NCBI GenBank assembly: GCA_038063735.1 | Contig: JBBTUN010000010.1 | Location: forward strand, 1-60,124 | DNA: 60,124 nt | DNA from: Patescibacteria group bacterium | Lineage (GTDB): Bacteria > Patescibacteriota > Microgenomatia > Curtissbacterales > GWA2-41-24 | Reading direction: 5' to 3' | Part shown: piece after piece, positions 1 to 60,124 of the stretch | Layout of the letters: each line of letters opens with the position of its first letter | Position numbering within the stretch: position 1 is the first letter of the stretch | Notes under the pieces: model-generated | The model's input: the letters and a program-made list of their open reading frames with translations, nothing else | The model's database searches: none | What the model was told of the DNA's origin: nothing | Made by a program: the position numbers and the translations under genes

Positions 1-261
1 GATCAAATAAAACAAAATACAAGGTTTTTGGCATCACCTATTAGGTTACGCAAATATTTCCCTGACAATTTAGTTTATGGGGAAACTTATGTCCCGATTA
101 AATTAAGACTTAAGGCTTATTTTTCAGGATTTTTAAAACAGCCGATTCTTGCCAGCTATATATTTATAGTAAATACTTATTGTCGCATTAAAGCAGTAAA
201 TGCTGAAAAAATATTAAACGCTAAATGGCCAATTGCCATTAGTACAAAGGCTTTAAAATGA
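1..261 (+). CDS. 3' end of an upstream gene (partial, product unknown)
   Basis: Frame 1 is open from base 1, with no stop before the TTG at 28. The stop TGA at 259-261 overlaps the next ATG (ATGA), so this is the tail of a translationally coupled gene. Confidence 0.4.
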   Translation, partial: DQIKQNTRFLASPIRLRKYFPDNLVYGETYVPIKLRLKAYFSGFLKQPILASYIFIVNTYCRIKAVNAEKILNAKWPIAISTKALK

Positions 262-1760
262 AAAAGTTATTATTTATCGTATTTATCAGTTTAGCAACGT
301 TTATTTTAGTAGTCCTTTCAGTAAAAGGACAGTTCGGTCATCCTGTTTACTTTCAATCAGAAAAAGACACAAGAGTAGGGGGGCCATTCGAATCAAGCAA
401 TAGTAACTCCAGATATGCACTAACAGAGGCAATTGTCGAGAGAGGCACCCTTTTTTTAGATGATTCGCTTGCTAAATTTTCTGCACCGGATATTGTCCAT
501 CACAATGGTAAATACTTCTCAATTTTTACCCCGGGTGTATCTTTCGTAGGTGTGCCATTTTATGCGTTAGGAAAAATTTTCGGTATGCCACAGTTATTTT
601 CGTACTCCATGAACGCACTATTTGGTTTAATCAATATGTTTTTAGTTGTTTGGCTGGCAAGAAAGTTTGGTGCAAGCTTCTATGCCTCCCTAATTAGTGG
701 ATTTTTATTCCTATTTGCGACCAACAGCCTTGCTTACGCCCTAACTTTTACACAACATCAACTAAGCACTACCTTAATCCTACTGGCATTGATTAACGCA
801 ATCGGTAAAAGAACGTTTATCAATAATATGTTGATTGGGCTAATTTTTTCTGCTGGCTTATTAGTTGATATACCAAATGTTCTGATGATGACACCGATCA
901 TGATCTACGTTTTTGTAAAACATTTTCAAAGTAACCCAGAGCAAAATAAATCAGCAAACTTTCCATTGAGACTTATTGTTCTCTCTGGCATCATTATAGG
1001 TATCGTTCCATTGTTTGCGCTTTTTGGTTGGTATAACTATCAAACAACAAGTTCTTATACTAAAATTGGGCAATTCATCGGAAGAGCAAATTATCCAGCC
1101 GATGAATTGGAAGTTCCTACCCCTAAAAATCCCAACAGAATACTATTGCCTTACGATACAAGGAAACAGCTTAACGGCCTATATATTTTGCTTTTGAGCA
1201 ATGAACGAGGTTGGTTATTTTATAGCCCGGTAATACTTGTTGGAATAATTGGTCTATATATCGCCTATCAAGATCAACAAAAAAGGCGGCTTGCGGTTTT
1301 ATCAACGTCAGTTGTTCTCATAACCATTATTTCTTACTCAATGTTCGGTGATCCGTGGGGAGGTTGGTCTTTTGGTCCAAGATATTTGATCCCAGCGGCT
1401 GCTATTTTGTCTTCTGCGATCGGAGTTGCTGTCGCCAAATATAAAAATAATATTTTGTTTGTATCAATTTTTATACTGCTTGCTGCTTATAGCTTAGCAA
1501 TTAGTTCTGTAGGTGCTTTAACAACTAGCGCTATTCCGCCAAGAGTTGAAGCAGTCAACTTAGCTAACCCAATTGCTTATACCTATGAATATAATTTTCA
1601 GTTTATAAATAACAATTTAACAAGTTCACTAATTTACAATCTTTATCTCTCGCAGATTTCGGTAAAAACATTCTTGTTCGTTTTTTACATCGTTTCAATT
1701 TTGGCATTTATAGTAATTTTAGTCTTTGAACTAGCAAATAAGAAAAAGGATGATCAATGA
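258..1760 (+). CDS. polytopic membrane glycosyltransferase, GT-C/ArnT-PMT-like (putative)
   Basis: 500 aa with about 12 hydrophobic spans. The N-terminal loop 'SRYALTEAIVERGTLFLDD...APDIVHHNGKYFS' is typical of lipid-carrier-dependent glycosyltransferases. ATGA overlaps at both ends. Confidence 0.5.
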   Translation: MKKLLFIVFISLATFILVVLSVKGQFGHPVYFQSEKDTRVGGPFESSNSNSRYALTEAIVERGTLFLDDSLAKFSAPDIVHHNGKYFSIFTPGVSFVGVPFYALGKIFGMPQLFSYSMNALFGLINMFLVVWLARKFGASFYASLISGFLFLFATNSLAYALTFTQHQLSTTLILLALINAIGKRTFINNMLIGLIFSAGLLVDIPNVLMMTPIMIYVFVKHFQSNPEQNKSANFPLRLIVLSGIIIGIVPLFALFGWYNYQTTSSYTKIGQFIGRANYPADELEVPTPKNPNRILLPYDTRKQLNGLYILLLSNERGWLFYSPVILVGIIGLYIAYQDQQKRRLAVLSTSVVLITIISYSMFGDPWGGWSFGPRYLIPAAAILSSAIGVAVAKYKNNILFVSIFILLAAYSLAISSVGALTTSAIPPRVEAVNLANPIAYTYEYNFQFINNNLTSSLIYNLYLSQISVKTFLFVFYIVSILAFIVILVFELANKKKDDQ

Positions 1761-3352
1761 TGGGAAGCGGCAAACTTGTCAATTTAGTCAAATATCTTGA
1801 TAGATACATACTTGTCTTGCTTACCGTTTTGCTTGTGGCAGTTTCGGCCTTGGCATTCTTAACTTTTTTTAACAATGGTTTGGGCCTTGCTTACAACGAT
1901 GCAAGGTCTCACTTGGATATTGGCAGGCGAGTTGTCGAAGGGCTTAAACCCGGCCTTGCCCAGTTGGGTTCTGTCTGGCTGCCTTTGCCTCACGCCTTGA
2001 TGGTCCCGACAATTTGGAATGATTTTATGTGGCATTCCGGCTTGTCTGGCGCCCTAATTTCTATGATTTCTTTTGTCGGAACCGGCCTTGTAATCTATCT
2101 TTTTCTTAAACTACTTGGTGTCGGACTTCTAGCAAGGTTAGTTGGAGTATTGGTTTTTGTTGCTAACCTTAATATTCTCTATTTGCAATCGACAGCCATG
2201 ACCGAGCTGCTTTTAATTTTCACCATGACTGCCGGAATTTATGAACTTGTGATGTGGCACAAAGATGAAAAGATTTTAAGTCTGGTAAAAGCTGCTTTTT
2301 GGATCATGATGGCAAGTTTGGTCCGCTACGACGGCTGGTTCCTATTGTTTTTTGCTGCCATTTTAATTATTTACCATACCGCAAGAAAAAGGGGTTTTAA
2401 GGCTGCCGAAGGTACGTTCATTTTATTTGCCACTCTTGCTGCATTTGGAATTGTCCTCTGGTTTGCCTGGAACCAGCTTATTTTTGGCGACGCCCTTTAT
2501 TTTGCTTTTGGACCTTATTCTGCCCGTGTTCAACAGGAACAACTGGCCCAGGCCGGGGTCTTGGCAACAAAAGGCGATATCTTCCTTTCTGCCAAAGTCT
2601 ATCTTTATGCTCTTCTTTACAACACCGGCGCTTTTACTGCCATTTTAGGAGTATTGGGAATGATTGTTTTTTGGCTCAACAAAAAAATAAACTCAAGTGT
2701 GCGTATTGCCAGTACGGCCCTTTTGGCGCCTTTTCTTTTTAATATTCTCGCGCTTTTTTTGGGCCATTCCGTCCTTTTTATCCAGGGAATTTCCGGCGAA
2801 ACCTGGTTTAATGTACGCTATGGTGTGATGATGCTGCCCACCATTGCCATCTTTGTAGGTTATTTGGTGCACAAGCTAGTTCCACTAAGATCCACAATCA
2901 TTGGCCTCTTTCTTTTTGTAACATTCTTTGCCTTTGCCAATGTCGATGCCGTAACCATTGATGATGCCAGGGTTGGTTCCAGCCAAAAAAATGTTGCCGA
3001 GGTTTCCGGTTGGCTTACCAAACATGCAAAAGACGAAAAAGGCTTTGTTCTCATTTCCGCAGCCTCCCATGATGCCATTATTTTTTCATCCGGTCTGCCG
3101 ATGAAAAGATTTATTCACGAAGGAACAGGTGCCTATTGGCAAAACGCAACTACCAGTCCAGACCGTTGGGCGCGCTGGATTGTTATGCGCACTAATGACC
3201 TTGGTGATTCAACCTTTAAACTAACTCAGGCGTCCGGTCAGCTGGAAAAATACGATCTGGTTAACAGTTATCCGTTTGCCGACATTTATCAACTTAAGAG
3301 TGAGTACCTAATAAATCTAAATACTGAACCGGTTTTGGGAAAACAAAAATGA
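1757..3352 (+). CDS. polytopic membrane glycosyltransferase, GT-C-like (putative), second copy
   Basis: 531 aa with many TM helices followed by a C-terminal soluble domain. The early loop 'NDARSHLDIGRRVVEGLKPGLAQLGSVWLPLPH' is present. ATGA overlaps with both neighbours. Confidence 0.45.
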   Translation: MMGSGKLVNLVKYLDRYILVLLTVLLVAVSALAFLTFFNNGLGLAYNDARSHLDIGRRVVEGLKPGLAQLGSVWLPLPHALMVPTIWNDFMWHSGLSGALISMISFVGTGLVIYLFLKLLGVGLLARLVGVLVFVANLNILYLQSTAMTELLLIFTMTAGIYELVMWHKDEKILSLVKAAFWIMMASLVRYDGWFLLFFAAILIIYHTARKRGFKAAEGTFILFATLAAFGIVLWFAWNQLIFGDALYFAFGPYSARVQQEQLAQAGVLATKGDIFLSAKVYLYALLYNTGAFTAILGVLGMIVFWLNKKINSSVRIASTALLAPFLFNILALFLGHSVLFIQGISGETWFNVRYGVMMLPTIAIFVGYLVHKLVPLRSTIIGLFLFVTFFAFANVDAVTIDDARVGSSQKNVAEVSGWLTKHAKDEKGFVLISAASHDAIIFSSGLPMKRFIHEGTGAYWQNATTSPDRWARWIVMRTNDLGDSTFKLTQASGQLEKYDLVNSYPFADIYQLKSEYLINLNTEPVLGKQK

Positions 3353-4350
3353 CAAAAAAGATTATCCTCTTGATAGTAGTGATCATTGGAATTTTTTCCA
3401 TCGCCGTAAGTTACCGGCAAAAAAAGACCTCAACAGAAACCCCTGAAGTGGAGAAGAGAGTGTGGCAGATAAAATCCATAGACACTATGAAATATTCCCG
3501 TGACCCAGCAGGGGAAAAACTAAATGATCCTACTTTTGACCGAGCTATCGAGGGGCAAGTCAAGGCAATTTCTCAAACTGGTGCCACCCATGTTGCTATA
3601 GGGACTCCCTACGACGAAAGGTTTATTCCCTTTTTAAACCGGTGGGTTACTGCTGCCAGAAAGTACAATCTAAAAGTTTGGTTCCGTGGCAATTTTTCCG
3701 GGTGGGAAGGCTGGTTTGGTTACAAAAAAGATTTAACCCGCGAAGGACATTTAGCCCTGATGCGCCAGTTTATTAATAGAAACGGAGAACTTTTCCAAAA
3801 CGGCGACCTTTTTACTCCTTGTCCGGAATGCGAAAATGGAGGCGCTGGTGATCCAAGACATAAAGGTGATGTTGAGGGATTTCGCGTCTTTATGATTGAG
3901 GAATTTCAAAGTGCGAACACCGAATTTAGAATTATCGGCAAAAATGTCAGAACAGTTAGTTCAATGAACTTTGATGTCGCAAATCTTGTAATGGACGAGC
4001 AAACCGCCAATGCCGTTGGCGATATGGTTGTTATCGACCATTATGTCAAAGAGCCTCAAAAGTTGGCAGACGATATAAGGACTTTAAGCCAGAAAACTCA
4101 AGCCAGAATTATGCTTGGAGAGTTTGGCGCCCCAATTCCGGATATCCACGGCAAGCAAACAGAAGAGGAGCAGGCTGGGTGGTTAGACGAGTTATTAAAT
4201 CTAATCCAAAGCCAAGAGGAAGTCATAGGGTTAAACTATTGGGTAGGATTTGGTGGCTCAACTGCTATTTTTAACAACGACTACAGCGCAAAACCCGCAG
4301 CCGAAATTGTCAAAAAATATTATACCCTCCCGGCACTCCCAAACCCATAA
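3349..4350 (+). CDS. membrane-anchored extracytoplasmic protein, possibly a TIM-barrel glycoside hydrolase
   Basis: 333 aa with an N-terminal TM anchor. It has alternating beta/alpha-like segments with conserved acidic residues (ENGG...; LGEFGAP). It is coupled to the two GT-C genes. The function is not secure. Confidence 0.3.
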   Translation: MTKKIILLIVVIIGIFSIAVSYRQKKTSTETPEVEKRVWQIKSIDTMKYSRDPAGEKLNDPTFDRAIEGQVKAISQTGATHVAIGTPYDERFIPFLNRWVTAARKYNLKVWFRGNFSGWEGWFGYKKDLTREGHLALMRQFINRNGELFQNGDLFTPCPECENGGAGDPRHKGDVEGFRVFMIEEFQSANTEFRIIGKNVRTVSSMNFDVANLVMDEQTANAVGDMVVIDHYVKEPQKLADDIRTLSQKTQARIMLGEFGAPIPDIHGKQTEEEQAGWLDELLNLIQSQEEVIGLNYWVGFGGSTAIFNNDYSAKPAAEIVKKYYTLPALPNP

Positions 4351-4385
4351 CACATTTATATAGCATTCAAATAAGATTGATCTGT

Positions 4386-4535
4386 GAGCTTGCTGAAAAC
4401 TTACCGTTTTCTGTCATTCCGAACTCGTTTCGGAATCTGATAATAGATCCTGAACCATGTTCAGGATGACAAATAGTTGGTTTGTTGCAATAACGTTTCC
4501 CTGTAAATTCGAAGCTGATAGATTTTCAGCAAGCT
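4386..4535. repeat. nested palindromic element (REP/MITE-like or structured RNA)
   Basis: Outer arms agcttgctgaaaa (4387-4399) and ttttcagcaagct (4523-4535) enclose two perfect hairpins: attccgaa/ttcggaat (4416-4436) and atcctgaac/gttcaggat (4447-4467). Confidence 0.55.
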
Positions 4536-4548
4536 TTACTGTATTAAC

Positions 4549-4577
4549 TTGACAGGCTCATAACAATATGTTATAAC
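4549..4577 (+). promoter_or_regulatory. sigma70-like promoter (TTGACA, 17 nt spacer, TATAAC)
   Basis: TTGACA at 4549-4554 and TATAAC at 4572-4577, about 38 nt upstream of the ATG at 4615. Confidence 0.5.
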
Positions 4578-4614
4578 ATATCCCTTCTGCCTGGATATTT
4601 CTTGCCCCAACATA

Positions 4615-5517
4615 ATGAACAAAAGAAAGTTTAAATTGTTTTTACCCGCTTTGGCAGGAATTCTTCTGTTTATTTTTCTTGCGTCAAGTGTGAACATTCC
4701 GGTTTTTGCAAATGAAGCGTCCCCTTCGGCTGCGACATCTTTGGGGTCAATTACCGTTTGCAAGGTAGTTGTGGGTGAAGATGGCAATATAGTTGATGGT
4801 TCCGCTAGTCCCGGCACTACTTTTTCTATTTCTGGAATCAACCCGTCTCCCAATTCCGGCGGTGCATCGGTAGGTGTAATTGGAACCTCAGTATTTACAT
4901 CGCCACTTATATTTAATAAAGATATATTCGCATCTTTTTTGGGAAATGATGCCCAGTGCACGACTTATTCTGGTCTTGCCATTGGTGCTTACTACTATGG
5001 TGAGGAATCTATAGTCCCCGCAAGCGGTTGGGAAGAGCCCAAATACAACGATCAATTTACCACACCGGTAGTGACACTCTCGGATTTTTTCGCATATGAC
5101 AATAATCTATTCGATGGCAACACGTTAAATGACGACTTACGAAATCGGAATGCAGATGGCCACATAGTACTCAACGACCAGAGGCCAGACAGAACCCTGA
5201 TTGTTCTAAATCAATTTGAAGAGGACGGTGCTAATACCGGTGACCCAAGCCCATCACCATCACCAACACCAAGCCCAACACCTGGACCATCAACCCAACC
5301 GTCGCCTACATCTGCACCAAGTCCGTCAACAGGCGGATCTGGTAACACCAATAGCAATAGTTCAGGCGGTGGCACAGTTTTGGGTACATCAACAGGACCA
5401 CAAGTTTTGGCAGCAACCGGGAGTTCTAACTCGTTTGCTTTGGCAATATCGGGATTTGGTATGATTGGGGCAGGAATATGGCAGTTAAAAAGGGTAAAGG
5501 GCCTAGGGTCAAGGTAA
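4615..5517 (+). CDS. sortase-anchored surface protein (LAXTG-type sorting signal)
   Basis: Signal peptide (MNKRKFKLFLPALAGILLFIFLASSVNIPVFA) and a Pro/Ser/Thr linker. The C-terminus is 'LAATG' followed by a hydrophobic stretch and then 'KRVKGLGSR'. A sortase gene lies immediately downstream. Confidence 0.75.
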   Translation: MNKRKFKLFLPALAGILLFIFLASSVNIPVFANEASPSAATSLGSITVCKVVVGEDGNIVDGSASPGTTFSISGINPSPNSGGASVGVIGTSVFTSPLIFNKDIFASFLGNDAQCTTYSGLAIGAYYYGEESIVPASGWEEPKYNDQFTTPVVTLSDFFAYDNNLFDGNTLNDDLRNRNADGHIVLNDQRPDRTLIVLNQFEEDGANTGDPSPSPSPTPSPTPGPSTQPSPTSAPSPSTGGSGNTNSNSSGGGTVLGTSTGPQVLAATGSSNSFALAISGFGMIGAGIWQLKRVKGLGSR

Positions 5518-6113
5518 AAAGTAGGAATCGAAGAGTTCACAGTTCACAGTTGACAGTTCACGGTTTCAGAGCAAAACTTCAGTTTGTTTTTTCCATTTTT
5601 TTGATTTTGCTGGGGGTGGTACTGGTTGGTTACGCGGCGAGTAAAAACTTTGATTTTAATATCCAGCGGTCTAACAATCCGACAACTCAACAACCTGTTA
5701 CAACCAGGACTCAGTTTAGCAAAATAAAATCAATAAGTATTCCTAAGATAGAGCGCGATTTGGCAGTTTCCGACGGCAAGTTTGAAAATGGTAGGTGGGA
5801 AGTTGCTGCGGAAGGAGTGTCTTTTTATACACAATCTGCTTTGCCTGAAGCTGGTGGCAATACGGTTTTGTATGGGCACAACAAGGCGCGAATTTTGGGA
5901 GGACTTGTAGATATGAGGAAAGGTGACATGATCGAATTGAGACTTGAGAATGGAGAATTAAGAAATTATGAGGTCACCGAAACAAAAACGATAAAACCAA
6001 CAGACGTTAGTATATTGAGTACATCTACCGATACAATTTTAACAATTTACACTTGTAGTGGATTTTTGGACACTTCGAGGTTTGTAGTGTTGGCAAAACT
6101 AGTAGTAGAGTGA
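5478..6113 (+). CDS. sortase (transpeptidase)
   Basis: Motifs 'NTVLYGHN', 'ILTIYTCSG' (TLxTC) and 'SRFVV', plus an N-terminal TM helix. The start is uncertain because the first ~30 codons run through an AGTTCAC heptamer array and overlap the upstream gene by 40 nt. Confidence 0.8.
   Translation: MAVKKGKGPRVKVKSRNRRVHSSQLTVHGFRAKLQFVFSIFLILLGVVLVGYAASKNFDFNIQRSNNPTTQQPVTTRTQFSKIKSISIPKIERDLAVSDGKFENGRWEVAAEGVSFYTQSALPEAGGNTVLYGHNKARILGGLVDMRKGDMIELRLENGELRNYEVTETKTIKPTDVSILSTSTDTILTIYTCSGFLDTSRFVVLAKLVVE
5534..5568 (+). repeat. heptamer array (AGTTCAC AGTTCAC AGTTGAC AGTTCAC GGTTTCA)
   Basis: Direct reading of 5534-5568. It lies inside the annotated 5' end of the sortase ORF. Confidence 0.9.
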
Positions 6114-6173
6114 TGGAAAAATAACCCATAAAAGTTCAATTGGCCTCAGTCAAATTTCTTAACAAAAAATTGC

Positions 6174-6202
6174 TTGACATTATTTTCGATAAGGAATATA
6201 TT
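6174..6202 (+). promoter_or_regulatory. sigma70-like promoter (TTGACA, 17 nt spacer, TATATT)
   Basis: TTGACA at 6174-6179 and TATATT at 6197-6202, upstream of the ATG at 6242. Confidence 0.45.
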
Positions 6203-6241
6203 CACGTTGTTTCGTAGTTGCCTGCCCGGTAGTTAATTATT

Positions 6242-6499
6242 ATGAACCAACCGGATCAGGACTTTTCGACTCAAAAAATTACACCCCAGCTCATCTCAAG
6301 GATCATAGATGCTCTTCATAACAAAGCTTATGGTTCTATAGAAATTTACGTTGAGAATTATAATGTTATACAAATAACAGAAAGAACCATAACCAAGCTC
6401 GCCAAAAAAGTTGAACCCAGAAAGTTTTCGATATCTGTAACCAGAAATGCGCCACCGCAGATACAAGGGCAACAGCAGAGTTCGGCACGGGTTGAATAG
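6242..6499 (+). CDS. small YezD/DUF2292-like protein
   Basis: 85 aa. 'YGSIEIYVENYNVIQITERTITKL' matches the YezD-type motif (GS-[IV]-x-[IV]-x-[IV]-x-x-G-x-[IV]-x-x-[IV]-E). Confidence 0.5.
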   Translation: MNQPDQDFSTQKITPQLISRIIDALHNKAYGSIEIYVENYNVIQITERTITKLAKKVEPRKFSISVTRNAPPQIQGQQQSSARVE

Positions 6500-6527
6500 G
6501 GCAAAGAGAACTGAAATTTATCCTGAG

Positions 6528-7148
6528 ATGCAAAAAAAATTACTGCCGATCATTCTGATAATATTACCTTTAGTATTTTTTGTTCCAGTTGTTTTTGCTT
6601 CTTCTTTGCAGGTTTCCAAGAGCTCCGGTTTTTCCAGTAGTGATACGAATTTCAATGCCGGGGAAAAAGTGTACACCAGAACAGCAAGCGATAGTTCCGG
6701 CAACGGTAAAAAGGTCCTGAATATACGGGATAATCAATATAACTTAATAAGGAGCGTGGACCTGGTTCAAGCCGGTAACAATTTTTCTGCAAACTTCGAT
6801 GCGCCGAGTTCTGAAGGATATTACTCGCTCGAGGCGGTAATAGAAGGAGAGGGCGCCAGTTCCAAAAGTGTGAAGACAATAAAAGTTGGAGGTCCAAGTG
6901 GCGCCAATATTAAGGTAAACGTAAATAGCAATGTGAAGGGGACGAGTGTATCAAATGTATCAGATGTACCAAAAGTATCGAAAGCGGAGTCAGATAATGA
7001 TAAAGATGTCCAGGCAAATACCGTAAGCCCGGCTCCGGAAGTATATAGCAGCCAAAGCAGTTTGACCGGTGAGATAAAGCCCGCGAAAAGCAATTGGTTT
7101 TTCAAATTTTTTACCAATATCTTTTCTTTCTTCTGGCCCTTCAAGTAA
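6528..7148 (+). CDS. secreted/surface protein, unknown function
   Basis: The internal ATG at 6528 gives a classical signal peptide, MQKKLLPIILIILPLVFFVPVVFASS. The longer ORF from 6447 would overlap the previous gene. Confidence 0.55.
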   Translation: MQKKLLPIILIILPLVFFVPVVFASSLQVSKSSGFSSSDTNFNAGEKVYTRTASDSSGNGKKVLNIRDNQYNLIRSVDLVQAGNNFSANFDAPSSEGYYSLEAVIEGEGASSKSVKTIKVGGPSGANIKVNVNSNVKGTSVSNVSDVPKVSKAESDNDKDVQANTVSPAPEVYSSQSSLTGEIKPAKSNWFFKFFTNIFSFFWPFK

Positions 7149-7230
7149 TTTTAAATTTTAAATTTGTAATTTATTACCTGTGATAATTTAATCTTCTAAT
7201 TTATCCTTTTGATACATTAAAGTAGAGGTC

Positions 7231-7258
7231 TTGACAAAAAAAACATGGTGTTTATAAT
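7231..7258 (+). promoter_or_regulatory. sigma70-like promoter (TTGACA, 16 nt spacer, TATAAT)
   Basis: TTGACA at 7231-7236 and TATAAT at 7253-7258, upstream of the ATG at 7304. Confidence 0.55.
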
Positions 7259-7303
7259 AGCCGAACTGCCTGTGCTTCTGCCTAAATTCTTGCCCAGAGA
7301 TTA

Positions 7304-8143
7304 ATGATTGAAACTCAAACGGACAAACCGAGCGTGACATTTACGATTCCTTCCTGGATCTTGGCAATTGGAAAATTTGTTGATTATGCTGCTAAGACTG
7401 CCTCTCTCGGTACAAAAGCTGCGGTTGAGGGAATCAGGGGCGCAGGACAATCTGACAGGGAGGGGACCGATGAGACAAAACCCGTGGAAGATAAAGCAAC
7501 GCCCCCCAGGAAATTTAATTTTCATTTTAAAAAAGTTAACTTTAATTTCTTGAAAAAGTTAAGGCTGGAAAAAATTAAAGGAATTAAAGCACCATTTAAA
7601 AAACACCCAAAAATTGCAATAGCAGTTTTGGTGTTTATTTTGGCGGTAGTGTTTGCCACATTCAAAATTGCAAAGCCCAGCCAATCCGTTAGCAACAGTA
7701 TAGACAGTATAACTTCCGGTATTAATTCATTGGCAAAAGTAAATGTAAATAGAAAGTTCGAAGTACCTATAAAAAACAAGGACGGTTCGGAAACGGGAGA
7801 GAAGTTGGGGATTACAATAACTACCATTGAAAAGACTAACGAGATTCTAATTAAGAACAGTCCGGCAAAAACAAAAAACGGAAAGATTTTCTTGGTCCTT
7901 AATATAGAGATCCAGAATGACACCAAAAAACAATTAACTGTAAGGCCTGTGGATATGGTTAGGCTTATAGGTGACGACGGGCGTAGTTATGCTCCGGACG
8001 TTCACAATAACGAAGTTTCGGCTGAACCAGTATCGCTGAGAAAAACCAGAGTTGGATATGTTGTTGACGGAAGCAAAAATAGCTTCAAACTTTTGGTGGG
8101 TGAGGTTAGGGGACAGCAGGAACCGATCGAAGTTAGTTTTTAG
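7304..8143 (+). CDS. membrane-anchored protein with a DUF4352-like C-terminal beta domain
   Basis: Central TM helix (IAIAVLVFILAVVFATF). The C-terminal 'KIFLVLNIEIQNDTKKQLTVRPVDMVRLIGDDGRSYAP' resembles DUF4352. Confidence 0.45.
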   Translation: MIETQTDKPSVTFTIPSWILAIGKFVDYAAKTASLGTKAAVEGIRGAGQSDREGTDETKPVEDKATPPRKFNFHFKKVNFNFLKKLRLEKIKGIKAPFKKHPKIAIAVLVFILAVVFATFKIAKPSQSVSNSIDSITSGINSLAKVNVNRKFEVPIKNKDGSETGEKLGITITTIEKTNEILIKNSPAKTKNGKIFLVLNIEIQNDTKKQLTVRPVDMVRLIGDDGRSYAPDVHNNEVSAEPVSLRKTRVGYVVDGSKNSFKLLVGEVRGQQEPIEVSF

Positions 8144-8147
8144 TTGA

Positions 8148-8176
8148 TTGACAAAGTAGTTTTTTGTCTGTAGACT
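8148..8176 (+). promoter_or_regulatory. candidate promoter (TTGACA, 17 nt spacer, TAGACT)
   Basis: TTGACA at 8148-8153 and TAGACT at 8171-8176. Confidence 0.35.
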
Positions 8177-8258
8177 AATTTTTAAGTTAACTGTCCGCAG
8201 GCTGGAGCTGTATAAAGTAAAGATTCTGCCCAAAACAAAATAGAATATAACCGACCGC

Positions 8259-8310
8259 AAACGGAGGTTCGTTTCTAAGTTATAAAACTTAGTGATGAAC
8301 CTCCGTTTTT
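8259..8310 (+). terminator. intrinsic-terminator-like hairpin in the leader of the repeat-protein gene
   Basis: The perfect 12-bp arms aaacggaggttc (8259-8270) and gaacctccgttt (8297-8308) enclose an inner ctaagt/acttag stem. A T-run ends at 8310, 44 nt before the ATG at 8354. Confidence 0.55.
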
Positions 8311-8353
8311 GTATAAGAAAAACGGGAAAAGTATGAAAGGAGGTGAAAAAAAT

Positions 8354-9577
8354 ATGAACAAAATTGCAATTAAACTTGCAACTGCTGTTTCTACAGGTGC
8401 CTTGGTAGTTTCTTCATTTGCAACTCCACTTCTGGCTACAACGGTTGAAATTTCTGGTAACGGTTCTGACAGTGACAACACTGTTGAAGTTAATCAAACC
8501 AATACAACAGCTGTTAATCAAAGCAACACAGCTAATATCTCCAACAACATTGACGTTGACGTAGATACCGGAGACAACGATGCAAACGACAACACAGGTG
8601 GCGATGTTTCAATCGACACAGGTGATGCCAATGCAACTGTTGGAGTTTCCACAACGGTAAACTCAAACCAGGCGAGCGTTAACGGATGTTGCCCAGATGA
8701 CGTTACTTTGAAAATAAAAGGTAACGGATCTGACAGCGGGAACAATGATGAGAACAAAATTAAGTTCAATTCAACAAACGCCAATGTTATAAGTCAAGAC
8801 AATAATGCAAACGTTAACAACGATGTCGATTTAGATCTCGACACAGGTTATAACGATGCAAACGACAACACAGGTGGCGATGTTTCCGTAACGACTGGTG
8901 ATGCTGATGCAACTGTTACTGTAAGTAACAATGCAAACGCAAATTGGGCGGCCGTAACCGGCGGCGGTAGCGGCGGCGGACTGGCTGTTGAAATTTCTGG
9001 TAACGGTTCTGACAGTGACAACACTGTTGAGGTCGGTTTGACAACCGTTAACACGATCAACCAGTCAAACAATGCTGATATCTCCAACAACATCGATGTC
9101 GATGCTGATACCGGAGACAACGATGCAAATGACAACACAGGTGGCGATGTTTCAATCGACACAGGTGATGCCAATGCAGACGTTGATGTCAGTAATATGG
9201 CTAACTTTAATGCAGCAGAACTAGCAGGATGTGGTTGTGTTGAAGATCTCGACGTACTTGTAAAAGGAAACGGGACAGACAGTGACAACACTGTTAAGCT
9301 CAACCTTGGATCAATTCTGGCAGCCGTTCAGACTAACTCATTTGATAATGGGGAAAAGTGTGACGGCATTGATGTTGACCTTGACACCGGTGGTAACGAT
9401 GCCAAAGACAACACTCACGGCGGTGATCCATCCATCACTACTGGTGATGCTGATGCAGACGTAGATGTAGAGAACACTGCAAACTCTAACGTACTTGGAG
9501 ATGTGGATTTTGATCTTCCAACGCAAGAAGGAAGCTCTATGTCTGTTCTTTTAATACTTTTGGCTCTTCTGGGTTAA
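8354..9577 (+). CDS. secreted Asn/Asp/Thr-rich 'GNGSDS...NTGGD...TGDA' repeat protein (4 modules)
   Basis: The ATG at 8354 is preceded by AAAGGAGGTG. A signal peptide is present. Four modules of about 95 aa carry motifs such as 'N-x-A-x-[IV]-x-N-x-[IV]-D-x-D-x-DTG-x-NDA-x-DNTGGDVS-x-x-TGDA-x-A-x-V', and Cys clusters separate the modules. The C-terminal tail is hydrophobic. Confidence 0.7.
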   Translation: MNKIAIKLATAVSTGALVVSSFATPLLATTVEISGNGSDSDNTVEVNQTNTTAVNQSNTANISNNIDVDVDTGDNDANDNTGGDVSIDTGDANATVGVSTTVNSNQASVNGCCPDDVTLKIKGNGSDSGNNDENKIKFNSTNANVISQDNNANVNNDVDLDLDTGYNDANDNTGGDVSVTTGDADATVTVSNNANANWAAVTGGGSGGGLAVEISGNGSDSDNTVEVGLTTVNTINQSNNADISNNIDVDADTGDNDANDNTGGDVSIDTGDANADVDVSNMANFNAAELAGCGCVEDLDVLVKGNGTDSDNTVKLNLGSILAAVQTNSFDNGEKCDGIDVDLDTGGNDAKDNTHGGDPSITTGDADADVDVENTANSNVLGDVDFDLPTQEGSSMSVLLILLALLG

Positions 9578-9789
9578 AAGTAATTCCTGATTTCTTGGAG
9601 GGCTACCTTTCGGTAGGATCACTCTTACAAAAGGGTAAGCCCCCAAGAAAGATGGAAAGTAATGGATAGCAGTTGGTAGCAGGTAGCTGGTAGATAGTGA
9701 TAACAAAAAATAGTATTCGAGCTTGTCGAGAATTACAAAAAAAAGAAGAAGTTCTCGATCAACTCGAACAATAAAATAAGTAGATATAA

Positions 9790-11985
9790 ATGAATAAATT
9801 TAAAAGAAGCATAGTTTCAATATTTCTGGCAATAAGCTTGGTTATCAATCCAAGCTCTATGGTTTTTGCCGGGAATGACCCGGGACTTGATGCTCCATCA
9901 GTTTCTGAGGTTACACCAACTCCCGAACCGTCGCCTTCTTCAAGTCCGGAGATTACTTCCACACCCTCACCAACTCCGGTATCAACCAGTGACGGACCAA
10001 CCAATTATGATCCAAACGACAGGGATGGTGATGAAGAAACTCTTGAGGAAGACGCTATTCATGATGCAGAAAGAGAGGCAAGGTGGCAGGAATACCAGGC
10101 TTGGTTGGCAACCCAAGGACCAGGAGACCAGGAATCGACCGGTGGAGTTGACGGCGGCGGCAACGTCGGTGACACCAGTATTCAAACGGGAGACGCCAAT
10201 GCAAACGGGGTACTGGTCACCAGTGCCAATACAACAGCTGTCTCTACGGATGATCCTACTTGCGGAGCGTGTGCCACAGACACGAGCGTCACAAATAGCC
10301 AGAACGGATCCGGGTCGGATAATGCGGCAACAGTTAACAATAATAATAATTCAACGGTTGTCATAGACAATGACGCAAATGTACAAAATAATCTTGATTT
10401 TGATGCAAACAGCGGAAACAACGATGCATCGGCAAACGTCGGTGACAGCGAGATTATTACAGGAGATGCCAATGTGGTAGTTACGGTAATTACAGACGCA
10501 AACCAGGTTGCACTTGGTGTTTACCAGTTTGATGTTAACGGAAACCAGAATGGCGACATAATCCTCGATCCGGGGAGCTTGATTGCACAAAATATCGGCA
10601 ACGGATCCGGTTCGACAAATGATTCCACAATAAATAATAACAATACTAGCGTAGAAACTATAAATAACGACGGAGAAATTATTAATAATATTGATATTGA
10701 TGCGAATACGGGTTACAACACAGCCAGTAAAAATACGGGTGGCGACAGCATAATTGAAACAGGCGACGCAAGTGTTGTTGCAAATGTAATCAATTCGCTA
10801 AATACGGTGGTTGACGGGGCACTAAATGTTGTAAACATATTTGGGGATATGGTTGGAAATATTGTACAGCCACAAGCACCGGTTCAATCGACTGCAACTT
10901 CCGCTTGTGGATGCGGACCATGCTCTTCTAGTGCAACAGCCGGAAATTTAGGGAATGGGAGCGACTCAGAAAACAATGCAACCGTTAATAGTACAAACAC
11001 AGATACGACAAATATGACCAATAATGCGACGGTTGAAAATAATTTGGATCTTGACGGCAATACGGGCGGGAACACTACGAGCTTTAACACAGGTGGTGAA
11101 AGCTCTATAGAAACAGGGGAAGTTGAAGTTAAGGCAAATGTTGTAAACGTTGCAAACATAAACGTTTCCAGCGGCGACTGCAGCCCGGTTTACATGGTCT
11201 TTATCAATGACGTTTCCGGAAACTGGAAGGGGCAAATTTTGGGCGCAGCGCCGGGTACGTATTTTTACACATCCAGTGGAGAATTCTATTTTATAGACAG
11301 TAATGGCCAGTTGGTAGCCGTAAACCAAAATAACGGAGCAGATTCTACTAACAATGCAACTGTTAATAATACAAATACAACTACAACAAATATCACCAAT
11401 AACGGAACTGTCACTAATAATATAAATATTGACGCAAATACGGGTAACAATGAGGCGAGTAAGAATACAGGGGGAAATTCCGATATTTCCACCGGAGACG
11501 CGAACATTGCAGTAAACGTTATTAACTTTATAAATTCGAATTTTTCCGGCCGTAAAGTTGTGATGACACTAGTCAACGTTTTCGGGTCCTGGCTAGGTAA
11601 TTTTGTACCGGCCGGATACGCCGGGGACATTCCAAATCCGCAGGCGCAGGCAACAGGTGGATCAGATTCATCAAGTTCCAGCTCTTCTGGTGGCTCTTCC
11701 GGCATAAATAGTAACGGCGGCGGGATAAACACAGTTGTTATCGGTGGTCAGACGTTGTCTGCATCAGATAATAATATTGCCCGTTTTGGTGAGGAGAATG
11801 AGTTAGCAGATGCGTTTGTTGGTGGACAGCAGGAACCAATAATTGCAAAATACAAAGCCTTAAATAGCCTTGAAAGAACAGGCATTCCTGTTCCACTTAG
11901 AATACTCTTAATTATGGCCCCGCTCGCTTTGGGCACATATCTGCTGAGAAGGAAATTAGCCTCAATAGCACTAAAAAGCAAGTAA
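9790..11985 (+). CDS. large surface repeat protein of the same NTGG/TGDA family, with an LxxTG-type anchor
   Basis: 731 aa with a signal peptide and a PT-rich linker. At least 5 'NTGG-x-S-x-I-x-TGDA' modules are present. The C-terminus is 'LERTG', then a hydrophobic helix, then 'RRK'. Confidence 0.7.
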   Translation: MNKFKRSIVSIFLAISLVINPSSMVFAGNDPGLDAPSVSEVTPTPEPSPSSSPEITSTPSPTPVSTSDGPTNYDPNDRDGDEETLEEDAIHDAEREARWQEYQAWLATQGPGDQESTGGVDGGGNVGDTSIQTGDANANGVLVTSANTTAVSTDDPTCGACATDTSVTNSQNGSGSDNAATVNNNNNSTVVIDNDANVQNNLDFDANSGNNDASANVGDSEIITGDANVVVTVITDANQVALGVYQFDVNGNQNGDIILDPGSLIAQNIGNGSGSTNDSTINNNNTSVETINNDGEIINNIDIDANTGYNTASKNTGGDSIIETGDASVVANVINSLNTVVDGALNVVNIFGDMVGNIVQPQAPVQSTATSACGCGPCSSSATAGNLGNGSDSENNATVNSTNTDTTNMTNNATVENNLDLDGNTGGNTTSFNTGGESSIETGEVEVKANVVNVANINVSSGDCSPVYMVFINDVSGNWKGQILGAAPGTYFYTSSGEFYFIDSNGQLVAVNQNNGADSTNNATVNNTNTTTTNITNNGTVTNNINIDANTGNNEASKNTGGNSDISTGDANIAVNVINFINSNFSGRKVVMTLVNVFGSWLGNFVPAGYAGDIPNPQAQATGGSDSSSSSSSGGSSGINSNGGGINTVVIGGQTLSASDNNIARFGEENELADAFVGGQQEPIIAKYKALNSLERTGIPVPLRILLIMAPLALGTYLLRRKLASIALKSK

Positions 11986-12255
11986 TAAATCATCTTTTGC
12001 CATTGTTTGATTTTAAGAAGACCTCTTTGTCCCAGTTGACATAAATCTGCAGTTAAATTAAGTTATAAAAACGGAATTAGGACAAATTCCCCCAAGTTAC
12101 TTTTTTTAATATGAACTGCCCAAATTGCTACTTTTTGGCCGATAACTTTATCGTTAATTATTTTAATTTTGATATTAAAACGTACCTTTTTGGTACAGAT
12201 TCGTATGGATGCCCGCGCGACCTTTGGCGGGTGAAGAAGGGAGGTGATAAAAATA

Positions 12256-12846
12256 ATGAAATTAACTTATAAAATTGGAACAGGTATTGCTACTGCAGCT
12301 TTATTTGCAAGTGCTTTTGCTCCGGCAATAATGGCAGACAATACAATTACAGAAAACGGTGCCGGATCGACCAACACAATTTCTGTTACAAACACTTGTT
12401 CCGCAACTGTAGTCCAGGCTAACGATTCTGATATTTCCGTTAAAGTAAAACAAACCGCAAATACCGGTGGCAATGAAGCCAATAAAAATACCGGTGGCGA
12501 TGTTTCTATTTTAACCGGAGATGTAAGTCAAACGGCATCAGTATCTATTGCTGGTTCTACAAACACGGCTGTTGCTCCTAGCTGCTGTGGATGTGAACAA
12601 GTTACACCGGCCGCAGATATTAGCCTAAATGGCGCAGATACGACAAACGCTGTTGTTACAAACACAGTTAAACTGACGAGCGCAACTCAGGCTAATAAAA
12701 CTAAAGTCAAAGCAAGAATAAAACAGAAGGCTAAGACTGGAAAGAATAAGGCCAACGAAAACACCAATGGAGTTGTTGATGTTACAACCGGTGGTGTTAC
12801 AGGTGTTGTAGGTGTTGCAGTAAGCGCACCCTCTAACACACTTTGA
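12256..12846 (+). CDS. short secreted NTGG/TGD repeat protein (2 modules)
   Basis: The ATG at 12256 follows GGGAGGTG. Signal peptide MKLTYKIGTGIATAALFASAFAPAIMA. Motifs 'NTGGNEANKNTGGDVSILTGDV' and 'SCCGCE' are present. Confidence 0.65.
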   Translation: MKLTYKIGTGIATAALFASAFAPAIMADNTITENGAGSTNTISVTNTCSATVVQANDSDISVKVKQTANTGGNEANKNTGGDVSILTGDVSQTASVSIAGSTNTAVAPSCCGCEQVTPAADISLNGADTTNAVVTNTVKLTSATQANKTKVKARIKQKAKTGKNKANENTNGVVDVTTGGVTGVVGVAVSAPSNTL

Positions 12847-12931
12847 TGTAGTTAGATAAGCGATTCTTAGGTTAATATTAGTTAAACTTAAGAATAACGG
12901 ATTACTCAGGAAGAGGATCCAAAACCAAAAT

Positions 12932-12957
12932 GCCCCTGCCCAACGCCGGGGCTTTTT
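12932..12957 (+). terminator. weak intrinsic terminator candidate
   Basis: gcccc (12932-12936) pairs with ggggc (12948-12952), followed by TTTTT. Confidence 0.35.
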
Positions 12958-13010
12958 GGTGGAAAAGAACAATCTAGCAATAGAGCAGTGTAACGATGTA
13001 ATATTGTACT

Positions 13011-14054
13011 GTGATCCACAAAAAAATAATTCACCATGTCAGACACTTCCATCATCACTTTTTACCCCACAACCATGTTGATGGGAGAGAACATAGTGCC
13101 CACGCTCTTTCTGTTGTAGCTCTTTCTGTATATTTTTCGGTTTTTGTACTTAGCAGTGTCGGATTTTATTTTATAAAGGCAAATGCCCCGCAAATTTTGG
13201 GTGCTGTCACTTTTTCTGCAGATCAAATTATTTCGCTTACAAACGCAAAAAGGGCCCAAAACGGGTTGGGGGCGGTTACTTTTAACCCACTACTTGCGCA
13301 AGCGGCAACGCAGAAGGCTAGTAATATGTTTTCGGAAAATTATTGGGCGCACAATTCTCCCAGCGGCAGGACTCCGTGGAGCTTTATTTCTGCTGCCGGT
13401 TATAAATATGTTTATGCGGGGGAGAACCTGGCGCGGGATTTTTCTGACGCGTCGTCGGTTGTCAATGCCTGGATGAATTCGCCTTCGCATAGAAGCAATT
13501 TGCTAGACAAAAACTTTAAGGAAATTGGTGTTGCCGTTGCCGATGGCAATTTAACAGGTAACAGCGGGATACTGGTGGTGCAAATGTTCGGGACACCGAC
13601 GTCTCAGATTCCAACGACACCTACTTTGGCCCTAGCATCGCCTGCGCCCTCGCCAAGCATTGCACCCGCATCGCGCGTGCCTGCGGCGAGCCCTGCGGTT
13701 GCACAAGCGCTACAATCGCCTTTGCCATCCCCGAGTCCTGTGCTTGAGGTTGCTCAGGCCTCTCCCACTCCAGCTCCAACAAGTGTGACTATTGCTCAAA
13801 CCGACGACGTGATTACGCCGACTTCCCAAGCTAACACAAGTGAAGCAAGAGTACTTGCGAGCCGTCAGTTTTCGATTGCCCGCGGGATATCTTTTGGCTT
13901 AATTGCTTTTATATTCTTAATGTTTGTTGCCGAAGTGATATTTGTTGCAAAACGCGAGAATTTACACTTGAGAAGCGGAATTTTTGCTCACCTTGGCTTG
14001 TTGGCATTCGTCTTGATTGTAATTTGGTATGCTGTTTCCGGAGCAATCCTTTGA
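13011..14054 (+). CDS. CAP/SCP (YkwD-like) domain protein with a Pro/Ser/Ala linker and a C-terminal membrane anchor
   Basis: 'NAKRAQNGL...YWAHNSPSGRTPWSFI...GENLA...AWMNSPSHRSNLL...FKEIGVAV' is a CAP-domain signature. TM segments lie at both ends. Confidence 0.7.
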   Translation: MIHKKIIHHVRHFHHHFLPHNHVDGREHSAHALSVVALSVYFSVFVLSSVGFYFIKANAPQILGAVTFSADQIISLTNAKRAQNGLGAVTFNPLLAQAATQKASNMFSENYWAHNSPSGRTPWSFISAAGYKYVYAGENLARDFSDASSVVNAWMNSPSHRSNLLDKNFKEIGVAVADGNLTGNSGILVVQMFGTPTSQIPTTPTLALASPAPSPSIAPASRVPAASPAVAQALQSPLPSPSPVLEVAQASPTPAPTSVTIAQTDDVITPTSQANTSEARVLASRQFSIARGISFGLIAFIFLMFVAEVIFVAKRENLHLRSGIFAHLGLLAFVLIVIWYAVSGAIL

Positions 14055-14162
14055 CAAAGTCAAAGGGAAATTTTTAATTTTAAATTAGAAATTTGAAATT
14101 AATTTAAAAAATTTAGTTTTAAAACATTAAAAATTATAAATTTAAAATTGTAAATTAAACAA

Positions 14163-14417
14163 ATGACTAAAAAACTCGATACAACCTGGCACTTGTTTTT
14201 GTATGCGGCGTTTTTGGTTGGGGCAGCTGCTGTTTATTTGTCGCGCTATGACTCTTACAGACAGTTTGTGGTACTCGCCCTGTTGGTTATTTTTTATATT
14301 GTTTGGGCTATTGCGTACCACCATGTTAAGGGGGACGTGACGAAGAAATTGTTTTTAGAATATCTTCTGATTGCGCTTATCGCCTTGGGGGCAGGGTATT
14401 TAGTTTTGATGAGTTGA
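14163..14417 (+). CDS. small integral membrane protein (3 TM)
   Basis: 84 aa, hydrophobic throughout, with no recognisable family. Confidence 0.45.
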   Translation: MTKKLDTTWHLFLYAAFLVGAAAVYLSRYDSYRQFVVLALLVIFYIVWAIAYHHVKGDVTKKLFLEYLLIALIALGAGYLVLMS

Positions 14418-14489
14418 TATCCCCGCTTGACGATCCCGTATCGTTACGGTGACCTCTTGAATTCTTTCAAAGTTTTCAAGGTAAACAGG

Positions 14490-14585
14490 GTGAGCTATGA
14501 ACTATGAACTGTGAACCATTAACCGTTCTTGAAATCAGGGTAAACCACGAACTTTTCACTTTTCACTTATCACTTATCACTTTTT
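14490..14585. repeat. composite heptamer arrays (ATGAACT family, then TCACTTW x4)
   Basis: 14490-14527 reads gagctATGAACTATGAACTGTGAACCATTAACCG. 14553-14585 reads ttttcac ttttcac ttatcac ttatcac. This is the left copy of the repeat that flanks hicBA. Confidence 0.85.
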
Positions 14586-14590
14586 AATTC

Positions 14591-14614
14591 TCACGGATTG
14601 ATGACGCAGTAATT
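14591..14614 (-). pseudogene. remnant of a pilin 3' end (last 7 codons, NYCVINP*)
   Basis: The reverse complement reads aat tac tgc gtc atc aat ccg tga, which gives the same peptide as the end of the pilin gene at 15326-15349. An in-frame TAA lies immediately upstream. Confidence 0.55.
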
Positions 14615-14699
14615 TTAGCTTCGAATTTTTCTTAACTTGCACCTTCTAGCCTCCACGGGCTGCCCTTGTGCCTATTGGTGCCTAGATTAAAGAAGGAAT

Positions 14700-14918
14700 T
14701 TACTTACGGAATAAATCAGAAGGGAGTTGAGATTGTCTGATAATACTTCTCAACGTACCAATAGGTATTTCTGTTGAGTGAAATGCTACAGTCGTATGGG
14801 CTCCCGTTTTTGGATTGAAGTATTGTTTGTGACTGCTTTTGCTAACATTTACCACAAACCCATTTTGTAAAAGAATTGACTCTATCGCACGAGGTTTTAG
14901 GGGTACCAGTTTTGGCAT
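14700..14918 (-). CDS. hicA: HicA-family mRNA interferase toxin
   Basis: 72 aa. 'LKPRAIESILLQNGFVVNVSKSSHKQYFNPKTGAHTTVAFHSTEIPIGTLRSIIRQSQL' fits the HicA pattern (GF...SHxxF...TVxxH...GTLxxI). Confidence 0.8.
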   Translation of the reverse strand: MPKLVPLKPRAIESILLQNGFVVNVSKSSHKQYFNPKTGAHTTVAFHSTEIPIGTLRSIIRQSQLPSDLFRK

Positions 14919-14921
14919 TTG

Positions 14922-15179
14922 TCAGTTGCTAAACCTGATAGGTTGGGAAACGCTGATCTCGGTAACGCCCATATAATAGTCATCAGAATCTGGCTGTGGC
15001 ACCTCGGTTTTTGTTTTTACGAGGCCTTCAACGTGGCAAGTAATAGCGTTCTTCACGTTTTTTTTCGCTTCTTCTAATGTTTTTCCAAAGTCTGAAATAC
15101 CTAATGTCGGTACATCGGCGATGTAGTTGGATCCTCCCTTACGGATGACTACATGGTAGCGTAAGACTGTAGTTTTCAT
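14922..15179 (-). CDS. hicB: HicB-family antitoxin (short form, UPF0150 fold)
   Basis: 'YHVVIRKGGSNYIADVPTLGISDFGKTLEEAKKNVKNAI' matches the HicB N-terminal domain. It sits 3 nt upstream of hicA. The start is taken at the ATG at 15179 (MKTTVLRY); the ORF track extends to 15206. Confidence 0.7.
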   Translation of the reverse strand: MKTTVLRYHVVIRKGGSNYIADVPTLGISDFGKTLEEAKKNVKNAITCHVEGLVKTKTEVPQPDSDDYYMGVTEISVSQPIRFSN

Positions 15180-15248
15180 ACGTGGATAGTATACCATAAG
15201 GAGCATTTTATGATTTACGCCAGATCTGCTTTTTTGGCCTGGTAAAAA

Positions 15249-15320
15249 GAACTATGAACCGTGAACTATGAACCGTGAACTTTTCACTTATCACTTATCA
15301 CTTTTCACTTATCACTTTTT
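15249..15320. repeat. composite heptamer arrays (GAACTAT/GAACCGT, then TCACTTW x5)
   Basis: This is the right copy of the repeat flanking hicBA. It directly abuts the pilin stop codon at 15326. Confidence 0.85.
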
Positions 15321-15325
15321 AAATC

Positions 15326-15967
15326 TCACGGGTTGATGACGCAGTAGTTTCTATTACCGTTCCAAGCGTAGCTTGCGCCACACGGTGGGTTTGATGTTGG
15401 AACATTTTTATTATCTTGGTCTTTTGTGTTCTCTAGTGTGGCAGATATAACATAGGAATTATTTGGGCTTGAACTATCGTAATAGTAGTCTTGGGTTGTG
15501 GAACCAGAAAATGCAGGGTCTTTTGGCAATGGACTCATATATGTGACGGCTGGGGGATCTGGCGTTCCTGTTGCGTCACAAACAAAAACGGTTCCCCAGC
15601 TTTTTGCTGTTATGTCCCCGGTAACATTGCATTTAATTCTTCCAGCTTGCCCTGTGGTTTCGGTACTTGGGTATTTGCCGTTTTGTTGAAAGTATATTTC
15701 TAAAGCTTGCTGGACTGCTTTAAGATCGGATTTCCTTTTATTATCCCTGCCCTTCATCTGCGCGTTTGTGTAGGAAACGGTGGCAACGGCCATTAAAATG
15801 GCGATTATGGAGATGACCACCAACAATTCAATCAGGGTAAACCCTGTTGAATTGCGGTTAATGGTTAATGGTTGATGGTTAATGGCTCTTTTTCTAAATC
15901 TATGAACTATGAACTGTGAACTATGAACTATCTCGGGCAAGGACATACTTTTATGATAGCAAGTCAA
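15326..15967 (-). CDS. type IV pilin-like protein (prepilin-type N-terminus)
   Basis: 'GFTLIELLVVISIIAILMAVATVSY' is a class III signal/pilin helix. The C-terminal Cys pair ends in 'NYCVINP'. The leader of about 40 aa is encoded by heptamer arrays. Confidence 0.8.
   Translation of the reverse strand: MTCYHKSMSLPEIVHSSQFIVHRFRKRAINHQPLTINRNSTGFTLIELLVVISIIAILMAVATVSYTNAQMKGRDNKRKSDLKAVQQALEIYFQQNGKYPSTETTGQAGRIKCNVTGDITAKSWGTVFVCDATGTPDPPAVTYMSPLPKDPAFSGSTTQDYYYDSSSPNNSYVISATLENTKDQDNKNVPTSNPPCGASYAWNGNRNYCVINP
15856..15930. repeat. heptamer arrays inside the pilin 5' region (TTAATGG family and ATGAACT family)
   Basis: 15856-15885 reads ggttaatggttaatggttgatggttaatgg. 15902-15930 reads atgaactatgaactgtgaactatgaacta. 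Confidence 0.9.
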
Positions 15968-16057
15968 AGTTAAAAGTCAAAGTCCCTTCGAAAGATCTCC
16001 CTTCAAAAACTTCAGGGTAAACAGGGCAAGCAAAAATCAAAGGCGCAGGGAATTTAA

Positions 16058-16087
16058 CCTGTCGCTTGTCTCTTGTCACTTGTCGCG
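16058..16087. repeat. heptamer array CTTGTCN x4
   Basis: cctgtcg cttgtct cttgtca cttgtcg, lying between the divergent pilin and dockerin-protein genes. Confidence 0.8.
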
Positions 16088-16106
16088 CTAATATGGACTT
16101 ATAGCG

Positions 16107-17231
16107 ATGAAAAAGAGGTTGAAGGTCGGGACAAGATTGAGGCGGGTGAGAAAGTTGGAAACCAGGCACTTTATACTTGGGACTGCTCTTGTTTTCTCTT
16201 TAGGCGTTTTTGTGTTTTCTTTGTTAACAAGACAGGCTTTTGCGGCTGTTGCTGTAGTTTCCCCGTCTAATATGCAGGGTTGGGTATTTGAGGTTAACAG
16301 CCCGGATGGTATAGGAACATTTGTTGCAGGCCCCGCTACTCCGCCAGGCGGAATTGGCAGTGTGCGTTTATTTACGGGAACAAATGGGACTTTAGCAATT
16401 GCTTTTCATAACATTTCTTATGCAAGCCTTAAGTTGAGCGATATCACTAAATTAGATTATTCAACTTACGCACAAACAATCAGTGCTAACTATCCGAGGT
16501 TAATAATGGATGTTACCACCGAGTTTGGGACAGATACTCTTTATTTTGATCCTACAGCGCAAAGTCAAGCAGCTGCTAAAAATGTATGGCAAAACTGGAA
16601 TGCTAAAGATGGCAATTGGACGGCATCATTATTTCCAGGATTTACGGGCGGGACTCTTTCACAGTATGTTACTTATGTAGGTGGATTTTCTTCCCAAAAT
16701 GTCACTGTTATTAACAGGCCAGATACGACTGGAGGTTTGAGAATGGAAATTGGTCCAGGTTCGGCAGGTGATGTATTTGACGGGAACGTGGACAACTTTA
16801 CCATTGGTATTTTGGGTGTTGACATGACTTATGATTTTGAGCCGGATGTGGCACCGACGCCTATACCTACACCTTCGCCAAGCCTCAGTCCAAGCCCTAC
16901 ACCTATACCTACACCTTCTCCGAGCGTCAGTCCAAGCGCAAGTCCTGCACCGAGTCCGACGCCTCCACCGAAAGGTACGCCGCCTTGTTATTTCACAGAT
17001 TCTCAGGGGGCACAACGCGGATATGGGGATGTGAACAATAATAGAATTGTCAATGCAACTGATGCCATTCTAGTCTTAAGAAGCATTTTTGGAATTAATC
17101 CTGTCCTTACCGGTGACAACAAGAAAGCAGCGGATGTAAATGTTAATGGTAGAGTAAATGCTTCGGATGCCACTCTTATCTACCAATTTGTTTTTGGGAT
17201 CACAAATACCTTTAAGGCCTGTTCCAAATAG
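16107..17231 (+). CDS. secreted protein with an N-terminal beta-rich domain, a PT/PS linker and a C-terminal dockerin-like module
   Basis: Signal anchor present. The duplicated Ca-binding segments 'DVNNNRIVNATDAILVLRSIFG' and 'DVNVNGRVNASDATLIYQFVFG' resemble a type I dockerin. Confidence 0.65.
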   Translation: MKKRLKVGTRLRRVRKLETRHFILGTALVFSLGVFVFSLLTRQAFAAVAVVSPSNMQGWVFEVNSPDGIGTFVAGPATPPGGIGSVRLFTGTNGTLAIAFHNISYASLKLSDITKLDYSTYAQTISANYPRLIMDVTTEFGTDTLYFDPTAQSQAAAKNVWQNWNAKDGNWTASLFPGFTGGTLSQYVTYVGGFSSQNVTVINRPDTTGGLRMEIGPGSAGDVFDGNVDNFTIGILGVDMTYDFEPDVAPTPIPTPSPSLSPSPTPIPTPSPSVSPSASPAPSPTPPPKGTPPCYFTDSQGAQRGYGDVNNNRIVNATDAILVLRSIFGINPVLTGDNKKAADVNVNGRVNASDATLIYQFVFGITNTFKACSK

Positions 17232-17290
17232 GCATTTACCTATGTTTTTGGTGTCAAATGTGCTTGTTTGGTCTATTTAGGCTGTTTGAT

Positions 17291-17319
17291 TTGACATTTG
17301 GGGGGTTTTAAGATATATT
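17291..17319 (+). promoter_or_regulatory. sigma70-like promoter (TTGACA, 17 nt spacer, TATATT)
   Basis: TTGACA at 17291-17296 and TATATT at 17314-17319, 15 nt upstream of the ATG at 17334. The TTG start at 17298 used by the ORF track lies immediately after the -35 box, inside this promoter. Confidence 0.55.
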
Positions 17320-17333
17320 TGCACAACTTGAAA

Positions 17334-19106
17334 ATGAGGAAATTCGCAGCACAGGCTGTTTTTTTATTCCTAATTGGTATTTTCGTATTCTCCTTAGCCA
17401 CCGGGCAGGTATTTGCCGCAACTCAGGTTTCTCCATCTAACATGAATGGTTGGGCGTTTGCGGTTCAGAGTCCGGATGGTTCCGGAACCTTTGTAACTGG
17501 TCCGGCGACAGCACCATTGGGAAATGGAAGTGCAAGGTTGTTTACTGGTACGAATGGTAATCAGGCAACTGCTATACACAACACGGGTTTTTCTGGGACT
17601 TTAGTTTCGGATATCACTAAATTAGATTATTCAACTTACGCACAAACAATCAGTGCTAACTATCCGAGGTTAATAATGGATGTTACCACCGAGTTTGGGA
17701 CAGATACTCTTTATTTTGATCCTACAGCGCAAAGTCAAGCAGCTGCTAAAAATGTATGGCAAAACTGGAATGCTAAAGATGGCAATTGGACGGCATCATT
17801 ATTTCCAGGATTTACGGGCGGGACTCTTTCACAGTATGTTACTTATGTAGGTGGATTTTCTTCCCAAAATGTCACTGTTATTAACAGGCCAGATACGACT
17901 GGAGGTTTGAGAATGGAAATTGGTCCAGGTTCGGCAGGTGATGTATTTGACGGGAACGTGGACAACTTTACCATTGGTATTAGTGGTGCTGATACTACCT
18001 ATGACTTTGATCCGGATGTGCTTGGTGTGGCTGCACCTACGGTTACAACAACTGCAGCCAGCGCTATTCTCACAACAACTGCAACACTAAACGGTACTGC
18101 TAACCCAAACGGTGATGCCACAACCGGTTGGTTTAGGTATGCGACAGTTAACCCGGGAACCTGCGATGATACTTTTGGAACAAGAGCGCCCGTAAGTGGG
18201 GGAACCAGTTTGGGTTCAGGATCAACAGCGGTTGTGTATAGCCAGCCAATTACAGGTTTAACGTCCGGTGGTACATATTACTTTTGTGCAATTGCTTCTA
18301 ACGGTGGTGGAACAGGTATTGGATCTGTTATGAGCTTTACTACGACAGTTTTAAATGATATTGATGCGGATGGAGTTTCTGATGTGAGTGATAACTGTCC
18401 CGCTGTAGCCAACGGCCTTGCACAGGCAGGTATACCTGGTGTGGGGAATCAGACTAACTCGGATTCTGTAATGGGTAATGGGCCAAAAATACCCGGTGAT
18501 GATCTCACTCGTCCAAACTCTGACAACCAGGGTGACGCTTGTGACACAGATGATGACAACGACGGGCTGCTGGATGTAAATGATGGCAGTATTCTTTCTG
18601 CATGTGGGGCTTTTGATGGACAAGCTGCTGGCCACGCGGATCCAACTCGTGGGGATATAACATCGTCGGATGGTAACGGACCTTCTTGGGACACGGATAA
18701 CGATGGGGTTGTGGACGGTATTGAGTGTACTGTTGGTACCAATCCAAGAACGGCAGCTGCAGCCGATAGGTTTGCTTGTAACAATTATGTACAGAATACC
18801 CTTGGTATAGCCATAAATGGTGACGCGGACAATGACGGTTTGCTAAACTCATGGGAAGTTTGCCATTGGAATACTTCACCGACAAACGCCAATAGCGATG
18901 GTGATGTGTTGGGGGACTGCAAAGAAGTTATGGATATAAACGGTAATAGCATTGTCGACAGTGGTGACGCTACGCTGGTCAAGCGTGCTTATTTTGGAAT
19001 TGACGTTCCGGACTGGAATATGGATATCAACGGGAATGGGATAGTTAATGTTAGCGATGGGACTCTGATTTTGCAAAAGGTTTTTGGAGTATATCCTTGT
19101 CTTTAG
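17334..19106 (+). CDS. secreted multidomain protein: shared N-domain, Fn3/PKD-like domain, thrombospondin type-3-like Ca repeats, and dockerin
   Basis: Signal peptide MRKFAAQAVFLFLIGIFVFSLATGQVFA. Other motifs are 'LNGTANPNGDATTGWFRY...GLTSGGTYYFCAIASN', Asp-rich 'DTDDDNDGLLDVND', 'DTDNDGVVDG' and 'DADNDGLLNSWE', and the C-terminal 'DINGNSIVDSGDATLVKRAYFG'/'DINGNGIVNVSDGTLILQKVFG'. Confidence 0.65.
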   Translation: MRKFAAQAVFLFLIGIFVFSLATGQVFAATQVSPSNMNGWAFAVQSPDGSGTFVTGPATAPLGNGSARLFTGTNGNQATAIHNTGFSGTLVSDITKLDYSTYAQTISANYPRLIMDVTTEFGTDTLYFDPTAQSQAAAKNVWQNWNAKDGNWTASLFPGFTGGTLSQYVTYVGGFSSQNVTVINRPDTTGGLRMEIGPGSAGDVFDGNVDNFTIGISGADTTYDFDPDVLGVAAPTVTTTAASAILTTTATLNGTANPNGDATTGWFRYATVNPGTCDDTFGTRAPVSGGTSLGSGSTAVVYSQPITGLTSGGTYYFCAIASNGGGTGIGSVMSFTTTVLNDIDADGVSDVSDNCPAVANGLAQAGIPGVGNQTNSDSVMGNGPKIPGDDLTRPNSDNQGDACDTDDDNDGLLDVNDGSILSACGAFDGQAAGHADPTRGDITSSDGNGPSWDTDNDGVVDGIECTVGTNPRTAAAADRFACNNYVQNTLGIAINGDADNDGLLNSWEVCHWNTSPTNANSDGDVLGDCKEVMDINGNSIVDSGDATLVKRAYFGIDVPDWNMDINGNGIVNVSDGTLILQKVFGVYPCL

Positions 19107-19345
19107 GAAGTTATCCTTTTTAAATATTTGGTATAATCTTCTAATAAATTTTTAATTTTTAGTTTTAAATTTTCATACAAATCTAAATTCTTTAATTTTT
19201 AAACGTTAAGACATTTAAAATTCATTTAGAGTTTAGAATTGTGTCGTCGGAGTGTACTGTATCCGCCGACGCTATATCCTACGCTAAAGCTACGGATATC
19301 AAGAAAGCTTTGGTGGACAGGTCGGTAACTGTATCAAATGATTAT

Positions 19346-19418
19346 CGGGGATTAGCTCAGTTGGTAGAGCGCGTCGTTCGGGACGGCGAGGCCCGCGGTT
19401 CGAATCCGCGATCCCCGA
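19346..19418 (+). tRNA. tRNA-Pro (anticodon CGG)
   Basis: The cloverleaf was folded by hand: CGGGGAT/ATCCCCG acceptor, GCTC/GAGC D-stem, anticodon loop TTCGGGA, T-arm CGCGG-TTCGAAT-CCGCG. No CCA is encoded. Confidence 0.85.
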
Positions 19419-19491
19419 CCCTTCGCCCAATTTGACAGCACAACAATTTGACAGCTAAATAGGTAGAGCGGTAAGCTGTAAGTAGCTGCCC

Positions 19492-19659
19492 ATGAAAGAA
19501 GCAAAGAGTGAGAGAGACAGAGAGACAGAGAAAAAAAAGGAATCTACAACTTTTTCCAAGTTTTTAAGTGACCCGCTGATTGCTTCTGCGCTTTTGGTTT
19601 TTGCGTTTATCGCGCTTATGTTTTCTTTGACGGAATTCTTGAAAGCGAGAGGGTTTTAA
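19492..19659 (+). CDS. 55-aa small membrane protein (below the ORF-track cutoff)
   Basis: The ATG at 19492 gives MKEAKSERDRETEKKKESTTFSKFLSDPLIASALLVFAFIALMFSLTEFLKARGF. Its TAA abuts the ATG at 19660 with no intergenic nucleotide (TAAATG). Confidence 0.45.
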   Translation: MKEAKSERDRETEKKKESTTFSKFLSDPLIASALLVFAFIALMFSLTEFLKARGF

Positions 19660-20070
19660 ATGGACGAAAGACTTCTTAGGCCCTCCACACTTGCTCTTCA
19701 GGGTTTGATACTCGTCTTTTCTTTGTGCCTAATTTATTTTACATTTGTATTTTATCCAAGCGTTGTAAAAGAGAAAAAGTTCGCAATAAATTTTAAGACA
19801 CCCTTCAGCTCCAAAGTAGTAGCCGGTGCCGAAACATTCCCAGTCGTTACAAGTGATTACAAGATTACTTACTCGAAAGACTCGGGTATTTATTATATGT
19901 TAGTGCAAGGTGCGTCTATCGATAAGTATGTAGAAAATAAGGCCGCGGCACAGCTCACCCTTAAAAATAGCCTTTCCTCAGAATCCCTTTGCAGTGAAAA
20001 AGTAATTTATTCTTCGGCTTCGTCGCTTGACCTTCCGGAGGAGTATAAATCCACCTCGAACTGTAATTAG
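19660..20070 (+). CDS. membrane-anchored hypothetical protein
   Basis: 136 aa with an N-terminal TM helix and no recognisable domain. Confidence 0.45.
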   Translation: MDERLLRPSTLALQGLILVFSLCLIYFTFVFYPSVVKEKKFAINFKTPFSSKVVAGAETFPVVTSDYKITYSKDSGIYYMLVQGASIDKYVENKAAAQLTLKNSLSSESLCSEKVIYSSASSLDLPEEYKSTSNCN

Positions 20071-20102
20071 GTTTACATGGTTCATAGTTCGTGGTTCATA
20101 GA
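20071..20102 (+). repeat. heptamer array (GTTTACA TGGTTCA TAGTTCG TGGTTCA TAG)
   Basis: It starts at the base after the stop codon of the 19660 gene. Confidence 0.85.
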
Positions 20103-20183
20103 AGGATCTCTTTGAAATTCGGAAAATGCGAGTTCTCCCGAAAGTTTCGTCTTAAAGTTGATATAATCGAGTGGTTGTTGTTA

Positions 20184-20255
20184 GCCCCTGTAGCTCAATG
20201 GATAGAGCATGGACGTCCTAAGTCTGGGATGGGGGTTCGATTCCCTTCAGGGGCA
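20184..20255 (+). tRNA. tRNA-Arg (anticodon CCU)
   Basis: GCCCCTG/CAGGGGC acceptor, GCTC/GAGC D-stem, anticodon loop GTCCTAA, T-loop TTCGATT. The anticodon and T stems contain some G-U pairs. Confidence 0.75.
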
Positions 20256-20256
20256 C

Positions 20257-20295
20257 AAGGTCGGTAAAGTCAGTGAGTCTGGTAGGGTCTGTAAG
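20257..20295 (+). repeat. GTCRGTRA-type short repeat block, copy A (abuts the tRNA-Arg 3' end)
   Basis: aaggtcggtaaagtcagtgagtctggtagggtctgtaag. About 85% identical to copy B at 22591-22628. Confidence 0.75.
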
Positions 20296-20401
20296 TTACG
20301 GAAAATACCGATTATTACAAATATTACCGGTGTTACTGGTTGCGCTGACTTATACTGATGTTACTGAATTTACCGATTTGTACTGATTCTACCGAAAATT
20401 A

Positions 20402-21079
20402 ATGACTTATACGCTGGATAAAAGAATTTTATTAGTAAGAACAATAGGAAATTTTTTGGTTTTGGGCACAATTATTTCCATAGGTTTTACCTTTTGGCCC
20501 ATTATGTCAACCGTTGCCAGGCACAATATAGAAAAGTGGCAGGGGAAGAAGTTTGAGGCTTCTGCGCTTGCCACAGCCAGCAGCCAATCTTTTGGCTCAC
20601 TTCTTGGCAAAAGCGACGAGAACATAAAAATACTTGTTCCAAAGGACCCTAACTTTTCCATTATCGTTGAGAAAATTGGTGCGGATGCGACAATTGTGCC
20701 TAATGTAGATGCTTCCAATAAGGAAATCTATACCGCGGCATTAAGAAGGGGAGTTGCCCATGCGCTGGGTACTTCGTTTCCAGGTCAGCCCGGTGTGACA
20801 TATTTGTTTGCACACTCGACAGATACGATATTTAACGTTCCAAGGTATAACGCAGTTTTTTACCTTCTAAACGATTTGACGCCGGGGGACAGGGTGGTCA
20901 TATTTTTCAATAACAAACGCTACGATTATGCGGTTTCCGAGAAAAAAATCACCGAACCGGAAGATGTGGGGTATTTTACTTTAAAGACAACTGAGCAAAT
21001 ACTTGTTTTGCAGACATGTTATCCACCGGGAACCACCTGGAAAAGGCTTTTGGTGGTGGCAAAGCCGGTGAGTAGTTGA
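20402..21079 (+). CDS. sortase (second copy)
   Basis: 'VTYLFAHS', 'ILVLQTCYPPGT' (TLxTC-type motif) and 'KRLLVV', plus an N-terminal TM helix. Confidence 0.75.
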   Translation: MTYTLDKRILLVRTIGNFLVLGTIISIGFTFWPIMSTVARHNIEKWQGKKFEASALATASSQSFGSLLGKSDENIKILVPKDPNFSIIVEKIGADATIVPNVDASNKEIYTAALRRGVAHALGTSFPGQPGVTYLFAHSTDTIFNVPRYNAVFYLLNDLTPGDRVVIFFNNKRYDYAVSEKKITEPEDVGYFTLKTTEQILVLQTCYPPGTTWKRLLVVAKPVSS

Positions 21080-21159
21080 TGGTTCATGGTTCGTGGTTCG
21101 TAGTTCGTAGTTCATGGTTCATGGTTGGTGGTAGCTATGCTCTACGAACTATGAACTAT
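21073..21159. repeat. inverted heptamer arrays between convergent genes (terminator-like hairpin)
   Basis: 21073-21133 reads tagttgatggttcatggttcgtggttcgtagttcgtagttcatggttcatggttggtggtag. 21141-21159 reads tctacgaactatgaactat, in the complementary sense. The arrays overlap both stop codons. Confidence 0.8.
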
Positions 21160-22394
21160 TTTAGATTTATCGAGTAGAGGTTGGGAAGAGAATTTTCCGC
21201 CTGGGTCAATGTTGTCAAGATGATGAGCCTTGAGCCTGACGGGTGCGCAAAAACAAACCCATTGACGAATTTTCCGGTATAAATTGTCATTTTATTGTTG
21301 CCATCTGTTTCTATAATAGAAATGAGGTCTTTTTGGGCAATGACCAGGTGTTTTGAGTCCGGAAACCAGGAGATGTTAATTAAATCTGTAAGGTCCGGCA
21401 ATGTGTAATCTTTTTTGAGCTTAAGGTCGTAAACCTTATTTTTACCTTCCCCGTTTTTGTAAAGAATCTTTTCTTCGTCCGGCGAAAACATGAGGCCGGA
21501 AGGGGAGTAGTTAATTAGGTTCACAGTAGACGGTTCACGGTTCACGGTTTTTTTAGTGTTTTGGGTGGTTGGGGATTGTTTAACGCTTTTTGGTGTTGGA
21601 GACGGTTTGGTGCTGGCAATTTGCGCCGAAGTGGTGGCATCTTTTACAGAATCAGGGGCAAGAATTGCAGAAGTTTTAGCCCTTTCGTCCAATATTTGTT
21701 GCCAGCTCGTGAGTGTTGCAGCTAGTGAACCGGTTACGTCTTTTGCGCTCTGGTCGGATTTTTCGCTGTCCACTAGCAAATTAGCACTTGCCGTTCCGTT
21801 TTCGTCTTCGAACCGGGCGATTAGTTCTTTTGAATCCGGGTTCCAAATAAATCTGCTTTTAGAATAATCTGTACCAGGGGTGTTTTTGGCAAGCAGCTTA
21901 GTATTTTGCCTAAACGGAAACGGGCTGTTGTCCATTGGCAATAGATATAATCCACCGCGTTCTCCTGGAACCGCGTAGACGATTTTGGCGCCATCCAGAG
22001 ACAAAGTAGGGTTGGTGCTGCCCGTGGTGGTTAGCGGTTTAATCTCCGGCGCTAGGGGGAACAGAAGGGCATTTATTTCTGTTGCCAGGTCTTCTTTGAT
22101 GTCGACGTCTTTTTCCCAAGTCGTGTAGCCGTCTTTTTCTATACGGACTTTGTAAGTCCTTGGTTCAAGATAAGCGATGTTTGTGTTGGTTGCGGAAGTT
22201 AGCCGGCCGTCTAAAAAAACGTTTGCACCCGTGGGTGTTGAAGTTGCGACGATAAGGCCGGTTCTGTCTATAGTGCCTTTTTTAAGGTTTGGCTTGAAGC
22301 CGCGGGCATAAAAAATTGCTCCGAGAGCAACTAAAAGTACGATTCCTGTTATGCCAAGTGTAAAAAAAACGCGATATTTGGAAAGATGGGTCAT
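21156..22394 (-). CDS. membrane-anchored PEGA-domain / TolB-like beta-propeller protein
   Basis: N-terminal TM helix. The PEGA-like segment is 'TPTGANVFLDGRLTSATNTNIAYLEPRTYKVRIEKDGYTTWEKDVDI'. The C-terminal repeats are 'WNPDSKELIA', 'FSPDEEKILY' and 'WFPDSKHLVI'. Confidence 0.6.
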   Translation of the reverse strand: MTHLSKYRVFFTLGITGIVLLVALGAIFYARGFKPNLKKGTIDRTGLIVATSTPTGANVFLDGRLTSATNTNIAYLEPRTYKVRIEKDGYTTWEKDVDIKEDLATEINALLFPLAPEIKPLTTTGSTNPTLSLDGAKIVYAVPGERGGLYLLPMDNSPFPFRQNTKLLAKNTPGTDYSKSRFIWNPDSKELIARFEDENGTASANLLVDSEKSDQSAKDVTGSLAATLTSWQQILDERAKTSAILAPDSVKDATTSAQIASTKPSPTPKSVKQSPTTQNTKKTVNREPSTVNLINYSPSGLMFSPDEEKILYKNGEGKNKVYDLKLKKDYTLPDLTDLINISWFPDSKHLVIAQKDLISIIETDGNNKMTIYTGKFVNGFVFAHPSGSRLIILTTLTQAENSLPNLYSINLK

Positions 22395-22590
22395 TTCGGT
22401 AAAATCGGTAGTGGATAAATCATTCTAATTTGTACGTTCGAGCTTAGTAAGTTAGGTGTTAGATAACGACTAGTTACTGCTGTTTGTAATAGGTATTCTA
22501 TCAAGCGCGCGAGGTAAGAGCAAGGAAGATAGTTTGATATATCAAAAGCACTGTTTGATATTGTTTGATTGGTGAGATCGGTGAGTTGGC

Positions 22591-22628
22591 AAGGTCAGTA
22601 AAGTCGGTGAGTCGGTATGGTCGGTAAG
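22591..22628 (+). repeat. GTCRGTRA-type short repeat block, copy B
   Basis: aaggtcagtaaagtcggtgagtcggtatggtcggtaag. Confidence 0.75.
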
Positions 22629-22650
22629 GCACCAAAAATCCTTTTTTCTG

Positions 22651-22679
22651 TTGACAAAGAGAATTGCGGGGAATATATA
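22651..22679 (+). promoter_or_regulatory. sigma70-like promoter (TTGACA, 17 nt spacer, TATATA)
   Basis: TTGACA at 22651-22656 and TATATA at 22674-22679. The 5' UTR of about 80 nt contains ATTTTAA heptamers (22699-22740). Confidence 0.5.
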
Positions 22680-22757
22680 GATACAAGAAAGATGCAAGAA
22701 TTTTAAATTTTAAATTTTAAATTTATAATTTCGAATAATTAAAACAAACATAATAAA

Positions 22758-24353
22758 ATGAGGGAATATCTTAGGCCGTCCGTTAGTACGTTTGCTGACG
22801 AGTCGTTGGATTTTGGGGGTGGAGTAATTGTGTCTAGCACTAGCGACATTGAGCATTTTAATTCGCTTCCAGATTCAGGCGGCACTTTAGAACTGCGAGA
22901 AAGTAAGCCCAGGGACAAAAAGCATTTTTCAAAACGGGTTCTTGTACTTGCCAATCTTGTGCCAAAACCGCTGCAAAAGTCGGTTGAAGGGGTACTTTTG
23001 CTGGCTGCTGCCGGACTGTCTACGGGTGCCGTTTGCGGAAAGGATGAGGAAAAATTGCCGGGTATTGATGAGGCTTACGTTGTTAACCAGGCCGTGGTCG
23101 CCAGGTCTCTCAATCCAAACGGAATCTTTCAGTATCCTGTTCCCATTGATGGTAGATATCTAATTCAGCGCGGTTATACAGAAATAGATGAACATGACAA
23201 ACAGCATAATGGTGAAGACGTTATTAATGGCCAACTGGATCATTCTAAGACATGGCTAACTTTTCCTGTGCTTTCAATCGGAGATGGTAATGCCTGTTTG
23301 AATCCCAAGAATAGGCAGGGCACAGCGGTTTTTATAACTCACAACGTTAGCGGAAGAATTATTTATTCATATTATGGTCATTTGGATAAATACTTCAAAA
23401 AAATTCCTAATTGCCTAGACGAAAACGGAAAACCCACCGGCCTTGGCATTTTTGTAGATCGTGGGCAAATTATCGGCTATGCCGGGGCAACTGGTATGGC
23501 AAATCCCAATCTATTGCATTTACACTTCTCTGTAAGTGGATCAAGCGGTGCAAATTTTGATGCCTATGATGTTTGGAACACGCGCGAGTTTATTCCCAAC
23601 ATAACGGGAACCAATGGCAAGTATTGCGGACCAAAAACCCTTTGGGTAAATTGCCCAGTTGATCCGAATAAGAAGGCTGACCTTGTGCCTACGGTTGTTC
23701 CTATTGCCACACTTGCGCCGGTAGAGACTGTTGGGGTGCCAAGTACGGTGGTTATTAATAAAAATACTTTTACGCCAGCGCCTGAGCCGACGGTTGCGCC
23801 TGTTTTAAGGCTCGAAGATCTTGATCCTTATAATCCTGCCGAGCGGGCCAGGTGGGCTGAGCTTGCCCAGAAAAAGATATTAGATACCGCTTGGAAATTT
23901 GTAAATGACCTTACGTCGGGTACCGGGGCAGACCTTGAAGATGCTTATAACTTGCAGATTCCGGAAAGTCTGGAGTCTGCGCGCTTAAAGGATAATGGGT
24001 TATATGGGCATAAGGCTAGCATGGAAATTCTTGAGGGGTGCAGTTTGGAGATGGATCCAAGTTTGACAAGAGATGTGGTTGTAAGTTTCCCGGTAGGTAC
24101 GGGTGTTCCAAGGAATCTGGATGAAGTAAGTTATCTAAATTATCAACAGGGCTATCAGAGAGAAAGGGTAAAAGTTTTTATTAGCCTGACACATAATAGG
24201 GCCGATGCTCATGGTACCAGACTAGGTTTTAAAAGATTTGATGTGGGAGACCCTTACACCCAACCATATATTACCTTTGAGGTAGTCGGGAAAGATGTAT
24301 ATATAGCCGAACCTAGATTTTGCACTTATGAGAACTCAACGTTAAGGCGTTAA
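22758..24353 (+). CDS. M23/LytM-family metallopeptidase domain protein
   Basis: 'HNGED' (HxxxD), 'YYGHLDKY', 'GQIIGYAGATGMANPNLLHLHFSV' (HxH). Confidence 0.7.
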   Translation: MREYLRPSVSTFADESLDFGGGVIVSSTSDIEHFNSLPDSGGTLELRESKPRDKKHFSKRVLVLANLVPKPLQKSVEGVLLLAAAGLSTGAVCGKDEEKLPGIDEAYVVNQAVVARSLNPNGIFQYPVPIDGRYLIQRGYTEIDEHDKQHNGEDVINGQLDHSKTWLTFPVLSIGDGNACLNPKNRQGTAVFITHNVSGRIIYSYYGHLDKYFKKIPNCLDENGKPTGLGIFVDRGQIIGYAGATGMANPNLLHLHFSVSGSSGANFDAYDVWNTREFIPNITGTNGKYCGPKTLWVNCPVDPNKKADLVPTVVPIATLAPVETVGVPSTVVINKNTFTPAPEPTVAPVLRLEDLDPYNPAERARWAELAQKKILDTAWKFVNDLTSGTGADLEDAYNLQIPESLESARLKDNGLYGHKASMEILEGCSLEMDPSLTRDVVVSFPVGTGVPRNLDEVSYLNYQQGYQRERVKVFISLTHNRADAHGTRLGFKRFDVGDPYTQPYITFEVVGKDVYIAEPRFCTYENSTLRR

Positions 24354-24428
24354 CTTATAGTATATTAATTTTAAACCCTATAACATATTTTCTTGACATT
24401 GGTTTTTAAAATGGACTAATCTGAAAGT

Positions 24429-24701
24429 ATGCCAGTTTCCCCGGTTGCCGGCGTGCCGCCGCTTAGCACGCTACACGATTTTGACAGGAGAATTAGTAAT
24501 TTTGCGCCTTACTATATTGCTCCGGGTTTAACCAAGAAAAATTTTTACAGGGAGAATGGGCAGATAATACTAGCTTCTATGGTAGCTCTTACTTTGCTTG
24601 TTTTCCTTTTTCTGACTACCAGTGGGGTGCTAGCGTCAGCTCGTCCCATGAGTGGTGAAGCAATTGATTCTGCTATGCAACTTTCCCCGTACGCTTTCTA
24701 G
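24429..24701 (+). CDS. small membrane protein, hypothetical
   Basis: 90 aa with one TM helix (ILASMVALTLLVFLFLTTSGVLA). Confidence 0.35.
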   Translation: MPVSPVAGVPPLSTLHDFDRRISNFAPYYIAPGLTKKNFYRENGQIILASMVALTLLVFLFLTTSGVLASARPMSGEAIDSAMQLSPYAF

Positions 24702-24877
24702 TTGTAAACCTAAAATTCCAGCAAAAGTAGCAAAAGGCCAGGCTTTTAGCTTGGCTGTCACCCCGGCTTAAAGCCTGGCCTTAAGCCGGGTGTTGATCTT
24801 TGTGGTATAATTCGCGCTGTTTAAAACCAGACATGAGCGAAAGAAATGTACATCGTGCGGTGAGGGGACCAAGAGCT

Positions 24878-25540
24878 ATGCTTGCAGAAGCTATGCTTTT
24901 TGGGAGCGCAGCGTTGGTTGCATGTGGTGGAGGAGACGGTAAGAGTGCTAAGACTCCGGAAGGGGGAGCGCTAGGAGTAGATGTCGTTCCGACTGTTGGA
25001 GCAACTGTTGGGCCAACCGAAGCACCAACGATTGTACCTACAGCTACGGCCGCAAAGCCTGAGAGTTTGAGTCCGCAAGAACTGATTAGTGCCGGTGACG
25101 ACGTAAGTAAGATGTTTAGAGAGGGCTTTGACGGCTTAGACGTTAGCACAATACCGTACGATAAAATTCCACAACCTGCGCAAAGGGACCTGCAGTCTAT
25201 ACTGGACGCGGTAAGTATATGCACAGGGAAAGTGCCATACCCTTATCGTGATGATGCCGAAAAACAGAGGATGGCGCAGGATCCAACTTTTCTTATCACC
25301 GGTCTCTCCGGCCTTTGCGCGCTTGCCGGCGAGGCTTCCTTAAGGTTTTATAATGCGCTTGACAACGATCCTGCAAGGCAATCGCAGTTCGAGCAGGCTA
25401 ATATGCAGATGGAAATAATTCATCTCTCAATGTTGAAAGGATTTTCGCAGATACATACGAATGTTCCGTTTAAGCCTTCATTTTGGCAGAGCCAGAAGCA
25501 GCAATTTTATCCATTCGGAGCTACCGGCACTTCTAATTGA
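24878..25540 (+). CDS. putative lipoprotein
   Basis: The ATG at 24878 gives MLAEAMLFGSAALVAC|GGGDG (lipobox L-V-A-C). A GAGGGG motif lies about 12 nt upstream. Confidence 0.55.
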   Translation: MLAEAMLFGSAALVACGGGDGKSAKTPEGGALGVDVVPTVGATVGPTEAPTIVPTATAAKPESLSPQELISAGDDVSKMFREGFDGLDVSTIPYDKIPQPAQRDLQSILDAVSICTGKVPYPYRDDAEKQRMAQDPTFLITGLSGLCALAGEASLRFYNALDNDPARQSQFEQANMQMEIIHLSMLKGFSQIHTNVPFKPSFWQSQKQQFYPFGATGTSN

Positions 25541-25595
25541 AGGAATTTTTTACTTGACACTTCGTTCCTATTTGACCTAAGCTGAAAGTAGACGT

Positions 25596-26477
25596 ATGCC
25601 TGTCCAATCTGCGGTTAGTGATAAGAGTGGGGTTGTTGATTCTGATCCAAATGGTTTGTTGGGTGGTTTGTCGCCCAACGCCGTTCCTTCTTTTCCCGCT
25701 GGTGGCGCCAGGGCGCAGCCTGCACCCGCCGGAGGTTCTGGTAGTTCCCCAAAGAAGGGTTTATTCCATAATGCAAAGTGGTTTGTGTTATTGGCACTTC
25801 TCGTATTGATAGTTGCTTTCATCGCTTTCTTTTTGAACCCCGCTAAGCCTTTGGGGAAAGTGCCCACCTCAACGCCAAACAATTTGGAGGAATTTGTGGC
25901 TCCAATTAATGTTTCGGATGTGTTGTTTCCAAGCGATTTCCAACGGGACATATTCTTAAAAAACTTCCAGGATGCTGCCAAAACCGGTGATAGTTTAACC
26001 AGATATAAGCTGCTTGATGATAATTACACCAGGCTTTTGGGGTTTTACACTCAAGATCATGACCCAAAAACCCGCGAGGTGCTAACACAATATTCTACCT
26101 ATATGAAGAGTAACTATGCTGACCAAGCCCAAAAGAACAGTTATGCTGTGCCTTGCTACGATTTGGGTTGCGGAAAGGCCAATTACCTCGACGAGGCAAA
26201 AAGCATAAAAGAAACAATCGATGCCAGTACTGTCCTGGAAAAGGATCTCAAAGATAATTTAGACAAAAATTTTGAGGCTGCAGCATTTTCTGCTTCTAAA
26301 GAAGCGCAATTTTCGTATTACGAACAGGTTTTCCAGTCGCTTAAGGGCAGCTATGAAAAGACCAAAGACAACAATTTAAAAGAGATAGCAATTAAATTGC
26401 GGGATTTTATAAAGGCAAGTTATGCTGATTTGTACGAGGTGAATTTGAAAATTAAGCCGGACTTATTTGATATATGA
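25596..26477 (+). CDS. bitopic membrane protein with a helical ectodomain (partner A of giant protein A)
   Basis: 293 aa with a TM helix (WFVLLALLVLIVAFIAFFL). It is a paralog of 30046..30861, sharing 'RYKLL[DE][DE]N[YF]..L.GFYT' and the Cys pair C-x-D-x-x-C-G. Its stop overlaps the next ATG (ATGA). Confidence 0.6.
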   Translation: MPVQSAVSDKSGVVDSDPNGLLGGLSPNAVPSFPAGGARAQPAPAGGSGSSPKKGLFHNAKWFVLLALLVLIVAFIAFFLNPAKPLGKVPTSTPNNLEEFVAPINVSDVLFPSDFQRDIFLKNFQDAAKTGDSLTRYKLLDDNYTRLLGFYTQDHDPKTREVLTQYSTYMKSNYADQAQKNSYAVPCYDLGCGKANYLDEAKSIKETIDASTVLEKDLKDNLDKNFEAAAFSASKEAQFSYYEQVFQSLKGSYEKTKDNNLKEIAIKLRDFIKASYADLYEVNLKIKPDLFDI

Positions 26478-29400
26478 GAAAACTTTTCTTATTTTCGGTT
26501 GTTTTTATAGCAGCGTTTTTGTTTTTTGTTAGTGCCGGAGCCAGGAAAGCTAATGCACTAGAATTGGGGTCTTCGGCCATAGTTTCTGGATGGCTTGATA
26601 ACACGACCGGGACTATACCGATTACAGTAACGGTTTCGTTTTATTCGGGGGCTGCCGGCAGCCCATTCTTGCTTCCTGCGCCGAATCCTCAAGTTTATGT
26701 GGTGCCGGTAGGACAAAGGGTTTCGGCAAGCTATGCAGATTTTACAGATCGCGGGTGGTATCAGATAAGCTGGGGAACAAGTTGTACAGACCCACCGGTA
26801 CAAACCAGTAATGCAGTCGTACCGGGTGCTTATATTTTTGCCAGCCAGGATGTACACTGCACGACTCCAAATGCGACACCTTCGATTTCTAACACTGCTT
26901 GCGCCAATTTTGGCTGGACTTTGGCGGGTGTTGGCAGTAACGGTGCCAATATCTCCTCATTTGAGATTTTTATGTCGCAGACCCAAAGCGACCTTACGTC
27001 AAATGGTGGTGATCCTGCAATTGGTCCTTACGTTAGTAAGACATCTACTGCGAGATCCCACGACTTTGGCGCACTTTCGCCTGGCACGTATTATGTGAGG
27101 GTGAGGGCAGTTTCGCCGCAGGGAATTGGCAGTTGGTCTTCGGTTAACCAGTTTACCTGCGCACCGGCAGGGTTGGCACCAGTTGCAGCCTCGGGTTTAA
27201 ACGCATCCAGAAGTTGCAACGGCTCCGGAGCGATTACTGCCAATATTGTCAACGTCGCCTTTACTTGGACAAGGTCTACTCCGACGCCAAGTGACGAGCA
27301 ATGGATAGATTATTCTGTTTTCAACAACAATTTTGGGGGCGGGTATGCGAATGCTGGTGTGAATGGTGCAAGTTCCTACAACGGTACAGGATTTGCCCAG
27401 AATATCCGCTATTATTGGCGAATAAACAACAGGTATGGCACAAACTGGTATCCATCGGCAACGGGCAGTTTTGTAACGCCGACTTGCCCGCCCGGAAGTG
27501 TTGGCGGACCGACTCCGCCTCCTGTCTCGCCACCGCCGCTGCCACCTGGAGATATTTCAATAACTGGTGTTGCAGACTGCAGTCTGGGTGGAACGAAATT
27601 AAATTGGAGTATTTCGTACCTTCCTGTTCCGTCTGGTTGGCAACAAATAGAGACAGGAATTTCGTACGCTCCGCTTGCAATCGGTTCACAAGGGTTTGTG
27701 CAGCCCAGTTTTTGGGTTGGGGCAAGCCCTCACTTCTATACAAATGTTCAAGTTCAGAATGAAACTATAACGATACCTTTTGGAGTCACAAATCCTCTTC
27801 CTAATGCTTCCCGCTCGGGGGCGGGATATGCGCCATATACAAGCACCAATAACTTTGGCCAAACATACACTTACTACGCATGGGCTTTTTATAGTGTTGA
27901 AAATCCGCCAGGTTCGGGATCCTGGCAAACCGGGCAAACTGTATCTGCCGGTTCAATAACGATTACAAACCCGGCAAGTTGTGCGCCGGCTATTACTTAC
28001 TCAATAACCGCTAGTGGCACCACAGATTGCATTGACGGGACAAATGCCAAGGTCCATTTAACTTGGACTTCGGACACGGATAATACAACTTATACGATTT
28101 ATAAAGATGGGGTTGCGCAGTCTCCGACAGTTGTCGGGGTGGGGCGGTCGTGGGATTCGGGGCCTGAACCGTCGGGGCAAACGCCCTCGTGGGTGGTGCG
28201 GGGAACCGGAGGGGTAGCCGGGACGGTAAATTCGAATGCGGCTTCTGTGACTACCGCTGCCTGTGAACCTCCGCCCGCAAATCCGGCTCAACTTTCGATA
28301 TCGATTTCATGTAACGGGTCAAATCCTGAAGTTTTCTTTAGATTTACCGATTGGTCTACGAATGAAGACGGGTTTTGGCTTGACGTCAATACCCAACCTT
28401 GGACTGGTCCAACGGCGCCTTCGCCTTGGGGAGTTAAAACTATTACCAGCACTCTTGCTCAAAAAGTTGCAGTTGGGCTACCGAAGCGAACGTTTACTTG
28501 GAACAATGCGGTTTCGACTAACACGGCGGGTCCGCTGGATCTTGGTGGTGATGTTGATGGTGTTACCCCCGGTGCCCAGCTTACACCCGCCAAAAGCACC
28601 AAATATTACTGGCGTGTTAAGGCTTTTAACGCCAGCAGACAAAGTGAGCACGTTTATCCCGCTTCCGGTACTATTGCGCCCGGCGCTTATTTTGAAACGC
28701 TCTCGTGTACACCAAATTATGATTTAAGTGCCAGAATAGTACCTAATTCCTGGAACAAGCAAATTTTTGACGTTGGTGAAACGGCAACACTTAAGGTTGA
28801 GATTACAAATTTACAAACGTCAACAGCGGCTTCCGCGCCTTCGAAGCTTTACTTTTTTCCGGATGGTGTCGGTTTACCTGTTTGCAAAAACCTGGTGGAT
28901 GGGACCTTGGACCCGACTTCTTCTCCGGCAACAGGCGTGCCAAAGGATGCAACGGGTATTGCGAACCAATCGTATGATGTCCTGCCAATTCCTGTTGCGG
29001 ATCCGCTGGTTCCCGGCAGCGGTACGCGGACAATTGATGTAGAGTTTATAGTAAGTAATACGCCAACTAGTTTAACCGGTTATGCGTATGTTGTCCCGTC
29101 GTGTTCTTTTTTGCCGGACATTGGTATAGACCCTAATTTTTTTAACAACCAATCCTTCGGGTTTACGTATATTGTAGGTTCGGATGGGTTTTTTGAAACG
29201 CAGGGCGGAGATGTAGGCGCAGTCGGCAATGTTTCGGTTGCCGTTAAATCCAGCGGCCTTGGGCTTTACCAGTCGGATTATGTGATTGCTGCCGACGATA
29301 TTGAAGATGAGGTGGTTTCTAAAAAAGGTTGGATGCTTGAGAATTACAACAAAAAGTTTGTGCCAACTGGCGGTTTATACGAGCTTTTTGATAAGAAGTT

Positions 29401-29911
29401 TAAAGGTGGAGCTACTTCAACGTGTTCGTTTACGCTATCTACTGCAATAAATTATTGCAGTGGGAATTTGACATTTAACACCTCCGATAGCGCGCCGATT
29501 GGGGATCATGTGTATTTTGTGGAGGGTAACTTGAGAATAAAGAAAAATTTTGAGCTAAATGCAGCAAGCACAATGGTCTTTTTGGTCAATGGCAATGTAA
29601 CTGTCGATCTGCGTGAGAACGGAACAGGACCTTTTGTTAATAGGGTTGACGGCATTTATATTGTCAAAGGGGTATTTTACGATAGCGATGTGGCCGATGC
29701 CGGAATTGCCACGCCTGCTGACGCCTTAACTTTAAACGGTGCACTTTACGCTGAAAATCTCGCGGGCGGGCTTAACTTAAAGCGTTATTTTACAGGACCA
29801 TATAATGCTACTAACGCCCCAAATAGGTTTGTATGGGATCCAAAATATATTATCAAGCTAACCGACTTGATTGGAATAAAATCGATACAGTGGAGGGAAG
29901 TAGCGCCCTAA
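26474..29911 (+). CDS. giant secreted multidomain protein A (Fn3-like modules plus a C-terminal beta-helix-like module)
   Basis: 1145 aa with signal peptide MRKLFLFSVVFIAAFLFFVSAGARKANA. Motifs include 'QDVHCTTPN', 'YYWR[IV]', 'STNEDGFWLDV', a Pro-rich hinge and 'GFFETQGGDVG'. The protein ends 'WREVAP'. Confidence 0.65.
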   Translation: MRKLFLFSVVFIAAFLFFVSAGARKANALELGSSAIVSGWLDNTTGTIPITVTVSFYSGAAGSPFLLPAPNPQVYVVPVGQRVSASYADFTDRGWYQISWGTSCTDPPVQTSNAVVPGAYIFASQDVHCTTPNATPSISNTACANFGWTLAGVGSNGANISSFEIFMSQTQSDLTSNGGDPAIGPYVSKTSTARSHDFGALSPGTYYVRVRAVSPQGIGSWSSVNQFTCAPAGLAPVAASGLNASRSCNGSGAITANIVNVAFTWTRSTPTPSDEQWIDYSVFNNNFGGGYANAGVNGASSYNGTGFAQNIRYYWRINNRYGTNWYPSATGSFVTPTCPPGSVGGPTPPPVSPPPLPPGDISITGVADCSLGGTKLNWSISYLPVPSGWQQIETGISYAPLAIGSQGFVQPSFWVGASPHFYTNVQVQNETITIPFGVTNPLPNASRSGAGYAPYTSTNNFGQTYTYYAWAFYSVENPPGSGSWQTGQTVSAGSITITNPASCAPAITYSITASGTTDCIDGTNAKVHLTWTSDTDNTTYTIYKDGVAQSPTVVGVGRSWDSGPEPSGQTPSWVVRGTGGVAGTVNSNAASVTTAACEPPPANPAQLSISISCNGSNPEVFFRFTDWSTNEDGFWLDVNTQPWTGPTAPSPWGVKTITSTLAQKVAVGLPKRTFTWNNAVSTNTAGPLDLGGDVDGVTPGAQLTPAKSTKYYWRVKAFNASRQSEHVYPASGTIAPGAYFETLSCTPNYDLSARIVPNSWNKQIFDVGETATLKVEITNLQTSTAASAPSKLYFFPDGVGLPVCKNLVDGTLDPTSSPATGVPKDATGIANQSYDVLPIPVADPLVPGSGTRTIDVEFIVSNTPTSLTGYAYVVPSCSFLPDIGIDPNFFNNQSFGFTYIVGSDGFFETQGGDVGAVGNVSVAVKSSGLGLYQSDYVIAADDIEDEVVSKKGWMLENYNKKFVPTGGLYELFDKKFKGGATSTCSFTLSTAINYCSGNLTFNTSDSAPIGDHVYFVEGNLRIKKNFELNAASTMVFLVNGNVTVDLRENGTGPFVNRVDGIYIVKGVFYDSDVADAGIATPADALTLNGALYAENLAGGLNLKRYFTGPYNATNAPNRFVWDPKYIIKLTDLIGIKSIQWREVAP

Positions 29912-29925
29912 AGGCCGAAGGCCTT

Positions 29926-30039
29926 TAGTAGATAGTTGACAGTAGACGGTTGACAGAAGGAAAAAACTGTTAACCATGAACCGTGAACCGTGAACCGTGA
30001 ACCGTGAACTATTAATTATTAACTATTAACTATTAACTA
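29926..30039. repeat. archetypal composite heptamer hairpin element
   Basis: The structure is (AGTAGAT AGTTGAC AGTAGAC GGTTGAC), then aaggaaaaaactgttaac, then (CATGAAC CGTGAAC x4), then (TATTAAT TATTAAC x3). It is preceded by the hairpin aaaggcc-gaa-ggccttt (29909-29927). Confidence 0.9.
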
Positions 30040-30045
30040 AATAAC

Positions 30046-30861
30046 ATGCCTAAACTGCCTGAAAACCGTAAAGAAAGAGAGTTTGAACTTTTAAACAAGG
30101 ATTCCTGGAATAGGGGAAGTCTTGTCAAGCAAAAACCTTTCCATAGACCGAGGAATTTAAAGCTGCCCAAAAAACCGATCGGCATTTTGCTAGTTGCAGT
30201 TATTGTCTTGGGCGGGCTTTATATCTTTGTCCAGAAATATTACCCTGATTTGCTAAAACCTAAAGCGCCAATCCAAACGGAAGCTAAAGATTTTGAGTAC
30301 CCTGTCGACATTAATAAAATTTCTTACCCGAGCGATGTATTAAAGGAAAAGTTTTTGGCCAACTTCAAAAGTGCTTCCCTGGAAAAAGACAGCGACAAAA
30401 GATACAAACTCTTAGAGGAGAACTTTATTATGCTGCGGGGCTTTTACACGGCCAGCTCCGGATACGACTACCGCGTACAACTGGAGGCGTTTACCGACTA
30501 CATGAAGAAGAACTTTCCTAAGCAAGTCGAGATAAATAAAAATTTATACAACTATCTTTGTATCGATAAACAATGCGGGGAAGTAAAAAGCCCCAATGAG
30601 ATTGTCACGATAGCTGCCGAAATTGCCAAAGAAGATGCAATCAACAGCCAGGTTAAAGAGGCAGTGCTTAGAAACTTTGATGCTGCAGGTTTGAATGAAA
30701 AGGACCAATCGGCAAACTTCTATTTAAGCGCCTACTCAATGTTAATATCCGAGGCCAGGCGCACAAAGGACGCAGACGTTAAGGTAACAACCACCAAACT
30801 ATACGATTTTATCGTCAAGAGTTTCCCCGACATCAAAATTCCTGATGATTTAAAACTATAG
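30046..30861 (+). CDS. bitopic membrane protein with a helical ectodomain (partner B)
   Basis: 271 aa with a TM helix (IGILLVAVIVLGGLYIF). Paralog of 25596..26477. It ends 5 nt before the next gene. Confidence 0.6.
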   Translation: MPKLPENRKEREFELLNKDSWNRGSLVKQKPFHRPRNLKLPKKPIGILLVAVIVLGGLYIFVQKYYPDLLKPKAPIQTEAKDFEYPVDINKISYPSDVLKEKFLANFKSASLEKDSDKRYKLLEENFIMLRGFYTASSGYDYRVQLEAFTDYMKKNFPKQVEINKNLYNYLCIDKQCGEVKSPNEIVTIAAEIAKEDAINSQVKEAVLRNFDAAGLNEKDQSANFYLSAYSMLISEARRTKDADVKVTTTKLYDFIVKSFPDIKIPDDLKL

Positions 30862-30866
30862 TTTAT

Positions 30867-33800
30867 ATGAGAAAGTTTGTTTTTGGAGTTGCGCTATTTC
30901 TAGGGCTGTTTTTTTTAAAATCGGTAAGCGCAGATGCAGCTTTGGCTGCGACCATTAGTGGAATACTGGACAACAGGCAGGGAAGCATTCCGGTAACGGT
31001 AAGTCTTTATGTTACCAACGAAAGCGGTGGCTCTGCAGGAAGTTTCTCTCAAACAGTCGCGCAGGGCACGAGTTCAACTTTTTTTCAAACTATCACATCC
31101 GGGGATTTTCCATCCGTTACCTGGTTTACGTCTTGCAACTCGGGAGCTACTACCACTTCCGGGTCTGCCGGAGCATATACTTTCACCCCTCAGGACGTTC
31201 ACTGCACAACGCCCAATTCCACCGTTTCTTTAACTTCTACAAGTTGTGCCGGCACAACAGGTAATGTTGGGTGGAAGGTTAATTTATATCCTGCGCCCAA
31301 CAATACCCCAAACATTGCCAACTTTAAGATTTTTAAGGCAGTTGCGCCCGCCTCGGCGGATACGGATACTTCGCCGATAACGGTTCCGTTGGGTACCAGT
31401 CCGTATAGTCAAAATTTAACCGGACTTTCTACCGGAGCTTATAATGTTAAAGTAGTTGCATATGCAAATAGCCCGGATGGTGGCAGCAGCGTAAGCGCTA
31501 CAGGCCAATTTACTTGCAATACAACAGTAGTAACAGTGCCGACTAACCTGGTTTCGACTGTTACCTGTTCCGGGAGCAATGTGCGAGTAGACTTTACATG
31601 GGCTGCGGCGGCGGGTACTACAATTGTCGGGTATTATGTCGAAACGAGTACGGCAATTACTGATCCCGGGCCTGGCGGTAGCTGGAATGGTCCGGGGGTT
31701 ACGCCCAGCCCTCCAACCAATACTTATGCAAAGATAGAAAGTGGTCTTTCCGGTGCCACAACTTACTGGTGGCATGTTAAGGCAACGCCCCAAACAGGCT
31801 CACTCTTGTATTCTAGTTCTTTGCAGTTTACAACAAACCCGCTAAGCAGCTGCTATCAAGCTGCGAATGCAAGGGAGACAAAAACGTGTTATGGCGGGAA
31901 TACAGGGGATATAAATTTCATTTGGGACACGGCAACACCGACGTTTGCAATTACTTCGCAATACATACAGTTTTCGACAGATCCGAATTTTGTAGCTAGT
32001 TCCGATTGGAGTGTGACGGTGGATGCGGCAAGTTATACGTTCTACAGTTTTAACACATATTTCCTCCCTGCTACCCGTTACTGGCGGATAAAAACACAGA
32101 TGGGTGGCCAGTGGTATTATTCGAATGCCAGGTTATTTTGGACGCCTAGTCAATGTAACACCGGGGTTTCTATGACAGCTGGGGGCGTTAGTTATTGCGC
32201 AGGGGATACACCATCATTCCGTTTTCAGCTGCTACCTTCCGGACAGCAACCTTTGGCGTACTATGTGGGTACGGGGCCGAATGGTTTAAACGTTACGTTC
32301 GTCGCTGCCTTTGACAACTATAGTTTGGACTTAGACAATGGACCATCCGGACATTACTGGCTTAGACATTGGAATTTTGCTGCTGCTTACTATGATTTGG
32401 GCAATTTAGCGCCGGCAAGCTGTTCGGCAGCGGTTAATACACCTGCAGCGCCTACAAGTTTGGGTTACCCCGCATTAAATACAACCTGCGATGTTAATAA
32501 AAAACCTCACGTTGGTTTTACTTTTAAGGATAATTCTACCAATGAAAATGAATTTTGGCTGGAAGTTTCTTCGCAGCCGTTTACCGGACCATCGACGACC
32601 AATCCGGATAACGTGTGGGCAAAGAAGGTAATTACCAGGACTGATGGTACAACAACGGGGGATACAATTACATTCGACTGGTATGACGCGACTACAACCA
32701 ACACGGCCGGGAGGATGGAATTTCCCAATGCTAATCCGCAGGCACCGCCGGCGAGTGAGCTTGTGCCCCTGGATTATGTCAGCTACTACTGGAGGGTTAG
32801 GGCGTATAACAGTGGATCAGCTATTTCCAGCGCAATTATGTACCCCAATGGTTCTGCTTTGAGTACGAGTGTTCCCACCGGCCTTTCATTTATGATTACG
32901 CCCCCCTGCCAGCTTCGCCATGATTTGAAAACAGAAATTGTTTCCGGGTCCTGGAGAAATAGCAGCGGGGTGCAAACACAATCGTTTGTGGCCAGCGAAA
33001 ATGTAAGTGTGGATGTTTTGGTTACTAATGTAGTAGGGGCGAATGTAACGACTTCGCCTGCACTCACTCCTCTTTATTTCTACTATAAGGGTGGTGCAAG
33101 CATGCCTGACTGTACAGTAGGTACCTCAGGAGGTACGGCACCGCCAGACGGAGCAATCCCTGCAGTTCCCCAGCTTTACACCATCAATGCCCTAGCACCC
33201 GGGGATACACAGACCATAACGGTGCTATTTAACGTGGGTAGCAGTGTTAGCGCATTTACTGCGTATGCATACGCAGCGCCAACATGTACTTTTACCGATT
33301 TGGGTACCGACCCCTCTTGGGGAAACAACAAATCCAATGGTTTTTCGTATACTGTCGGAGTTAACGGGTTTTTTGAGACATTTCGCGGTGATGTGGGGTC
33401 TGGAGGGAAAATAAGTGTGGGGGTTAATTCTTCTGCTTTTGCTACCCCGATATACCAATCGGAATATGCAATTGGCGCTGTTGACATTAATAATACGAAT
33501 TCGAATGTACAATCTAAAAACAATCTTGAGCTTGACGGATATTCAAAGAATTTAGTTCCGTCCGGTGGCGTTTACAAGTACTTTGCAGACAGGTTTTTGG
33601 CGAAAGCAAAGGCAAATGATCCTCTAGGCCAAACGTGTACTCTTACACATGGTGCCACCTATAATCTGGGGAACAAATTTTATTACTGTGCAGGAACCGC
33701 AAATATTGATGCGCTAAGTCTTGTGTCTGGCAACCCTGTATTTTTTATCGATGGTGACCTGAACATAAATAATAATGCTGGCTGGAACACCCCTTCGAAC

Positions 33801-34133
33801 GTAAATTCTGTTGTGTTTATTGTCAAGGGAAACATAAATGTGGCAACTTCGGTGCAAACTATTCGCGCTGTTTTAATTGCAGGCGGATCGTTTACAGACG
33901 GAACTAATGGTGGAGAAATATCGACGGGTATGGGTACTTCCGGCAAGCTTTTGATATGGGGTGCTCTTTATGTTGATGGGCAAATGAATTTGGTAAGGCA
34001 TTGGGGTGGAGGAGACATTGGTTTGAATGCAACTACACCTTCACTACAGGCTGCCAGCTATTTTGCCAACATTCCTTTACTTAACTCGATTCTTTCAACA
34101 TCTCCGGTTGGTTGGAAGGAAGTGGCGCCGTAA
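30867..34133 (+). CDS. giant secreted multidomain protein B (paralog of A)
   Basis: 1088 aa with signal peptide MRKFVFGVALFLGLFFLKSVSADA. The motifs 'QDVHCTTPN', 'YYWRVRA', 'STNENEFWLEV' and 'GFFETFRGDVG' occur in the same order as in A. The protein ends 'WKEVAP'. Confidence 0.65.
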   Translation: MRKFVFGVALFLGLFFLKSVSADAALAATISGILDNRQGSIPVTVSLYVTNESGGSAGSFSQTVAQGTSSTFFQTITSGDFPSVTWFTSCNSGATTTSGSAGAYTFTPQDVHCTTPNSTVSLTSTSCAGTTGNVGWKVNLYPAPNNTPNIANFKIFKAVAPASADTDTSPITVPLGTSPYSQNLTGLSTGAYNVKVVAYANSPDGGSSVSATGQFTCNTTVVTVPTNLVSTVTCSGSNVRVDFTWAAAAGTTIVGYYVETSTAITDPGPGGSWNGPGVTPSPPTNTYAKIESGLSGATTYWWHVKATPQTGSLLYSSSLQFTTNPLSSCYQAANARETKTCYGGNTGDINFIWDTATPTFAITSQYIQFSTDPNFVASSDWSVTVDAASYTFYSFNTYFLPATRYWRIKTQMGGQWYYSNARLFWTPSQCNTGVSMTAGGVSYCAGDTPSFRFQLLPSGQQPLAYYVGTGPNGLNVTFVAAFDNYSLDLDNGPSGHYWLRHWNFAAAYYDLGNLAPASCSAAVNTPAAPTSLGYPALNTTCDVNKKPHVGFTFKDNSTNENEFWLEVSSQPFTGPSTTNPDNVWAKKVITRTDGTTTGDTITFDWYDATTTNTAGRMEFPNANPQAPPASELVPLDYVSYYWRVRAYNSGSAISSAIMYPNGSALSTSVPTGLSFMITPPCQLRHDLKTEIVSGSWRNSSGVQTQSFVASENVSVDVLVTNVVGANVTTSPALTPLYFYYKGGASMPDCTVGTSGGTAPPDGAIPAVPQLYTINALAPGDTQTITVLFNVGSSVSAFTAYAYAAPTCTFTDLGTDPSWGNNKSNGFSYTVGVNGFFETFRGDVGSGGKISVGVNSSAFATPIYQSEYAIGAVDINNTNSNVQSKNNLELDGYSKNLVPSGGVYKYFADRFLAKAKANDPLGQTCTLTHGATYNLGNKFYYCAGTANIDALSLVSGNPVFFIDGDLNINNNAGWNTPSNVNSVVFIVKGNINVATSVQTIRAVLIAGGSFTDGTNGGEISTGMGTSGKLLIWGALYVDGQMNLVRHWGGGDIGLNATTPSLQAASYFANIPLLNSILSTSPVGWKEVAP

Positions 34134-34152
34134 AAACTGCGGAGCAGTTTTG

Positions 34153-34280
34153 GTGGACAGTAGACAGTTCACAGTAGACGGTTAACAGTTAATTGTTCAC
34201 GGTTCACGGTGAGAAAGTTGACAGAAAGCGGTTCACGGTTCACAGAAAAGAGTTAACGGTCAACCGTTTACGGTTTACAG
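34153..34280 (+). repeat. long degenerate heptamer array, GTTCAC sense
   Basis: ggacagtagacagttcacagtagacggttaacagttaattgttcacggttcacggtgagaaagttgacagaaagcggttcacggttcacag... It is preceded by the hairpin aaaactgc-gga-gcagtttt (34133-34151). Confidence 0.9.
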
Positions 34281-34281
34281 A

Positions 34282-34632
34282 TTAGGGTTTAACAGAATTT
34301 TTCAAAGCGTTTATTCTTTTTGCCAAATTATCTACTCGTGGGTAAATTTCTTCGAATTCATTAGGTGTAATGTATTTAAGCTCTAAACAGATCTTTAAAA
34401 GTGGTACTAATTCATAACACGAGCCACGAGATATGTCTAAAAAATGACGAAAATCCTTTTTACTTCTTGAAGAACCTTCTGCAATGTTTAAAGAGATGGA
34501 AACAACAGCTCTTCTAATCTGGCTGGTAAGACCGAAAAGCTCTTCTCTGGGAAACTTTTTGCTAAATTTGTAAATATCTAAAGCTAGTTTTAAGGAGTCT
34601 TGGTAAACATTTAAATTTTCAAAACTCAGCAT
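34282..34632 (-). CDS. four-helix-bundle protein (23S rRNA intervening-sequence protein / Avd-like family)
   Basis: 'FENLNVYQDSLKLALDIYKFSKKFPREELFGLTSQIRRAVVSISLNIAEGSSRSKKDFRHFLDISRGSCYEL' is the family signature. Confidence 0.8.
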   Translation of the reverse strand: MLSFENLNVYQDSLKLALDIYKFSKKFPREELFGLTSQIRRAVVSISLNIAEGSSRSKKDFRHFLDISRGSCYELVPLLKICLELKYITPNEFEEIYPRVDNLAKRINALKNSVKP

Positions 34633-34643
34633 TTGTTTTATTC

Positions 34644-34762
34644 TACTATGAACAGTGAACCATTTACTGCCTACCGTGAACTGTCCGCTGTGAACTTCTG
34701 ACCTATTTTATCTTACTACGAACTATCAACTATGAACCATGAACTGTTAACTGTGAACTTTG
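34644..34762 (+). repeat. long degenerate heptamer array, GTGAAC sense (inverted relative to 34153-34280)
   Basis: ctactatgaacagtgaaccatttactgcctaccgtgaactgtccgctgtgaacttctgacc...ctacgaactatcaactatgaaccatgaactgttaactgtgaac. Confidence 0.9.
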
Positions 34763-34806
34763 ATCCACTTAATACCCGTTTAGGTTAACAAATTTTAAAG
34801 CGCTAC

Positions 34807-35865
34807 TTGATGAAATTTGCGCCAGATGTTAAAAATGCTGCGATGTTTTCTTTGCCCGTTTTTTCTTCAAAGAGGCTTGGAATTGATCTTGGAACATCTA
34901 ATTGCCTGGTTTGGTCCTCCGGTGAAGGTGTGGTTATTTCCGAGCCTAGCGTCGTTGCTATTGACTCCGGCTCGGGCAAAGTGGTTGCTGTTGGTACACA
35001 GGCCCACGAGATGCTGGGGAAGACCGGCAGTGATTTAGTTGCGCAAAAGCCTCTGCGCGACGGAGTAGTGGCCGACTATTTAGTTTGCGAGGCCATGCTT
35101 AAGTATTTTTTGGATCGAGTTTTGAAATCTTCGCGGTTTTTGAAGCCCGAAGTAATGGTTTGCGTGCCTTACGGGATAACTCAGGTAGAAAGAAGGGCAG
35201 TTTTGGAAGCTACGCTCTCTGCGGGCGCCAAAACCGCCTATTTAATAGAGGCGCCGCTTGCGGCCGCAATAGGTGCCAAGCTGCCCATAGACGCGCCTTA
35301 CGGGTCCATGATCGTAGATATAGGTGGAGGCCAGGTGGGAGCAGCGGTTGTTTCCTTGGGAGGAATAGTTGCGGCAGGCAGTGCGCGTGCCGGCGGAGAC
35401 AAATTGAATGAAGCGATAATCACTTACGTTAAGAGAATTCACAATTTGGTAATAGGAGACCGTATGGCCGAGGAAATAAAAACTACAATAGGTTCGGCCA
35501 TTCCTATCAACCCCAAAAAAACCATGGATATAAAGGGGAGAGATTCTATTTCCGGCATGCCTAAAACAACGGTTGTGGATTCCTTAGAGGTAAATGAAGC
35601 GATTAGTCCTATTCTCGGGGCGATTATTGCCACTATAAAGCAGGTTTTGGAGCAAACACCACCTGAGTTGTCATCGGATATTATTGACCGCGGAATCGTG
35701 CTTTGCGGGGGCTCCAGTTATTTAAAGGGTTTGGATAGATATGTGAGTTCCCAGATTGGGGTTAGCGCACACGTTGCCGAGGATGCGATGCAGTGTGTAG
35801 TTTATGGAACCGGCATTGCGCTTGAAAATGTTGATAATTGGCGAAGAATAGTGCAGAAGAGGTAG
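34807..35865 (+). CDS. mreB: rod-shape/actin-like protein MreB
   Basis: 'GIDLGTSNCLVW', 'VVAIDSGSGKVVAVGTQAHEMLGKT', 'PLRDGVVADY', 'MIVDIGGG', 'GIVLCGGSS'. The first codon is TTG, so the true start may be the internal Met (MFSLPVF). Confidence 0.85.
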   Translation: MMKFAPDVKNAAMFSLPVFSSKRLGIDLGTSNCLVWSSGEGVVISEPSVVAIDSGSGKVVAVGTQAHEMLGKTGSDLVAQKPLRDGVVADYLVCEAMLKYFLDRVLKSSRFLKPEVMVCVPYGITQVERRAVLEATLSAGAKTAYLIEAPLAAAIGAKLPIDAPYGSMIVDIGGGQVGAAVVSLGGIVAAGSARAGGDKLNEAIITYVKRIHNLVIGDRMAEEIKTTIGSAIPINPKKTMDIKGRDSISGMPKTTVVDSLEVNEAISPILGAIIATIKQVLEQTPPELSSDIIDRGIVLCGGSSYLKGLDRYVSSQIGVSAHVAEDAMQCVVYGTGIALENVDNWRRIVQKR

Positions 35866-35867
35866 GC

Positions 35868-35935
35868 GGTTCATGGTTCATGGTATTTTGAAAATAGTCT
35901 TTTCTATTAACTATTGACCACTAACTATGAACTAT
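35868..35935. repeat. inverted heptamer pair directly after the mreB stop (terminator-like)
   Basis: ggttcatggttcatggt (35868-35884) is followed by ctattaactattgaccactaactatgaactat (35904-35935). Confidence 0.75.
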
Positions 35936-36709
35936 TTTGTTCTACTTTGCATCTAATTGAGTAGAGGTAACGGAAAATTTCTAAATTTTAATTTCTAAAT
36001 TTTAATTTCTCTTAAATTGTGTTGGGGTTGACCTAAAAAATACAAAAACAAAAAAATTGATGTTACATTTTTGCATTTTTTAACCTATTCGAGCGCCGCT
36101 TGGCGCGAAATTTTTAGTAGCAGTGTATCTACCGGCTTGCCAGTCTACCCTAAATAGTTGATTCGGTTGATACAACAGGTTAATCGGAGATAGAGAATTA
36201 AAGTATTTTTTTAACGTCGCCAGCGCTGTTTTAGTGGCCAATTTCTTGCCGGTTGGTTAGTATTGTTGGCATAAAAGACCGGCGGCTGACGACACTTTTG
36301 AAGCTAAATTGTAATTTCAGTGCCTTTTTTGGTTTTTGTCCCCAGCTACGAATATGGTCCTCGATTTATCCAGGGAATTGTGTTTTGTTGTTTTTCGTGG
36401 CAAAGAGAGCATGTTGACGTTGGGAGAACTTTTTGGATTGTTAACGTAGCTGGAGCTATTGAGCAAAATTGTTTGTTGAGGCTAGAAAAATTGCTACGGG
36501 TAGAATTATCGCAAAAGTAAAAGATGTTGGAAGTGTCTTAGTTTTTTGTATCATTAGGTATCTATGTATATGATATGGCGCTTTTTATATATCAGATATA
36601 TGTCAACTAGCTTCAATATTGAGGCTGAATTGGGCTATTTAGAGTTGAATGAGTTAGAATATTAATGTAACGAAGAACAATTTTATACCTAAAAATTTGG
36701 AGGCGATGA

Positions 36710-37510
36710 ATGGACCCAAAACGGCAGATTAATAATAAAGATATACCAATGGTCGGCAGGCGAATAGATATATTTGGCGTAGGCGTCGATGATATCTCGC
36801 GTGATTTGGCAGTTGAAAAGATTATGAATTTGGCTCGGGACAAGAAAAAGGGTCATTGTGTGGTAACTATTAACAGTGAATTTGTGATGATGGCCAGACG
36901 AAACCGCAAATTTGCCCAAATATTGCAAAACGCCGATTTAGCCTTGCCGGATGGCTGGTGGATCGCCTTTTTGAAGCTAATTTCGGGTGGCAAGGCACAA
37001 GACAGGGTAACAGGTGTAGATCTGGTGGAAGTGGTCTGCCGGCAAGCAAGCGAAAAGGCTATTACAATAGGCTTTTTGGGTGGTTTTGGTAGTGTAGCAG
37101 CAACCGTGGCAAAGCGCCAAAAATCGAAGCTAAATAGCCTCAAGGTTTTGATAGCCGAACCTGGAGATACAACAAAAGGCGCTGATTCGAGGCTAAAAAG
37201 TCGATTTTCTCACCTGGGTAGGGTCGATGTGCTTTTTGTTGCCTATGGCATGGGTAAGCAGGAGTTTTGGATAGACAGAATGCAAAAAAAGTTGAATGTT
37301 GGGGTATTTATTGGGGTAGGTGGTGCTTTTGACTATTTGAGTGGCGCGAAAAAAAGGGCGCCGGATGTGTTACAAAATTTGGGGCTTGAATGGTTATGGC
37401 GACTTTTTTGGCAACCGACAAGAATTTGGCGACAAAGAATTATCCCGGTGTTTTTTTTGATGATTTTGGCAAAATTGGCAAAAGAGAAAGTTTTTCGAAA
37501 AGTTTTTTGA
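36710..37510 (+). CDS. WecB/TagA/CpsF-family glycosyltransferase
   Basis: 'IDIFGVGVDDIS', 'VVTINSEFVMMA', 'ADLALPDGWWI', 'LFVAYGMGKQEFWI'. SD sequence TTGGAGG. Confidence 0.7.
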   Translation: MDPKRQINNKDIPMVGRRIDIFGVGVDDISRDLAVEKIMNLARDKKKGHCVVTINSEFVMMARRNRKFAQILQNADLALPDGWWIAFLKLISGGKAQDRVTGVDLVEVVCRQASEKAITIGFLGGFGSVAATVAKRQKSKLNSLKVLIAEPGDTTKGADSRLKSRFSHLGRVDVLFVAYGMGKQEFWIDRMQKKLNVGVFIGVGGAFDYLSGAKKRAPDVLQNLGLEWLWRLFWQPTRIWRQRIIPVFFLMILAKLAKEKVFRKVF

Positions 37511-37826
37511 AAAGTAAAATTTTTGACAAATTTTTCAAAATTTAAAAATAAGGGCTCCTAGTATATTGTTATTAACGCTTTTTTAAAGCTTATAGATAAT
37601 TTTAAATTTTAAATTTTTAATTTTAAATTTTTAACGATCTGGCTTTAAAAATGATGCATTTGGCTAGGTTAAATAACTTACTCAAAATTGTATTTTTTGC
37701 TAAAAAGTTTCTCTAAAAAATATTGACTGATAGTAAAATTAGTGTATTTTTGTCGTTGATGGTTTTTGACCTTTGATGCTAGACTGAAGTTGTGGCTTAG
37801 GGCCCAGCTTTAACTGCCATATTCTT

Positions 37827-38711
37827 ATGCCTAAGTACGTTCCCGATATTACTACAGACAGATGGGTAATTATTGCCGAGGGTAGGACTAAAAGACCTAC
37901 AGATAACAAGCCAATTGCGCCCAATGTAAATAAAATATGTGTTTTTTGTCCCGGGTTTGAGCGTTTGCCTGGAGAAGAGCTATTTAGAATAGGCGAAGGC
38001 GAGCCTTACGAACGTGGCTGGAAAGTGCGGGTAATTGCCAATAAATACCCAATAACAGATTTCCATGAGGTCATCGTTCATTCTCCCGATGACGAAGTGG
38101 ATATAGACAGGCTGCCACTTGCGCAGATAGAGGCGATAATAAACGCTTATCGGGCCAGATTCAATGCAAATGCTACTCGCGGTCACGTTATAATTTTTAA
38201 CAACGTTGGTGAGGCCGCAGGAGCCTCGATAAAACATCCACATTCTCAGCTTGTTGTTGTTCCAAAGCAAATCAATATCGATACGCTTGCGCTCGAGCCT
38301 ATTGTAAACGTCGTCCGCGACAATAAGTTCTTTGTTGTTTTTTGTCCGGATTTTTCCCAATGGCCATTTGAGGTTTGGATTGCACCCAAAACGCGCGGCA
38401 AGTTTTTTGGGGAAATAACGGACGATGAAATAAAAGATTTGGCTTTTCTATTAAAAGAGACATTAAATAGGTTGTTTTTCCATCTGGCTGGGGCTAAGCA
38501 TATTCATCCCGGTATGCCGATGGTGCCGTTTAACGCCGGGCCTGCGTATAATTACTATATTCATCATGGAAAAGACTGGTATTTGAGAATTGTGCCAAGA
38601 CTTGTGCATAGGGCGGGGTTTGAACTCGGAACAGGAATTCAGGTTAACTTAGTAGACCCGTCGGACGCTGCCGAGACGCTGAGGCAGGAGGTAGAGAGTA
38701 CGAGTAGTTAA
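37827..38711 (+). CDS. galT: galactose-1-phosphate uridylyltransferase (HIT superfamily)
   Basis: 'CVFCPG' and the 'KHPHSQLVV' active-site motif. Confidence 0.75.
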   Translation: MPKYVPDITTDRWVIIAEGRTKRPTDNKPIAPNVNKICVFCPGFERLPGEELFRIGEGEPYERGWKVRVIANKYPITDFHEVIVHSPDDEVDIDRLPLAQIEAIINAYRARFNANATRGHVIIFNNVGEAAGASIKHPHSQLVVVPKQINIDTLALEPIVNVVRDNKFFVVFCPDFSQWPFEVWIAPKTRGKFFGEITDDEIKDLAFLLKETLNRLFFHLAGAKHIHPGMPMVPFNAGPAYNYYIHHGKDWYLRIVPRLVHRAGFELGTGIQVNLVDPSDAAETLRQEVESTSS

Positions 38712-38742
38712 TAGTAAATGGTTAAGGGTTGATGGGTAGAGT

Positions 38743-39543
38743 TTAGGCTTGAGCTAGTATTTGTCGGATTATAGTTTTGGTGTCTTCGGGGCCTTCTACT
38801 TTGCAATAATCTATGGATGTTTTTGTGACTGCATAATCGTTTCCGCCGGGGAAGATAGCATCCCCAATAAAGAGCATGTTCTTAATTTTTACCTTCAAAA
38901 ATTTTTCCATTTGATACAGCCCATAGGCTTTGTCGATGCCTTTTTTGGTTATATCAATAGATGTATATCCTGCCGAATGAACGGCTAAATCTGGTAGATG
39001 TTTTTCCAGGTGGCTTGCAATTTTTAGCTTCAAAGGAGTATTTTCCTCTTTCCATTTGGTTTTGAGTTCTACGCCTTCATCGCCCAGGGCTTTTACTACA
39101 TCTTGTCCTAAAGCGGACCAAGTTACCTGAGTCCCACGATTTTCGATTACCTGGCCATAAGTTTTTTGTGGTTTTTGGTAGCTGATTTCTTTAAATACCT
39201 TCTCGAAGGCTGACATAATCCTGGCAATTTCATCTTTTGACAAATCATGTTCGTATACTTTTTCCCACCCGTTATCATAACGGAAGAAAGTTGTAGCAGT
39301 AACCGGGAACAAGGATAAATTTGTTAGAAGATTTTCTGGTATTTTTAACTCGTTTAAAAACTGGTGTTGGAAGAGTTCCAGCTTGCCACCGCCGATAACT
39401 GCCACTTTCTTGACCGTAAGCAGCTTTTCAATGAGTTTGCCCATCTCCTGGTCAATAGTTGACTTAGTTGGTGCGAGTGTGCCGTCGAGGTCAAAGACAA
39501 TAAGGTCTTTGTTTTTTATGCTTTTTTGGCTGGTAATATCCAT
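38743..39543 (-). CDS. HAD-IIB phosphatase/phosphomannomutase-like hydrolase
   Basis: 'IVFDLDGTLAP' (DxDGT) and 'GDAIFPGGNDY'. The start is taken at the ATG at 39543 (MDITSQ); the ORF track extends to a TTG at 39642. Confidence 0.65.
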   Translation of the reverse strand: MDITSQKSIKNKDLIVFDLDGTLAPTKSTIDQEMGKLIEKLLTVKKVAVIGGGKLELFQHQFLNELKIPENLLTNLSLFPVTATTFFRYDNGWEKVYEHDLSKDEIARIMSAFEKVFKEISYQKPQKTYGQVIENRGTQVTWSALGQDVVKALGDEGVELKTKWKEENTPLKLKIASHLEKHLPDLAVHSAGYTSIDITKKGIDKAYGLYQMEKFLKVKIKNMLFIGDAIFPGGNDYAVTKTSIDYCKVEGPEDTKTIIRQILAQA

Positions 39544-39673
39544 GTAATCGAAGAATAAGCCTGGAAATATTTTAGCATATCCTTTTAAAAACCAAAAAAG
39601 GGGATTGTGAGAATGACAGGTGATTATTTTAGCCTCAAACAAAGCTAAGATAATGCTTATAGGTTACGGGATG

Positions 39674-40423
39674 TTATTTATTGAGGATATTTAGTACTTG
39701 TTTATGGACTAAGCCATTTGAAAATATTCCAGTGTCTGATGCGAGGGAGAAACGGCCGTTAAAATCGGTGAACTTGCCACCGGCCTCTTCGACCAGAATT
39801 GCAGGTGCAGCGTAGTCCCAAATGGAACCATGACCGGAGATATTAACATCGGCTTGACCTTTTAAAACCATGTTTAGCCCATTGCAATCACTCGCACCGC
39901 GTTTTCCTTGCGACATTTTTGCAATTGTCACGACATTATTTACATTGTTGCTGGCAATGAAATGGTTTATGGAACTATGGACAATAAAGCTTTTTTGGAG
40001 GTCTCTGACTTTTGAGACATGAGTTTTTTTGCCATTCAGAAAAGTACCCTTTTCTCTTTGACATGTAAATATTTCGTTGGTTGCAGGGGAGTTGTATATA
40101 CCTATTATAGGTTTTCCATCTTCTAATACGGCGAGTAATGTACCCCAGTCTTTGATACCTCTTACGAAAGATTTTGTGCCGTCAATGGGGTCAACAACCC
40201 ATTGATATTTAGCTTTTGGATTTGTATTCTCAAGTTCCTCACCGATAAAGCCATGATCTGGAAATTTATCCAGCACAATTTGTCTGATTGCTTTTTCAGC
40301 CTCGATATCGGCTTTGGTGACAGGGCTGCTGTCGGGTTTGTAGGTGACTTTAGGGATATGCTTAAAGTAACTTAGGGCGATTTGGCCACCCTCTTTTGCT
40401 GCTTTGATTGCGATGTCTAACAT
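39674..40423 (-). CDS. inositol monophosphatase family protein
   Basis: 'FIGEE' and 'WVVDPIDGTKSFVRG'. Confidence 0.8.
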   Translation of the reverse strand: MLDIAIKAAKEGGQIALSYFKHIPKVTYKPDSSPVTKADIEAEKAIRQIVLDKFPDHGFIGEELENTNPKAKYQWVVDPIDGTKSFVRGIKDWGTLLAVLEDGKPIIGIYNSPATNEIFTCQREKGTFLNGKKTHVSKVRDLQKSFIVHSSINHFIASNNVNNVVTIAKMSQGKRGASDCNGLNMVLKGQADVNISGHGSIWDYAAPAILVEEAGGKFTDFNGRFSLASDTGIFSNGLVHKQVLNILNK

Positions 40424-40702
40424 GTTTGATTTTGAGTATAGAAGTTATTGAGCAGTTTTGCAATTTCTAAAAAGGAAAGTTTTTTGACAAAAAATAGGGG
40501 TAATAAATTTATTCAACGGAAATCTTGGGGGATTTAGGGTTTGAAGAGAATCTGCGGCTTCTTCCTAAGTCTTAAGCTATTGATCTATGCGTCGGATTTG
40601 GAAGTGTACGCCGTTTATACGGTCTGTTACGGCCTCCTGGCTTTGGAAATGGGAGGGTTTTTCCGTCATGGGGCTTATAGAAAGTGAAAAAAATGAAAGA
40701 AT

Positions 40703-40915
40703 TTATTGATTTAGGGAAGTGTCGCCGGACTTTACCGCTCCCAATAGCCATAAAACAGCTTCTTTCTTATATCTGCGATCCCCGCGGGAGTTTATACGGA
40801 TTGCGGGAAGTTTACCCCGCTTGCCCCATCTTTTTACTGTGAGGGGAGCAACGCGAAGAATCTTTGCTACTTCTTTTACTGTTAACAAATCCGGCCAGTC
40901 GTCTCCTAGTGACAT
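40703..40915 (-). CDS. excisionase/MerR-type helix-turn-helix DNA-binding protein
   Basis: 'LLTVKEVAKILRVAPLTVKRWGKRGKLPAIRINSRGDRRY'. Confidence 0.65.
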   Translation of the reverse strand: MSLGDDWPDLLTVKEVAKILRVAPLTVKRWGKRGKLPAIRINSRGDRRYKKEAVLWLLGAVKSGDTSLNQ

Positions 40916-40917
40916 AT

Positions 40918-40955
40918 TAAATGGTTGATGGTTGATAGTTTATGGTTCATAGTTA
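40918..40955 (+). repeat. heptamer array abutting the HTH gene start codon
   Basis: taaATGGTTG ATGGTTG ATAGTTT ATGGTTC ATAGTTA. Confidence 0.85.
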
Positions 40956-41135
40956 AGCTGGCAGAAGTTTATGATTGTGAGTGAGTCTTATTACAAAACT
41001 AGCAAATCATTTACGGACTCGAATATATCAACAAAAAAAAATTTAATCAACCCCTCAAAATTGGAGTAAAGTAGGAAAATTGCCATTATTGCGCGATTTG
41101 ACCTTTTTTACCCTATTGTTCATATAATTAAGGGA

Positions 41136-41534
41136 GTGATGGTTTCGTCCAATAAATTTTGGGGGTTTGTGTTTGTAGTTGGTGTTTTTACACTTTCTAT
41201 TCTTTTGTATGCCTTTTTTTCGACCAGTAATGATAAAACCGAAGCAAGCACGGTTCAGGAAACTTCGAATGGTGATTTGGTTGTCGTGGTTGATGACAAA
41301 GGTTTTAAGCCTCGGACAACAGAAGCTGGCGTAGGCACGTCTGTGAAATGGGTTAACAGAGGTGCAGGCGTGCATAGTGTTACATTTGGGGTTAGTGCCA
41401 GTCTTGAAAATTTGACCCATATAGACCAGGCCCTAAAGCCTTTCGAGACTTTGACTTTTAAGTTTGAGAAGAGCGGTAGTTTTAATTATTATGACAAAAA
41501 TTCCGGGTTTACCGGGGTAATTGAAGTCAAATGA
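41136..41534 (+). CDS. membrane-anchored cupredoxin-fold-like protein (no obvious Cys copper ligand)
   Basis: 'VVVDDKGFKPRTTEAGVGTSVKWVNRGAGVHSVTF...FKFEKSGSFNYYD'. Confidence 0.4.
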   Translation: MMVSSNKFWGFVFVVGVFTLSILLYAFFSTSNDKTEASTVQETSNGDLVVVVDDKGFKPRTTEAGVGTSVKWVNRGAGVHSVTFGVSASLENLTHIDQALKPFETLTFKFEKSGSFNYYDKNSGFTGVIEVK

Positions 41535-41911
41535 AAAAAAGAAAACCGACAGTGGCCAAAAAGTTTTTTGTACTAGGGACCGTGATGTTGTGGTTTATCA
41601 TAGTTGTATTTTCTTTGTATGTTCTAAAAGTCGGCGGCCACTTAAAACCCAAAGCGGCTGGTGTTGAAAATGCCGGGTTTAATGTAAGCGGTCGGGTTAC
41701 TTTTGATGGTAAAGCTGCTGCGGGTGCGAAAATTACAGCTAATGGTGGTGACACAAATAATTATACTTATACGGATTCCAGTGGAAACTTCTCCTTTGAA
41801 GGGTTGTTCGGAACTTACGCGTTAAGGATAGAAAAAGAGGGTTACAAATCTACCGAAGTAAATGTAGTCGCCCAAGACGGTGAGTTTCAAAATATTGCTT
41901 TATTTAAGTAA
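41531..41911 (+). CDS. carboxypeptidase-regulatory-like (CarboxypepD_reg) domain protein
   Basis: 'VSGRVTFDGKAAAGAKITA...YTDSSGNFSFEGLFGTYALRIEKEGYKS'. ATGA overlap with the upstream gene. Confidence 0.6.
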   Translation: MKKRKPTVAKKFFVLGTVMLWFIIVVFSLYVLKVGGHLKPKAAGVENAGFNVSGRVTFDGKAAAGAKITANGGDTNNYTYTDSSGNFSFEGLFGTYALRIEKEGYKSTEVNVVAQDGEFQNIALFK

Positions 41912-41981
41912 ATTAGTAAAAACGACTAACGTTTTGTATTCTCTAATCATTGGGATTAAAAATTCCGTTAGTCGTTTTTGA

Positions 41982-42572
41982 TTACTTTAGTTCAACTTTA
42001 GCACCCGCGGTTTCTAATTTTGTTTTAGCTTCGCTTGCTGCTTCTTTACCAACGCCTTCCAAAACAGTCTTTGGTGCACTATCGACCAAGGTTTTTGCTT
42101 CTGCAAGGCCTAGGGTGGGAACAAGTTCCCGGACGGCTTTGATTACCGAGATTTTATTTGCTCCGCCATCTGCAAGTACAACATTAAATGTTGTTTGTTC
42201 GGATGCGCCTTCATCGCCACCTGCCGGTGCTCCTGCTGCTGCAACTGCCATGGGGGCTGCTGCGGAAACTCCGAATTTTTCCTCAAGAGCATGAACCAGT
42301 TCTGAAAGTTCAAGCACAGAAAGTTCTTCAATTGATTTGATGATCTTTTCGAGATTTGCGGATACTGCCTTTGTTGGCTTTGATACCGCTTTTTTTTCTT
42401 CTTTTGCTTCTTTGTTAATTTCTGCTTTTACTTCTTGAACAGCTTCTTTAGCGTCACTAGCTGCGTCTGCCGCCTTTTCTGCTGATTTTTCAGCATCTTG
42501 GGCAGCCCCTTGTGCTTCTGTGGTAGCTTTTTCTGCCTGATCGTTTTGTGGTTTTTGATCGTCATCTGCCAT
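41982..42572 (-). CDS. rplL: ribosomal protein bL12 (L7/L12) with an N-terminal extension of about 70 aa
   Basis: The C-terminal 125 aa are canonical ('[29 protein letters not shown]...[54 protein letters not shown]'). The ATG at 42572 is preceded by GGGAGGTGA. Confidence 0.9.
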
Positions 42573-42595
42573 ATTACTTTGTCACCTCCCTTGAA

Positions 42596-42630
42596 AGTTT
42601 ATAGTTTATAGTTAACGGTTCATGGTTCAT
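42596..42630. repeat. heptamer array filling the rplJ-rplL spacer
   Basis: agtttat agtttat agttaac ggttcat ggttcat. The last unit contains the rplJ stop codon. Confidence 0.9.
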
Positions 42631-43175
42631 TGGGATTTGCTTTCTTTTATTGCGTTGAGTGCATAGACTAGGTTTCTTAGGTTTGCCCCCAGGACAGAAA
42701 TAATTCCATAAATTGGGGCATTGAGCGATCCAACAACTTTTGCGCGCAGTACATCTTTTGATGGAATCTTTGAAATTTCTTCAACTCTTGCACTTTCTAA
42801 AAAGTCAGAGCCAAAGAAACCAAACTTGAAAATGGGTAAGCCTAGTGTTTTGTTGCTTTCTGAGGTAATTTTTATAGGTGCTATTTCGTCGTCGTATGCA
42901 AGAACGGTTGCAGTTGGGCCAACCAGGTGTGTCTCTTGTTGATCTTTTGATATTTTATGGCCGGAAGACTTGAGAGAAAGTTTTATTAAATTATTTTTTT
43001 CGACGAGAAATTCGCCTCCGGCTACTTTAATTTTTGCGCGGAGGTCGGCTATTTGGTTTGCAGTAAGACCGCGGTAATCTGCAAAAGTTACAGTTTTTGC
43101 CCTTGCGAATTTTTCCGTAAGACTTTGAACCTTTTCTTCTTTAATTTCGCGTGCTGTTTTGTCGTGTTTTTTCAT
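42627..43175 (-). CDS. rplJ: ribosomal protein uL10
   Basis: 'KVQSLTEKFARAKTVTFADYRGLTANQIADLRAKIKVAGGEFLVEKNNL'. The start is taken at the ATG at 43175; the ORF track starts at a TTG at 43190. Confidence 0.9.
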   Translation of the reverse strand: MKKHDKTAREIKEEKVQSLTEKFARAKTVTFADYRGLTANQIADLRAKIKVAGGEFLVEKNNLIKLSLKSSGHKISKDQQETHLVGPTATVLAYDDEIAPIKITSESNKTLGLPIFKFGFFGSDFLESARVEEISKIPSKDVLRAKVVGSLNAPIYGIISVLGANLRNLVYALNAIKESKSQ

Positions 43176-43185
43176 TTTATTTAGT

Positions 43186-43215
43186 TCCAAAGAAAAACGC
43201 CTTCAAAGAGGCGTT
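43186..43215 (-). terminator. short hairpin plus U-run just upstream of rplJ (possible L10-leader-type attenuator)
   Basis: On the minus strand: ACGCCU-cuuuga-AGGCGU followed by UUUUCUUU. Confidence 0.35.
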
Positions 43216-43389
43216 GATTAGTCAAAAAGTTTAAATTTTTGATCTTTTTCTTCCTCCTTCGCAAAAAGCTTCGGAGGACTTCGCCTGCGCAGCCTGATTA
43301 AGCTTTTGGGGCCGCTGCGGTCTTTGGACTCGAAAGAAGAATATCAGTTGAGGGAAGGTTTGTCAATCAGCGCCTTGGGAGTACGAAAA

Positions 43390-43437
43390 AAGCCTCAAAG
43401 TAGAGCCATTTATTGCAGGCTAAAAAATTTGAGGCTT
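43390..43437 (-). terminator. hairpin with flanking T/A runs (bidirectional terminator shape)
   Basis: The arms aagcctcaaa (43390-43399) and tttgaggctt (43428-43437) have an A-run on one side and a T-run on the other. It lies immediately downstream of the micro-ORF. Confidence 0.45.
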
Positions 43438-43445
43438 TTTCTTTC

Positions 43446-43538
43446 TTACATTGCTTTTTCCTCTTCTTTTTCCTCTTCTTCTTCGTCTTTTTCTTCTTCG
43501 TCTTCTCCGTCAGTTGTTACAGTTGTGTCATCGATCAT
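43446..43538 (-). CDS. 30-aa highly acidic micro-ORF (unannotated in the track)
   Basis: The ATG at 43538 is preceded by AAGGAGGTGAT with a spacer of about 5 nt. The peptide is MIDDTTVTTDGEDEEEKDEEEEEKEEEKAM, with stop TAA at 43448-43446. Confidence 0.4.
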   Translation of the reverse strand: MIDDTTVTTDGEDEEEKDEEEEEKEEEKAM

Positions 43539-43849
43539 TTAATATCACCTCCTTTTTGGCTCCATTTTATGGATGCTCTATTATTTCTCTAGAGGGACAA
43601 CCTGCGGTTTTCCCTTTTGTATTGCCCTTTCCCCTGTGGAAAATTTTGTACAGACAAAGCCTGATACAAAATTGACTTTAGGTTATTAAACTAAAACCCT
43701 TTTTTCTCCTCGCCACAGAACACGACACGAAGGCAGTAGGGGAAATTGGTAGGGGAAAATTATCAGATGAGACAATGCTTTGTCAAGCTTGACAAAAATT
43801 TATCCGACATTAAATAAAAATGTTGATTTGTTTAGATTACTGGAGCAAT

Positions 43850-44758
43850 TTATTTGAGTGTAGGGACTTCTAATCTTATGCTTGGCCCCATCGAGGTTGT
43901 GAGTACAGCGCTGGTGATTTTTGAAAGTCCAATGGCACTAGTTAACGCTTTTACGTTTTGAGAAAGTTCATCCGGCTTTTGTGAAACCTTGCCTATTTTT
44001 GTATGAATAATAGGTGCGGTAGGGTCACTTTTTATGACAGCTTTTGTGTCGGGAGGCGCGTCCAAAAATTTCTCCGGTGTTTCTGTTACCGTGCCATTTT
44101 TTGGATTTGGCATTAAGCCTTTTGGTCCCAGGATTTTCGCAACTTTTGCCAAGATTGGCATGAATTTAGGTGTGGCGACTACCTGATCAAAATCGCGAGT
44201 TGCTTTTAGCGCACCGCTTTCTATGTCTGCAATTGTTTTATCTGTGGCCCAAATAATTCCTTTGTTGTCCGTGTCCTTCTTTTTGTCTGAAAAAATTAAA
44301 ACCTTTTTTTGTTTAACTTCGGTTTTGAGGTGAGGCATGGACAAGCTGACTTTTAAGTTTTTATCCGTGACATTTAGGTGAATTTCGACGGTTGAATCGA
44401 ATTTTGTAGTGGCGGTTTTGGGCAGTATATCCAGTGCGTCTGCTAAGGTATAATTTTTATCTTCGACTAAGGCTTTTGCAGCCAAATATTTAGCCCCTTT
44501 GTGATGAGTGCTCTTTTTTGTTTTTGTTGGCTTTGGCTTTGCTGCTGGTGTCTCTTCTTTTAACTCTGCCTGATTTTGGCCAGACAAATCTTTTTGCTCT
44601 TCGGGCGTTTCTGCCCGGGGGACCTGTTCTTGAGAAGGAACTTCTTCCTTTTTAACTTTTGCATTTATGCCAACGAGTTTTTCGGCATGCTTTCTTGCAG
44701 TTTTAATTTCTTTATCCTGTGAGGACAAATCGATGACCTTAACTCTTGTCGTTCCCAT
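43850..44758 (-). CDS. rplA: ribosomal protein uL1 with an N-terminal extension of about 80 aa
   Basis: The canonical part starts near 'KGAKYLAAKALVEDKNYTLADALDILPK...' and includes 'LGPKGLMPNPKNGTVT'. Confidence 0.9.
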   Translation of the reverse strand: MGTTRVKVIDLSSQDKEIKTARKHAEKLVGINAKVKKEEVPSQEQVPRAETPEEQKDLSGQNQAELKEETPAAKPKPTKTKKSTHHKGAKYLAAKALVEDKNYTLADALDILPKTATTKFDSTVEIHLNVTDKNLKVSLSMPHLKTEVKQKKVLIFSDKKKDTDNKGIIWATDKTIADIESGALKATRDFDQVVATPKFMPILAKVAKILGPKGLMPNPKNGTVTETPEKFLDAPPDTKAVIKSDPTAPIIHTKIGKVSQKPDELSQNVKALTSAIGLSKITSAVLTTSMGPSIRLEVPTLK

Positions 44759-44764
44759 GTTTAC

Positions 44765-45187
44765 TTACGCCAGCTCAACTCCCATTGAGCGTGCAGTTCC
44801 TTGTACAATTTTTACAGCAGCGTCTAAATTTGTAGTGTTAAGGTCGGGCATTTTTTCCTCTGCTATTTTTTTGGCTTGATCCAAAGTTAGTTTCCCAACT
44901 GTTTGTTTGCCGGTGGTTTGAGCACCCTTTTCTAAATTAAGAGCCTTTTTTATAAGTATGGCCACAGGCGGTTTTTTAACGATAAAGGCGAATGTTCTGT
45001 CTTCAAAAATTGTTATGACCACAGGCAGCGGAGTTCCTTGCTGCTCTTTAGTTCTTTCGTTGAAGGCTTTAACAAAGTCCATAATTGGAACTCCCTGTGG
45101 AGAAAGGGCTGTTCCCACAGGCGGTGCTGCGGTTGCCTGTCCGCCTTTTAAGGTTATTTTGACTAGTGCTTTTACCTTTTTTGCCAT
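44765..45187 (-). CDS. rplK: ribosomal protein uL11
   Basis: 'MAKKVKALVKITLKGGQATAAPPVGTALSPQGVPIMDFVKAFNERT'. Confidence 0.95.
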   Translation of the reverse strand: MAKKVKALVKITLKGGQATAAPPVGTALSPQGVPIMDFVKAFNERTKEQQGTPLPVVITIFEDRTFAFIVKKPPVAILIKKALNLEKGAQTTGKQTVGKLTLDQAKKIAEEKMPDLNTTNLDAAVKIVQGTARSMGVELA

Positions 45188-45292
45188 ATTAAAGGATAGT
45201 GCAGATAATAGCAGATTTGCGCTGATTTTTCCAGAAGCTTAAACTCTCGAACTATATTTTTCGATTATTGGTTAATTTAGGGTTTCTAAGGT

Positions 45293-46195
45293 TTAATCAC
45301 TTTCCAAGGCGTCGTATATTGCTTTGGATAAGGCGGCTATGTTTTCAGCTGCGTCAGCAGGTGCCGGAGTCTGGGATAAAAATACAAATATATAATCACT
45401 TTTTTTACCGACTACTATTGCGGCATCATGCCGAAAATTATCGAGCTCTCCCGTTTTGTGGCCGACTTTTACATCTTTTGGTAAGTATCTTGGTATCCTA
45501 TCGTTTATTTTTTGCTTAAAAAGCAAGAGACTCATCTCGCTTGAGGCTTGCCTGGAAACGGCAGTTTTGGTGTATATCCTCTCTAAAATTTGCGCTGTAG
45601 CACTGGCAGTTGTTTCAGGATAATCTTGAATAGTTAGATTGAAGCCGTTTATTCCTTTGTTTTTAAGGAATGTGTCGGTTTTTGCCCAGCCCACTTTTTC
45701 GGCCAAGAGAATTGCCGAGTTATTGTCAGAAATAGTGATCATGCTCTCCAACGCTTTTCCAACAGTTAACCCTGGCGCAAGTTCAAGGTTTTTTTGAAGT
45801 TCGCCTTTGTCCAGGGAATCGTAGACCTTGTACATTACGGCGAGTTTATAAATACTGGCGCTTGCGAAAGTATCTGTCGCGTTTATTTCATAGGTATGAT
45901 TTTTTTTGAGGTTCTTGATTACAACTGCGTATTTACCAGGGAGGTTTATTACAGAGCTTTCCAGTAACTGCTGGATTTTTTGATTGGTGTCTTTTACTAG
46001 TGGCGGTGTTGGTTTTGTTGTTGATTTTTGGATCGGGGGTGAGAAGGAAGGAGTTTGTATATTCCCTTGCCCATTTTCATTTTTTTTGTAAAAAACGGTG
46101 AATAAGAAAATGATTATGGCGCATATCAGCAGGATTTTTGGAAGCCACGGATAATGAGATTTTTTAGAGAATTTTTTTATGTATCGGTATCGCAC
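45293..46195 (-). CDS. class A beta-lactamase-like serine hydrolase (membrane-anchored)
   Basis: SxxK ('SASIYK'), SDN ('ISDNNS') and KTG ('HKTGEL') motifs in the canonical order. N-terminal TM helix. Confidence 0.7.
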   Translation of the reverse strand: MRYRYIKKFSKKSHYPWLPKILLICAIIIFLFTVFYKKNENGQGNIQTPSFSPPIQKSTTKPTPPLVKDTNQKIQQLLESSVINLPGKYAVVIKNLKKNHTYEINATDTFASASIYKLAVMYKVYDSLDKGELQKNLELAPGLTVGKALESMITISDNNSAILLAEKVGWAKTDTFLKNKGINGFNLTIQDYPETTASATAQILERIYTKTAVSRQASSEMSLLLFKQKINDRIPRYLPKDVKVGHKTGELDNFRHDAAIVVGKKSDYIFVFLSQTPAPADAAENIAALSKAIYDALESD

Positions 46196-46236
46196 TTTAC
46201 GACTTTAACAATTTTTGGTTTTAAATTGCAACGGAT

Positions 46237-47079
46237 TTAGAGTTTGGCGACTTGGAGAAAATCGAGCTCGACAGGAGTTTCCCGTCCGAAGATGGAGACT
46301 AACACTTTTAATTTGCCTTTTTCCTCATCAATTTCGGAAATCGTGCCTAAAAATTCGGAGAACGGCCCATCTGTAATTTTTACGGCTTCACCCTGGCCAA
46401 AAGCAGTTTTGAACTTAGGTGCTTCAAGACTCATGAAGCGCTTAATTGTTGCAACTTCGTCTTCCGGCAGGGGAGTTGGTTTGTTTGACGTGCCAATAAA
46501 GCCGGTTATGCCAGGAGTTGTGCGAACGGCAAGCCAGGTAAAATCGTCCAAGATCATATTAATAAGTAAGTAACCCGGGAATATTTTTTCTTTGACAGTA
46601 TTTTTTTTGCCTTCTTTAATTTCTATTTTGTCTTGAGTTGGGACAAGAATATCAACTATTTTGTCTTGCAGTTTTTGCGACTCGATTCTTTGCTTTAGAG
46701 TTGCAGCTACTTTGGATTCGTGACCGGAATAGGTGTGAACGACGTACCAATGGGTACCCTTTGAAACTGGGGTATCCACCGGGCGGGGTTTGGATTTTGG
46801 CTCGGAAGAATCGGTAGTGTCGGTAGAATCAGTGGGTTCGGTGGGGGTAGTAGAGTCTGTGCTGTCGGTTGGATCGGTAGATTCAGTAGAGTCAGTAACA
46901 TCGGTAGTGTCGGTAGTAACTTCGGGTTCCGTAGGTTTGTTGTGAGGTTCGTCGATAGGGTCGTTTACTGCATGAGCGTCATCGCTCAAATTTTCGTCAG
47001 GAGTGGCAGTAGATTCTTCTTCTACCTTTGTCTCTTCTGACTCATCTGTACCCTTATTGTTCTTGTCATCGTCTTGCAT
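46237..47079 (-). CDS. nusG: transcription elongation factor NusG with an acidic N-terminal extension of about 105 aa
   Basis: The NGN domain starts at '[15 protein letters not shown]'. The KOW domain is '[22 protein letters not shown]'. SD sequence AAGGGAGGA. The ATG directly abuts the secE stop. Confidence 0.9.
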
Positions 47080-47271
47080 TTATTGTCCTCCCTTTAGAAA
47101 TTTTTCCACCATTATTGTAAAAAATGCGTCAAGCCCAGAAATGTAGGCTCCAATTATGACCGAAACCATAAATACAAGAATTGTCAGCCTTATTGTTTCG
47201 GCGCGTGTTGGCCAAACTACTCTATCTAGTTCTGCTTTCGATTCCTTTATGTAGGTTATAGGATTGAACAT
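47080..47271 (-). CDS. secE: preprotein translocase subunit SecE
   Basis: 63 aa. 'ESKAELDRVVWPTRAETIRLTILVFMVSVIIGAYISGLD'. Confidence 0.85.
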   Translation of the reverse strand: MFNPITYIKESKAELDRVVWPTRAETIRLTILVFMVSVIIGAYISGLDAFFTIMVEKFLKGGQ

Positions 47272-47476
47272 TTTTTAATCCTTAAACAATCTATTAGGGT
47301 TAAAGCCACTAAAAAATCTCCCCTCAATTGTCAAGGTTGGTGAGTATGATAACAGAAGTATCAAAAGTAGTACAAGTATCAAAGGTAAAGAGACGGAGGG
47401 AACAGAATGGATATGGGAGTCAAAAGAACAGTAGGTTGATTTGGGATACGCATTTGGAGGATAATTTTGGTTATCT

Positions 47477-48361
47477 ATGAAAAAGGTTAGAAAGGCCGTT
47501 ATACCGGCAGCCGGTTTTGGAACCAGGTTTTTGCCTGCAACAAAAGCCATGCCCAAGGAAATGCTGCCGATTGTAGATAAGCCGATTATTCAGTATGTGG
47601 TTGAGGAAGCAATTGAGGCGGGGATTGAGCAGATAATTTTGGTTACCGGTTGGCACAAGCGGGCGATCGAGGACCATTTTGATAAACATTTTGAACTTGA
47701 AGCGAGACTGGAGAAGGATGGAAAGATGGAGTTACTTGAGGAGGTCAGGCGAATTTCGGAACTAGCTAACTTTGTCTACGTTCGCCAGAAAGAAGCGCTT
47801 GGTAATGGGCATGCACTTTTGGTGGCGAAGGAAATTGTTGGAGACGAACCTGTTGTGATGCTTTGGGGGGATGATTTTGTGGCAGCAGAGCCATCCAGGA
47901 CAAAACAAATGATTGCAGCGTATGAAAAATACGGCACATCAATTTTATCCGGAATTCGCACGACGGATCCGGGTGACACAAAAAAATATGGATATGTTGG
48001 CGGACGCGACGTTGGTGATGGGGTTATTGAAATAGACCAGTTTATAGAAAAACCCGGGCCAGATAAGGCACCTTCTAACCTGGCTGTGGTTTCGGGGTTT
48101 TTGTTTACACCCGATATTTTTGAGGCGTTGGAGCGGGCGATACCGGAAACAATAGATCGCGGGAACGAGCTTTATTATGTTGATGGAGTTAACAATCTGA
48201 TGAAGGATGGCAAGAAGGTGCACGCGATAGAAGTTAAAAACAGTAAATATTATGATTGTGGTAGTAAGGTTGGTTATTTAAAGACGGTTGTAGATTACGG
48301 CTTAAAACATGAAGATGTGAGAGAAGAGTTTAGCGACTACCTTAAGAAACTGGATTTGTAA
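47477..48361 (+). CDS. galU: UTP-glucose-1-phosphate uridylyltransferase
   Basis: 'KAVIPAAGFGTRFLPATKAMPKEMLPIVDKPIIQY'. Confidence 0.9.
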   Translation: MKKVRKAVIPAAGFGTRFLPATKAMPKEMLPIVDKPIIQYVVEEAIEAGIEQIILVTGWHKRAIEDHFDKHFELEARLEKDGKMELLEEVRRISELANFVYVRQKEALGNGHALLVAKEIVGDEPVVMLWGDDFVAAEPSRTKQMIAAYEKYGTSILSGIRTTDPGDTKKYGYVGGRDVGDGVIEIDQFIEKPGPDKAPSNLAVVSGFLFTPDIFEALERAIPETIDRGNELYYVDGVNNLMKDGKKVHAIEVKNSKYYDCGSKVGYLKTVVDYGLKHEDVREEFSDYLKKLDL

Positions 48362-48405
48362 TAATTTTTGCAAAATTTTAGTCTTCAGATATAATCCTAA
48401 AGTAA

Positions 48406-48798
48406 ATGACAAAGCACTTGGCGATTTTGGGGAGTTGGGCAATTGAGGAGATATTTAGCGGTCGCAAAAAGATTGAGGGTAGATTCTCCAAAATTAAAAT
48501 TGATCCATTTGGAAAAGTTGCCCGTGGAGACGTCGTTCTTATGAAAATTCCCGGAGAAAAAATTGTAGGGCAATTTATAGTAGACAGGGTGATTTACTTT
48601 GATCATCCCAGAAGCGAAGAGGTAGAGCTTATCAAAGAAACTTATGGCCGCGAATTGGCGGTGCCAGTGGGGTTTTGGCAGGAACACGAGAAAGTTAATT
48701 TTGTAACTTTAATGTTTATTAAAAGTGCTACCAAGTTTATTGTGGCTCCTGTTGTTAAGAAAAAGGATTTAAGGCCCTGGGTGGTGCTGGAACAATGA
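48406..48798 (+). CDS. ASCH/PUA-like domain protein (tentative)
   Basis: 130 aa. 'WAIEEIFSGRKKIEGRFSK...GDVVLMK..GEKIVGQF' resembles ASCH domains. Confidence 0.3.
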   Translation: MTKHLAILGSWAIEEIFSGRKKIEGRFSKIKIDPFGKVARGDVVLMKIPGEKIVGQFIVDRVIYFDHPRSEEVELIKETYGRELAVPVGFWQEHEKVNFVTLMFIKSATKFIVAPVVKKKDLRPWVVLEQ

Positions 48799-48851
48799 CA
48801 AATGGCCAAACCCCAATGACAAAAATTTGGAGTTTGGAATTTTGTAATTGG

Positions 48852-49199
48852 TCATTTTTTGATTCTTATCTTCGGTTTGTCGATGCCGAAGGAATGGAGT
48901 CTGGCAGCCATTTTTTTTGAAGAGACAAAAATTGTGTCGCTCTGGTTTAGAAGTAGTTTTGTATAAAATCCGGGAATGGGTGGGTTAGAAAAGTTTTGCG
49001 CCCAGATAAATTTTTTTCCCATGAGCCTTGAAAATAATACGGCTGCCATTTGAGAGGCCTTGGGTTTTTCTACAAGAACAACATCTGCTTTTTTATTTCG
49101 CTTTATTTTTTTGAGAATTTTTTTAAAAGGAGTATTTGCACTTATTGTTAGTACGCTTTTTGAGGTTAGTACCAGTGTTTCTTTTTTTACATTTTCCAC
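48852..49199 (-). CDS. hypothetical protein (glycosyltransferase N-terminal-like fragment?)
   Basis: 115 aa with weak resemblance to GT4 N-terminal halves ('ADVVLVEKPKASQMAAVLFSRLMGKKFIW'). Confidence 0.25.
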   Translation of the reverse strand: MENVKKETLVLTSKSVLTISANTPFKKILKKIKRNKKADVVLVEKPKASQMAAVLFSRLMGKKFIWAQNFSNPPIPGFYTKLLLNQSDTIFVSSKKMAARLHSFGIDKPKIRIKK

Positions 49200-49421
49200 T
49201 TATGCAGACTGTGAGTCGATTTAAACCTAATTTGTTGTTTTTGGCAAGCCCCAAAATGAACATCCATATTTTGGGGGTAAAGGGGCAAAATATGTGATTT
49301 GACATTTTGTAACCGATACTAATATGATTAGTTTAGAAAGTTGAGTCCTTGCGCTTTAGATCTTCTTAATAGATACAAGAATGTTTTCCATAAAAATTTG
49401 ATGAAAGGAGTGTGATAGGTA

Positions 49422-49691
49422 ATGACAACTAAGTTATTTGTTGGGAATTTAGCGTATTCAATGACCTCCGACGACTTGCGGGCTGCGTTTGCAAAGGTTG
49501 GAGATGTACTTGACGCCAATGTCGTGATGGACAAGCAAACCGGCAGGTCCCGAGGTTTTGGTTTTGTTGAAATGAAAAGTGAGGAAGATGCTAAAAAGGC
49601 TATGGATACTCTAAACGGAACGGAAGTGGATGGCCGCAAGATTTTTGTGTCGGAAGCGAAACAAAAAGAAGAGAATCGTAACCAGGAGTAA
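49422..49691 (+). CDS. RRM-type RNA-binding protein
   Basis: RNP2 'LFVGNL' and RNP1 'RGFGFVEM'. Confidence 0.9.
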   Translation: MTTKLFVGNLAYSMTSDDLRAAFAKVGDVLDANVVMDKQTGRSRGFGFVEMKSEEDAKKAMDTLNGTEVDGRKIFVSEAKQKEENRNQE

Positions 49692-49693
49692 AT

Positions 49694-50245
49694 TTAATTT
49701 AACAATTCCCAATTTTTGAGGATTTGAAAAAAAACTGCCCTGTATTCTTGAGGGCTTGAAAAATAATTGTCTTGTGTTAACTCGACAAGGTAGTAGAGGT
49801 TGTTTTTCTTTGTAACTGCTGTTTTGAAGTAATTTGTGTCCTGATAGTAATAGAAGCTGTTGTTTCCAAATGTGGTGGGCTTGATATAGTACGGAATCTC
49901 AACGTTTTTTGTGACCGTAACTTTTAGCTTAACTTTATTTGATAAAAATTTTTCCACTACATCCGGAGGTTCTTTTTTGCTATCAATTTGAGTACCGACC
50001 CATTGTTTTGGGAAGTGAACTTTATATTTGTATGTTGAGTTCGTGTGTGCTGTCCACTTTTGGGCAGGATCCATTTTGGCGGACAAGGCTATAGTGCCAA
50101 AGCCCTCGTAGTGACTGTCTATTGCTGTTTCTACATCTGCCTGGGACTGGTTGAAAAACTTGGACAGATAAAGAATAGTTGCGGCTATGAAAAGAAATAT
50201 CAGAAGGGGAATGACGATATTCCCATTTTTTGTTTTTACCCTCAT
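49694..50245 (-). CDS. membrane-anchored hypothetical protein
   Basis: 183 aa with an N-terminal TM helix. Confidence 0.4.
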   Translation of the reverse strand: MRVKTKNGNIVIPLLIFLFIAATILYLSKFFNQSQADVETAIDSHYEGFGTIALSAKMDPAQKWTAHTNSTYKYKVHFPKQWVGTQIDSKKEPPDVVEKFLSNKVKLKVTVTKNVEIPYYIKPTTFGNNSFYYYQDTNYFKTAVTKKNNLYYLVELTQDNYFSSPQEYRAVFFQILKNWELLN

Positions 50246-50318
50246 TAATTTATGATTGCATAGATGTGGTTCTATTCCTAGCTTGATAAATTGTTAGGCT
50301 TATTGTTGGTTTCTTCAA

Positions 50319-50723
50319 CTATTGAAAGTTTATTAGTTTGCCATTTTCGTCCAGCTCGATGAAATGGTGGACCCTGCCTTCACGAAAATCCGCACACTGA
50401 TTTTTTGGATCGTCGTCTATTTTCTGTCTTGGCTTGTGTGCTATGTCCAAAACCCAATCATCTGCAACTTTGCCTAGGCATGGCCCATTGACCATATCAA
50501 GCCCTTCTTGTTTATTTTTGATGTAAAGATTCAGCGCGTTTTTGAGGGCATCTTCATTGTCTTTGAAATCGGCAGGAGTCGAGGTTGGCTTTGCGATTGC
50601 ACCACTTGCTTGGGGCTCTTTTGTTGGTGCTGTTACGGTACTACGCGTGGAGGCAAGGTAAACAATGGTGAAAAGCACAACGAATCCAGTTACAATGGCA
50701 AGTGAATATAATATTTTTTTCAC
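50319..50723 (-). CDS. secreted/anchored hypothetical protein
   Basis: 134 aa with an N-terminal hydrophobic helix and two conserved-looking Cys residues. Confidence 0.4.
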   Translation of the reverse strand: MKKILYSLAIVTGFVVLFTIVYLASTRSTVTAPTKEPQASGAIAKPTSTPADFKDNEDALKNALNLYIKNKQEGLDMVNGPCLGKVADDWVLDIAHKPRQKIDDDPKNQCADFREGRVHHFIELDENGKLINFQ

Positions 50724-50773
50724 TGTTTTTATTTTACAACTTTTTGTGGGCCCTCTGTTTAGATTTATTTGGT

Positions 50774-51883
50774 CTATTTAATTTCAATAAATTTTGCAGC
50801 CCTTCCAAGGACTTTTGCGCCATGCGTGCCCACCACAACCAGGTCTTCCAGGCGAACACCACCCCATTTAAAGTAAAGGCCGGGTTCTACGGAGAAAATC
50901 ATGCCGCGTTCTAAAATGTCTTTTGATTTTGCTCCCAGAGACGGCCCTTCGTGAACTTGTAGGCCTATACCGTGGCCGAGTGAGTGCAAGAAGTGGTCAC
51001 CAACGCCAACTTTTTTAAAGGTGTGAGCTGCAGATTCAAAAACCGCTTTTGCTTTGATCTTCGGCTTAATATTGGCGATTGCTGCTTTTTGGGCTTTTAG
51101 CACAAGGTTAAATATTTTTCTTTGCTCTCCACTTGCTTTTCCTATAAAAACCGTTCGGGAAAAATCGGCGCAATAGTTTTGGTATTTGGCTCCAAAGTCA
51201 AACAGAAGTGTATCGCCAATTACTAGTCGTCTATCGCTGGTGACGTGATGAGGTTTGGCGGAATTTGGACCGGAGGCAACAATAGGTTCGAAAGCCTGGC
51301 TTTGGTGCGTAAAGTGCCAAGTTATGGATTTTAGCTTTTCTGATATTTCTGCTTCTGTCTGGCCGATTTTGATTGTTTTTAAAATTTGTGTGAATGCGCG
51401 ACTTGTAATGTTTTGGGCTTTTTCTATCTTTTCTATTTCTTTTTCTGTCTTAACTGCTCGTAAATTTTCTATTAAATGATTAGTGGGGGTAAGCTTGGAT
51501 TTTTTTGCCAAAAGTCTAAATTTTTTGTGCTCTGCTACGGTTATGTCGTGAGCTTCAAAACCCACCTTCGCTAAAGCTTCGGTGGGCAAGCCCACCTGCA
51601 AACTATCTTTGATAAAGTCTTCATATTCGTTTCTTTCTGTAGCGATTTTTACTATTAAATTGTCAGACTTCAATTTTGAGGCCTCGGCTTGGTAAAGTCT
51701 TGCGGTGATTAGCGTCGATTTGTTTTTACCAATTACCAAAAGCGCCTCTCGTTCTTGCGGCGAAACGCCTTTAAAACCGGTTAGGTAAAAAATGTTTACC
51801 TGGTTGGTTATTAAAAGACCATCGAGTTTATTATCGTTTAATAGTTGTTGTACTTTGTCCTGCATAGCTCTGGAATTATACAA
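50774..51883 (-). CDS. M24-family Xaa-Pro aminopeptidase
   Basis: 'HSLGHGIGLQVHEGP', 'VEPGLY', 'VRLEDLVVV'. Confidence 0.85.
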   Translation of the reverse strand: MYNSRAMQDKVQQLLNDNKLDGLLITNQVNIFYLTGFKGVSPQEREALLVIGKNKSTLITARLYQAEASKLKSDNLIVKIATERNEYEDFIKDSLQVGLPTEALAKVGFEAHDITVAEHKKFRLLAKKSKLTPTNHLIENLRAVKTEKEIEKIEKAQNITSRAFTQILKTIKIGQTEAEISEKLKSITWHFTHQSQAFEPIVASGPNSAKPHHVTSDRRLVIGDTLLFDFGAKYQNYCADFSRTVFIGKASGEQRKIFNLVLKAQKAAIANIKPKIKAKAVFESAAHTFKKVGVGDHFLHSLGHGIGLQVHEGPSLGAKSKDILERGMIFSVEPGLYFKWGGVRLEDLVVVGTHGAKVLGRAAKFIEIK

Positions 51884-51937
51884 GAAGTGTAGTGAGGCTT
51901 GGCAAACTAGCTTTAAACGGGATAAACTTAAGTTATA

Positions 51938-53068
51938 GTGAGGGATGCGGTTGCAGAAATGTTAGAAAAGCCTTTGAGTAGACGAACTTTTAATAGAGGG
52001 CTCGGAGCCGGAGCGTTGGCGGCGGCGGCGGCCTTAAGTGGTTTAGGCTACGGTAAATCAAGGTACCCTGATGTTGTCGGTAGGAAAATTGATGAGAAAT
52101 ATGACCTTTTTTTAAAAAGGGCCAAAGGTGGACTTGAAAGAATTGGTTTTGATTGGGAAAAAGGTAAGGTTGGGGGAGTAACTATAGAGTCTTTGGCACA
52201 AAATCCCCCGGAAGGGTTCGATTTATTGCTGCCTGGTTTGACGGATGATGAGAAAAAAGTGTTATTTGAGCCAGAAGTAGGCAGGATTCCGGTTGCGGGC
52301 AAAGAGGTGTTGGGGAAATTTGATTATGGTACAGAGCAAGGCCTAATGAACATTTCTACATTGCTTTCTCTTGAAAATAGAATCAGAGAAAAGATGGTAA
52401 ACAATGCAGACGACCGTGTTGTTGGTTTGAGCGAGCTTACTCCAAGGTTTTTGACCGCGCTGGCTGCGACAGAATCTGGAGGAGACCCGCATGCGGAATC
52501 TGATGCCGGAGCTTGTGGAATATTTCAAATAATGCCACATATTGGTGAAGCGATGGGTTTGACGGTAGTAAGGGACAAGGAGGAGCCTGATAGGCTTACC
52601 AAGGATCAGAGGTTTAATGTTGATGATTCTACCAACGCAATTTTAACGTATATTGCTGATGAAGACGGCAGATTTAAAAATTTAGGCTACGATTTGCAGG
52701 CAGTTCATGATGGCGCGCCCAATTTATATAGAGCTATTAAAAAATATGTTGAGTTTAATTATGGTTTTCCTCTTCCAGAAACAGATTTTGATGTAGATTT
52801 TGGAACAGAAGACGCAAACATGTCTGAGGTAGAAAGACAAAAGGATATGTATAGGTCAGTAGTAGCGGGAACGATGCCTATTCATGGTGAGAAAGTAAGG
52901 CCCGTCACGATATATCATTTAATAGAGGATGAATCGACTCGTGGTATGTTTGATGAAGGAAACGACTTGGGCAACCAATATTTGTACAGGATTATAGCTT
53001 CGGAAATGATCATGAGTCAGCTCAAAGTTCAAATTGGTAAACTTGTCCAAATGCCAAAAGCCGCATAA
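51938..53068 (+). CDS. lytic transglycosylase (SLT-domain) protein with a twin-arginine-like signal
   Basis: 'LSRRTFNRGLGAGALAAAAALSG' and 'ATESGGDPHAESDAGACGIFQIMP'. Confidence 0.6.
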   Translation: MRDAVAEMLEKPLSRRTFNRGLGAGALAAAAALSGLGYGKSRYPDVVGRKIDEKYDLFLKRAKGGLERIGFDWEKGKVGGVTIESLAQNPPEGFDLLLPGLTDDEKKVLFEPEVGRIPVAGKEVLGKFDYGTEQGLMNISTLLSLENRIREKMVNNADDRVVGLSELTPRFLTALAATESGGDPHAESDAGACGIFQIMPHIGEAMGLTVVRDKEEPDRLTKDQRFNVDDSTNAILTYIADEDGRFKNLGYDLQAVHDGAPNLYRAIKKYVEFNYGFPLPETDFDVDFGTEDANMSEVERQKDMYRSVVAGTMPIHGEKVRPVTIYHLIEDESTRGMFDEGNDLGNQYLYRIIASEMIMSQLKVQIGKLVQMPKAA

Positions 53069-53140
53069 AAAAGTAGCTTTGGGTATTCAATAAGATTGTT
53101 TCCAGTTTCCAGTATCTAGTTTATAATGACACCTATTGAT

Positions 53141-53211
53141 ACGGGCGTCGTTCAGTGGTAGGACTTCGGTCTCCAAAACCGATAACGAGGGTTCGATTCC
53201 TTCCGCCCGTG
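53141..53211 (+). tRNA. tRNA-Trp (anticodon CCA)
   Basis: ACGGGCG/CGCCCGT acceptor, anticodon arm TCGGT-CTCCAAA-ACCGA, T-arm GAGGG-TTCGATT-CCTTC. Confidence 0.85.
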
Positions 53212-53239
53212 CAAGTATTTCTATCTATCTAACTAATTT

Positions 53240-54697
53240 TTATTGCGGGGATTTGATGCAGTAGTTAAAGGCGCTGTTGTTGGGGATGCCGAGATCCAAA
53301 TATGGCGATGCAGGGTTTGTTACCGGGTCGAAATCGTTCGCTATACATTTTGCGTTGGCATTTCCGTATAATTCAGGGTCGTTGGCGTTTTCGAGTTTTG
53401 TCCACAGAACAAATACTTTTTGGTTTGTAGAAGTCCTGTAACAATAGACATTTGTTGCAAAGTTGTCGCAAGCACCTGTCGTTATTGGTGGATATGTGCA
53501 AGGTAGTGGATCTCCGGTGTTTGTTGCTAGCGGGTCAGTGCATGTGCTTGGCGGCGTGATGACGTCTGCGTATGTAATATCTAATTTTGGAGCATTGCCG
53601 TAAATGGGTCTTGCCGGGTCGCCTGGGTCTGTAACAGAACCGTCGTAAGAAACTCCTATTCTACCAGCACAAGACCCAAGGGGTGTTCCGTTATCAAGCC
53701 AGAATAAAAGTACGTCTCTTGGTGTCGGGCCTGCCCAGCCAGAGAGGCTATTGAGATCACTGATTGAAGACGTAATGTCGAAGGAAACTGTGCCGGGTGG
53801 GTTCCAGACAACGATATCCGGGGGAATTGTCTCGGTTGTATGAGCTTTGTTCATTTCGGTTGCCCACCCGGATCCGTCTGCGGGCGAGGCCGGTGTTAAC
53901 GTTTTTTCTGCACGGAATTTTGTTTTTACAGGTGTGTTTGCGTCGTAAAATGAATCTGGTTGGGGCATACTGTAAGGCGGGACTGCGTTTCTCATTGAAA
54001 AAGTTATTGTAGCTGAGGAGATAGTTTTTCCGGCAGGAATATTGACATTTCTGAACATCATGAAGCTATTTCTTGTGTTAAGGCAATTCGTTTCAAATGG
54101 TTTTCCGACAGGTACATCGCTGACTGCGGTGTCAAAAAATCCGGTGCTGGGTCCGGAACTGATGTATTTTCCGTCGTCTGCTGAGGCTGTTACCGAATAA
54201 GAGACATTATTTGTTGCAGCGACCTGACCATTTGCAGCTGTTTGTTGATTGTACGGATAGTTCATGATTGTTTTTACAATGTTTGCGAGTTGGGAAATTA
54301 CGCTGGTTTGCAAAGGGTCCTTTGGTAATTTATCAAGATAGCCGGCGAGGTTTGGAATCCACGACTCACTATAAGGATATGAAACATAATCCAGTGATGG
54401 GTTGGCGACTAAATCTGTAGGTGGATAGTGGTGATTGTCGGTAAAATATGCTGTTAGGGCACTAGCGACTGCCGAGAGGTCACCCTTTCTCCTGGCGTCC
54501 TTACCTTTTTCGCGTGCGTTGTTGGTGGAATATAAAATTGCGCTTGCAAGAACTGCCATTATTCCAACAACGACCAGGATTTCGATGAGAGTGAAAGCGG
54601 GCTTGGTTCGTGGTTCGTGGTTGGTGGTTCGTGGTCTGTTAAATTTTTTTCTGAGACTGTGAACTATGAACCATAAACTACTAACTATCTTGGGCAT
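53240..54697 (-). CDS. large type IV pilin-like protein (485 aa)
   Basis: 'AFTLIEILVVVGIMAVLASAILYSTNNAREKGKDARRKGDL'. The large C-terminal domain ends 'NYCIKSPQ'. The leader is encoded by heptamer arrays. Confidence 0.75.
   Translation of the reverse strand: MPKIVSSLWFIVHSLRKKFNRPRTTNHEPRTKPAFTLIEILVVVGIMAVLASAILYSTNNAREKGKDARRKGDLSAVASALTAYFTDNHHYPPTDLVANPSLDYVSYPYSESWIPNLAGYLDKLPKDPLQTSVISQLANIVKTIMNYPYNQQTAANGQVAATNNVSYSVTASADDGKYISSGPSTGFFDTAVSDVPVGKPFETNCLNTRNSFMMFRNVNIPAGKTISSATITFSMRNAVPPYSMPQPDSFYDANTPVKTKFRAEKTLTPASPADGSGWATEMNKAHTTETIPPDIVVWNPPGTVSFDITSSISDLNSLSGWAGPTPRDVLLFWLDNGTPLGSCAGRIGVSYDGSVTDPGDPARPIYGNAPKLDITYADVITPPSTCTDPLATNTGDPLPCTYPPITTGACDNFATNVYCYRTSTNQKVFVLWTKLENANDPELYGNANAKCIANDFDPVTNPASPYLDLGIPNNSAFNYCIKSPQ
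54604..54690. repeat. bipartite heptamer arrays inside the pilin leader
   Basis: tggttcgtggttcgtggttggtggttcgtgg (54604-54634), then the A/T-rich spacer, then ctgtgaactatgaaccataaactactaactatc (54657-54690). Confidence 0.9.
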
Positions 54698-54738
54698 TAG
54701 TTTAAGGTTAACGCTTTTTGATGATTAGATCAAGAAAA

Positions 54739-56742
54739 CTATCTGGGGGAACGGATACAATAGTTGAGATAATGTGAGCTGCCGCCAGGTGGTGGTACGA
54801 TTGTTGAGTCATTGTCGTTACAGACGGCGCTGTCTTTAGGGCTATTATAAATATCCGGATCGCCAGTGTTTTCTAGTTGTATCCAAAGAACAAAATTTTT
54901 TCGGTTTGACGAGACTCGATAGCAGATTATGAAACTTTTATCGTTGCAAGCGGTACCTGTGCCTGAACCCCCGGGAAGATCCGGCGGAATTATGGGTGGT
55001 TCGGGATTGACTATTACAGAGCATGTCGCGTTTTGAGCACCACTTGTTACAGTCACGGTGAATGGGGAGCCTACGGAAGTGTTATATGATGTGGAAAACG
55101 GAGTGCCGCTTCCGGTGGTGTTGGATGAATTAGGTGCGGACCATGAATAGGTTCCGGTTCCTCCGGACGCTGCAAAGGAAGCGTTTGCGTTTGGTAACGT
55201 GAATGTTTGTGAGGCCGGACTGCAGACAAGTGGCGTTGCGGAGACATTTACCGACAAAGTATCTGAACCGGTTCCCCCGGGGCCGGTGCAAGTTAGATCG
55301 TACACCGTAGTGGCTGTTAGGTTTGTTGTATCGAATCCGGGAGGGTCTGCCATAGAAATTGCGCTGCTTGTAGTAGGACCGCCTGTCAGGGAACACGATG
55401 CGTCTGTGGAGTTTGCAACTGACCAGCTAAGGCGTGCGTTTGTGCCGCTGGTGATGTTGATAGAATTTCCTTGTGGTGTGCCGCCACTTTCGGGTCTGCC
55501 TTTTAGGTCTGGAATTGGTGCTGGTGTTGACCAGTTAATGGTTATGATGGGGGCTGTTCCAAGGCCGACTGCCGCACCGTCGTTGGCAACCGGCACCCTG
55601 CCGCCGCAATTAGGGTAAGCGCCTGGATTAGTTGTTCCGTCGTCTTCCCAATATATGTTTATATGCAGTGAAGAGTTGGTCCATCCCGATTGGTTTACTA
55701 AATCCTGGATTATTGTTTTGAGATCGGGGCTTTTGAGGTCGTTGGGGTTTACCGGAGTTGGATACCAGACAGGTATAGGTGTTGAGGAGTTTGCCCCCCA
55801 TTTGATTACACCTGCATCAGCTGTTTTTGGACGGCTTCCCCAATCGTTACCATCTACTATTTGCTGCGCATTTGTACTTAATTCAGCTCGAAACCTGCTT
55901 TTTATAAAACCTGGGGCTACGGCGTTAGAAGAATTGTCACCCACTCCACTATCGTTTCTTGGAGTAAAGGCAATTGTGGCACTATCGACAGTGCTGTCTT
56001 TTGGGATAGGGCCATTTAGGGTAAATCGCATGTAGGAATCTCGAGTTTGGGCACATTCAAATGGATGCCCCATCGGATTGTCGGTAACTGTGTTTTGAAA
56101 CTCATTGTTCTCCCTTATTCGTTTTGCATCGTCTTCGGAGGCTACGATAGTACCTGTTACTGACCCGGCAGCGGCGACACGGCCAGTAACATTTTTAGAT
56201 TGAGCAAGGTTATTAGCTGTTGTATTAAGTGAATTGAAAGGTTTTTTAATGATCATGGCAACCTGTTGAATTAAACTTGCTGTGGGGTCTTTGGGAATTT
56301 TTTGTAGATAAGGTGCTAGATCCGGGATCCAGTTTTCGTTGTAAGGATAGGATGAATAATCCAAGTTGAGGTTGGTTGTGTCAGTGGGTGGGTAGTGTCC
56401 GAAGTCGGCATAATAGGCAACCAGAGCGGTGGCGATTGCTTGCAAATCACCTTTTCTCCTGGCGTCCTTACCTTTTTCGCGCGCGTTGTTGGTGGAGTAT
56501 AAAATTGCGCTTGCAAGAACTGCCATTATTCCAACAACGACCAGGATTTCGATGAGAGTGAAACCACGTTTGGTTCGTGGTCGGTGGTTCGTCCTTCCTT
56601 TGTCAGGATAAATGGTTGGTAGTATATTAGATTTTTTTCTGAACCTATTAACTATGAACCCTTCATGAATCAGGGTAAACCATGAACTATTAACTATTTT
56701 ATGCACTATCTTCAGGTTAATTGGTTTTGGGGTCAAAATCAA
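54739..56742 (-). CDS. very large type IV pilin-like protein (667 aa)
   Basis: 'GFTLIEILVVVGIMAVLASAILYSTNNAREKGKDARRKGDL' is nearly identical to the 53240 paralog at the DNA level. The C-terminus is 'NYCIRSPR'. The TTG start is uncertain. Confidence 0.7.
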   Translation of the reverse strand: MILTPKPINLKIVHKIVNSSWFTLIHEGFIVNRFRKKSNILPTIYPDKGRTNHRPRTKRGFTLIEILVVVGIMAVLASAILYSTNNAREKGKDARRKGDLQAIATALVAYYADFGHYPPTDTTNLNLDYSSYPYNENWIPDLAPYLQKIPKDPTASLIQQVAMIIKKPFNSLNTTANNLAQSKNVTGRVAAAGSVTGTIVASEDDAKRIRENNEFQNTVTDNPMGHPFECAQTRDSYMRFTLNGPIPKDSTVDSATIAFTPRNDSGVGDNSSNAVAPGFIKSRFRAELSTNAQQIVDGNDWGSRPKTADAGVIKWGANSSTPIPVWYPTPVNPNDLKSPDLKTIIQDLVNQSGWTNSSLHINIYWEDDGTTNPGAYPNCGGRVPVANDGAAVGLGTAPIITINWSTPAPIPDLKGRPESGGTPQGNSINITSGTNARLSWSVANSTDASCSLTGGPTTSSAISMADPPGFDTTNLTATTVYDLTCTGPGGTGSDTLSVNVSATPLVCSPASQTFTLPNANASFAASGGTGTYSWSAPNSSNTTGSGTPFSTSYNTSVGSPFTVTVTSGAQNATCSVIVNPEPPIIPPDLPGGSGTGTACNDKSFIICYRVSSNRKNFVLWIQLENTGDPDIYNSPKDSAVCNDNDSTIVPPPGGSSHYLNYCIRSPR
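56570..56697. repeat. bipartite heptamer arrays plus a degenerate second 'FTLI' codon string in the pilin leader
   Basis: ttggttcgtggtcggtggttcgt (56570-56592). 56641-56697 reads gaacctattaactatgaacccttcatgaatcagggtaaaccatgaactattaactat. Confidence 0.85.
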
Positions 56743-56752
56743 GGCTGCGGAG

Positions 56753-56852
56753 AAATTTTTAATTTTTAATTTAAAATTTTTATTAAAATCATAATTTTAA
56801 AAAATTTAAACAATTAAAATTGATTTAAAATTTAGAACTTAAAATTTAAAAT
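56753..56852. repeat. AT-only heptamer-like array (ATTTTAA/AATTTAA family)
   Basis: aaatttttaatttttaatttaaaatttttattaaaatcataattttaaaaaatttaaacaattaaaattgatttaaaatttagaacttaaaatttaaaatt. Confidence 0.8.
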
Positions 56853-56857
56853 TGGGC

Positions 56858-57046
56858 TTAGACTTTTGCTTCTTTGTGTTCCTGGACCTTACGACACCGT
56901 TTGCAGTATTTTTTTAGAGCTATTTTTACATTTTGGCCTTTGTTTTTAATGGTCATGTTGTCCGTGTTTTTTTCTGTCACGTAGTTTTGCGACTTACAAA
57001 CTGTGCACGTTAGATTTATTATTGTTCGCCTTGATTTTTTTGCCAT
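56858..57046 (-). CDS. rpmG: ribosomal protein bL33
   Basis: '[18 protein letters not shown]...[17 protein letters not shown]' (Cys4 type). Confidence 0.9.
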
Positions 57047-57106
57047 GTTGATTAGTTAGATAGTTTGGTAGTTCGATAGATCGATAGTTGGTTAGTTCGT
57101 TAGAAC
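57047..57106. repeat. degenerate heptamer array (TAGTTNG family)
   Basis: gttgattagttagatagtttggtagttcgatagatcgatagttggttagttcgttagaac, lying between the four-helix-bundle gene and rpmG. Confidence 0.75.
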
Positions 57107-57126
57107 TTGACAGTGTGTCAGTATAA

Positions 57127-57498
57127 CTAATCTTGGAGTGATTGTTCAAGCCTGTAAAGCATTTTGGATATTTCTGTTGCAAGATTGTATGCATGATTAA
57201 ATTCTGAATTATCAATGTAAGTTAGTTGTTCAACAATGTGGAGACAAGTTAGAGACTCTCTTAAAGAACCTAGGGAATCATGAAGAAATTTTCTAAAATC
57301 TTTTTTTGTTCTTCGACCTGATCCCTCTGCAATATTTAAGGCGATTGATACGGCTGATCTTCTGATTTGGGATTGAAGGCCGAATATTTCACTTTTGGGA
57401 AACTTCGTGCTTATTTTGTAAATATAAAGTGAGTATTCTACCGCTTTTTGCCAGACTAGGAGCTTTTCGAATCTAAAACTTGCTATCTGCCTATCCAT
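57127..57498 (-). CDS. four-helix-bundle protein (23S rRNA IVS protein / Avd-like family), second copy
   Basis: 'FEKLLVWQKAVEYSLYIYKISTKFPKSEIFGLQSQIRRSAVSIALNIAEGSGRRTKKDFRKFLHDSLGSLRE'. Confidence 0.8.
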   Translation of the reverse strand: MDRQIASFRFEKLLVWQKAVEYSLYIYKISTKFPKSEIFGLQSQIRRSAVSIALNIAEGSGRRTKKDFRKFLHDSLGSLRESLTCLHIVEQLTYIDNSEFNHAYNLATEISKMLYRLEQSLQD

Positions 57499-57514
57499 CT
57501 AACGAACTACCCAT

Positions 57515-58771
57515 CTAATTACTATATTTGTATGTCCCTTTTATTATTTGCCAGGACCCTCCGGGGCCTGTAGTAAATTGGGCTGATGCAAGACCTGAAT
57601 CGTAAGTGAGGCTTGCGCTGTTTTTGATAAGCATCGATTTGGAGACCAGCGCTGTTACCTGGGCCGAGTTTGAAAGCTCTGAACCGCCGTCGAGGGCGTA
57701 GAATATGGCATTGACACCGCTATTTTGGATTTTTACAGCATCGCTTGCCGTTGATGTGGTTGCCACAAGTATGTAACCCTTAGGACTAGAGCTAGTAGGT
57801 GTAAAACCGCCGCTATTTGCTGTGACGATTTTCCCTCCAACTATGAGCACAGAGCCGCTGGATCCAAATGAGTTGTTAAGTTTTAGGGAGGCAGAGTTTT
57901 GGATGGTAACATCGCCTGTTACATATATGGGGCCGTTCATTATGGCGGTTGCAGTGTTGGAGAGTGTCAGGTTGCCAATATACTTTTGCGGCCCAAGGTT
58001 TGGTGAGCCGCTCGATATGGAGCACGTACCGGTGCAGTTAGTAATCCCTCCTGCTGTTGCAGCATCTTGCCAATATTGGTAATCAAGTGTTGGCATTTGA
58101 GATGCTGTTTGGTTTTGGTGTTTTGTGCCTGTGACGGTGGGATCGGGAGTTGTGATTGTCCCGACCGCGTAGGCATTCCCGACAATCCTGGATGACCCGG
58201 TACCGCTTATGCTGCCAGCCCCGGTTTTGTTTGAATAGACCGTGCCGGTGATAGTTGCTGAATTTTCCATATCGACACCACCGGTGCCCACTTGAACCGC
58301 GTAATTAAATTCTATGATAGTGTTGTCTATGCCTACATCAAGTTTAATTACCCTTTTGTTTTTCGGTGAGGTAGCGTTTGGGACGTAACCCGTTGCTGTT
58401 ACAGTTTTAAGGTTTGATGATTTGTTTGCGACGGTTACTGTGAACGTGCCGGTTGTGCCAAGCGCTGTGTTTGTTTCTCCCGAATAAGCGCCGGCAGTTT
58501 GGTTGAGCTGCCAAAGAGCTCTTTCTATGCCAGCCTCCGAAAGGCTATTTGCTTCTTCTCCCGTAACAGACCCGGAACCAAATCTTAGTAAATCTGCAGT
58601 TCTTCCAAACAGGCTTGCAGTTAGTATTAGAACTACGGCTATAAAAATTAGGCCAAAGACGAGAATTTGGCCGGGATAGTTGGTGGTTGATAGTTGATGG
58701 TTGATAGTCTTTACGGCTTTGCACGTTTTCTTTCCATGAACTACTAACCACGAACTATTAACTAATTTCAT
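57515..58771 (-). CDS. pilus-associated protein with an N-terminal TM helix and a beta-helix-like body (PilX-like position)
   Basis: 'GQILVFGLIFIAVVLILTASLFG', then Gly/Thr/Asn/Ser-rich repeats such as 'GPIYVTGDVTIQNSASLKLNN..GSVLIVGGKIVTAN'. Overlaps the upstream gene by 4 nt. Confidence 0.55.
   Translation of the reverse strand: MKLVNSSWLVVHGKKTCKAVKTINHQLSTTNYPGQILVFGLIFIAVVLILTASLFGRTADLLRFGSGSVTGEEANSLSEAGIERALWQLNQTAGAYSGETNTALGTTGTFTVTVANKSSNLKTVTATGYVPNATSPKNKRVIKLDVGIDNTIIEFNYAVQVGTGGVDMENSATITGTVYSNKTGAGSISGTGSSRIVGNAYAVGTITTPDPTVTGTKHQNQTASQMPTLDYQYWQDAATAGGITNCTGTCSISSGSPNLGPQKYIGNLTLSNTATAIMNGPIYVTGDVTIQNSASLKLNNSFGSSGSVLIVGGKIVTANSGGFTPTSSSPKGYILVATTSTASDAVKIQNSGVNAIFYALDGGSELSNSAQVTALVSKSMLIKNSASLTYDSGLASAQFTTGPGGSWQIIKGTYKYSN
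58676..58768. repeat. bipartite heptamer arrays in the 5' end of the 57515 gene
   Basis: atagttggtggttgatagttgatggttgatagtc (58676-58709) and ccatgaactactaaccacgaactattaactaatt (58735-58768). Confidence 0.9.
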
Positions 58772-59349
58772 TTGTTTCTTAAAAGAGCTGTTGCTTCTCT
58801 TTCTATGTCTTGGGTTTTGCTGCCAGTTGTTGCTGAAAGCTTAATTTTGGCTGTGACTTCTGTAGCCTGGGCCGGGGTAGCATTGTTGTATGTAAAGGTA
58901 AGGTCGGATACCCTGGTTGCTACTATTTTGTTTAAACTAGATCTTGTGCTTGTGGCTGTGGGATAAACAATTTTTTTCAGTATCGTATTGTCGGTTGCGT
59001 CTCTTTTGTACTGGATATAGTCAAAGTTGGTGCCGCCATCAAAGGGTTCGTTTGTGGCATTAAGCGGCCAGATTTGCAGAATGATTAGATTTGCTCCTGT
59101 CGTATCCGGTCCGCAAGGTGTACAACTGGCTACAATCGATTGGCTCTCCCGAATTTGATTGATCATTTCGTCCAGAACAACTTTATTGTCTTCTGTAATT
59201 GTTATAAGTGCGCTTTGATCCTGGAAAAATTTGAAATGATTGATAAAGATATAGCCTAAAGTGAGCATGACAAATCCTAAGAGAGCTGCCGCTATTAACA
59301 GCTCTACAAGGGTTAAGCCTTTAATGCGTTTTGGAGTGTTAAATACCAT
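58768..59349 (-). CDS. minor pilin-like protein (prepilin-type N-terminus)
   Basis: 'KGLTLVELLIAAALLGFVMLTLGYIF'. Confidence 0.65.
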   Translation of the reverse strand: MVFNTPKRIKGLTLVELLIAAALLGFVMLTLGYIFINHFKFFQDQSALITITEDNKVVLDEMINQIRESQSIVASCTPCGPDTTGANLIILQIWPLNATNEPFDGGTNFDYIQYKRDATDNTILKKIVYPTATSTRSSLNKIVATRVSDLTFTYNNATPAQATEVTAKIKLSATTGSKTQDIEREATALLRNK

Positions 59350-59800
59350 TTTCGTAAATTAGCGTGTCCATGTGTACTTGCCTTGTTGTACTATTTACCA
59401 CCCAGGTAACGTTGATTGAGACCTGTTTGATTTGCGTTGAGCTTTGATAGTTACTAACGGTGAGCGTTGCAGCGCCTTGCGGTAACTTAGACAAGTTAGG
59501 ATCTGCAAATGGGCCGGAGGCAGGTAGTGAGGCAAAGGCAGTGTTTCTTAAATCCTCGACCTTTTTGGATGCAATTTTTGATGCAGTAGATTGCAGGTTT
59601 GATTGGCGGGTTAGGGTTAAGGTGCCTGACGCCGTTAAGAGAATTGCGGTAAGAATAATTAAGATAAATACGCTGAGGAGAACCTCGATGAGGGAGAAAC
59701 CAAAGCGTCTTTGGCGCTTGTTAACAGTTAACGGTTCACGGTTCACGGTTTTTTCTTTACTGTGAACTGTCAACTTCAAACTGTCGACTGACTTGGGCAT
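59339..59800 (-). CDS. minor pilin-like protein (prepilin-type N-terminus)
   Basis: 'FGFSLIEVLLSVFILIILTAILL'. The leader contains heptamer arrays. An in-frame GTG inside the array would give a conventional 15-aa leader. Confidence 0.65.
   Translation of the reverse strand: MPKSVDSLKLTVHSKEKTVNREPLTVNKRQRRFGFSLIEVLLSVFILIILTAILLTASGTLTLTRQSNLQSTASKIASKKVEDLRNTAFASLPASGPFADPNLSKLPQGAATLTVSNYQSSTQIKQVSINVTWVVNSTTRQVHMDTLIYENGI
59720..59790. repeat. inverted heptamer arrays in the minor-pilin leader
   Basis: gttaacagttaacggttcacggttcacggt (59720-59749), then ttttttctttac, then ctgtgaactgtcaacttcaaactgtcgac (59760-59790). Confidence 0.9.
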
Positions 59801-59882
59801 TAAGTTTATTTTAGCAAGAATTTAGTTAAGGCGCTTTCGCAAGTGGTAATAGGTGCTCGTATTTTGTAAAATGGGCAAAGTT

Positions 59883-59967
59883 GCTGGGATGGCAGAGTGG
59901 ACAATTGCAACGGTCTGTAAAACCGTCGCCCGAAAGGGCTCCGTAGGTTCAAATCCTACTCCCAGCA
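59883..59967 (+). tRNA. tRNA-Tyr (anticodon GUA, long variable arm)
   Basis: GCTGGGA/TCCCAGC acceptor, anticodon arm ACGGT-CTGTAAA-ACCGT, variable arm CGCCCGAAAGGGCTC, T-arm GTAGG-TTCAAAT-CCTAC. Confidence 0.85.
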
Positions 59968-60069
59968 CTTCGCAAATACTACGTATTTGCTCAGTGTAAA
60001 CACTTCTGCTCAGTGTGAACACAGGTTTTTTAGGAGGGAGGGGTGATTTGAAAAGCCCACCAGGTTTTC

Positions 60070-60124
60070 GCCGACGTGGCTCAGTGGTAGAGCACCTCAT
60101 TGGTAATGAGGAGGTCATGGGTTC
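60070..60124 (+). tRNA. tRNA-Thr (anticodon GGU), truncated by the window end
   Basis: GCCGACG TG GCTC AGTGGTA GAGC A CCTCA TTGGTAA TGAGG ... GGGTTC. Confidence 0.7.

What the first reader, a model, noticed from the sequence alone, without database searches (positions are those of the whole stretch)
4615..12846. Surface-protein island with a dedicated sortase and non-LPXTG sorting motifs
The protein at 4615-5517 ends with 'LAATG', a hydrophobic helix and a basic tail. A sortase gene (5478-6113) follows it and overlaps it. LAXTG is the motif recognised by class E sortases in Actinobacteria.

The 731-aa repeat protein (9790-11985) ends with 'LERTG', a hydrophobic helix and 'RRK'. The 8354-9577 protein ends with 'LPTQEG..SVLLILLALLG' and has no basic tail.

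A second sortase lies at 20402-21079.

All eight genes from 4615 to 12846 are on the same strand and encode secreted or membrane-anchored proteins. This suggests wall anchoring or polymerisation of fibre-like proteins in an organism whose envelope is poorly understood.
Basis: partly seen in the sequence, partly recalled or inferred. Interest (0 to 1): 0.65.

Follow-up and report, generated by a model that had tools for sequence, protein, structure and literature searches.

The report
CPR sortase paired with LAxTG protein

Summary
Only one of the three C-terminal motifs holds up in comparison with relatives.

**What holds.** The 300-aa protein (4615-5517) ends in LAATG, a hydrophobic stretch and a basic tail. 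It overlaps a true sortase (5478-6113) by 40 nt. Among 76 distinct relatives of this sortase with readable upstream DNA, 69 have a same-strand gene just upstream ending in L-A-x-T-G plus hydrophobic stretch plus K/R tail. The second motif position is Ala in 62 of 69 and Pro in 2.

**Sortase class.** The sortase reaches no curated class threshold (A-F); class D scores best. The family is specific to the Candidate Phyla Radiation (CPR) and has about 500 clusters at 50% identity.

**What fails.**
- LERTG in the 731-aa protein occurs in 1 of 112 orthologs. What is conserved is a C-terminal membrane helix plus basic tail.
- LPTQEG in the 407-aa protein occurs in 0 of 119 orthologs. What is conserved is a short hydrophobic end.

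**Second sortase.** The sortase at 20402-21079 belongs to a different family. In five related loci that family sits beside LPxTG proteins.

**The repeat proteins.** The three Asn/Asp/Gly-rich proteins form a large CPR-only family with no Pfam or PDB match. Their cluster lies next to a sortase in several other lineages. The system is a new variant of a known kind.

The parts
4615..5517 (+). Sortase substrate, 300 aa. It has a signal peptide (aa 1-32), a passenger domain of about 170 aa with no Pfam or PDB match, and a Pro/Ser/Thr-rich linker. The sorting signal is LAATG (aa 265-269, nt 5407-5421), a hydrophobic stretch (aa 274-291, nt 5434-5487) and the basic tail KRVKGLGSR (nt 5488-5514).
   Evidence: sequence; 69 of 76 related sortases have such a gene upstream; no family or structure match
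5478..6113 (+). Sortase 1, 211 aa. It has a basic cytoplasmic N-terminus, a membrane helix (aa 34-54) and an extracellular catalytic domain with His134, Cys193 and Arg201 (motifs LYGHN, TIYTCSGFLD, RFVV). Tyr117 follows GVSF. The gene overlaps the substrate gene by 40 nt.
   Evidence: Pfam 84.7 bits; invariant H, C, R in 26 sequences; model at pLDDT 80, Foldseek probability 1.0 to sortases of classes C, A, E and D alike; no class cut-off reached
6242..6499 (+). Small 85-aa protein with no signal peptide or membrane helix. It is DUF2292-like and is a constant member of the repeat-protein cluster in relatives.
   Evidence: DUF2292, weak match; no hydrophobic segment; orthologs in L001-L015, L160, L161, L163
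6528..7148 (+). Secreted 206-aa protein with a conserved aromatic C-terminus (WFFKFFTNIFSFFWPFK). The start is corrected from 6447.
7304..8143 (+). Membrane protein of 279 aa. It has a cytoplasmic N-terminus, one membrane helix (about aa 98-116) and an extracellular DUF4352 domain.
   Evidence: a perfect sigma-70-like consensus lies at 7231-7258
8354..9577 (+). Repeat protein of 407 aa. It has a signal peptide and four units of about 90 aa (GNGSDS...TGDNDANDNTGGD...TGDA.A.V.V), with 15% Asn and 14% Asp and Cys pairs between units. It ends in an acidic/aromatic stretch and an 11-aa hydrophobic tail with no basic tail. LPTQEG (nt 9515-9532) is not conserved.
   Evidence: model (pLDDT 77, all-beta with strands up to 30 residues); no PDB match
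9790..11985 (+). Repeat protein of 731 aa from the same family. It has a signal peptide, a Pro/Ser/Thr-rich stretch, about five degenerate units, and a C-terminal membrane helix (aa 699-719) followed by RRK. LERTG (nt 11869-11883) is unique to this window.
   Evidence: 103 of 112 orthologs keep helix plus basic tail; only the window has LxxTG before it
12256..12846 (+). Short secreted member of the repeat family (about 196 aa, one unit plus a Lys-rich half). It has no anchor of any kind.
13011..14054 (+). Membrane protein with an extracellular CAP/YkwD domain and C-terminal membrane helices. In other Microgenomates its ortholog directly follows the sortase.
   Evidence: 18 of 66 loci have the ortholog downstream of the sortase, 7 of them within 72 nt
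14163..14417 (+). 84-aa protein with two membrane helices (DUF5656 in relatives). It always follows the CAP gene.
20402..21079 (+). Sortase 2, 225 aa. It has an N-terminal membrane helix, His138, Cys206 and Arg215 (motifs LFAHS, LQTCYPPGT, KRLLV), and Ala121 at the position where sortase 1 has Tyr117. No substrate gene lies beside it here.
   Evidence: 73 close relatives, none with an adjacent substrate; more distant members sit next to LPxTG proteins

Best explanation
**Organism.** The window comes from a CPR bacterium of the Microgenomates group. Its nearest named relatives are Curtissbacteria.

**The two-gene module (4615-5517 and 5478-6113).**
1. The 300-aa protein is exported by its signal peptide.
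2. It is held in the membrane by its C-terminal hydrophobic stretch and basic tail.
3. The membrane-bound sortase encoded by the overlapping gene cleaves it within LAATG, between Thr and Gly.
4. The Thr carboxyl is joined to an amine outside the cell, most likely on the peptidoglycan precursor.

Steps 1-4 are inferred from the known sortase mechanism. What is shown here is the enzyme family, the intact catalytic residues, the three-part signal, and the conserved pairing of this sortase family with LAxTG proteins.

**The downstream genes (6242-12846).** They form a separate conserved cluster for a CPR-only family of Asn/Asp/Gly-rich beta-repeat surface proteins. In this genome none of them is a sortase substrate.
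- The 731-aa member is anchored by a C-terminal membrane helix.
- The 407-aa member ends in a short hydrophobic peptide of unknown role.
- The 200-aa member is freely secreted.

**Link between sortase and repeat cluster.** In sister lineages the LAxTG protein is itself a one-unit member of the repeat family. In more distant lineages a repeat paralog with LPxTG plus a sortase of the second type closes the cluster. The repeat structure and sortase anchoring are therefore probably linked functionally.

**Sortase 2 (20402-21079).** It is the LPxTG-type enzyme. Its substrates lie outside this window.
For: **The enzyme**
- Sortase 1 passes the Pfam Sortase and TIGR01076 cut-offs.
- His134, Cys193 and Arg201 are invariant in 26 family members.
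- The model folds as a sortase barrel behind an N-terminal helix.

**The pairing**
- 69 of 76 distinct family members with upstream DNA have a same-strand gene ending in the signal. In 67 of them the gap is -81 to +135 nt.
- Motif counts: position 1 Leu 66/69, position 2 Ala 62/69 (Gly 5, Pro 2), position 4 Thr 67/69, position 5 Gly 69/69.
- Only 3 other ORFs of 1750 match the pattern, and all 3 are real substrates.
- The passenger domains differ while the signal is kept.

**A possible specificity determinant**
- PMC5148588 names the site equivalent to S. aureus SrtA Ala104 and S. coelicolor SrtE1 Tyr229 as a determinant for Ala in the motif.
- At that site sortase 1 has Tyr117 and sortase 2 has Ala121.

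**A wall is present**
- The window also encodes MreB, an SLT transglycosylase, an M23 peptidase and a WecG/TagA transferase.

**The repeat cluster**
- Synteny is kept in L001-L015.
- Starting from four distant homologs of the 407-aa protein, three loci again contain a sortase in the cluster, preceded by a repeat paralog with LPATG, LPSTG or LSAAAG.

**The rejected motifs**
- LERTG: 1 of 112 orthologs.
- LPxTG in the 407-aa family: 0 of 119.
Against: - No biochemical evidence exists. The cleavage site, the acceptor and the specificity are all inferred.
- Tyr117 is not general. Most family members have Leu at that position (GVSYL) and still pair with LAxTG, so it cannot be the sole determinant.
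- Strong promoter-like sites lie before 6242, 7304 and 8354. The sortase pair and the repeat genes may therefore be separate transcription units.
- Only 9 of 50 sortase-1 loci with at least 7 kb of DNA downstream of the sortase hold the repeat cluster.
- The link between the second sortase type and LPxTG rests on five loci.
- The peptidoglycan chemistry of this lineage is unknown.
Confidence: 0.7

Rival explanations
1. Sortase 1 is a pilus-type polymerase. It joins copies of the adjacent LAATG protein head to tail through a lysine. Sortase 2 acts as the housekeeping enzyme that fixes the polymer to the wall.
For: - The sortase is encoded beside its substrate, as pilus sortases are.
- There are two sortases of different families in one genome.
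- In L011, L017, L019 and L022 a tandem paralog of the substrate carries a second signal, QP[ED]TG, which recalls major and minor pilins.
- A W..PKYNDQF motif containing Lys is shared by most of these paralogs.
- Class C structures are among the best Foldseek matches.
Against: - The class C model scores 44 bits against a cut-off of 160.
- The linker before the catalytic domain has no DP[FWY] lid motif and is predicted to be disordered.
- The Lys of PKYNDQF is Leu in two paralogs.
- In most Microgenomates the substrate is a single 180-220 aa Cys-containing domain, with only one substrate gene.
- This window has one substrate gene only.
Confidence: 0.12
2. Sortase 1 transfers the LAATG protein to an acceptor other than peptidoglycan, such as an amine on one of the repeat proteins, a glycopolymer or a lipid. 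The protein would then become the covalent base or cap of the repeat-protein structure.
For: - The sortase pair and the repeat cluster are neighbours in several lineages.
- In L001 and L015 the substrate is itself a repeat unit.
- In L043, L161 and L162 a repeat paralog carries the signal.
- The envelope chemistry of CPR bacteria is unknown.
Against: - Known sortases outside pilus systems use lipid II cross-bridge amines (established knowledge).
- Wall-building and wall-remodelling genes are present in the window.
- Most sortase-1 loci lack the repeat cluster within 10 kb.
Confidence: 0.13
3. LAATG, LERTG and LPTQEG are three non-canonical sorting motifs, and all three proteins are processed by the island's sortase.
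For: - All three motifs are in the window sequence, each just before a hydrophobic C-terminus.
- The two closest orthologs of the 731-aa protein have similar strings, LEGTG and LEGRG.
Against: - LxxTG precedes the helix in only 1 of 112 orthologs of the 731-aa protein, while 103 keep the helix plus basic tail.
- The ortholog at 79% identity has LEGRG, which lacks the Thr.
- None of 119 orthologs of the 407-aa protein has LPxTG, only 2 have any K/R near the end, and the hydrophobic tail is only about 11 residues long.
Confidence: 0.05

Closest known systems
Class E sortases with LAXTG substrates (Streptomyces coelicolor SrtE1/SrtE2 with the long chaplins ChpA-C; PMC5148588)
   Same: - The sorting signal has Ala instead of Pro at the second position.
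- The enzyme is membrane-anchored with a basic cytoplasmic N-terminus.
- In the window's enzyme a Tyr sits at the site equivalent to SrtE1 Tyr229.
- By analogy only: a wall-anchored member of a family whose other members are secreted and may assemble on it, as long and short chaplins do.
   Different: - The class E model scores 39 bits against a cut-off of 160, and classes D and C score higher.
- Host phylum is CPR, not Actinobacteria.
- The sortase sits beside one dedicated substrate instead of serving many scattered ones.
- Most family members have Leu, not Tyr, at the determinant site.
Dedicated sortase-substrate operons of classes B and D (S. aureus SrtB-IsdC; Bacillus anthracis SrtD/SrtC with BasH and BasI)
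   Same: - The sortase gene is next to one or two substrates with a non-LPXTG motif.
- Class D models are the best-scoring class models for all 26 family members.
   Different: - The scores of 55-58 bits are far below the class D cut-offs of 140-165.
- The motif is LAxTG, not LPNTA or NPQTN.
Class C pilus sortases with SpaA-type pilins
   Same: - The enzyme and its substrate are adjacent.
- There is a second sortase elsewhere in the genome.
- Structural similarity is as high as to any other class.
   Different: - No lid motif.
- No conserved pilin-motif lysine.
- Usually a single small substrate.
- The class C model scores 44 bits against a cut-off of 160.
Sortase family fam000526 of Meheust et al. 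2019 (PMC6744442)
   Same: That paper already reports a sortase family in over half of CPR genomes that is near-ubiquitous in Microgenomates. The window's enzymes are very probably part of it.
   Different: The paper gives no substrates, motifs or sub-families. The LAxTG pairing, the split into two families and the repeat-protein cluster are not described there or in any other paper found.
Pam pili of CPR bacteria (bioRxiv 10.64898/2026.03.03.709456)
   Same: Both are CPR-only surface structures built from formerly hypothetical secreted proteins, and both include components anchored by a C-terminal membrane helix.
   Different: - Pam pilins are Ig-like two-domain proteins joined by donor-strand exchange with chaperone-like helpers, and no sortase is involved.
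- The repeat proteins here are predicted as long-stranded beta repeats and are not Ig-like.
Functional amyloid and beta-solenoid repeat proteins (curli CsgA, Pseudomonas FapC)
   Same: Both are secreted proteins built of imperfect Asn/Gln/Gly-rich strand-turn-strand units. FapC and CsgA appear among the weak Foldseek matches.
   Different: - No significant sequence or structure match: best E-value 0.026 with TM-score below 0.1.
- The units are about 90 aa, not about 20-35 aa.
- No curli or Fap export genes are present.

Membership tests
Sortase superfamily (Pfam PF04203, TIGR01076) | Profile score above the curated cut-off | tested here: met
   Sortase 1 scores 84.7 against 26.6 (Pfam) and 51 against 39.35 (TIGR01076). 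Sortase 2 scores 74.4 against 26.6 and 40.8 against 39.35.
Sortase superfamily (Pfam PF04203, TIGR01076) | Catalytic His, Cys (TLxTC-like motif) and Arg | tested here: met
   His134, Cys193 (TIYTC) and Arg201 are invariant in 26 sequences. Sortase 2 has His138, Cys206 and Arg215.
Sortase superfamily (Pfam PF04203, TIGR01076) | Beta-barrel fold behind an N-terminal membrane anchor | tested here: met
   The model has mean pLDDT 80, a helix at aa 28-57 and eight strands. Foldseek gives probability 1.0 to more than 100 sortase chains.
Sortase superfamily (Pfam PF04203, TIGR01076) | Transpeptidase activity on a sorting signal | not testable with these tools
   This needs an enzyme assay.
Class E sortase | NCBIfam class E model NF033747 at or above 160 bits | tested here: not met
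   The window's enzyme scores 39.4 bits. The best E-value among 26 members is 6.6e-14, weaker than for classes D and C.
Class E sortase | Substrates carry LAXTG | tested here: met
   Shown by gene neighbourhood only. Ala is at motif position 2 in 62 of 69 adjacent substrates.
Class E sortase | Conserved Tyr in the beta3/beta4 loop (SrtE1 Tyr229) | tested here: inconclusive
   The window's enzyme has Tyr117 at the aligned site, judged from alignments with Listeria SrtA and sortase 2. Most family members have Leu there, preceded by Tyr or Phe. No structural superposition on a class E enzyme was examined residue by residue.
Class A (housekeeping, LPXTG) sortase | LPXTG substrates scattered in the genome, and sequence grouping with SrtA | tested here: not met
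   Pro is at motif position 2 in only 2 of 69 substrates, and the substrate is adjacent. No class A model appears among the NCBIfam matches. Listeria SrtA is the best PDB sequence match, but only at 6e-10 and about 30% identity.
Class C (pilus) sortase | Class C model at or above 160 bits, a lid with a DP[FWY] motif, and pilin substrates with a lysine motif | tested here: not met
   The score is 44.3 bits. There is no lid motif in aa 58-85. The candidate Lys is not conserved.
Class D sortase | Class D models at or above 140-165 bits | tested here: not met
   The scores are 57.9 and 55.1 bits. These are the best class models, but they are far below the cut-offs.
Three-part cell-wall sorting signal: protein 4615-5517 | A pentapeptide, a hydrophobic stretch and a basic tail at the C-terminus, kept in relatives | tested here: met
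   The signal is LAATG, then 18 hydrophobic residues, then KRVKGLGSR. It is kept in 69 of 76 loci.
Three-part cell-wall sorting signal: protein 9790-11985 | Pentapeptide kept in orthologs | tested here: not met
   LxxTG lies before the helix only in the window's own protein, among 112 orthologs.
Three-part cell-wall sorting signal: protein 8354-9577 | A pentapeptide, a membrane-length hydrophobic stretch and a basic tail | tested here: not met
   None of 119 orthologs has LPxTG. The hydrophobic end is about 11 residues long. K/R occurs in the last 12 residues in 2 of 119.

The most novel reading that the evidence does not exclude
The conserved cluster is DUF4352 protein, DUF2292 protein, a repeat protein of about 410 aa, one of about 730 aa, a short repeat paralog, and a sortase. 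In this reading it builds a so far undescribed surface fibre or sheath specific to Microgenomates. The 730-aa protein would be its membrane foot. A sortase-linked subunit would tie it covalently to the wall. The secreted repeat proteins would stack on this base through their long Asn-rich beta strands. It would be a CPR counterpart of the chaplin or curli principle, using a new fold.
Probability: 0.3. Interest if true: 0.8.

Novelty: new variant of a known kind. Interest (0 to 1): 0.55.

Why it matters
CPR bacteria make up a large share of bacterial diversity, and most of those cultivated live attached to other cells. Their surface is almost uncharted. Sortases were already known to be near-universal in Microgenomates, but their targets were not.

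This analysis contributes three things:
- **A testable rule.** One CPR sortase family goes with LAxTG proteins encoded next door, and a second family goes with LPxTG. The rule allows wall-anchored surface proteins to be predicted in thousands of uncultured genomes, where they are now labelled "hypothetical".
- **An enzyme for engineering.** It offers a compact sortase that probably prefers Ala over Pro, a property of interest for protein-ligation tools.
- **A candidate surface structure.** It points to a very large, conserved family of repeat proteins with no known fold as a likely major surface component of these organisms.

Tried and rejected
- **Structure-based classification of sortase 1.** The model matches class C, A, E and D structures about equally well (E about 1e-9), so structure does not assign a class.
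- **PDB and Pfam searches.** The 300-aa substrate gave only a low-complexity linker match. The 407-aa family gave nothing.
- **Substrate beside sortase 2.** 73 close relatives from metagenomes have no neighbouring gene with a sorting signal. Only more distant members do.
- **Pam pilus system.** I read the preprint describing it. It uses Ig-like pilins and no sortase, so I rejected it as an explanation.
- **DNA-level tandem repeats in 8300-12900.** None were found. The repeats are old and visible only at the protein level.
- **Mobile island.** G+C content (0.42-0.44) matches the rest of the window. The cluster is syntenic with housekeeping neighbours in relatives. I rejected this idea.
- **Proper phylogeny with reference sortases of each class.** This could not be made because no reference sequences were available in the scripting environment. 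The curated class profile scores stand in for it.
Full report
**1. What is in the sequence**

The region 4615-14417 holds ten genes on the + strand.

- **Protein 4615-5517 (300 aa).** It has a signal peptide, a domain of about 170 aa with no family match, and a Pro/Ser/Thr-rich linker. It ends with LAATG (aa 265-269), 18 mostly hydrophobic residues and KRVKGLGSR.
- **Sortase 1 (5478-6113).** It starts 40 nt before the end of the previous gene. It matches Pfam Sortase at 84.7 bits against a cut-off of 26.6. It has a basic N-terminus, one membrane helix and the motifs LYGHN, TIYTCSGFLD and RFVV.
- **Protein 9790-11985 (731 aa).** It does end in LERTG, a hydrophobic helix and RRK.
- **Protein 8354-9577.** It does end in LPTQEG..SVLLILLALLG.
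- **Sortase 2 (20402-21079).** It is a real sortase at 74.4 bits.

Two details of the finding need correcting.
- The 85-aa product of 6242-6499 has no hydrophobic segment and is not secreted.
- Three start codons move to match the orthologs: 6528, 8354 and about 12256.

**2. The organism**

Relatives of sortase 1 among one genome per species are named Curtissbacteria, Chisholmbacteria, Levybacteria, Amesbacteria, Woesebacteria, Roizmanbacteria, Daviesbacteria or simply Microgenomates/Patescibacteria.

Many third-party assemblies in that list carry the title "uncultured Gammaproteobacteria". One of these records is the same contig as L003 (CAZBKB010000003.1), whose locus repeats the window's gene order. 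I therefore treat those titles as unreliable.

The window also encodes MreB, an SLT transglycosylase, an M23 peptidase, a WecG/TagA transferase and three type IV pilin-like proteins. A cell wall is therefore expected.

**3. The LAATG signal is real and conserved**

I collected 80 loci around relatives of sortase 1, plus six from exact-protein look-ups. I called all ORFs and looked at the gene upstream of each distinct sortase.

- 84 distinct sortases were found, and 8 of them lie at a contig edge.
- Of the other 76, 69 have a same-strand gene ending in a pentapeptide, a hydrophobic stretch and a K/R tail.
- In 67 of these the gap to the sortase is between -81 and +135 nt, and overlaps of 39 nt are common.

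| Motif position | Residue counts (of 69) |
|---|---|
| 1 | Leu 66 |
| 2 | Ala 62, Gly 5, Pro 2 |
| 3 | variable; Ser is commonest |
| 4 | Thr 67 |
| 5 | Gly 69 |

Several of the 7 "misses" are failures of my search pattern. L018 has QVLAASG and L041 has LAFTG.

Across 1750 distinct ORFs of at least 90 aa in these loci, only three others match the pattern, and all three are plausible substrates.

The passenger domains differ:
- Most lineages have a 180-220 aa Cys-containing domain (FPxCxNPQG...QTNWW).
- The window shares another domain with L011, L016, L017, L019 and L022.
- L001/L002 and L015 have a single unit of the repeat family described in section 6.

A conserved signal on changing cargo, always next to the enzyme, is what a dedicated sortase-substrate pair should look like. 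Public records call these proteins "hypothetical", "Ig-like" or "fibronectin type-III domain-containing".

**4. The kind of sortase**

- Only the generic sortase model is passed.
- The class models score far below their cut-offs of 140-166: D 55-58 bits, C 44, E 39, F 28.
- All 26 aligned family members show the same order.
- The best PDB sequence match is Listeria SrtA at 6e-10.
- The AlphaFold model (pLDDT 80) matches class C, A, E and D structures equally well.
- A profile search of 1.84 billion representatives finds about 500 clusters at E below 1e-30.

This is a sizeable CPR family outside the curated classes. It behaves like class E in its motif but is not a class E member.

Kattke et al. 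(PMC5148588) propose that a Tyr equivalent to SrtE1 Tyr229 and S. aureus SrtA Ala104 favours Ala in the motif.
- At that aligned site the window's sortase 1 has Tyr117 (GVSFY).
- Sortase 2 has Ala121 (GVAHA).
- Most family members have GVSYL and still pair with LAxTG.

The Tyr is therefore suggestive for this genome only.

**5. The other two motifs fail**

*The 731-aa protein.* Among 112 full-length orthologs, 103 keep a C-terminal helix followed by basic residues. Only the window's own protein has LxxTG in front of it. The 79%-identical ortholog has LEGRG, others have DPFDFG, and distant ones have INLAW. This is a membrane anchor, not a sorting signal.

*The 407-aa protein.* Among 119 orthologs none has LPxTG and only 2 have K/R in the last 12 residues. 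What is conserved is an acidic/aromatic stretch (DFDFPELP) followed by about 11 hydrophobic residues (SLLLLLLALFS). That is too short for a membrane helix, and I cannot explain it.

**6. The repeat proteins and their link to sortases**

The 407-, 731- and 200-aa proteins are paralogs.
- They are built from units of about 90 aa (GNGSDS...TGDNDANDNTGGD..I.TGDA.A.V.V.N).
- They are rich in Asn and Asp and have Cys pairs between units.
- The 407-aa family has more than 1100 homologs, all unnamed and without Pfam domains, with a well-kept length of 405-430 aa.
- The model (pLDDT 77) is all-beta with strands up to 30 residues long.
- It has no significant PDB counterpart. The best match is FapC at E 0.026 with a TM-score below 0.1.

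The gene order is kept in the window's clade: small DUF2292-like protein, 206-aa protein, DUF4352 protein, 407, 731, 200.

I then started independently from four distant homologs of the 407-aa protein. Three loci again contain a sortase at the end of the cluster, and the gene before it is a repeat paralog with a sorting signal:

| Locus | Signal on the repeat paralog | Sortase beside it |
|---|---|---|
| L161 | LPATG | resembles the window's sortase 2 (TC.P.GT..KRLLV) |
| L162 | LPSTG (two genes) | resembles the window's sortase 2 |
| L043 | LPATG | resembles the window's sortase 2 |
| L160 | LSAAAG | resembles sortase 1 |

L160 also has an LPATG protein with SpaA domains beside a sortase of the second type. 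The fourth locus, L163, has no sortase within 10 kb. Instead it has Peptidase_M73 and Peptidase_S26 genes.

Two conclusions follow.
- The two sortase families appear to divide the motifs between them: LAxTG for the first and LPxTG for the second. The second link rests on five loci.
- The repeat-protein structure is repeatedly tied to sortase anchoring, even though in this window none of its three members carries a signal.

**7. Caveats on the operon**

- Strong promoter-like sites precede 6242, 7304 (a perfect consensus) and 8354.
- Only 9 of 50 sortase-1 loci with at least 7 kb of DNA downstream of the sortase contain the repeat cluster.
- In 18 of 66 loci a CAP/YkwD membrane protein lies downstream of the sortase, with its small DUF5656 partner beside it in most. 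In 7 of these it follows within 72 nt.

In the window's clade, the repeat genes therefore look inserted between the sortase and the CAP gene.

**8. What is known**

- Meheust et al. 2019 (PMC6744442) report a sortase family in over half of CPR genomes that is near-ubiquitous in Microgenomates.
- Other genome papers mention a sortase only in passing.
- No paper in the searched library describes the substrates or motifs.
- The recently described Pam pili of CPR bacteria are a different system without a sortase.

**9. Verdict**

The extension to LERTG and LPTQEG is wrong. The class E label does not apply. The fibre idea remains open.

I rate this a new variant of a known kind, of moderate interest. 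The untested upside lies in the repeat-protein cluster.

Noticed in passing
window 16440-16739 and 17610-17909: A 300-nt direct repeat, 100% identical, lies inside two adjacent secreted paralogs (16107-17231 and 17298-19106). Both end in dockerin type I domains. The identity suggests recent duplication or gene conversion. No cohesin partner was seen in the window.
   Followed up: partly
window 9542-9574; orthologs P0058-P0177: The 407-aa repeat family ends in a conserved tail of about 11 hydrophobic residues (SLLLLLLALFS) after an acidic/aromatic stretch. It has no basic residues in 117 of 119 orthologs. The tail is too short for a membrane helix, and its role is unexplained.
   Followed up: partly
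window 6528-7148: A secreted 206-aa protein has a conserved aromatic C-terminus (WFFKFFTNIFSFFWPFK). The same motif occurs in its orthologs in the L002 and L006 loci.
   Followed up: no
window 6242-6499; L160 9528-9731; L161 9483-9752; L163 8003-8251: A small DUF2292-like protein with no export signal is a constant member of the repeat-protein cluster across distant Microgenomates. It could be a cytoplasmic regulator or a chaperone.
   Followed up: partly
window 13011-14417; for example L077 444-1603: A CAP/YkwD-domain membrane protein with a two-helix DUF5656 partner directly follows sortase-1-type genes in other Microgenomates. This holds in 18 of 66 loci, 7 of them within 72 nt. In the window's clade the repeat genes sit in between.
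   Followed up: partly
L011 7908-8963, L017 7874-8851, L019 1436-2764, L022 7468-8817: Tandem paralogs of the window's LAATG protein carry a different C-terminal signal: QP[ED]TG, a hydrophobic stretch and a long basic tail. They lie just upstream of the LA[KE]TG copy and the sortase.
   Followed up: no
L163 15038-17074: One distant repeat-protein cluster has no sortase within 10 kb. It has Peptidase_M73 (camelysin/TasA family) and Peptidase_S26 (signal peptidase) genes beside it, which hints at an alternative processing route.
   Followed up: no
window 15326-15967 (-), 53240-54697 (-), 54739-56742 (-): Three proteins have the type IV pilin N-terminal methylation motif. Two of them are unusually large (485 and 667 aa).
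   Followed up: no
window 21156-22394 (-): A 412-aa membrane protein with a PEGA domain lies convergent to sortase 2. The sortase is also flanked upstream by tRNA-Pro (19345-19421) and tRNA-Arg (20184-20256).
   Followed up: no
loci L007-L086 (record titles): Many third-party assembled genomes holding this CPR sortase family are titled "uncultured Gammaproteobacteria", and one is titled Bathyarchaeia. One such record is the same contig as L003 (CAZBKB010000003.1), whose locus repeats the window's gene order. The labels look like placeholders or binning errors.
   Followed up: partly
window 7231-7258 and 6174-6202: A perfect TTGACA-16-TATAAT site lies before the DUF4352 gene, and an 11/12 site lies before the DUF2292-like gene. 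They suggest internal promoters within the cluster.
   Followed up: no

Follow-up and report, generated by a model that had tools for sequence, protein, structure and literature searches.

Sequence comparison indicates that the two gene cassettes of the window (the whole analysed stretch of 60,124 nt; Table 1) are ancient paralogues, an A-type and a B-type, which are found side by side in several genomes. By the same kind of evidence their giant secreted proteins are not orphans; they are members of a large, uncatalogued and unnamed CPR/Patescibacteria family. The family is defined by a C-terminal module (EVAP), which profile comparison places as a remote homologue of the DUF7305 region that forms the body of PilX-like minor pilins in type IV pili. 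Since this tail is a distant relative of a protein of the type IV pilus tip, the cassettes probably build cell-surface attachment fibres, and a pilus connection is likewise suggested.

Table 1. Positions of the cassette genes, their domains and flanking elements, and the compared pilin.
Feature	Position	Strand	Remarks
Promoter-like element, CTTGACAT-N17-TAATCT	24392..24422	+	6 nt 5' of the ATG of the 90-aa gene
90-aa single-TM protein gene	24429..24701	+	Cluster head; phmmer homologues
246-aa predicted lipoprotein gene	24800..25540	+	LVAC lipobox; conserved neighbour
Second promoter-like copy, CTTGACAC-N17-TAAGCT	25553..25583	+	12 nt 5' of the partner A ATG
Partner A gene	25596..26477	+	293 aa; ORF at the position noted earlier
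Giant A gene	26474..29911	+	1145 aa
Giant A module M2 (aa 233-340)	27170..27493	+	Repeat of M5; hhalign
Giant A module M5 (aa 599-746)	28268..28711	+	Repeat of M2; bears STNEDGFWLDV and YYWRV
Giant A CARDB-like Ig domain (aa 747-895)	28712..29158	+	Foldseek; precedes terminal module
Giant A C-terminal module (aa 896-1145)	29159..29908	+	Family-defining; profiles, model
Hairpin over giant A stop codon	29908..29928	+	9-bp stem, GAA loop
Heptamer arrays, inter-cassette spacer	29927..30039	+	AGTAGAC/GTTGACA, AACCGTG x5, AACTATT x5
Partner B gene	30046..30861	+	271 aa; paralogue of partner A; orthologues in L007, L008, L025
Giant B gene	30867..34133	+	1088 aa; paralogue of giant A; profile-search entry P0032
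Giant B C-terminal module (~aa 839-1088)	33381-34130	+	Ends WKEVAP
Hairpin from last base of giant B stop codon	34133..34151	+	8-bp stem, GGA loop
PilX-like minor pilin, type IV pilus cluster	57515..58771	-	Body is the DUF7305 region in relatives

The four ORFs agreed in coordinates and length with the sequence-only reading, as did their couplings, a 4-nt ATGA overlap between the A genes and a 5-nt gap between the B genes. The tandem duplication which it had described was also borne out: the partners share 29% identity over 245 aa (E=1e-29), and the giants share 32% over 604 aa (E=1e-66) and another 33% over the N-terminal 275 aa (E=8e-23). The duplication had been thought old, with both copies kept; accordingly, L007 and L008 have A-type and B-type orthologues in matching tandem order. 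This retention suggests two fibres with different specificities. The motifs quoted earlier (RYKLL.., C-x-D-x-x-C-G, QDVHCTTPN, STNE..FWL.V, GFFET..GDVG, the beta-rung motifs and W[RK]EVAP) were all found, and the majority are invariant among 12 giants and 22 partners.

The giants had previously been regarded as not assignable to a family. No named family was indeed found; however, an exhaustive profile search with the terminal module of about 250 aa revealed 2,920 protein clusters at E<=1e-3 and 1,075 at E<=1e-10. The module always lies at the extreme C-terminus, ending in [WYF]-x-E-[VI]-x-P-COOH, and in those clusters its end is always the last residue. Of the 155 family proteins listed, 136 combine a length of >=300 aa with the terminus [WYF].E..P. 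The members come from Curtissbacteria, Woykebacteria, Saccharimonadales and Patescibacteria, and carry variable N-terminal passengers, including Fn3/Ig, CARDB, VWA and dockerin domains. No model in Pfam, NCBIfam or PDB covers the module. In giant A it contains GFFETQGGDVG, a Cys pair, three or four beta-rungs, a PKYI helix and WREVAP-COOH. Its AlphaFold2 model was mediocre (pLDDT 63), with beta-helix-like rungs predicted and no structural match found.

Upstream of this module, giant A is composed of a Sec signal peptide, an N-terminal beta domain, Fn3/Ig-like modules and a CARDB-like Ig domain, and it contains 12 invariant Cys. The earlier description of several Fn3-like modules held in part: M1 (aa 133-232) has a weak Ig/Fn3 match in Pfam, and M2 and M5 are clear mutual repeats (hhalign 97.3%, E=2e-11), whereas relatedness of M3 and M4 was undetectable by hhalign. 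The domain at aa 747-895 matched Ig folds in Foldseek, among them the CARDB domain 3idu/2kl6, and CARDB Pfam matches are present in relatives. Searches of the giants in Pfam, NCBIfam, PHROGs, PADLOC, PDB sequences and Foldseek gave generic Ig/Fn3/CARDB matches only; no well-characterised system in these resources claims either the partner or the giant.

A likeness of the C-terminal module to the PilX-like pilin of the window had been noticed by eye, and it is now statistically upheld. Profile-profile comparison (hhalign) gave a probability of 76.7%, E=2.1e-5 and a score of 44.8, with only 86 well-supported columns, in which the Cys pair and the beta-rungs are aligned. The reversed control gave E=0.024. 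The block-shuffle null was 21.7+-3.5, with 0 of 100 shuffles attaining the real score, and the maxima of the shuffle nulls were 22.7 and 30.4. The greedy alignment is collinear along the whole module up to the terminal SW[QK], and the GNL/V-x-F-V-x-G-N-L-x-I rungs are common to both proteins. The Pfam DUF7305 HMM itself did not match the giants' module. PilX-like minor pilins (DUF7305 PF23981 with PilX_N PF14341) also differ from the giants, which have a cleavable Sec signal in place of the pilin/PilX_N N-terminal helix, and in which the module caps a stalk of ~900 aa and ends exactly in W-x-E-V-A-P. Only 3 of ~38 loci place the EVAP gene within a pilus operon: L028 (minor pilins, PilX_N, small TM, EVAP), L023 (EVAP, then two pilins) and L049 (PilX_N-like, EVAP-like, pilMNO). 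The cassettes of the window are >20 kb away from the pilus cluster, and their own pilus link is weak.

The adjacency of partner and giant is conserved in relatives. As an architecture, a small membrane-anchored protein gene tightly coupled just upstream was found at 34 of 38 non-redundant family loci, compared with 3 of 50 control genes (p=1.7e-16), and the modal gap is -4, a 4-nt overlap being usual. The encoded protein is oriented N-in and carries a domain on the extracytoplasmic side. The partner is not always followed by a giant, however, as homologues without one occur in L001 (7420-8256) and L025 (9968-10804). The occupants of this upstream slot are mutually unrelated and represent at least five families, enzymes among them: the helical protein of the window, PrsA-like PPIases, rhodanese domains and others. 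For example, the L008 protein has SurA_N and PPIase domains above the Pfam thresholds, and the L026 protein shows the same domain order below threshold; rhodaneses occur in L047 (6e-11) and L053 (2e-9), a Hint domain in L052 and a pilin-like protein in L049. Such heterogeneity makes one shared function uncertain. Among A-type orthologues the slot holds the helical partner or a PrsA-like protein, or is empty, which looks like non-orthologous displacement.

Partner A is predicted to be an N-in bitopic membrane protein. Its AlphaFold2 model agrees with the topology proposed before, showing a disordered tail (aa 1-55), a TM helix (aa 58-80) and an all-alpha, helical-repeat ectodomain (aa 100-293, pLDDT >90); the Cys pair C187-x-D-x-x-C192-G is invariant. 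The helical family is limited to Curtissbacteria-like genomes. It had zero matches in Pfam, NCBIfam, PHROGs, PADLOC and the PDB sequence search, and no significant structural relative in Foldseek (best E=0.09). PrsA/SurA foldases of monoderms are, like the partner, tethered at the membrane's outer face, and the partner would similarly be expressed along with its client, a large secreted protein rich in Cys; SurA_N and PPIase proteins also fill its slot as described above. The partners of the window nevertheless make up an all-alpha family of their own, which has no PPIase domain and no similarity to SurA_N/PrsA by sequence or fold. We infer a foldase-like role from gene position only.

Tentatively, and somewhat short of an even chance, each cassette might produce a surface fibre together with a membrane-tethered accessory protein, the fibre being docked by its tail module, possibly to pilus tips. 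Partner and giant would be co-translated from one transcript with its own promoter-like element and terminator-like hairpin, and the giant would be exported by Sec. As PrsA-like PPIases and rhodanese domains fill the same slot in other lineages, the partner might be devoted to the Cys-rich giant, acting at the membrane's outer face as its holdase, foldase or assembly factor while the chain emerges. The conserved C-terminal module would emerge last and be the cell-proximal docking end, and the variable N-terminal modules would point outward for host or substrate attachment. By analogy with PilY1, the favoured, though doubtful, docking target is the minor-pilin tip complex of the type IV pilus. 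A lesser possibility is that the partner itself retains the giant, and direct binding of the giant to the cell wall is unlikely.

PilY1/PilC proteins, e.g. PilY1 of P. aeruginosa and M. xanthus (cited in PMC11623550), are type IV pilus tip-associated adhesins. Like the EVAP giants they are large, non-pilin and Sec-exported, and have a C-terminal domain that is conserved and an N-terminal adhesive region that varies; VWA is common to P. aeruginosa PilY1 and the EVAP relatives P0154, P0166 and P0177. Some EVAP genes (L028, L049) also occupy a PilY1-like place after PilX-type genes in minor-pilin operons, whereas the window cassettes lie outside the pilus operon. Moreover, the giants' C-terminal domain has predicted beta-rungs and no PF05567 match, unlike the PilY1/PilC beta-propeller, and PilY1 has no counterpart to the obligatory upstream membrane-protein gene. 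Gram-positive MSCRAMM-type sortase-anchored adhesins share with the giants a Sec signal followed by long strings of Ig-like modules, and WxL/Csc clusters also co-encode small membrane-anchored proteins with secreted proteins bearing a conserved C-terminal attachment domain. The giants, however, have neither an LPXTG sorting signal nor a WxL domain, and end in a hydrophilic EVAP terminus without a TM tail, despite a sortase gene in the window.

A fibre held without any pilus is not very probable. The partner ectodomain would here bind the C-terminal module and hold the fibre on the cytoplasmic membrane, spanning wall and S-layer. This would suit the near-universal coupling of a membrane-anchored protein gene to the EVAP gene, the helical-repeat scaffold typical for protein-protein binding, and a giant with a cleavable signal and no LPXTG, TM or lipobox of its own. 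However, the module is highly conserved while the slot proteins are unrelated, which makes a conserved module-anchor interface unlikely, and the A-type giant of L007 has no such partner. Less probable still is a structural envelope protein with a module that, in the manner of SLH or WxL domains, attaches non-covalently to peptidoglycan or a wall glycopolymer, within an envelope/shape neighbourhood (M23 peptidase, mreB, wecG/tagA, galT, PMM). The cassettes do keep a conserved position immediately 5' of mreB-wecG-galT, even with distant giants (window, L001-L004, L025, L026), an M23 peptidase gene stands at the cluster head, and a conserved aromatic-rich module suits a universal ligand. Yet SLH, WxL, LysM and other wall-binding domains were all undetected, the mreB synteny is lost outside Microgenomates (L005, L023, L028, L049), and VWA and dockerin passengers indicate adhesion or binding rather than structure.

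The predicted rungs might alternatively form a catalytic beta-helix (lyase or hydrolase-like) in a secreted enzyme or toxin, with the partner as membrane-bound inhibitor or immunity protein, and toxin-immunity pairs typically have tightly coupled small genes. This is highly improbable, as there were zero enzyme or toxin family matches by sequence or fold, the slot PPIases and rhodaneses are not immunity-like, and the module is constant here, whereas a toxin domain usually forms the C-terminal part that varies. The giants were also considered as receptor-binding proteins of a prophage, or as targets of a diversity-generating retroelement, in view of an Avd-like 23S_rRNA_IVP gene by giant B, with similar genes beside the L025 and L026 giants, and a weak match of the Fn3 region to tail-fibre J. 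That reading is effectively refuted: neither a reverse transcriptase nor a TR/VR repeat pair was found, 2.9 million viral contigs contained no relatives, viral structural matches were Ig folds only, and no phage genes lie in the neighbourhood.

The window contains just two matches to the pattern CTTGACAY-N16-19-TAANCT (0 expected), and the promoter-like arrangement recurs in relatives. Homologues of the 90-aa protein, which has no Pfam family, head EVAP clusters in L007, L008 and L009 (phmmer E=1e-17 to 4e-32); homologues of the predicted 246-aa lipoprotein, which is unrelated to the partner, lie directly 5' of the partner in L001, L013 and L004 (E=1e-7 to 2e-9). The hairpins reported behind both giant stop codons were recovered (giant A, -12.9 kcal/mol, z=-3.0; giant B, -10.9 kcal/mol, z=-2.6). 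The heptamer arrays following the giants are real, but they are not cassette-specific punctuation, since GTGAACYGTGAAC with <=1 mismatch has 21 matches at gene boundaries throughout the window (0.11 expected); they are a genome-wide type of element. The sortase gene (20402-21079) lies ~5 kb 5' of the cassettes, and the 23S_rRNA_IVP/bAvd-like gene (34282-34632) adjoins giant B.

Cassettes A and B, the two tandem partner-giant gene pairs, are ancient paralogues of each other and belong to a cassette type that is widespread and uncurated in CPR. The four ORF positions given by the sequence-only reading were exact, and the tight coupling it described is an ATGA overlap (-4 nt) in pair A and a 5-nt gap in pair B; the start context TATATGAGAAA is common to both giant genes. 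The proposed paralogy was borne out by BLASTP for the partners (29% identity over 245 aa, E=1e-29) as well as for the giants, which share 32% identity in the C-terminal 600 aa (E=1e-66) and 33% in the N-terminal 275 aa (E=8e-23). All of the motifs quoted in that reading were found, and most of them do not vary among the 12 giants and 22 partners aligned. Giant A clusters with the first giant of the tandems in two relative loci, L007 and L008 (44% and 38% identity, respectively), and giant B and partner B cluster with the second pair of these tandems (31-37% and 41-45%). Because the A-type and B-type proteins group with the first and the second pairs, the A/B tandem is older than the split of these genomes; the duplication is thus old and retained, as had been suggested.

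Positions of the cassette genes, neighbouring genes and sequence elements in the window
Feature	Position	Strand	Remark
Partner A	25596-26477		293 aa
Giant A	26474-29911		1145 aa
Partner B	30046-30861		271 aa
Giant B	30867-34133		1088 aa
Promoter-like element	24392-24422		before ATG of 90-aa cluster-head gene
Promoter-like element	25553-25583		before ATG of partner A
Two dockerin/TSP3-repeat proteins	16107-17231, 17298-19106		upstream surface/envelope run
Sortase	20402-21079		upstream surface/envelope run
PEGA-domain protein	21156-22394	-	upstream surface/envelope run
M23 peptidase	22758-24353		upstream surface/envelope run
Avd-like four-helix-bundle 23S-rRNA-intervening-sequence gene	34282-34632	-	between giant B and mreB
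Heptamer arrays (examples)	5534-5565, 14551-14594, 15249-15329, 15856-15931, 21072-21126, 21518-21549
Heptamer arrays (examples)	22699-22731, 29927-30039, 34157-34296, 34640-34763, 35868-35884, 37598-37631
Heptamer arrays (examples)	40921-40954, 54604-54635, 56754-56853, 58675-58762, 59727-59750

From the N- to the C-terminal, the giants consist of a signal peptide, an N-terminal β domain, Fn3/Ig-type modules, a CARDB-like Ig domain, and a terminal module of ~250 aa. The signal peptides are classical and cleavable, as had been noted (between ANA and LE, and between ALA and AT). The claim of several Fn3-like modules held in part: among the giant modules M1 to M5, M1 gave a weak Pfam Ig/Fn3 match; whereas M3 and M4 were not detectably related. 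M2 is clearly a repeat of M5 (hhalign 97%, E=2e-11). The 12 invariant cysteines of the giants would fit an extracytoplasmic, disulfide-bonded protein. Searches of Pfam, NCBIfam, PHROGs and PADLOC with all four proteins returned weak Ig/Fn3 matches only, and the giants have no PilX_N or N_methyl match. All 12 aligned giants terminate in W-x-E-V-[AE]-P, with no residue beyond. Several other assignments were rejected. The giants lack the LPXTG motif and the TM tail of a sortase substrate. A DGR target had been prompted by the Avd-like IVP gene, which stands alone: the window contains no long diverged direct repeat or TR/VR pair, and no RT was present among its scanned genes. No relatives were found among viral contigs, which argues against a phage origin of the cassettes, and PADLOC gave no match for a defence system.

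The terminal module defines a family, here termed EVAP, with the signature W[FL].T.GGDVG, a Cys pair, the rungs V.F[VI].G[ND]L.[IV] and.[VI]F[IV]V.G[ND][IV], PKYL, and [WYF].E[VI].P at the C-terminus. Giants A and B matched the family HMM at E=6e-82 and 5e-78. When the C-terminal profile was run exhaustively with HMMER against 1.84 billion representatives, 2,920 clusters (50% identity) matched at E<=1e-3 and 1,075 at <=1e-10, including the cluster of giant B (P0032). Among the matches listed, the module match always reaches the last residue of the protein, and 136 of the 155 listed family proteins both have a length of at least 300 aa and end in [WYF]-x-E-x-x-P; the commonest endings are WKEVAP, WREVAP and WQEVAP. 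Signal peptides are visible on all full-length members, and the N-terminal passengers vary (Fn3/Ig, CARDB, VWA, dockerin). In agreement with the statement that no named family could be recognised, no Pfam, NCBIfam or PDB model in the copies searched spans the module, and a PDB sequence search with the module profile gave no match. The AlphaFold2 model of the module contains β-rungs and helices; with this mediocre model (pLDDT 63), a Foldseek search of PDB and BFVD matched the preceding CARDB/Ig domain and left the module unmatched. No account of the EVAP module was found in the literature on DUF7305 and on CPR giant surface proteins. The named loci of the family belong to Curtissbacteria, Woykebacteria, Saccharimonadales and other Patescibacteria. 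Typical CPR EVAP cassettes are also present in a locus labelled Candidatus Nanoarchaeia archaeon (L017) and in three labelled uncultured Gammaproteobacteria (L007, L009 and L024); these labels are probably binning or labelling errors.

Conservation of the gene pairing was analysed in 56 loci fetched by exact protein look-up, a pattern-based genome scan, and a metagenome scan with a second, distant subfamily. The genome scan used the alignments A2 and A6 in place of the broad module alignment A5, because the latter was too diverse. Once deduplicated, 38 EVAP-terminated genes had 700 nt or more of sequence upstream; 34/38 of them follow, at a gap of -16 to +34 nt (mode -4), a gene on the same strand whose product is small (84-360 aa) and anchored in the membrane by its N-terminus; whereas only 3/50 other long ORFs in the same loci have such an upstream gene (Fisher p=1.7e-16). 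The adjacency in relatives, proposed earlier as a check, is therefore conserved. One exception is an IS insertion (L027), another was missed by the TM heuristic (L028), and the remaining two have a membrane-protein gene 143-161 nt away. It is common for two to four pairs to stand in tandem (L005-L008, L022, L030, L031).

The proteins encoded directly upstream of the EVAP genes are of different kinds. They include a 2-TM 'DIL..LQN.P' family with a small β or rhodanese-like domain, 1-TM rhodanese proteins (L047, 6e-11; L053, 2e-9), PrsA-like proteins with SurA_N and PPIase domains (above the Pfam thresholds in L008, sub-threshold in L026), and, in some loci, other β-domain proteins. In one metagenomic locus, the gene of a Cys-rich protein with a Hint/intein-like domain (L052:2549-3211; PF01079, E=4.5e-10) overlaps the start of the EVAP-family gene, and the occupant in L049 resembles a PilX_N-like pilin by eye from its N-terminus, with no Pfam match. 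The gene before an orthologue of giant A encodes the helical partner in the window and L001-L004 and a PrsA-like foldase in L008; in L007, only a conserved TM protein of ~84 aa is encoded there. The small proteins of the distant loci were considered as diverged partner homologues, but hhalign and phmmer placed them in separate families.

The AlphaFold2 model of the partner (22 sequences) agrees with the topology read from the sequence: a disordered cytoplasmic tail (aa 1-55), a single TM helix (aa 58-80), and an all-α ectodomain (aa 100-293, pLDDT >90), with the invariant C187-x-D-x-x-C192-G placed in a loop. No relative was found by sequence profiles (Pfam, NCBIfam, PDB sequences), and Foldseek gave nothing significant, the top matches being TPR or designed helical repeats at E>=0.09. 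The helical RYKLL/CxDxxCG family comprised only 22 clusters in a word-indexed search and is limited to Curtissbacteria-like loci; partner homologues without a following giant occur in L001 and L025. The 246-aa lipoprotein was also considered as a paralogue of the partner, and comparison showed it to be unrelated. Partners A and B have no SurA_N or parvulin PPIase domain in Pfam or NCBIfam, and Foldseek revealed no PrsA, SurA or trigger-factor match; they thus differ from the PrsA/SurA foldases, whose SurA_N/PPIase feature is present in the upstream proteins of L008.

The by-eye likeness of the terminal module to the protein at 57515-58771 in the pilus cluster stood up to profile alignment. This protein belongs to the PilX-like minor pilins: PF23981 (DUF7305) and PF14341 (PilX_N) are found in its relatives, one of which bears the source name PilX. 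Alignment of the module (138 sequences) with the PilX-like profile (22 sequences) by hhalign gave a probability of 76.7% and E=2.1e-5 over 86 columns, which include the Cys pair and β-rungs; the reversed control gave E=0.024. The real score of 44.8 exceeded all column shuffles (15.0+-2.6, max 22.7) and all block shuffles (21.7+-3.5, max 30.4; 0/100), and the greedy-mode alignment was collinear along the whole module to the terminal SW[QK]. The Pfam HMM of DUF7305 (PF23981) did not match the module even at E<=10. At the profile level, a remote evolutionary link between the module and the body of a pilus tip pilin is statistically supported. The PilX-like minor pilins have a pilin-type N-terminal helix/PilX_N; whereas the giants have a cleavable signal peptide instead. 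EVAP genes are embedded among pilus genes in three relatives only: three pilins, a PilX_N protein, a small TM gene and the EVAP gene (L028); a small TM gene, the EVAP gene and two pilins (L023); and a PilX_N-like gene, an EVAP-like gene, pilM, pilN and pilO (L049). The window cassettes lie more than 20 kb from the pilin cluster; the minor pilins of the window are at 53240-54697, 54739-56742, 57515-58771, 58768-59349 and 59339-59800. The giants resemble PilY1 in being Sec-exported, non-pilin proteins with a conserved C-terminal domain and a variable N-terminus (including VWA in the family). However, the β-propeller of PilY1/PilC (PF05567) is absent (no Pfam or NCBIfam match, and no propeller in the AlphaFold2 model), and the PilY1 gene lies in the minor-pilin operon, unlike the window cassettes.

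The overall interpretation of the sequence-only reading, in which membrane-anchored proteins are paired with secreted giants of no named family, withstood its own tests. Each cassette couples the gene of a membrane-tethered accessory protein to that of a multi-Ig surface protein exported by Sec. Since the upstream gene position is kept while its occupants differ, and partner homologues occur without a giant, gene position favours a role in maturation or assembly, exerted by a membrane-tethered factor, over that of a structural receptor of the conserved module. The partner would most likely aid the folding or assembly of the giant at the membrane surface. The module would most likely dock the fibre to the envelope, with the pilus tip as the leading candidate target; for the docking, retention by the partner and binding to the cell wall are live alternatives. 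A broader and rather doubtful reading is that the W-x-E-V-A-P module might serve throughout the Patescibacteria as the domain by which giant adhesins, exchangeable for one another, are loaded onto the tips of type IV pili. The module would then be a non-propeller functional analogue of PilY1 evolved from a PilX-like minor pilin body, each adhesin would need its own membrane-tethered maturation factor, and with the tandem cassettes an epibiotic CPR bacterium might have a set of host-recognition proteins that can be swapped.

Much of bacterial diversity belongs to the CPR/Patescibacteria, which live attached to host cells; little is known of their attachment molecules apart from type IV pili and a few Saccharibacteria 'adhesins' from Tn-seq (PMC10633639, PMC11623550). 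Newly defined here is a very large uncurated family (thousands of 50%-identity clusters) with a simple signature, a terminal module ending in W-x-E-V-A-P, together with a strict two-gene architecture and an evolutionary link, with statistical support, to a pilin of the pilus tip. Membership of the family could help to annotate many giant genes now listed as 'hypothetical' in CPR genomes. The Saccharimonadales, in which it is present (L022, from an uncultured bin), include genetically tractable strains; if one of these has a member, deletion and cryo-ET could test the hypotheses.

A promoter-like element, CTTGACAY-N17-TAANCT, occurs in exactly two copies in the window (0 expected), and its arrangement is common to the relatives. 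It was detected only through alignment of the upstream regions; a scan with the sigma-70 consensus gave nothing above chance. The same element lies 6 nt before the start codon of the 90-aa gene and 12 nt before that of partner A, which implies that the transcripts are putatively near-leaderless and that cassette A and the 90-aa gene are putatively co-regulated. The CAGCCTGCC 5' coding motif was not enriched in the window. The nucleotide start motif (GGAYCA)GCCTGCCCA was observed in unrelated small proteins (L008:2885, L009:860, L025:5480), giving the N-terminus MDQPAQ in the relatives and MPVQ/MPVS in the window (25596, 24429), where the motif shows no enrichment. A common signal for regulation or the initiation of translation may be involved.

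Downstream of both giants, stable G-N-A-loop hairpins begin within a few nt of the stop codons, as had been described. The heptamer arrays, which had been taken as cassette punctuation, are instead a genome-wide intergenic feature and therefore uninformative on the cassette. Arrays of 7-nt period (GTGAACC, GTTCATG, AACTATT, ACTTATC, AATTTTA and others) are located at most gene boundaries in the window, where GTGAACYGTGAAC has 21 matches at <=1 mismatch (0.11 expected). The longest-ORF starts of three pilin genes, 15326-15967 (-), 57515-58771 (-) and 59339-59800 (-), extend into such arrays, and their prepilin/TM motifs start 30-60 codons in; the true starts probably lie downstream of the listed ones.

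The genes upstream of the cassettes encode pilins, dockerin/TSP3 proteins, a sortase, a PEGA protein and an M23 peptidase; the M23 gene is also kept at the cluster head in L007. Downstream are the Avd-like 23S-rRNA-IVP gene, then mreB, wecG/tagA, galT and PMM. The window is of the Curtissbacteria (Microgenomates) type within the CPR/Patescibacteria, and homologues are named Candidatus Curtissbacteria. An EVAP cassette lies directly upstream of mreB-wecG-galT(-PGM/PMM) in the window, L001-L004, L025 and L026, even though the giants of L025 and L026 have distantly related modules; this synteny is missing elsewhere in CPR (L005, L023, L028, L049). No RT or TR/VR was found near the Avd-like gene, which is bracketed by inverted heptamer arrays (34157-34199 and 34649-34691; 43-nt arms, 77% complementary). 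Avd-like genes of the same family also adjoin giants in L025 (two copies) and L026.

Follow-up and report, generated by a model that had tools for sequence, protein, structure and literature searches.

The stretch of DNA that we analysed (60,124 nt; hereafter the window) contains short tandem repeats of seven nucleotides at many places, and the question is whether these repeats form one dispersed family, how they arise and whether they affect the genes that they adjoin or enter. An earlier note on this DNA had proposed a dispersed family of heptanucleotide arrays that share an RGTTSAY-like unit and its complement and that are organised as imperfect hairpins. The host is an ultra-small groundwater bacterium of the Candidate Phyla Radiation (CPR) that resembles Candidatus Curtissbacteria: in homology searches, Curtissbacteria supplied both the best relatives of MreB and the named homologues of the pilins, and a cyanobacterial host was rejected on this ground.

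To detect tandem arrays, we scanned the window for self-similarity at different lags. With a threshold of at least 12 of 14 self-matches, the lag-7 scan resulted in 27 period-7 arrays that span 857 nt in total, compared to 0.2 arrays expected in Markov-1 shuffles, which bears out the proposed family. Periods 4-6 and 8-13 gave 0-5 arrays each, and the signal at period 14 is a harmonic of period 7. In a stricter scan, 12 arrays were found at period 7 and 0-1 at each remaining period; furthermore, Tandem Repeats Finder reported period-7 or period-14 rows at nearly every locus named in the earlier note. The common unit was recovered as well, as 14 of the 27 consensus units match RGTTNAY (in any rotation or on either strand) compared to 2.7 % of random 7-mers from the window. 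Several unrelated unit families coexist in the genome (RGTTNAY, ACTTWTC, AATTTTA and others), and the sister families with a 7-nt period were also found in the window, as arrays of AATTTTA, GGTAGCW, CTTGTCN and ACTTWTC. Two of the previously listed loci need correction: the repeat at 57047-57106 has a period of 8/24 (TAGTTCGA) and is no heptamer array, and the array at 20071-20102 is present but weak (3.4 copies, 76 % matches).

The arrays strongly favour spacers and leaders, a bias whose absence would have spoken against the proposed family. We observed 18 of the 27 arrays in the 15 % of the window that lies outside ORFs of at least 80 aa; the other nine are found in N-terminal leaders or tails, in one linker and, as one weak case, in a sortase ORF. 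Some of the listed loci are thus intergenic, but several are portions of open reading frames instead. The features are collected in Table 1.

Table 1. Heptamer arrays, hairpins and related repeats of the window, with stop codons per frame and fold energies (kcal/mol) where available; a slash in a peptide marks the prepilin cleavage site
Feature	Position	Strand	Context	Stops	Fold
Imperfect hairpins confirmed by folding	29924-30041, 15853-15934, 54601-54692, 56568-56700, 58673-58767, 59716-59792, 35866-35937, 21070-21162				
Single-arm (AGTTCAC)n, putative N-terminal tail (..RRVHSSQLTVHGFRAK..)	5531..5561	+	sortase-family ORF 5478..6113		
(GGTAGCW) array, minor family	9675..9695	.	repeat scans		
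(CTATGAA)n and (ACTTWTC)n arrays	14490..14586	.	spacer, with pilin 5'-end fragments in it as well		
(GAACTATGAACCGT)n and (ACTTWTC)n arrays	15249..15319	-	directly 3' of pilin gene stop at 15326		
Hairpin (GGTTAAT)n + (CTATGAA)n, leader MSLPEIVHSSQFIVHRFRKRAINHQPLTINRNSTG/FTLIE	15855..15932	-	prepilin gene 15326..15946	0 in pilin frame, 3 and 5 in others	-19.7 (+ strand) vs -7.3 (sense strand)
(CTTGTCN) array, minor family	16060-16086				
Short weak GGTTCAT-type array	20071..20102	+	3' of gene 19660..20070		
Hairpin, (GGTTCRT)x7-8 vs CTACGAACTATGAACTAT	21072..21160	.	between convergent genes		-37.4 (+ strand) vs -18.8 (- strand), z -6.9
In-frame array (TVNREPSTVN, after TKK 'loop')	21526..21551	-	variable linker of PEGA-domain protein 21156..22394		
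Archetype, imperfect hairpin: 5' arm 29926-29956 of four RGTWGAY units, A-rich loop (AGAAGGAAAAAAC), 3' arm (CGTGAAC)x5 then (TATTAAC)x4-5	29926..30041	+	intergenic	4-7 in each of three frames	-25.7, z -3.6
RGTTNAY units, ~128 nt, AGAAA-type interruptions	34153..34280	+	3' of gene 30867..34133	in every frame	
Complementary-sense (RTGAACY) array	34644..34763	+	divergent spacer, upstream of mreB promoter-like motif		
Hairpin beginning at mreB stop codon	35866..35937	+			-20.7, z -5.6
(AATTTTA)n, AT-rich sister family, example	37596..37634	.	repeat scans		
Further (AATTTTA)n copies	7145-7172, 14068-14159, 19145-19168, 22697-22731, 35976-36010, 56752-56853				
Array adjoining ATG of 70-aa HTH gene	40918..40955	-	gene 40703..40915, no Shine-Dalgarno sequence		
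rplJ-rplL spacer array, 5 units	42591..42630	-	orthologue comparison		
(GTTTCCA) array, minor family	53098-53120				
Hairpin, leader MPKIVSSLWFIVHSLRKKFNRPRTTNHEPRTKPA/FTLIE	54601..54692	-	485-aa pilin-like gene 53240..54697	0/2/3	-36 vs -16
Nested hairpins in long leader	56568..56700	-	667-aa pilin-like gene 54739..56742		
TAGTTNGA array, period 8/24	57047..57106	.	adjoins second 23S-rRNA-IVS-protein gene		
Hairpin, N-terminal tail MKLVNSSWLVVHGKKTCKAVKTINHQLSTTNYPG before membrane helix	58673..58767	-	gene 57515..58771		-32.2 (+ strand) vs -23.7 (sense strand)
Hairpin, leader MPKSVDSLKLTVHSKEKTVNREPLTVNKRQRRFG/FSLIE	59716..59792	-	pilin gene 59339..59800	0/4/3	-27.9 vs -21.3

We next consider the hairpins outside of the pilin leaders. 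An imperfect hairpin consists of two oppositely oriented arrays from one family, and hairpins with an A-rich loop were confirmed at eight loci. All of them fold better than shuffles (-19.7 to -37.4 kcal/mol on the better strand, z -2.9 to -7.5). The archetype at 29926-30039 reads as had been described: AGTAGAT AGTTGAC AGTAGAC GGTTGAC, then AGAAGGAAAAAACTGTTAAC, then CATGAAC (CGTGAAC)x4 and TATTAAT (TATTAAC)x3. Because it has stops in all three frames, it is non-coding. Its 3' end lies 4 nt upstream of the ATG of the 30046 gene, a gene without a Shine-Dalgarno sequence. No relatives of this neighbour gene (30046..30861) were found in the searched genome contigs, and the archetype site is therefore not comparable across species. 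For the hairpin at 21072..21160, the pattern scan found no terminator match with a U-tail. The arrays at 34153-34280 and 34644..34763 flank a 23S-rRNA-IVS-protein gene (34282..34632), and the array at 40918..40955 is probably part of a 5' UTR, as it lies downstream of a conserved promoter motif.

In the minus-strand half of the window, hairpin-type loci lie inside genes. There, the hairpins code for leaders of 28-48 residues in type IV prepilin-like proteins, from the start codon to the G/FTLIE cleavage site. In pilin-type and sortase genes, five hairpin loci and one single-arm array occupy the N-terminal leader or tail in frame (sortase family matches are present among the window ORFs in Pfam), and one further array is in frame within the linker of a PEGA-domain protein. 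The earlier remark that GTTCAY-sense arrays contain no stop codon proves relevant here, as frame statistics support that the pilin-gene hairpins are translated. The pilin frame is free of stops from the upstream start to G/FTLIE in all 15 array-bearing leaders (from about nine genomes), and none of the 30 alternative frames of these leaders is open; non-coding hairpins, by contrast, have stops in all frames. Furthermore, the upstream ATG is the sole in-frame start in several pilin genes. For instance, the gene 53240..54697, which has an N_methyl domain match, has its only in-frame start at -34, and the T7 loop on its + strand corresponds to A7 in the mRNA, which encodes RKK. In general, the 5' arm is translated into ..VHSSQF.., the A-run loop into R/K-K-K and the 3' arm into ..VNREP.., and the long leaders resemble a module that is inserted into a canonical short leader (MPK ... 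RG/FTLIE). One example of a predicted leader peptide is MPKIVSSLWFIVHSLR.

Translated hairpins extend beyond the window. About 70 of 118 homologous CPR pilins have leaders of 28-56 residues that can be read as translated heptamer hairpins with differing units. As a control, we used about 150 pilins listed from random metagenome loci, which are generic pilins of many phyla among the matches listed to the pilin alignment and not relatives; these have short leaders, and an array occurs in only three of them. In the L176 genome, the leaders contain a small GC-rich palindromic insert of 24 nt nested in an arm, and the PEGA-protein orthologue carries a full arm-KK-arm module (NSSQLTVDGSQKKQSVNNEPITTN) in the equivalent variable linker. 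A sequence that might be taken for a separate small repeat, TCAGGGTAAAC, was rejected as such; it is the reverse complement of the pilin G-F-T-L-I codons.

Gene callers place the starts of the pilin genes inconsistently. Two proteins (P0056, P0138) that were considered as frameshifted copies are in frame, and the gene callers had chosen a later TTG or GTG. P0081 (L087) has no in-frame start, lacks the 5' arm and is possibly a degenerate copy. The true start of 54739..56742, whose hairpin region contains an internal 'WFTLIHE' fragment of the pilin cleavage site, is uncertain, since its leader has no ATG and three candidate starts (-48, -58 and -60). For one subfamily of pilins, the real start could be a GTG located four codons ahead of the cleavage site (MK[HLR]G/FTLIE); in that case, the hairpin would belong to the 5' UTR and the unit deletion in L168 described below would be silent.

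When comparing related genomes, we find that the arrays recur, including in MAGs from other sites and studies. Their density is 2.2-4.5 per 10 kb in loci of Curtiss- and Daviesbacteria compared to 0.06 in 1.28 Mb of other phyla; in random pilin loci it is 0.34 per 10 kb. Conservation among relatives, which the earlier note had made a touchstone, holds for array positions, which persist at orthologous sites, but not for array sequences. Orthologous spacers contain arrays of unrelated units or no array, and the dominant unit families differ in L182 and L003-L006. For instance, the site of the hairpin at the mreB stop has arrays of other units in L003, L005, L007 and L009. The site upstream of the HTH gene has arrays of other units in L002, L005, L006 and L008 and no array in L001, L004 and L011. 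In the rplJ-rplL spacer, the window has five units and L005 four of the same family between conserved flanks, and L001 and L004 have no array.

Between strains, leaders differ even where the mature proteins are identical. A comparison of array lengths revealed one-unit differences at two pilin leaders: L168 has exactly one CCATTCA unit fewer than four other samples (L169-L172), and L190 has (GTTCACA)x3 where the in-frame proteins P0006, P0163 and P0024 need x4, so that its ORF runs into a TGA; both frameshift variants come from the consensus assembly of one sample. These two cases are whole-unit alleles that alternate between in-frame and out-of-frame, as at contingency loci, although a GTG could keep L168 on. 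The prepilin leaders also share with contingency loci a repeat inside the ORF of a surface-structure gene whose unit length is not a multiple of 3. Other changes affect more than one unit, with a concerted unit change across the array (L182 vs L188) and a replacement of the whole promoter-plus-leader region, with sharp boundaries, between flanks that are 100 % identical (L176 vs L189). Among near-clonal contigs, neither a set of five 20-kb copies (3 variable sites) nor a second set of five (6 variable sites) had an indel in any array; non-homologous tails were removed from the L176-L181 and L182-L187 alignments before indels were counted. Therefore, the arrays are not hypermutable at that scale, which speaks against very high switching rates, though not decisively. 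Contigs that encode proteins identical to those of the window are 100 % identical to it and show no strain variation.

Heptamer repeats have been described in other bacteria. The STRR of heterocystous cyanobacteria, described by Mazel in 1990, reportedly have the units CCCCAGT, TTGGTCA and CAACAGT, and we take RGTTNAY to be one mismatch away from the last of these (STRR3). The arrays of the window are not STRR in the strict sense, given the Curtissbacteria-like host and the units RGTTNAY, ACTTWTC and AATTTTA, and the description as STRR-like with another consensus was apt. In Nostoc, the P6b stem-loop of the tRNA-Leu(UAA) intron is said to consist of heptanucleotide repeats (work of Costa in 2002), and Elhai reportedly found in 2008 small dispersed repeats nested in heptamer arrays. 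As in P6b, hairpins are built from two complementary heptamer arrays and differ in length from strain to strain, and the GC-rich insert in the L176 leaders is similar to the nested repeats. Unlike P6b, which is a single intron locus of cyanobacteria, the hairpins here occupy many loci of a CPR lineage, including translated ones. Phase variation by SSRs is known from the opa genes of Neisseria, which have CTCTT pentamers in the region coding for the signal peptide, and reportedly also involves 7-bp repeats in hmw1/2 of Haemophilus influenzae. The prepilin leaders are similar in that a repeat with a unit length that is not a multiple of 3 lies in the cleaved leader of a surface-structure gene and natural variants one unit apart lose the frame. 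They differ in having two complementary arms, in the many loci that are not related to the surface and in the lack of variation within near-clonal populations; switching at the leaders is putative.

Heptanucleotides are the commonest class of long SSRs in repeat-rich bacteria, polymerase slippage has been proposed as their cause (Mrazek 2007 via PMC4679880, PMC4692102), and known examples are GGGAATC in Xanthomonas and GGGGAYT in Nostoc (Mrazek et al. 2007). Inverted pairs of heptamer arrays are already known from Xanthomonas, and some arrays here form such pairs. The arrays of the window resemble STRR and long SSRs in the excess of tandem 7-nt units over chance and over other periods, and in forming arrays of about 3-10 copies at many dispersed, mostly intergenic loci (in the 60-kb window and related loci). 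Furthermore, their unit families are genome-specific, and both copy number and sequence vary at shared intergenic sites between relatives. They differ in their host, a CPR bacterium with a small genome, in the two-arm hairpin as the common layout and in being systematically in frame in prepilin leaders. In addition, RGTTNAY is not G-rich and thus has no G-quadruplex potential. The TAACTGA direct repeats of marine Beggiatoaceae, some cyanobacteria and Bacteroidetes lie a few nucleotides upstream of start codons without a ribosome-binding site and also inside ribosomal-protein operons, and Shine-Dalgarno-independent translation initiation has been proposed for those of Beggiatoaceae (PMC4679880). 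The geometry at 30046, at 40915 and in the rplJ-rplL spacer matches these repeats. However, one exact TAACTGA unit dominates, related heptamers are seldom repeated and a single inverted repeat has been reported (PMC4679880), whereas here the units are degenerate and belong to several coexisting families, and inverted pairs occur often.

We conclude that the arrays are probably slippage-prone heptanucleotide SSRs of the STRR or long-SSR kind that reside in weakly constrained DNA, with a potential on/off switch of pilins. The arrays persist only in weakly constrained sequence, namely spacers, 5' UTRs, in-frame leaders and tails, and a protein linker. Replication slippage and recombination would create and remodel them, such that units would be gained or lost singly, arrays homogenised and whole arrays exchanged. 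As 7 is not divisible by 3, gain or loss of one unit shifts the frame, which may confer a capacity for on/off or leader switching similar to that of contingency loci. Rapid, reversible switching at the pilin leaders is unproven. One finding runs counter to slippage: a single unit family is common to most arrays within a genome, which independent local slippage does not predict and which points to spread between loci or to a constraint acting in trans. Nothing tested accounts for the period of 7. The idea of DNA-uptake sequences was dropped because the units differ within and between close genomes.

A shared unit would be expected if the hairpin modules were small non-autonomous mobile palindromic elements, of the type of MITEs, REPINs or Rickettsia palindromic elements (RPEs), that make copies of themselves in spacers and, in frame, within genes, so that the periodicity belongs to the element. 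Several observations agree with such elements: the hairpin doublet architecture of dispersed modules, the variable presence at the orthologous rplJ-rplL and HTH-gene sites, the sharp-edged replacement between L176 and L189, the apparent insertion between 'MPK' and 'RG/FTLIE', and a weak match to a Y1 transposase (Y1_Tnp) in L183. In addition, the in-frame copies in the PEGA protein, pilins and sortase recall RPEs, which are tolerated in frame inside protein-coding genes (PMC10969869). We nevertheless consider mobile elements unlikely. The modules vary continuously in arm length, unit number and unit sequence, single arms are frequent, unrelated units occupy one orthologous site across genomes, and the changes that we see are indels of internal tandem heptamers, unit by unit, and concerted unit changes. 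No fixed element sequence, conserved termini or target-site duplications were noticed in an unsystematic look at the loci read. Neither a transposase nor a reverse transcriptase is among the 25 listed of 34 Pfam families of the window (43 ORFs), and a transposase was also not found among 10 further-analysed proteins, in agreement with the earlier note. Alternatively, the genome-wide unit could reflect binding sites, in DNA or RNA, of a regulatory trans-acting factor; conceivable factors are a nucleoid protein or, on CA-rich leaders, ribosomal protein S1 or a cold-shock protein, and an example of the role would be Shine-Dalgarno-independent initiation, as proposed for the TAACTGA repeats (PMC4679880). 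Arrays in C/A-rich sense indeed adjoin starts without a Shine-Dalgarno sequence (30046 and 40915, and the orthologues in L002, L005, L006 and L008) in the geometry reported for these repeats (PMC4679880), and the array family in the rplJ-rplL spacer is kept between the window and L005. However, a binding factor fits poorly with several unrelated families in one genome and with close relatives that have other units at a site or none in essential operons (L001, L004). Single-arm arrays have no consistent orientation (8 vs 4 by sense to transcription in a manual tally) and no candidate factor was identified; this explanation is thus quite unlikely.

That the hairpins are dedicated RNA structures, such as terminators, attenuators, or processing or stability elements, is suggested by their folding (z down to -7.5) and by the position of several of them (35866, 21072, 29926), which either directly follow a stop codon or separate convergent genes. 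We regard this as very unlikely. No hairpin is followed by a U-tract, matches to the pattern of intrinsic (Rho-independent) terminators are not above shuffles and overlap the hairpins only in a 5-bp stem (34255-34268), Rfam 15 at gathering score gave only tRNAs in the window, and many hairpins lie within translated sequence. Furthermore, the G-rich + strand of the window folds equally well or better whichever the direction of the gene, and the mRNA strand folds worse than the antisense strand in 13 of 15 pilin leaders. Since in the window the G-rich strand always forms the stronger hairpin, for genes of either direction, we abandoned an RNA-sense cause of the G-U asymmetry; strand-biased C-to-T decay, rather than selection on RNA, accounts for it most simply. 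Finally, arrays coincide with or lie close to the ends of some related contigs (L083 at window position 34154, L081 at 40861), as would fit artefacts of assembly or sequencing. The arrays are, however, present in five independent contigs from other runs that are 99.99-100 % identical over 4.7-17.8 kb, and they recur in MAGs of independent origin. As five independent assemblies agree across the arrays and as an artefact cannot produce frame conservation in pilin genes, a local assembly artefact, which the earlier note had considered, is excluded as extremely improbable.

A more far-reaching reading treats the heptamer hairpins of prepilin leaders as a dedicated device that generates diversity throughout the clade of Curtissbacteria-like CPR, by three mechanisms that act jointly. 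Slippage of one 7-nt unit in either arm would switch single pilin genes between on and off states. In the loop, the A6-A8 run may permit transcriptional or replicative slippage that restores the frame; in L190, for example, one extra A would do so. In addition, cruciform-prone inverted arrays and the conserved FTLIELL codons would favour recombination by which entire promoter-leader cassettes are exchanged among pilin genes or strains. We consider such a device doubtful; if it existed, the pilus repertoire would vary, to the benefit of host attachment, DNA uptake or the evasion of phages.

Returning to slippage-prone SSRs, both heptanucleotide SSRs and slippage as their cause were already known; what is new is the CPR host and, as the main point, the hairpin-type loci inside prepilin leaders, in frame. 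Type IV pili are thought to be central to the CPR lifestyle, in host attachment and DNA uptake. Earlier descriptions of heptanucleotide expansion concern cyanobacteria, Xanthomonas, Beggiatoaceae and a few other bacteria, and our literature search found no paper that ties it to the Candidate Phyla Radiation. As array density can reach about 4.5 per 10 kb in a CPR genome that is small and streamlined, the generator of 7-nt repeats is not confined to large, repeat-rich genomes, and a second, very distant lineage becomes available for studying the unsolved question of the period of 7. Judging from the leader sequences, the translated hairpins of 30-45 residues that many pilins of this clade have as leaders, together with the loss of frame by one unit, may offer a testable route to pilus variation in organisms in which genetic manipulation has so far been impossible.

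A lag-specific scan of the window (threshold at least 12/14 self-matches, Markov-1 shuffles as the null) confirmed that heptanucleotide arrays are dispersed across it, as the earlier note had claimed. We detected 27 period-7 arrays (857 nt in total) compared to 0.2 in the shuffles. Periods 4–6 and 8–13 yielded 0–5 arrays each, most of which are coding repeats with periods of 6, 9 or 12, and a stricter scan resulted in 12 arrays of period 7 and 0–1 of other periods. The archetype, an intergenic hairpin just before gene 30046, has exactly the sequence described, and Tandem Repeats Finder assigned period 7 or 14 to nearly all listed loci; 57047-57106 has period 8/24 instead, and 20071-20102 is weak. 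RGTTNAY, in any rotation and on either strand, matches 14 of the 27 consensus units compared to 2.7 % of random window 7-mers. A second, AT-rich family (AATTTTA) contributes seven arrays, and ACTTWTC, GGTAGCW, CTTGTCN and GTTTCCA are minor unit families. Further features are collected in the table.

Features of the window, with positions on the forward strand
Feature	Position	Strand	Description
Single-arm array	5531-5561		N-terminal tail of a sortase ORF
HicA toxin and HicB-like antitoxin pair	14700-15206	-	Array-bearing spacer on either side
Leader hairpin	15855-15932	- (gene)	Between start codon and G|FTLIE
Leader hairpin	54601-54692	- (gene)	Between start codon and G|FTLIE
Leader hairpin	56568-56700	- (gene)	Between start codon and G|FTLIE
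Leader hairpin	59716-59792	- (gene)	Between start codon and G|FTLIE
Hairpin	58673-58767		Ahead of the membrane helix of a neighbouring gene
A-run in leader loop	54644-54650		T7 on +, A7 in mRNA
A-run in leader loop	~56630-56640		
A-run in leader loop	~59755-59760		
A-run in loop	~29961-29966		Comparable to the coding-leader runs
Stem	29912-29932		Perfect 9 bp, GAA loop (CTAAAGGCC-GAA-GGCCTTTAG); directly after the stop of gene 26474..29911, before the archetype array
Motif TCAGGGTAAAC	14476-14486		
Motif TCAGGGTAAAC	14535-14545		
Motif TCAGGGTAAAC	16012-16022		
Motif TCAGGGTAAAC	56670-56680		
TTAAAC/GTAATGCCC	54698-54740		Just before leader ATG
TTAAAC/GTAATGCCC	59801-59835		Just before leader ATG
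23S-rRNA-intervening-sequence protein gene	34282-34632	-	Forward array 34153-34280 on one side, reverse array 34644-34763 on the other, like the loop of a giant hairpin
23S-rRNA-intervening-sequence protein gene	57127-57498	-	
Promoter-like motif	34764-34795		
mreB	34807-35865		
HTH gene	40703..40915		70 residues
Coding-type repeats	43454-43511, 46802-46916		Period 6/12/21 (CTTCTT..) and period 18; unrelated to the heptamer family

The window encodes a nusG-rplK-rplA-rplJ-rplL cluster, sortases, HicAB, CAP-domain and PEGA-domain proteins and a pilin cluster. Its MreB has 79–82 % identity to MreB of MAGs labelled Candidatus Curtissbacteria and 47–57 % to that of Firmicutes, Chloroflexota and other phyla, and homologues of the pilins carry the name Curtissbacteria in NCBI records; a cyanobacterial host is ruled out by these relatives. 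Contigs identical to the window come from Hainich aquifer metagenomes. The density of period-7 arrays per 10 kb is 4.5 in the window, 4.4 in other Curtissbacteria pilin loci (95 kb) and 2.2 in eleven Curtiss-/Daviesbacteria-like loci (160 kb around mreB), compared to 0.06 in 69 loci of other phyla (1.28 Mb around mreB) and 0.34 in a random metagenome sample (353 kb around pilin genes). The inflation is restricted to period 7 in the CPR sequence sets, and the unit family is genome-specific: among the related contigs compared with the window (L numbers), RGTTNAY occurs in L174 and L176 as in the window, GTATCTG, AATACAA and TTAAGTT in L182, TTTGGAR in L003-L006 and AGTGATA in L005 and L009.

Within the window, 18 of the 27 arrays lie in the 15 % outside ORFs of at least 80 aa. 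Orthologous spacers reveal how these arrays persist. Arrays occupy the spacers on either side of mreB in the window, L002-L005, L007, L009 and L011, with a unit that differs per genome. In the rplJ-rplL spacer, the window has five units and L005 four of the same family between conserved flanks; L006 and L011 have hairpins from other unit families, and L001 and L004 have a short spacer with a Shine-Dalgarno sequence and no array. At the HTH gene, an array reaches up to the ATG without a Shine-Dalgarno sequence, as it does, with units that are all different, in the orthologues of L002, L005, L006 and L008; those of L001, L004 and L011 have no such array at the ATG. Thus, arrays stay in place while their sequence is replaced, and even an essential operon can do without them. 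Since a conserved promoter-like motif sits upstream, the array at the HTH gene is probably 5' UTR. In L001-L009, this motif (~TTGATC-N15-17-TAGGTY.A.AAA) precedes mreB or the HTH gene, and it recurs in intergenic regions of the window and of its relatives; the array lies upstream of it at mreB and downstream at the HTH gene. An orientation bias relative to genes did not emerge: by manual tally, single-arm arrays lie eight in one sense and four in the other relative to transcription, hence there is no consistent orientation. Heptamer arrays also flank each of two paralogous genes for 23S-rRNA-intervening-sequence proteins (four-helix-bundle, bAvd-like), homologues of which directly follow pilin genes in further Curtissbacteria contigs (L168-L172, L182-L187).

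Several hairpins lie inside genes, four of them in the leader between start codon and prepilin cleavage site (e.g. MPKIVSSLWFIVHSLRKKFNRPRTTNHEPRTKPA|FTLIE). In these, the 5' arm is read as ..VHSSQF.., the A-run loop of 6–8 nt as R/K-K-K and the 3' arm as ..VNREP..; for gene 53240..54697 the upstream ATG is the sole in-frame start codon. An arm-KK-arm module also lies in frame in the variable linker of a conserved PEGA-domain protein (TKK-TVNREPSTVN in the window, NSSQLTVDGSQ-KK-QSVNNEPITTN in L176). What the earlier note called elements are real repeat loci, but partly pieces of genes (leaders, tails, linker). A search with one of these pilins returned 120 CPR homologues, of which 118 show a recognisable motif. 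Leaders of 28–56 residues occur in about 70 of these and resemble heptamer hairpins, built from widely differing units, in translated form (e.g. ..DHRFWILDFRK..HHLKSKI.. and ..VSGIWYLVSGIR..NTKYKILNTKY..), and arrays were confirmed in the DNA of several; the others have canonical leaders of 4–20 residues. As a control, ~150 pilin genes were taken from 80 metagenome loci hit at random; among the matches listed, their leaders are short, and only three have a period-7 array within 150 nt upstream. From upstream start to cleavage site, the pilin frame is free of stops in 15 of 15 array-bearing leaders (about nine genomes, some paralogues), whereas each of the 30 alternative frames contains 1–8 stops; non-coding hairpins, including the archetype, have stops in all three frames. 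These frame statistics indicate that selection keeps the leader hairpins open in the pilin frame, and that they are thus translated. One pilin subfamily could instead begin at a GTG that precedes the cleavage site by four codons (MK[HLR]G|FTLIE), which is the start given in the NCBI annotation.

The leader ATG is immediately preceded by conserved sequence (also in L086, L169 and L173); there is no Shine-Dalgarno sequence, and a -10-like hexamer lies a few bases upstream. Transcripts of these pilins may be leaderless or almost leaderless. The motif TCAGGGTAAAC has six occurrences with at most one mismatch, against an expectation of 1.1. Its reverse complement corresponds to the pilin G-F-T-L-I codons, which marks isolated pilin 5' fragments in spacers beside arrays; one is nested within the long leader of gene 54739..56742 (..SSWFTLIHEG..). 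Such fragments hint at recombination among pilin 5' ends.

The proposed hairpin design is borne out at eight loci, which fold significantly better than shuffles (z -2.9 to -7.5, better strand). At every window hairpin, the + strand folds at least as well as the - strand regardless of the direction of the neighbouring gene (-36 vs -16 kcal/mol at 54601-54692, -37.4 vs -18.8 at 21070-21162), because each mismatch is a G-U on + and a C-A on -. Over the entire window, + is the G-rich strand. GC skew in 2-kb bins is positive in all but the first bin (-0.012) and reaches 0.26, with a near-monotonic rise of the cumulative skew, although most genes run on + up to about 38 kb and most on - beyond it. 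Some Microgenomates are known to have a strong strand disparity (PMC7143001). Of 15 pilin leaders taken from several genomes, 13 fold better on the antisense strand, and most of these genes are on the C-rich strand. Strand-biased C-to-T decay of formerly better inverted repeats would be the simplest reading.

Comparisons between related contigs document how arrays change. A difference of a single unit occurs at three sites, one of them the rplJ-rplL array described above. L168 is without exactly one CCATTCA of the 3' arm compared to four contigs from other samples (elsewhere ~98 % identity), and its long-leader ORF is split as a result. In L190, GTTCACA is repeated three times, whereas the in-frame proteins belonging to the same 90 % cluster (..VHSSQFTVHSKKNSV..) need four copies, and the ORF that begins at its ATG ends at a TGA within the 3' arm; one A added to its A8 run (1633-1640) would restore the pilin frame. 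Between L182 and L188, promoter and mature pilin are conserved, while all 5'-arm units changed in concert (GTATCTG to GTATCAA or GTATTAA) and a 25-nt insert was gained. L176 and L189 share 100 % identity both across the upstream gene and from the G|FTLIE codons on; the intervening ~190 nt carry hairpins of unrelated families, i.e. a cassette replacement. Three paralogous pilins of L176 have almost the same leader of 40–42 residues, a homogenisation within the genome. No array indels separate the contigs within two near-clonal sets (five 20-kb contigs each, with 3 and 6 variable sites), and at this scale the arrays are not hypermutable. GC-rich inserts of ~24–25 nt lie within the 5' arm of leader hairpins (L176 10026-10049 and two paralogous leaders; L188 ~150-175), reading CCCTTCGACTTCGCTCAGGGCAGA (..PFDFAQGRQ..) or ..FTSVQDKPIREG..; some strains of the same 90 % cluster have them and others do not. 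A similar arrangement occurs in Nostoc, whose heptamer arrays have small dispersed repeats nested in them.

The general phenomenon fits a known kind, heptanucleotide simple-sequence repeats. No other class of long simple-sequence repeat is as abundant in bacteria rich in repeats, and polymerase slippage on a ~7-nt contact is the proposed cause (Mrazek 2007, summarised in PMC4679880 and PMC4692102). The likeness to cyanobacterial STRR drawn in the earlier note is apt. STRR are among the nearest relatives in kind, together with the Xanthomonas GGGAATC repeats, which also form inverted pairs, and the Beggiatoaceae TAACTGA repeats. The latter lie directly upstream of start codons without a ribosome-binding site, including in ribosomal-protein operons (PMC4679880). 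We consider it somewhat probable that replication slippage generates the repeats, that arrays colonise weakly constrained sequence and that, in pilin leaders, slippage of one unit would shift the frame as a contingency-like side effect. It is unlikely that leader hairpins are instead a dedicated device for pilus variation, combining unit slippage, rescue by A-runs and hairpin-promoted cassette exchange.

The main point that slippage leaves unexplained is that the unit family is shared genome-wide, which keeps two other models alive. A mobile element is an unlikely candidate. The Pfam families listed for the window ORFs include no transposase. A 219-residue ORF with a weak match to Y1 transposase (PF01797) in the array-rich Curtissbacteria contig L183 (1701-2360) bears on a REPIN/RAYT-type model. 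A binding factor, to which genome-wide sharing also points, seems less probable still. That the hairpins are dedicated RNA structures is poorly supported and very improbable; all eight hairpins are without a U-tail, a terminator-pattern scan matched none of them except for a 5-bp stem (34255-34268), with matches no commoner than in shuffles, and an Rfam search of the window returned tRNAs only. Finally, an assembly or sequencing artefact has a negligible chance of explaining the arrays, since five separately assembled contigs from other sequencing runs agree with the window across them (99.99–100 % identity over 4.7–17.8 kb).

Our literature search found no paper linking heptamer repeats to CPR, and within the literature searched this lineage is new for such repeats. 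Also new are the regular pairing of arrays into hairpins and, throughout a clade, their systematic placement in frame within the cleaved leaders of prepilins, where slippage by a single unit changes the reading frame.
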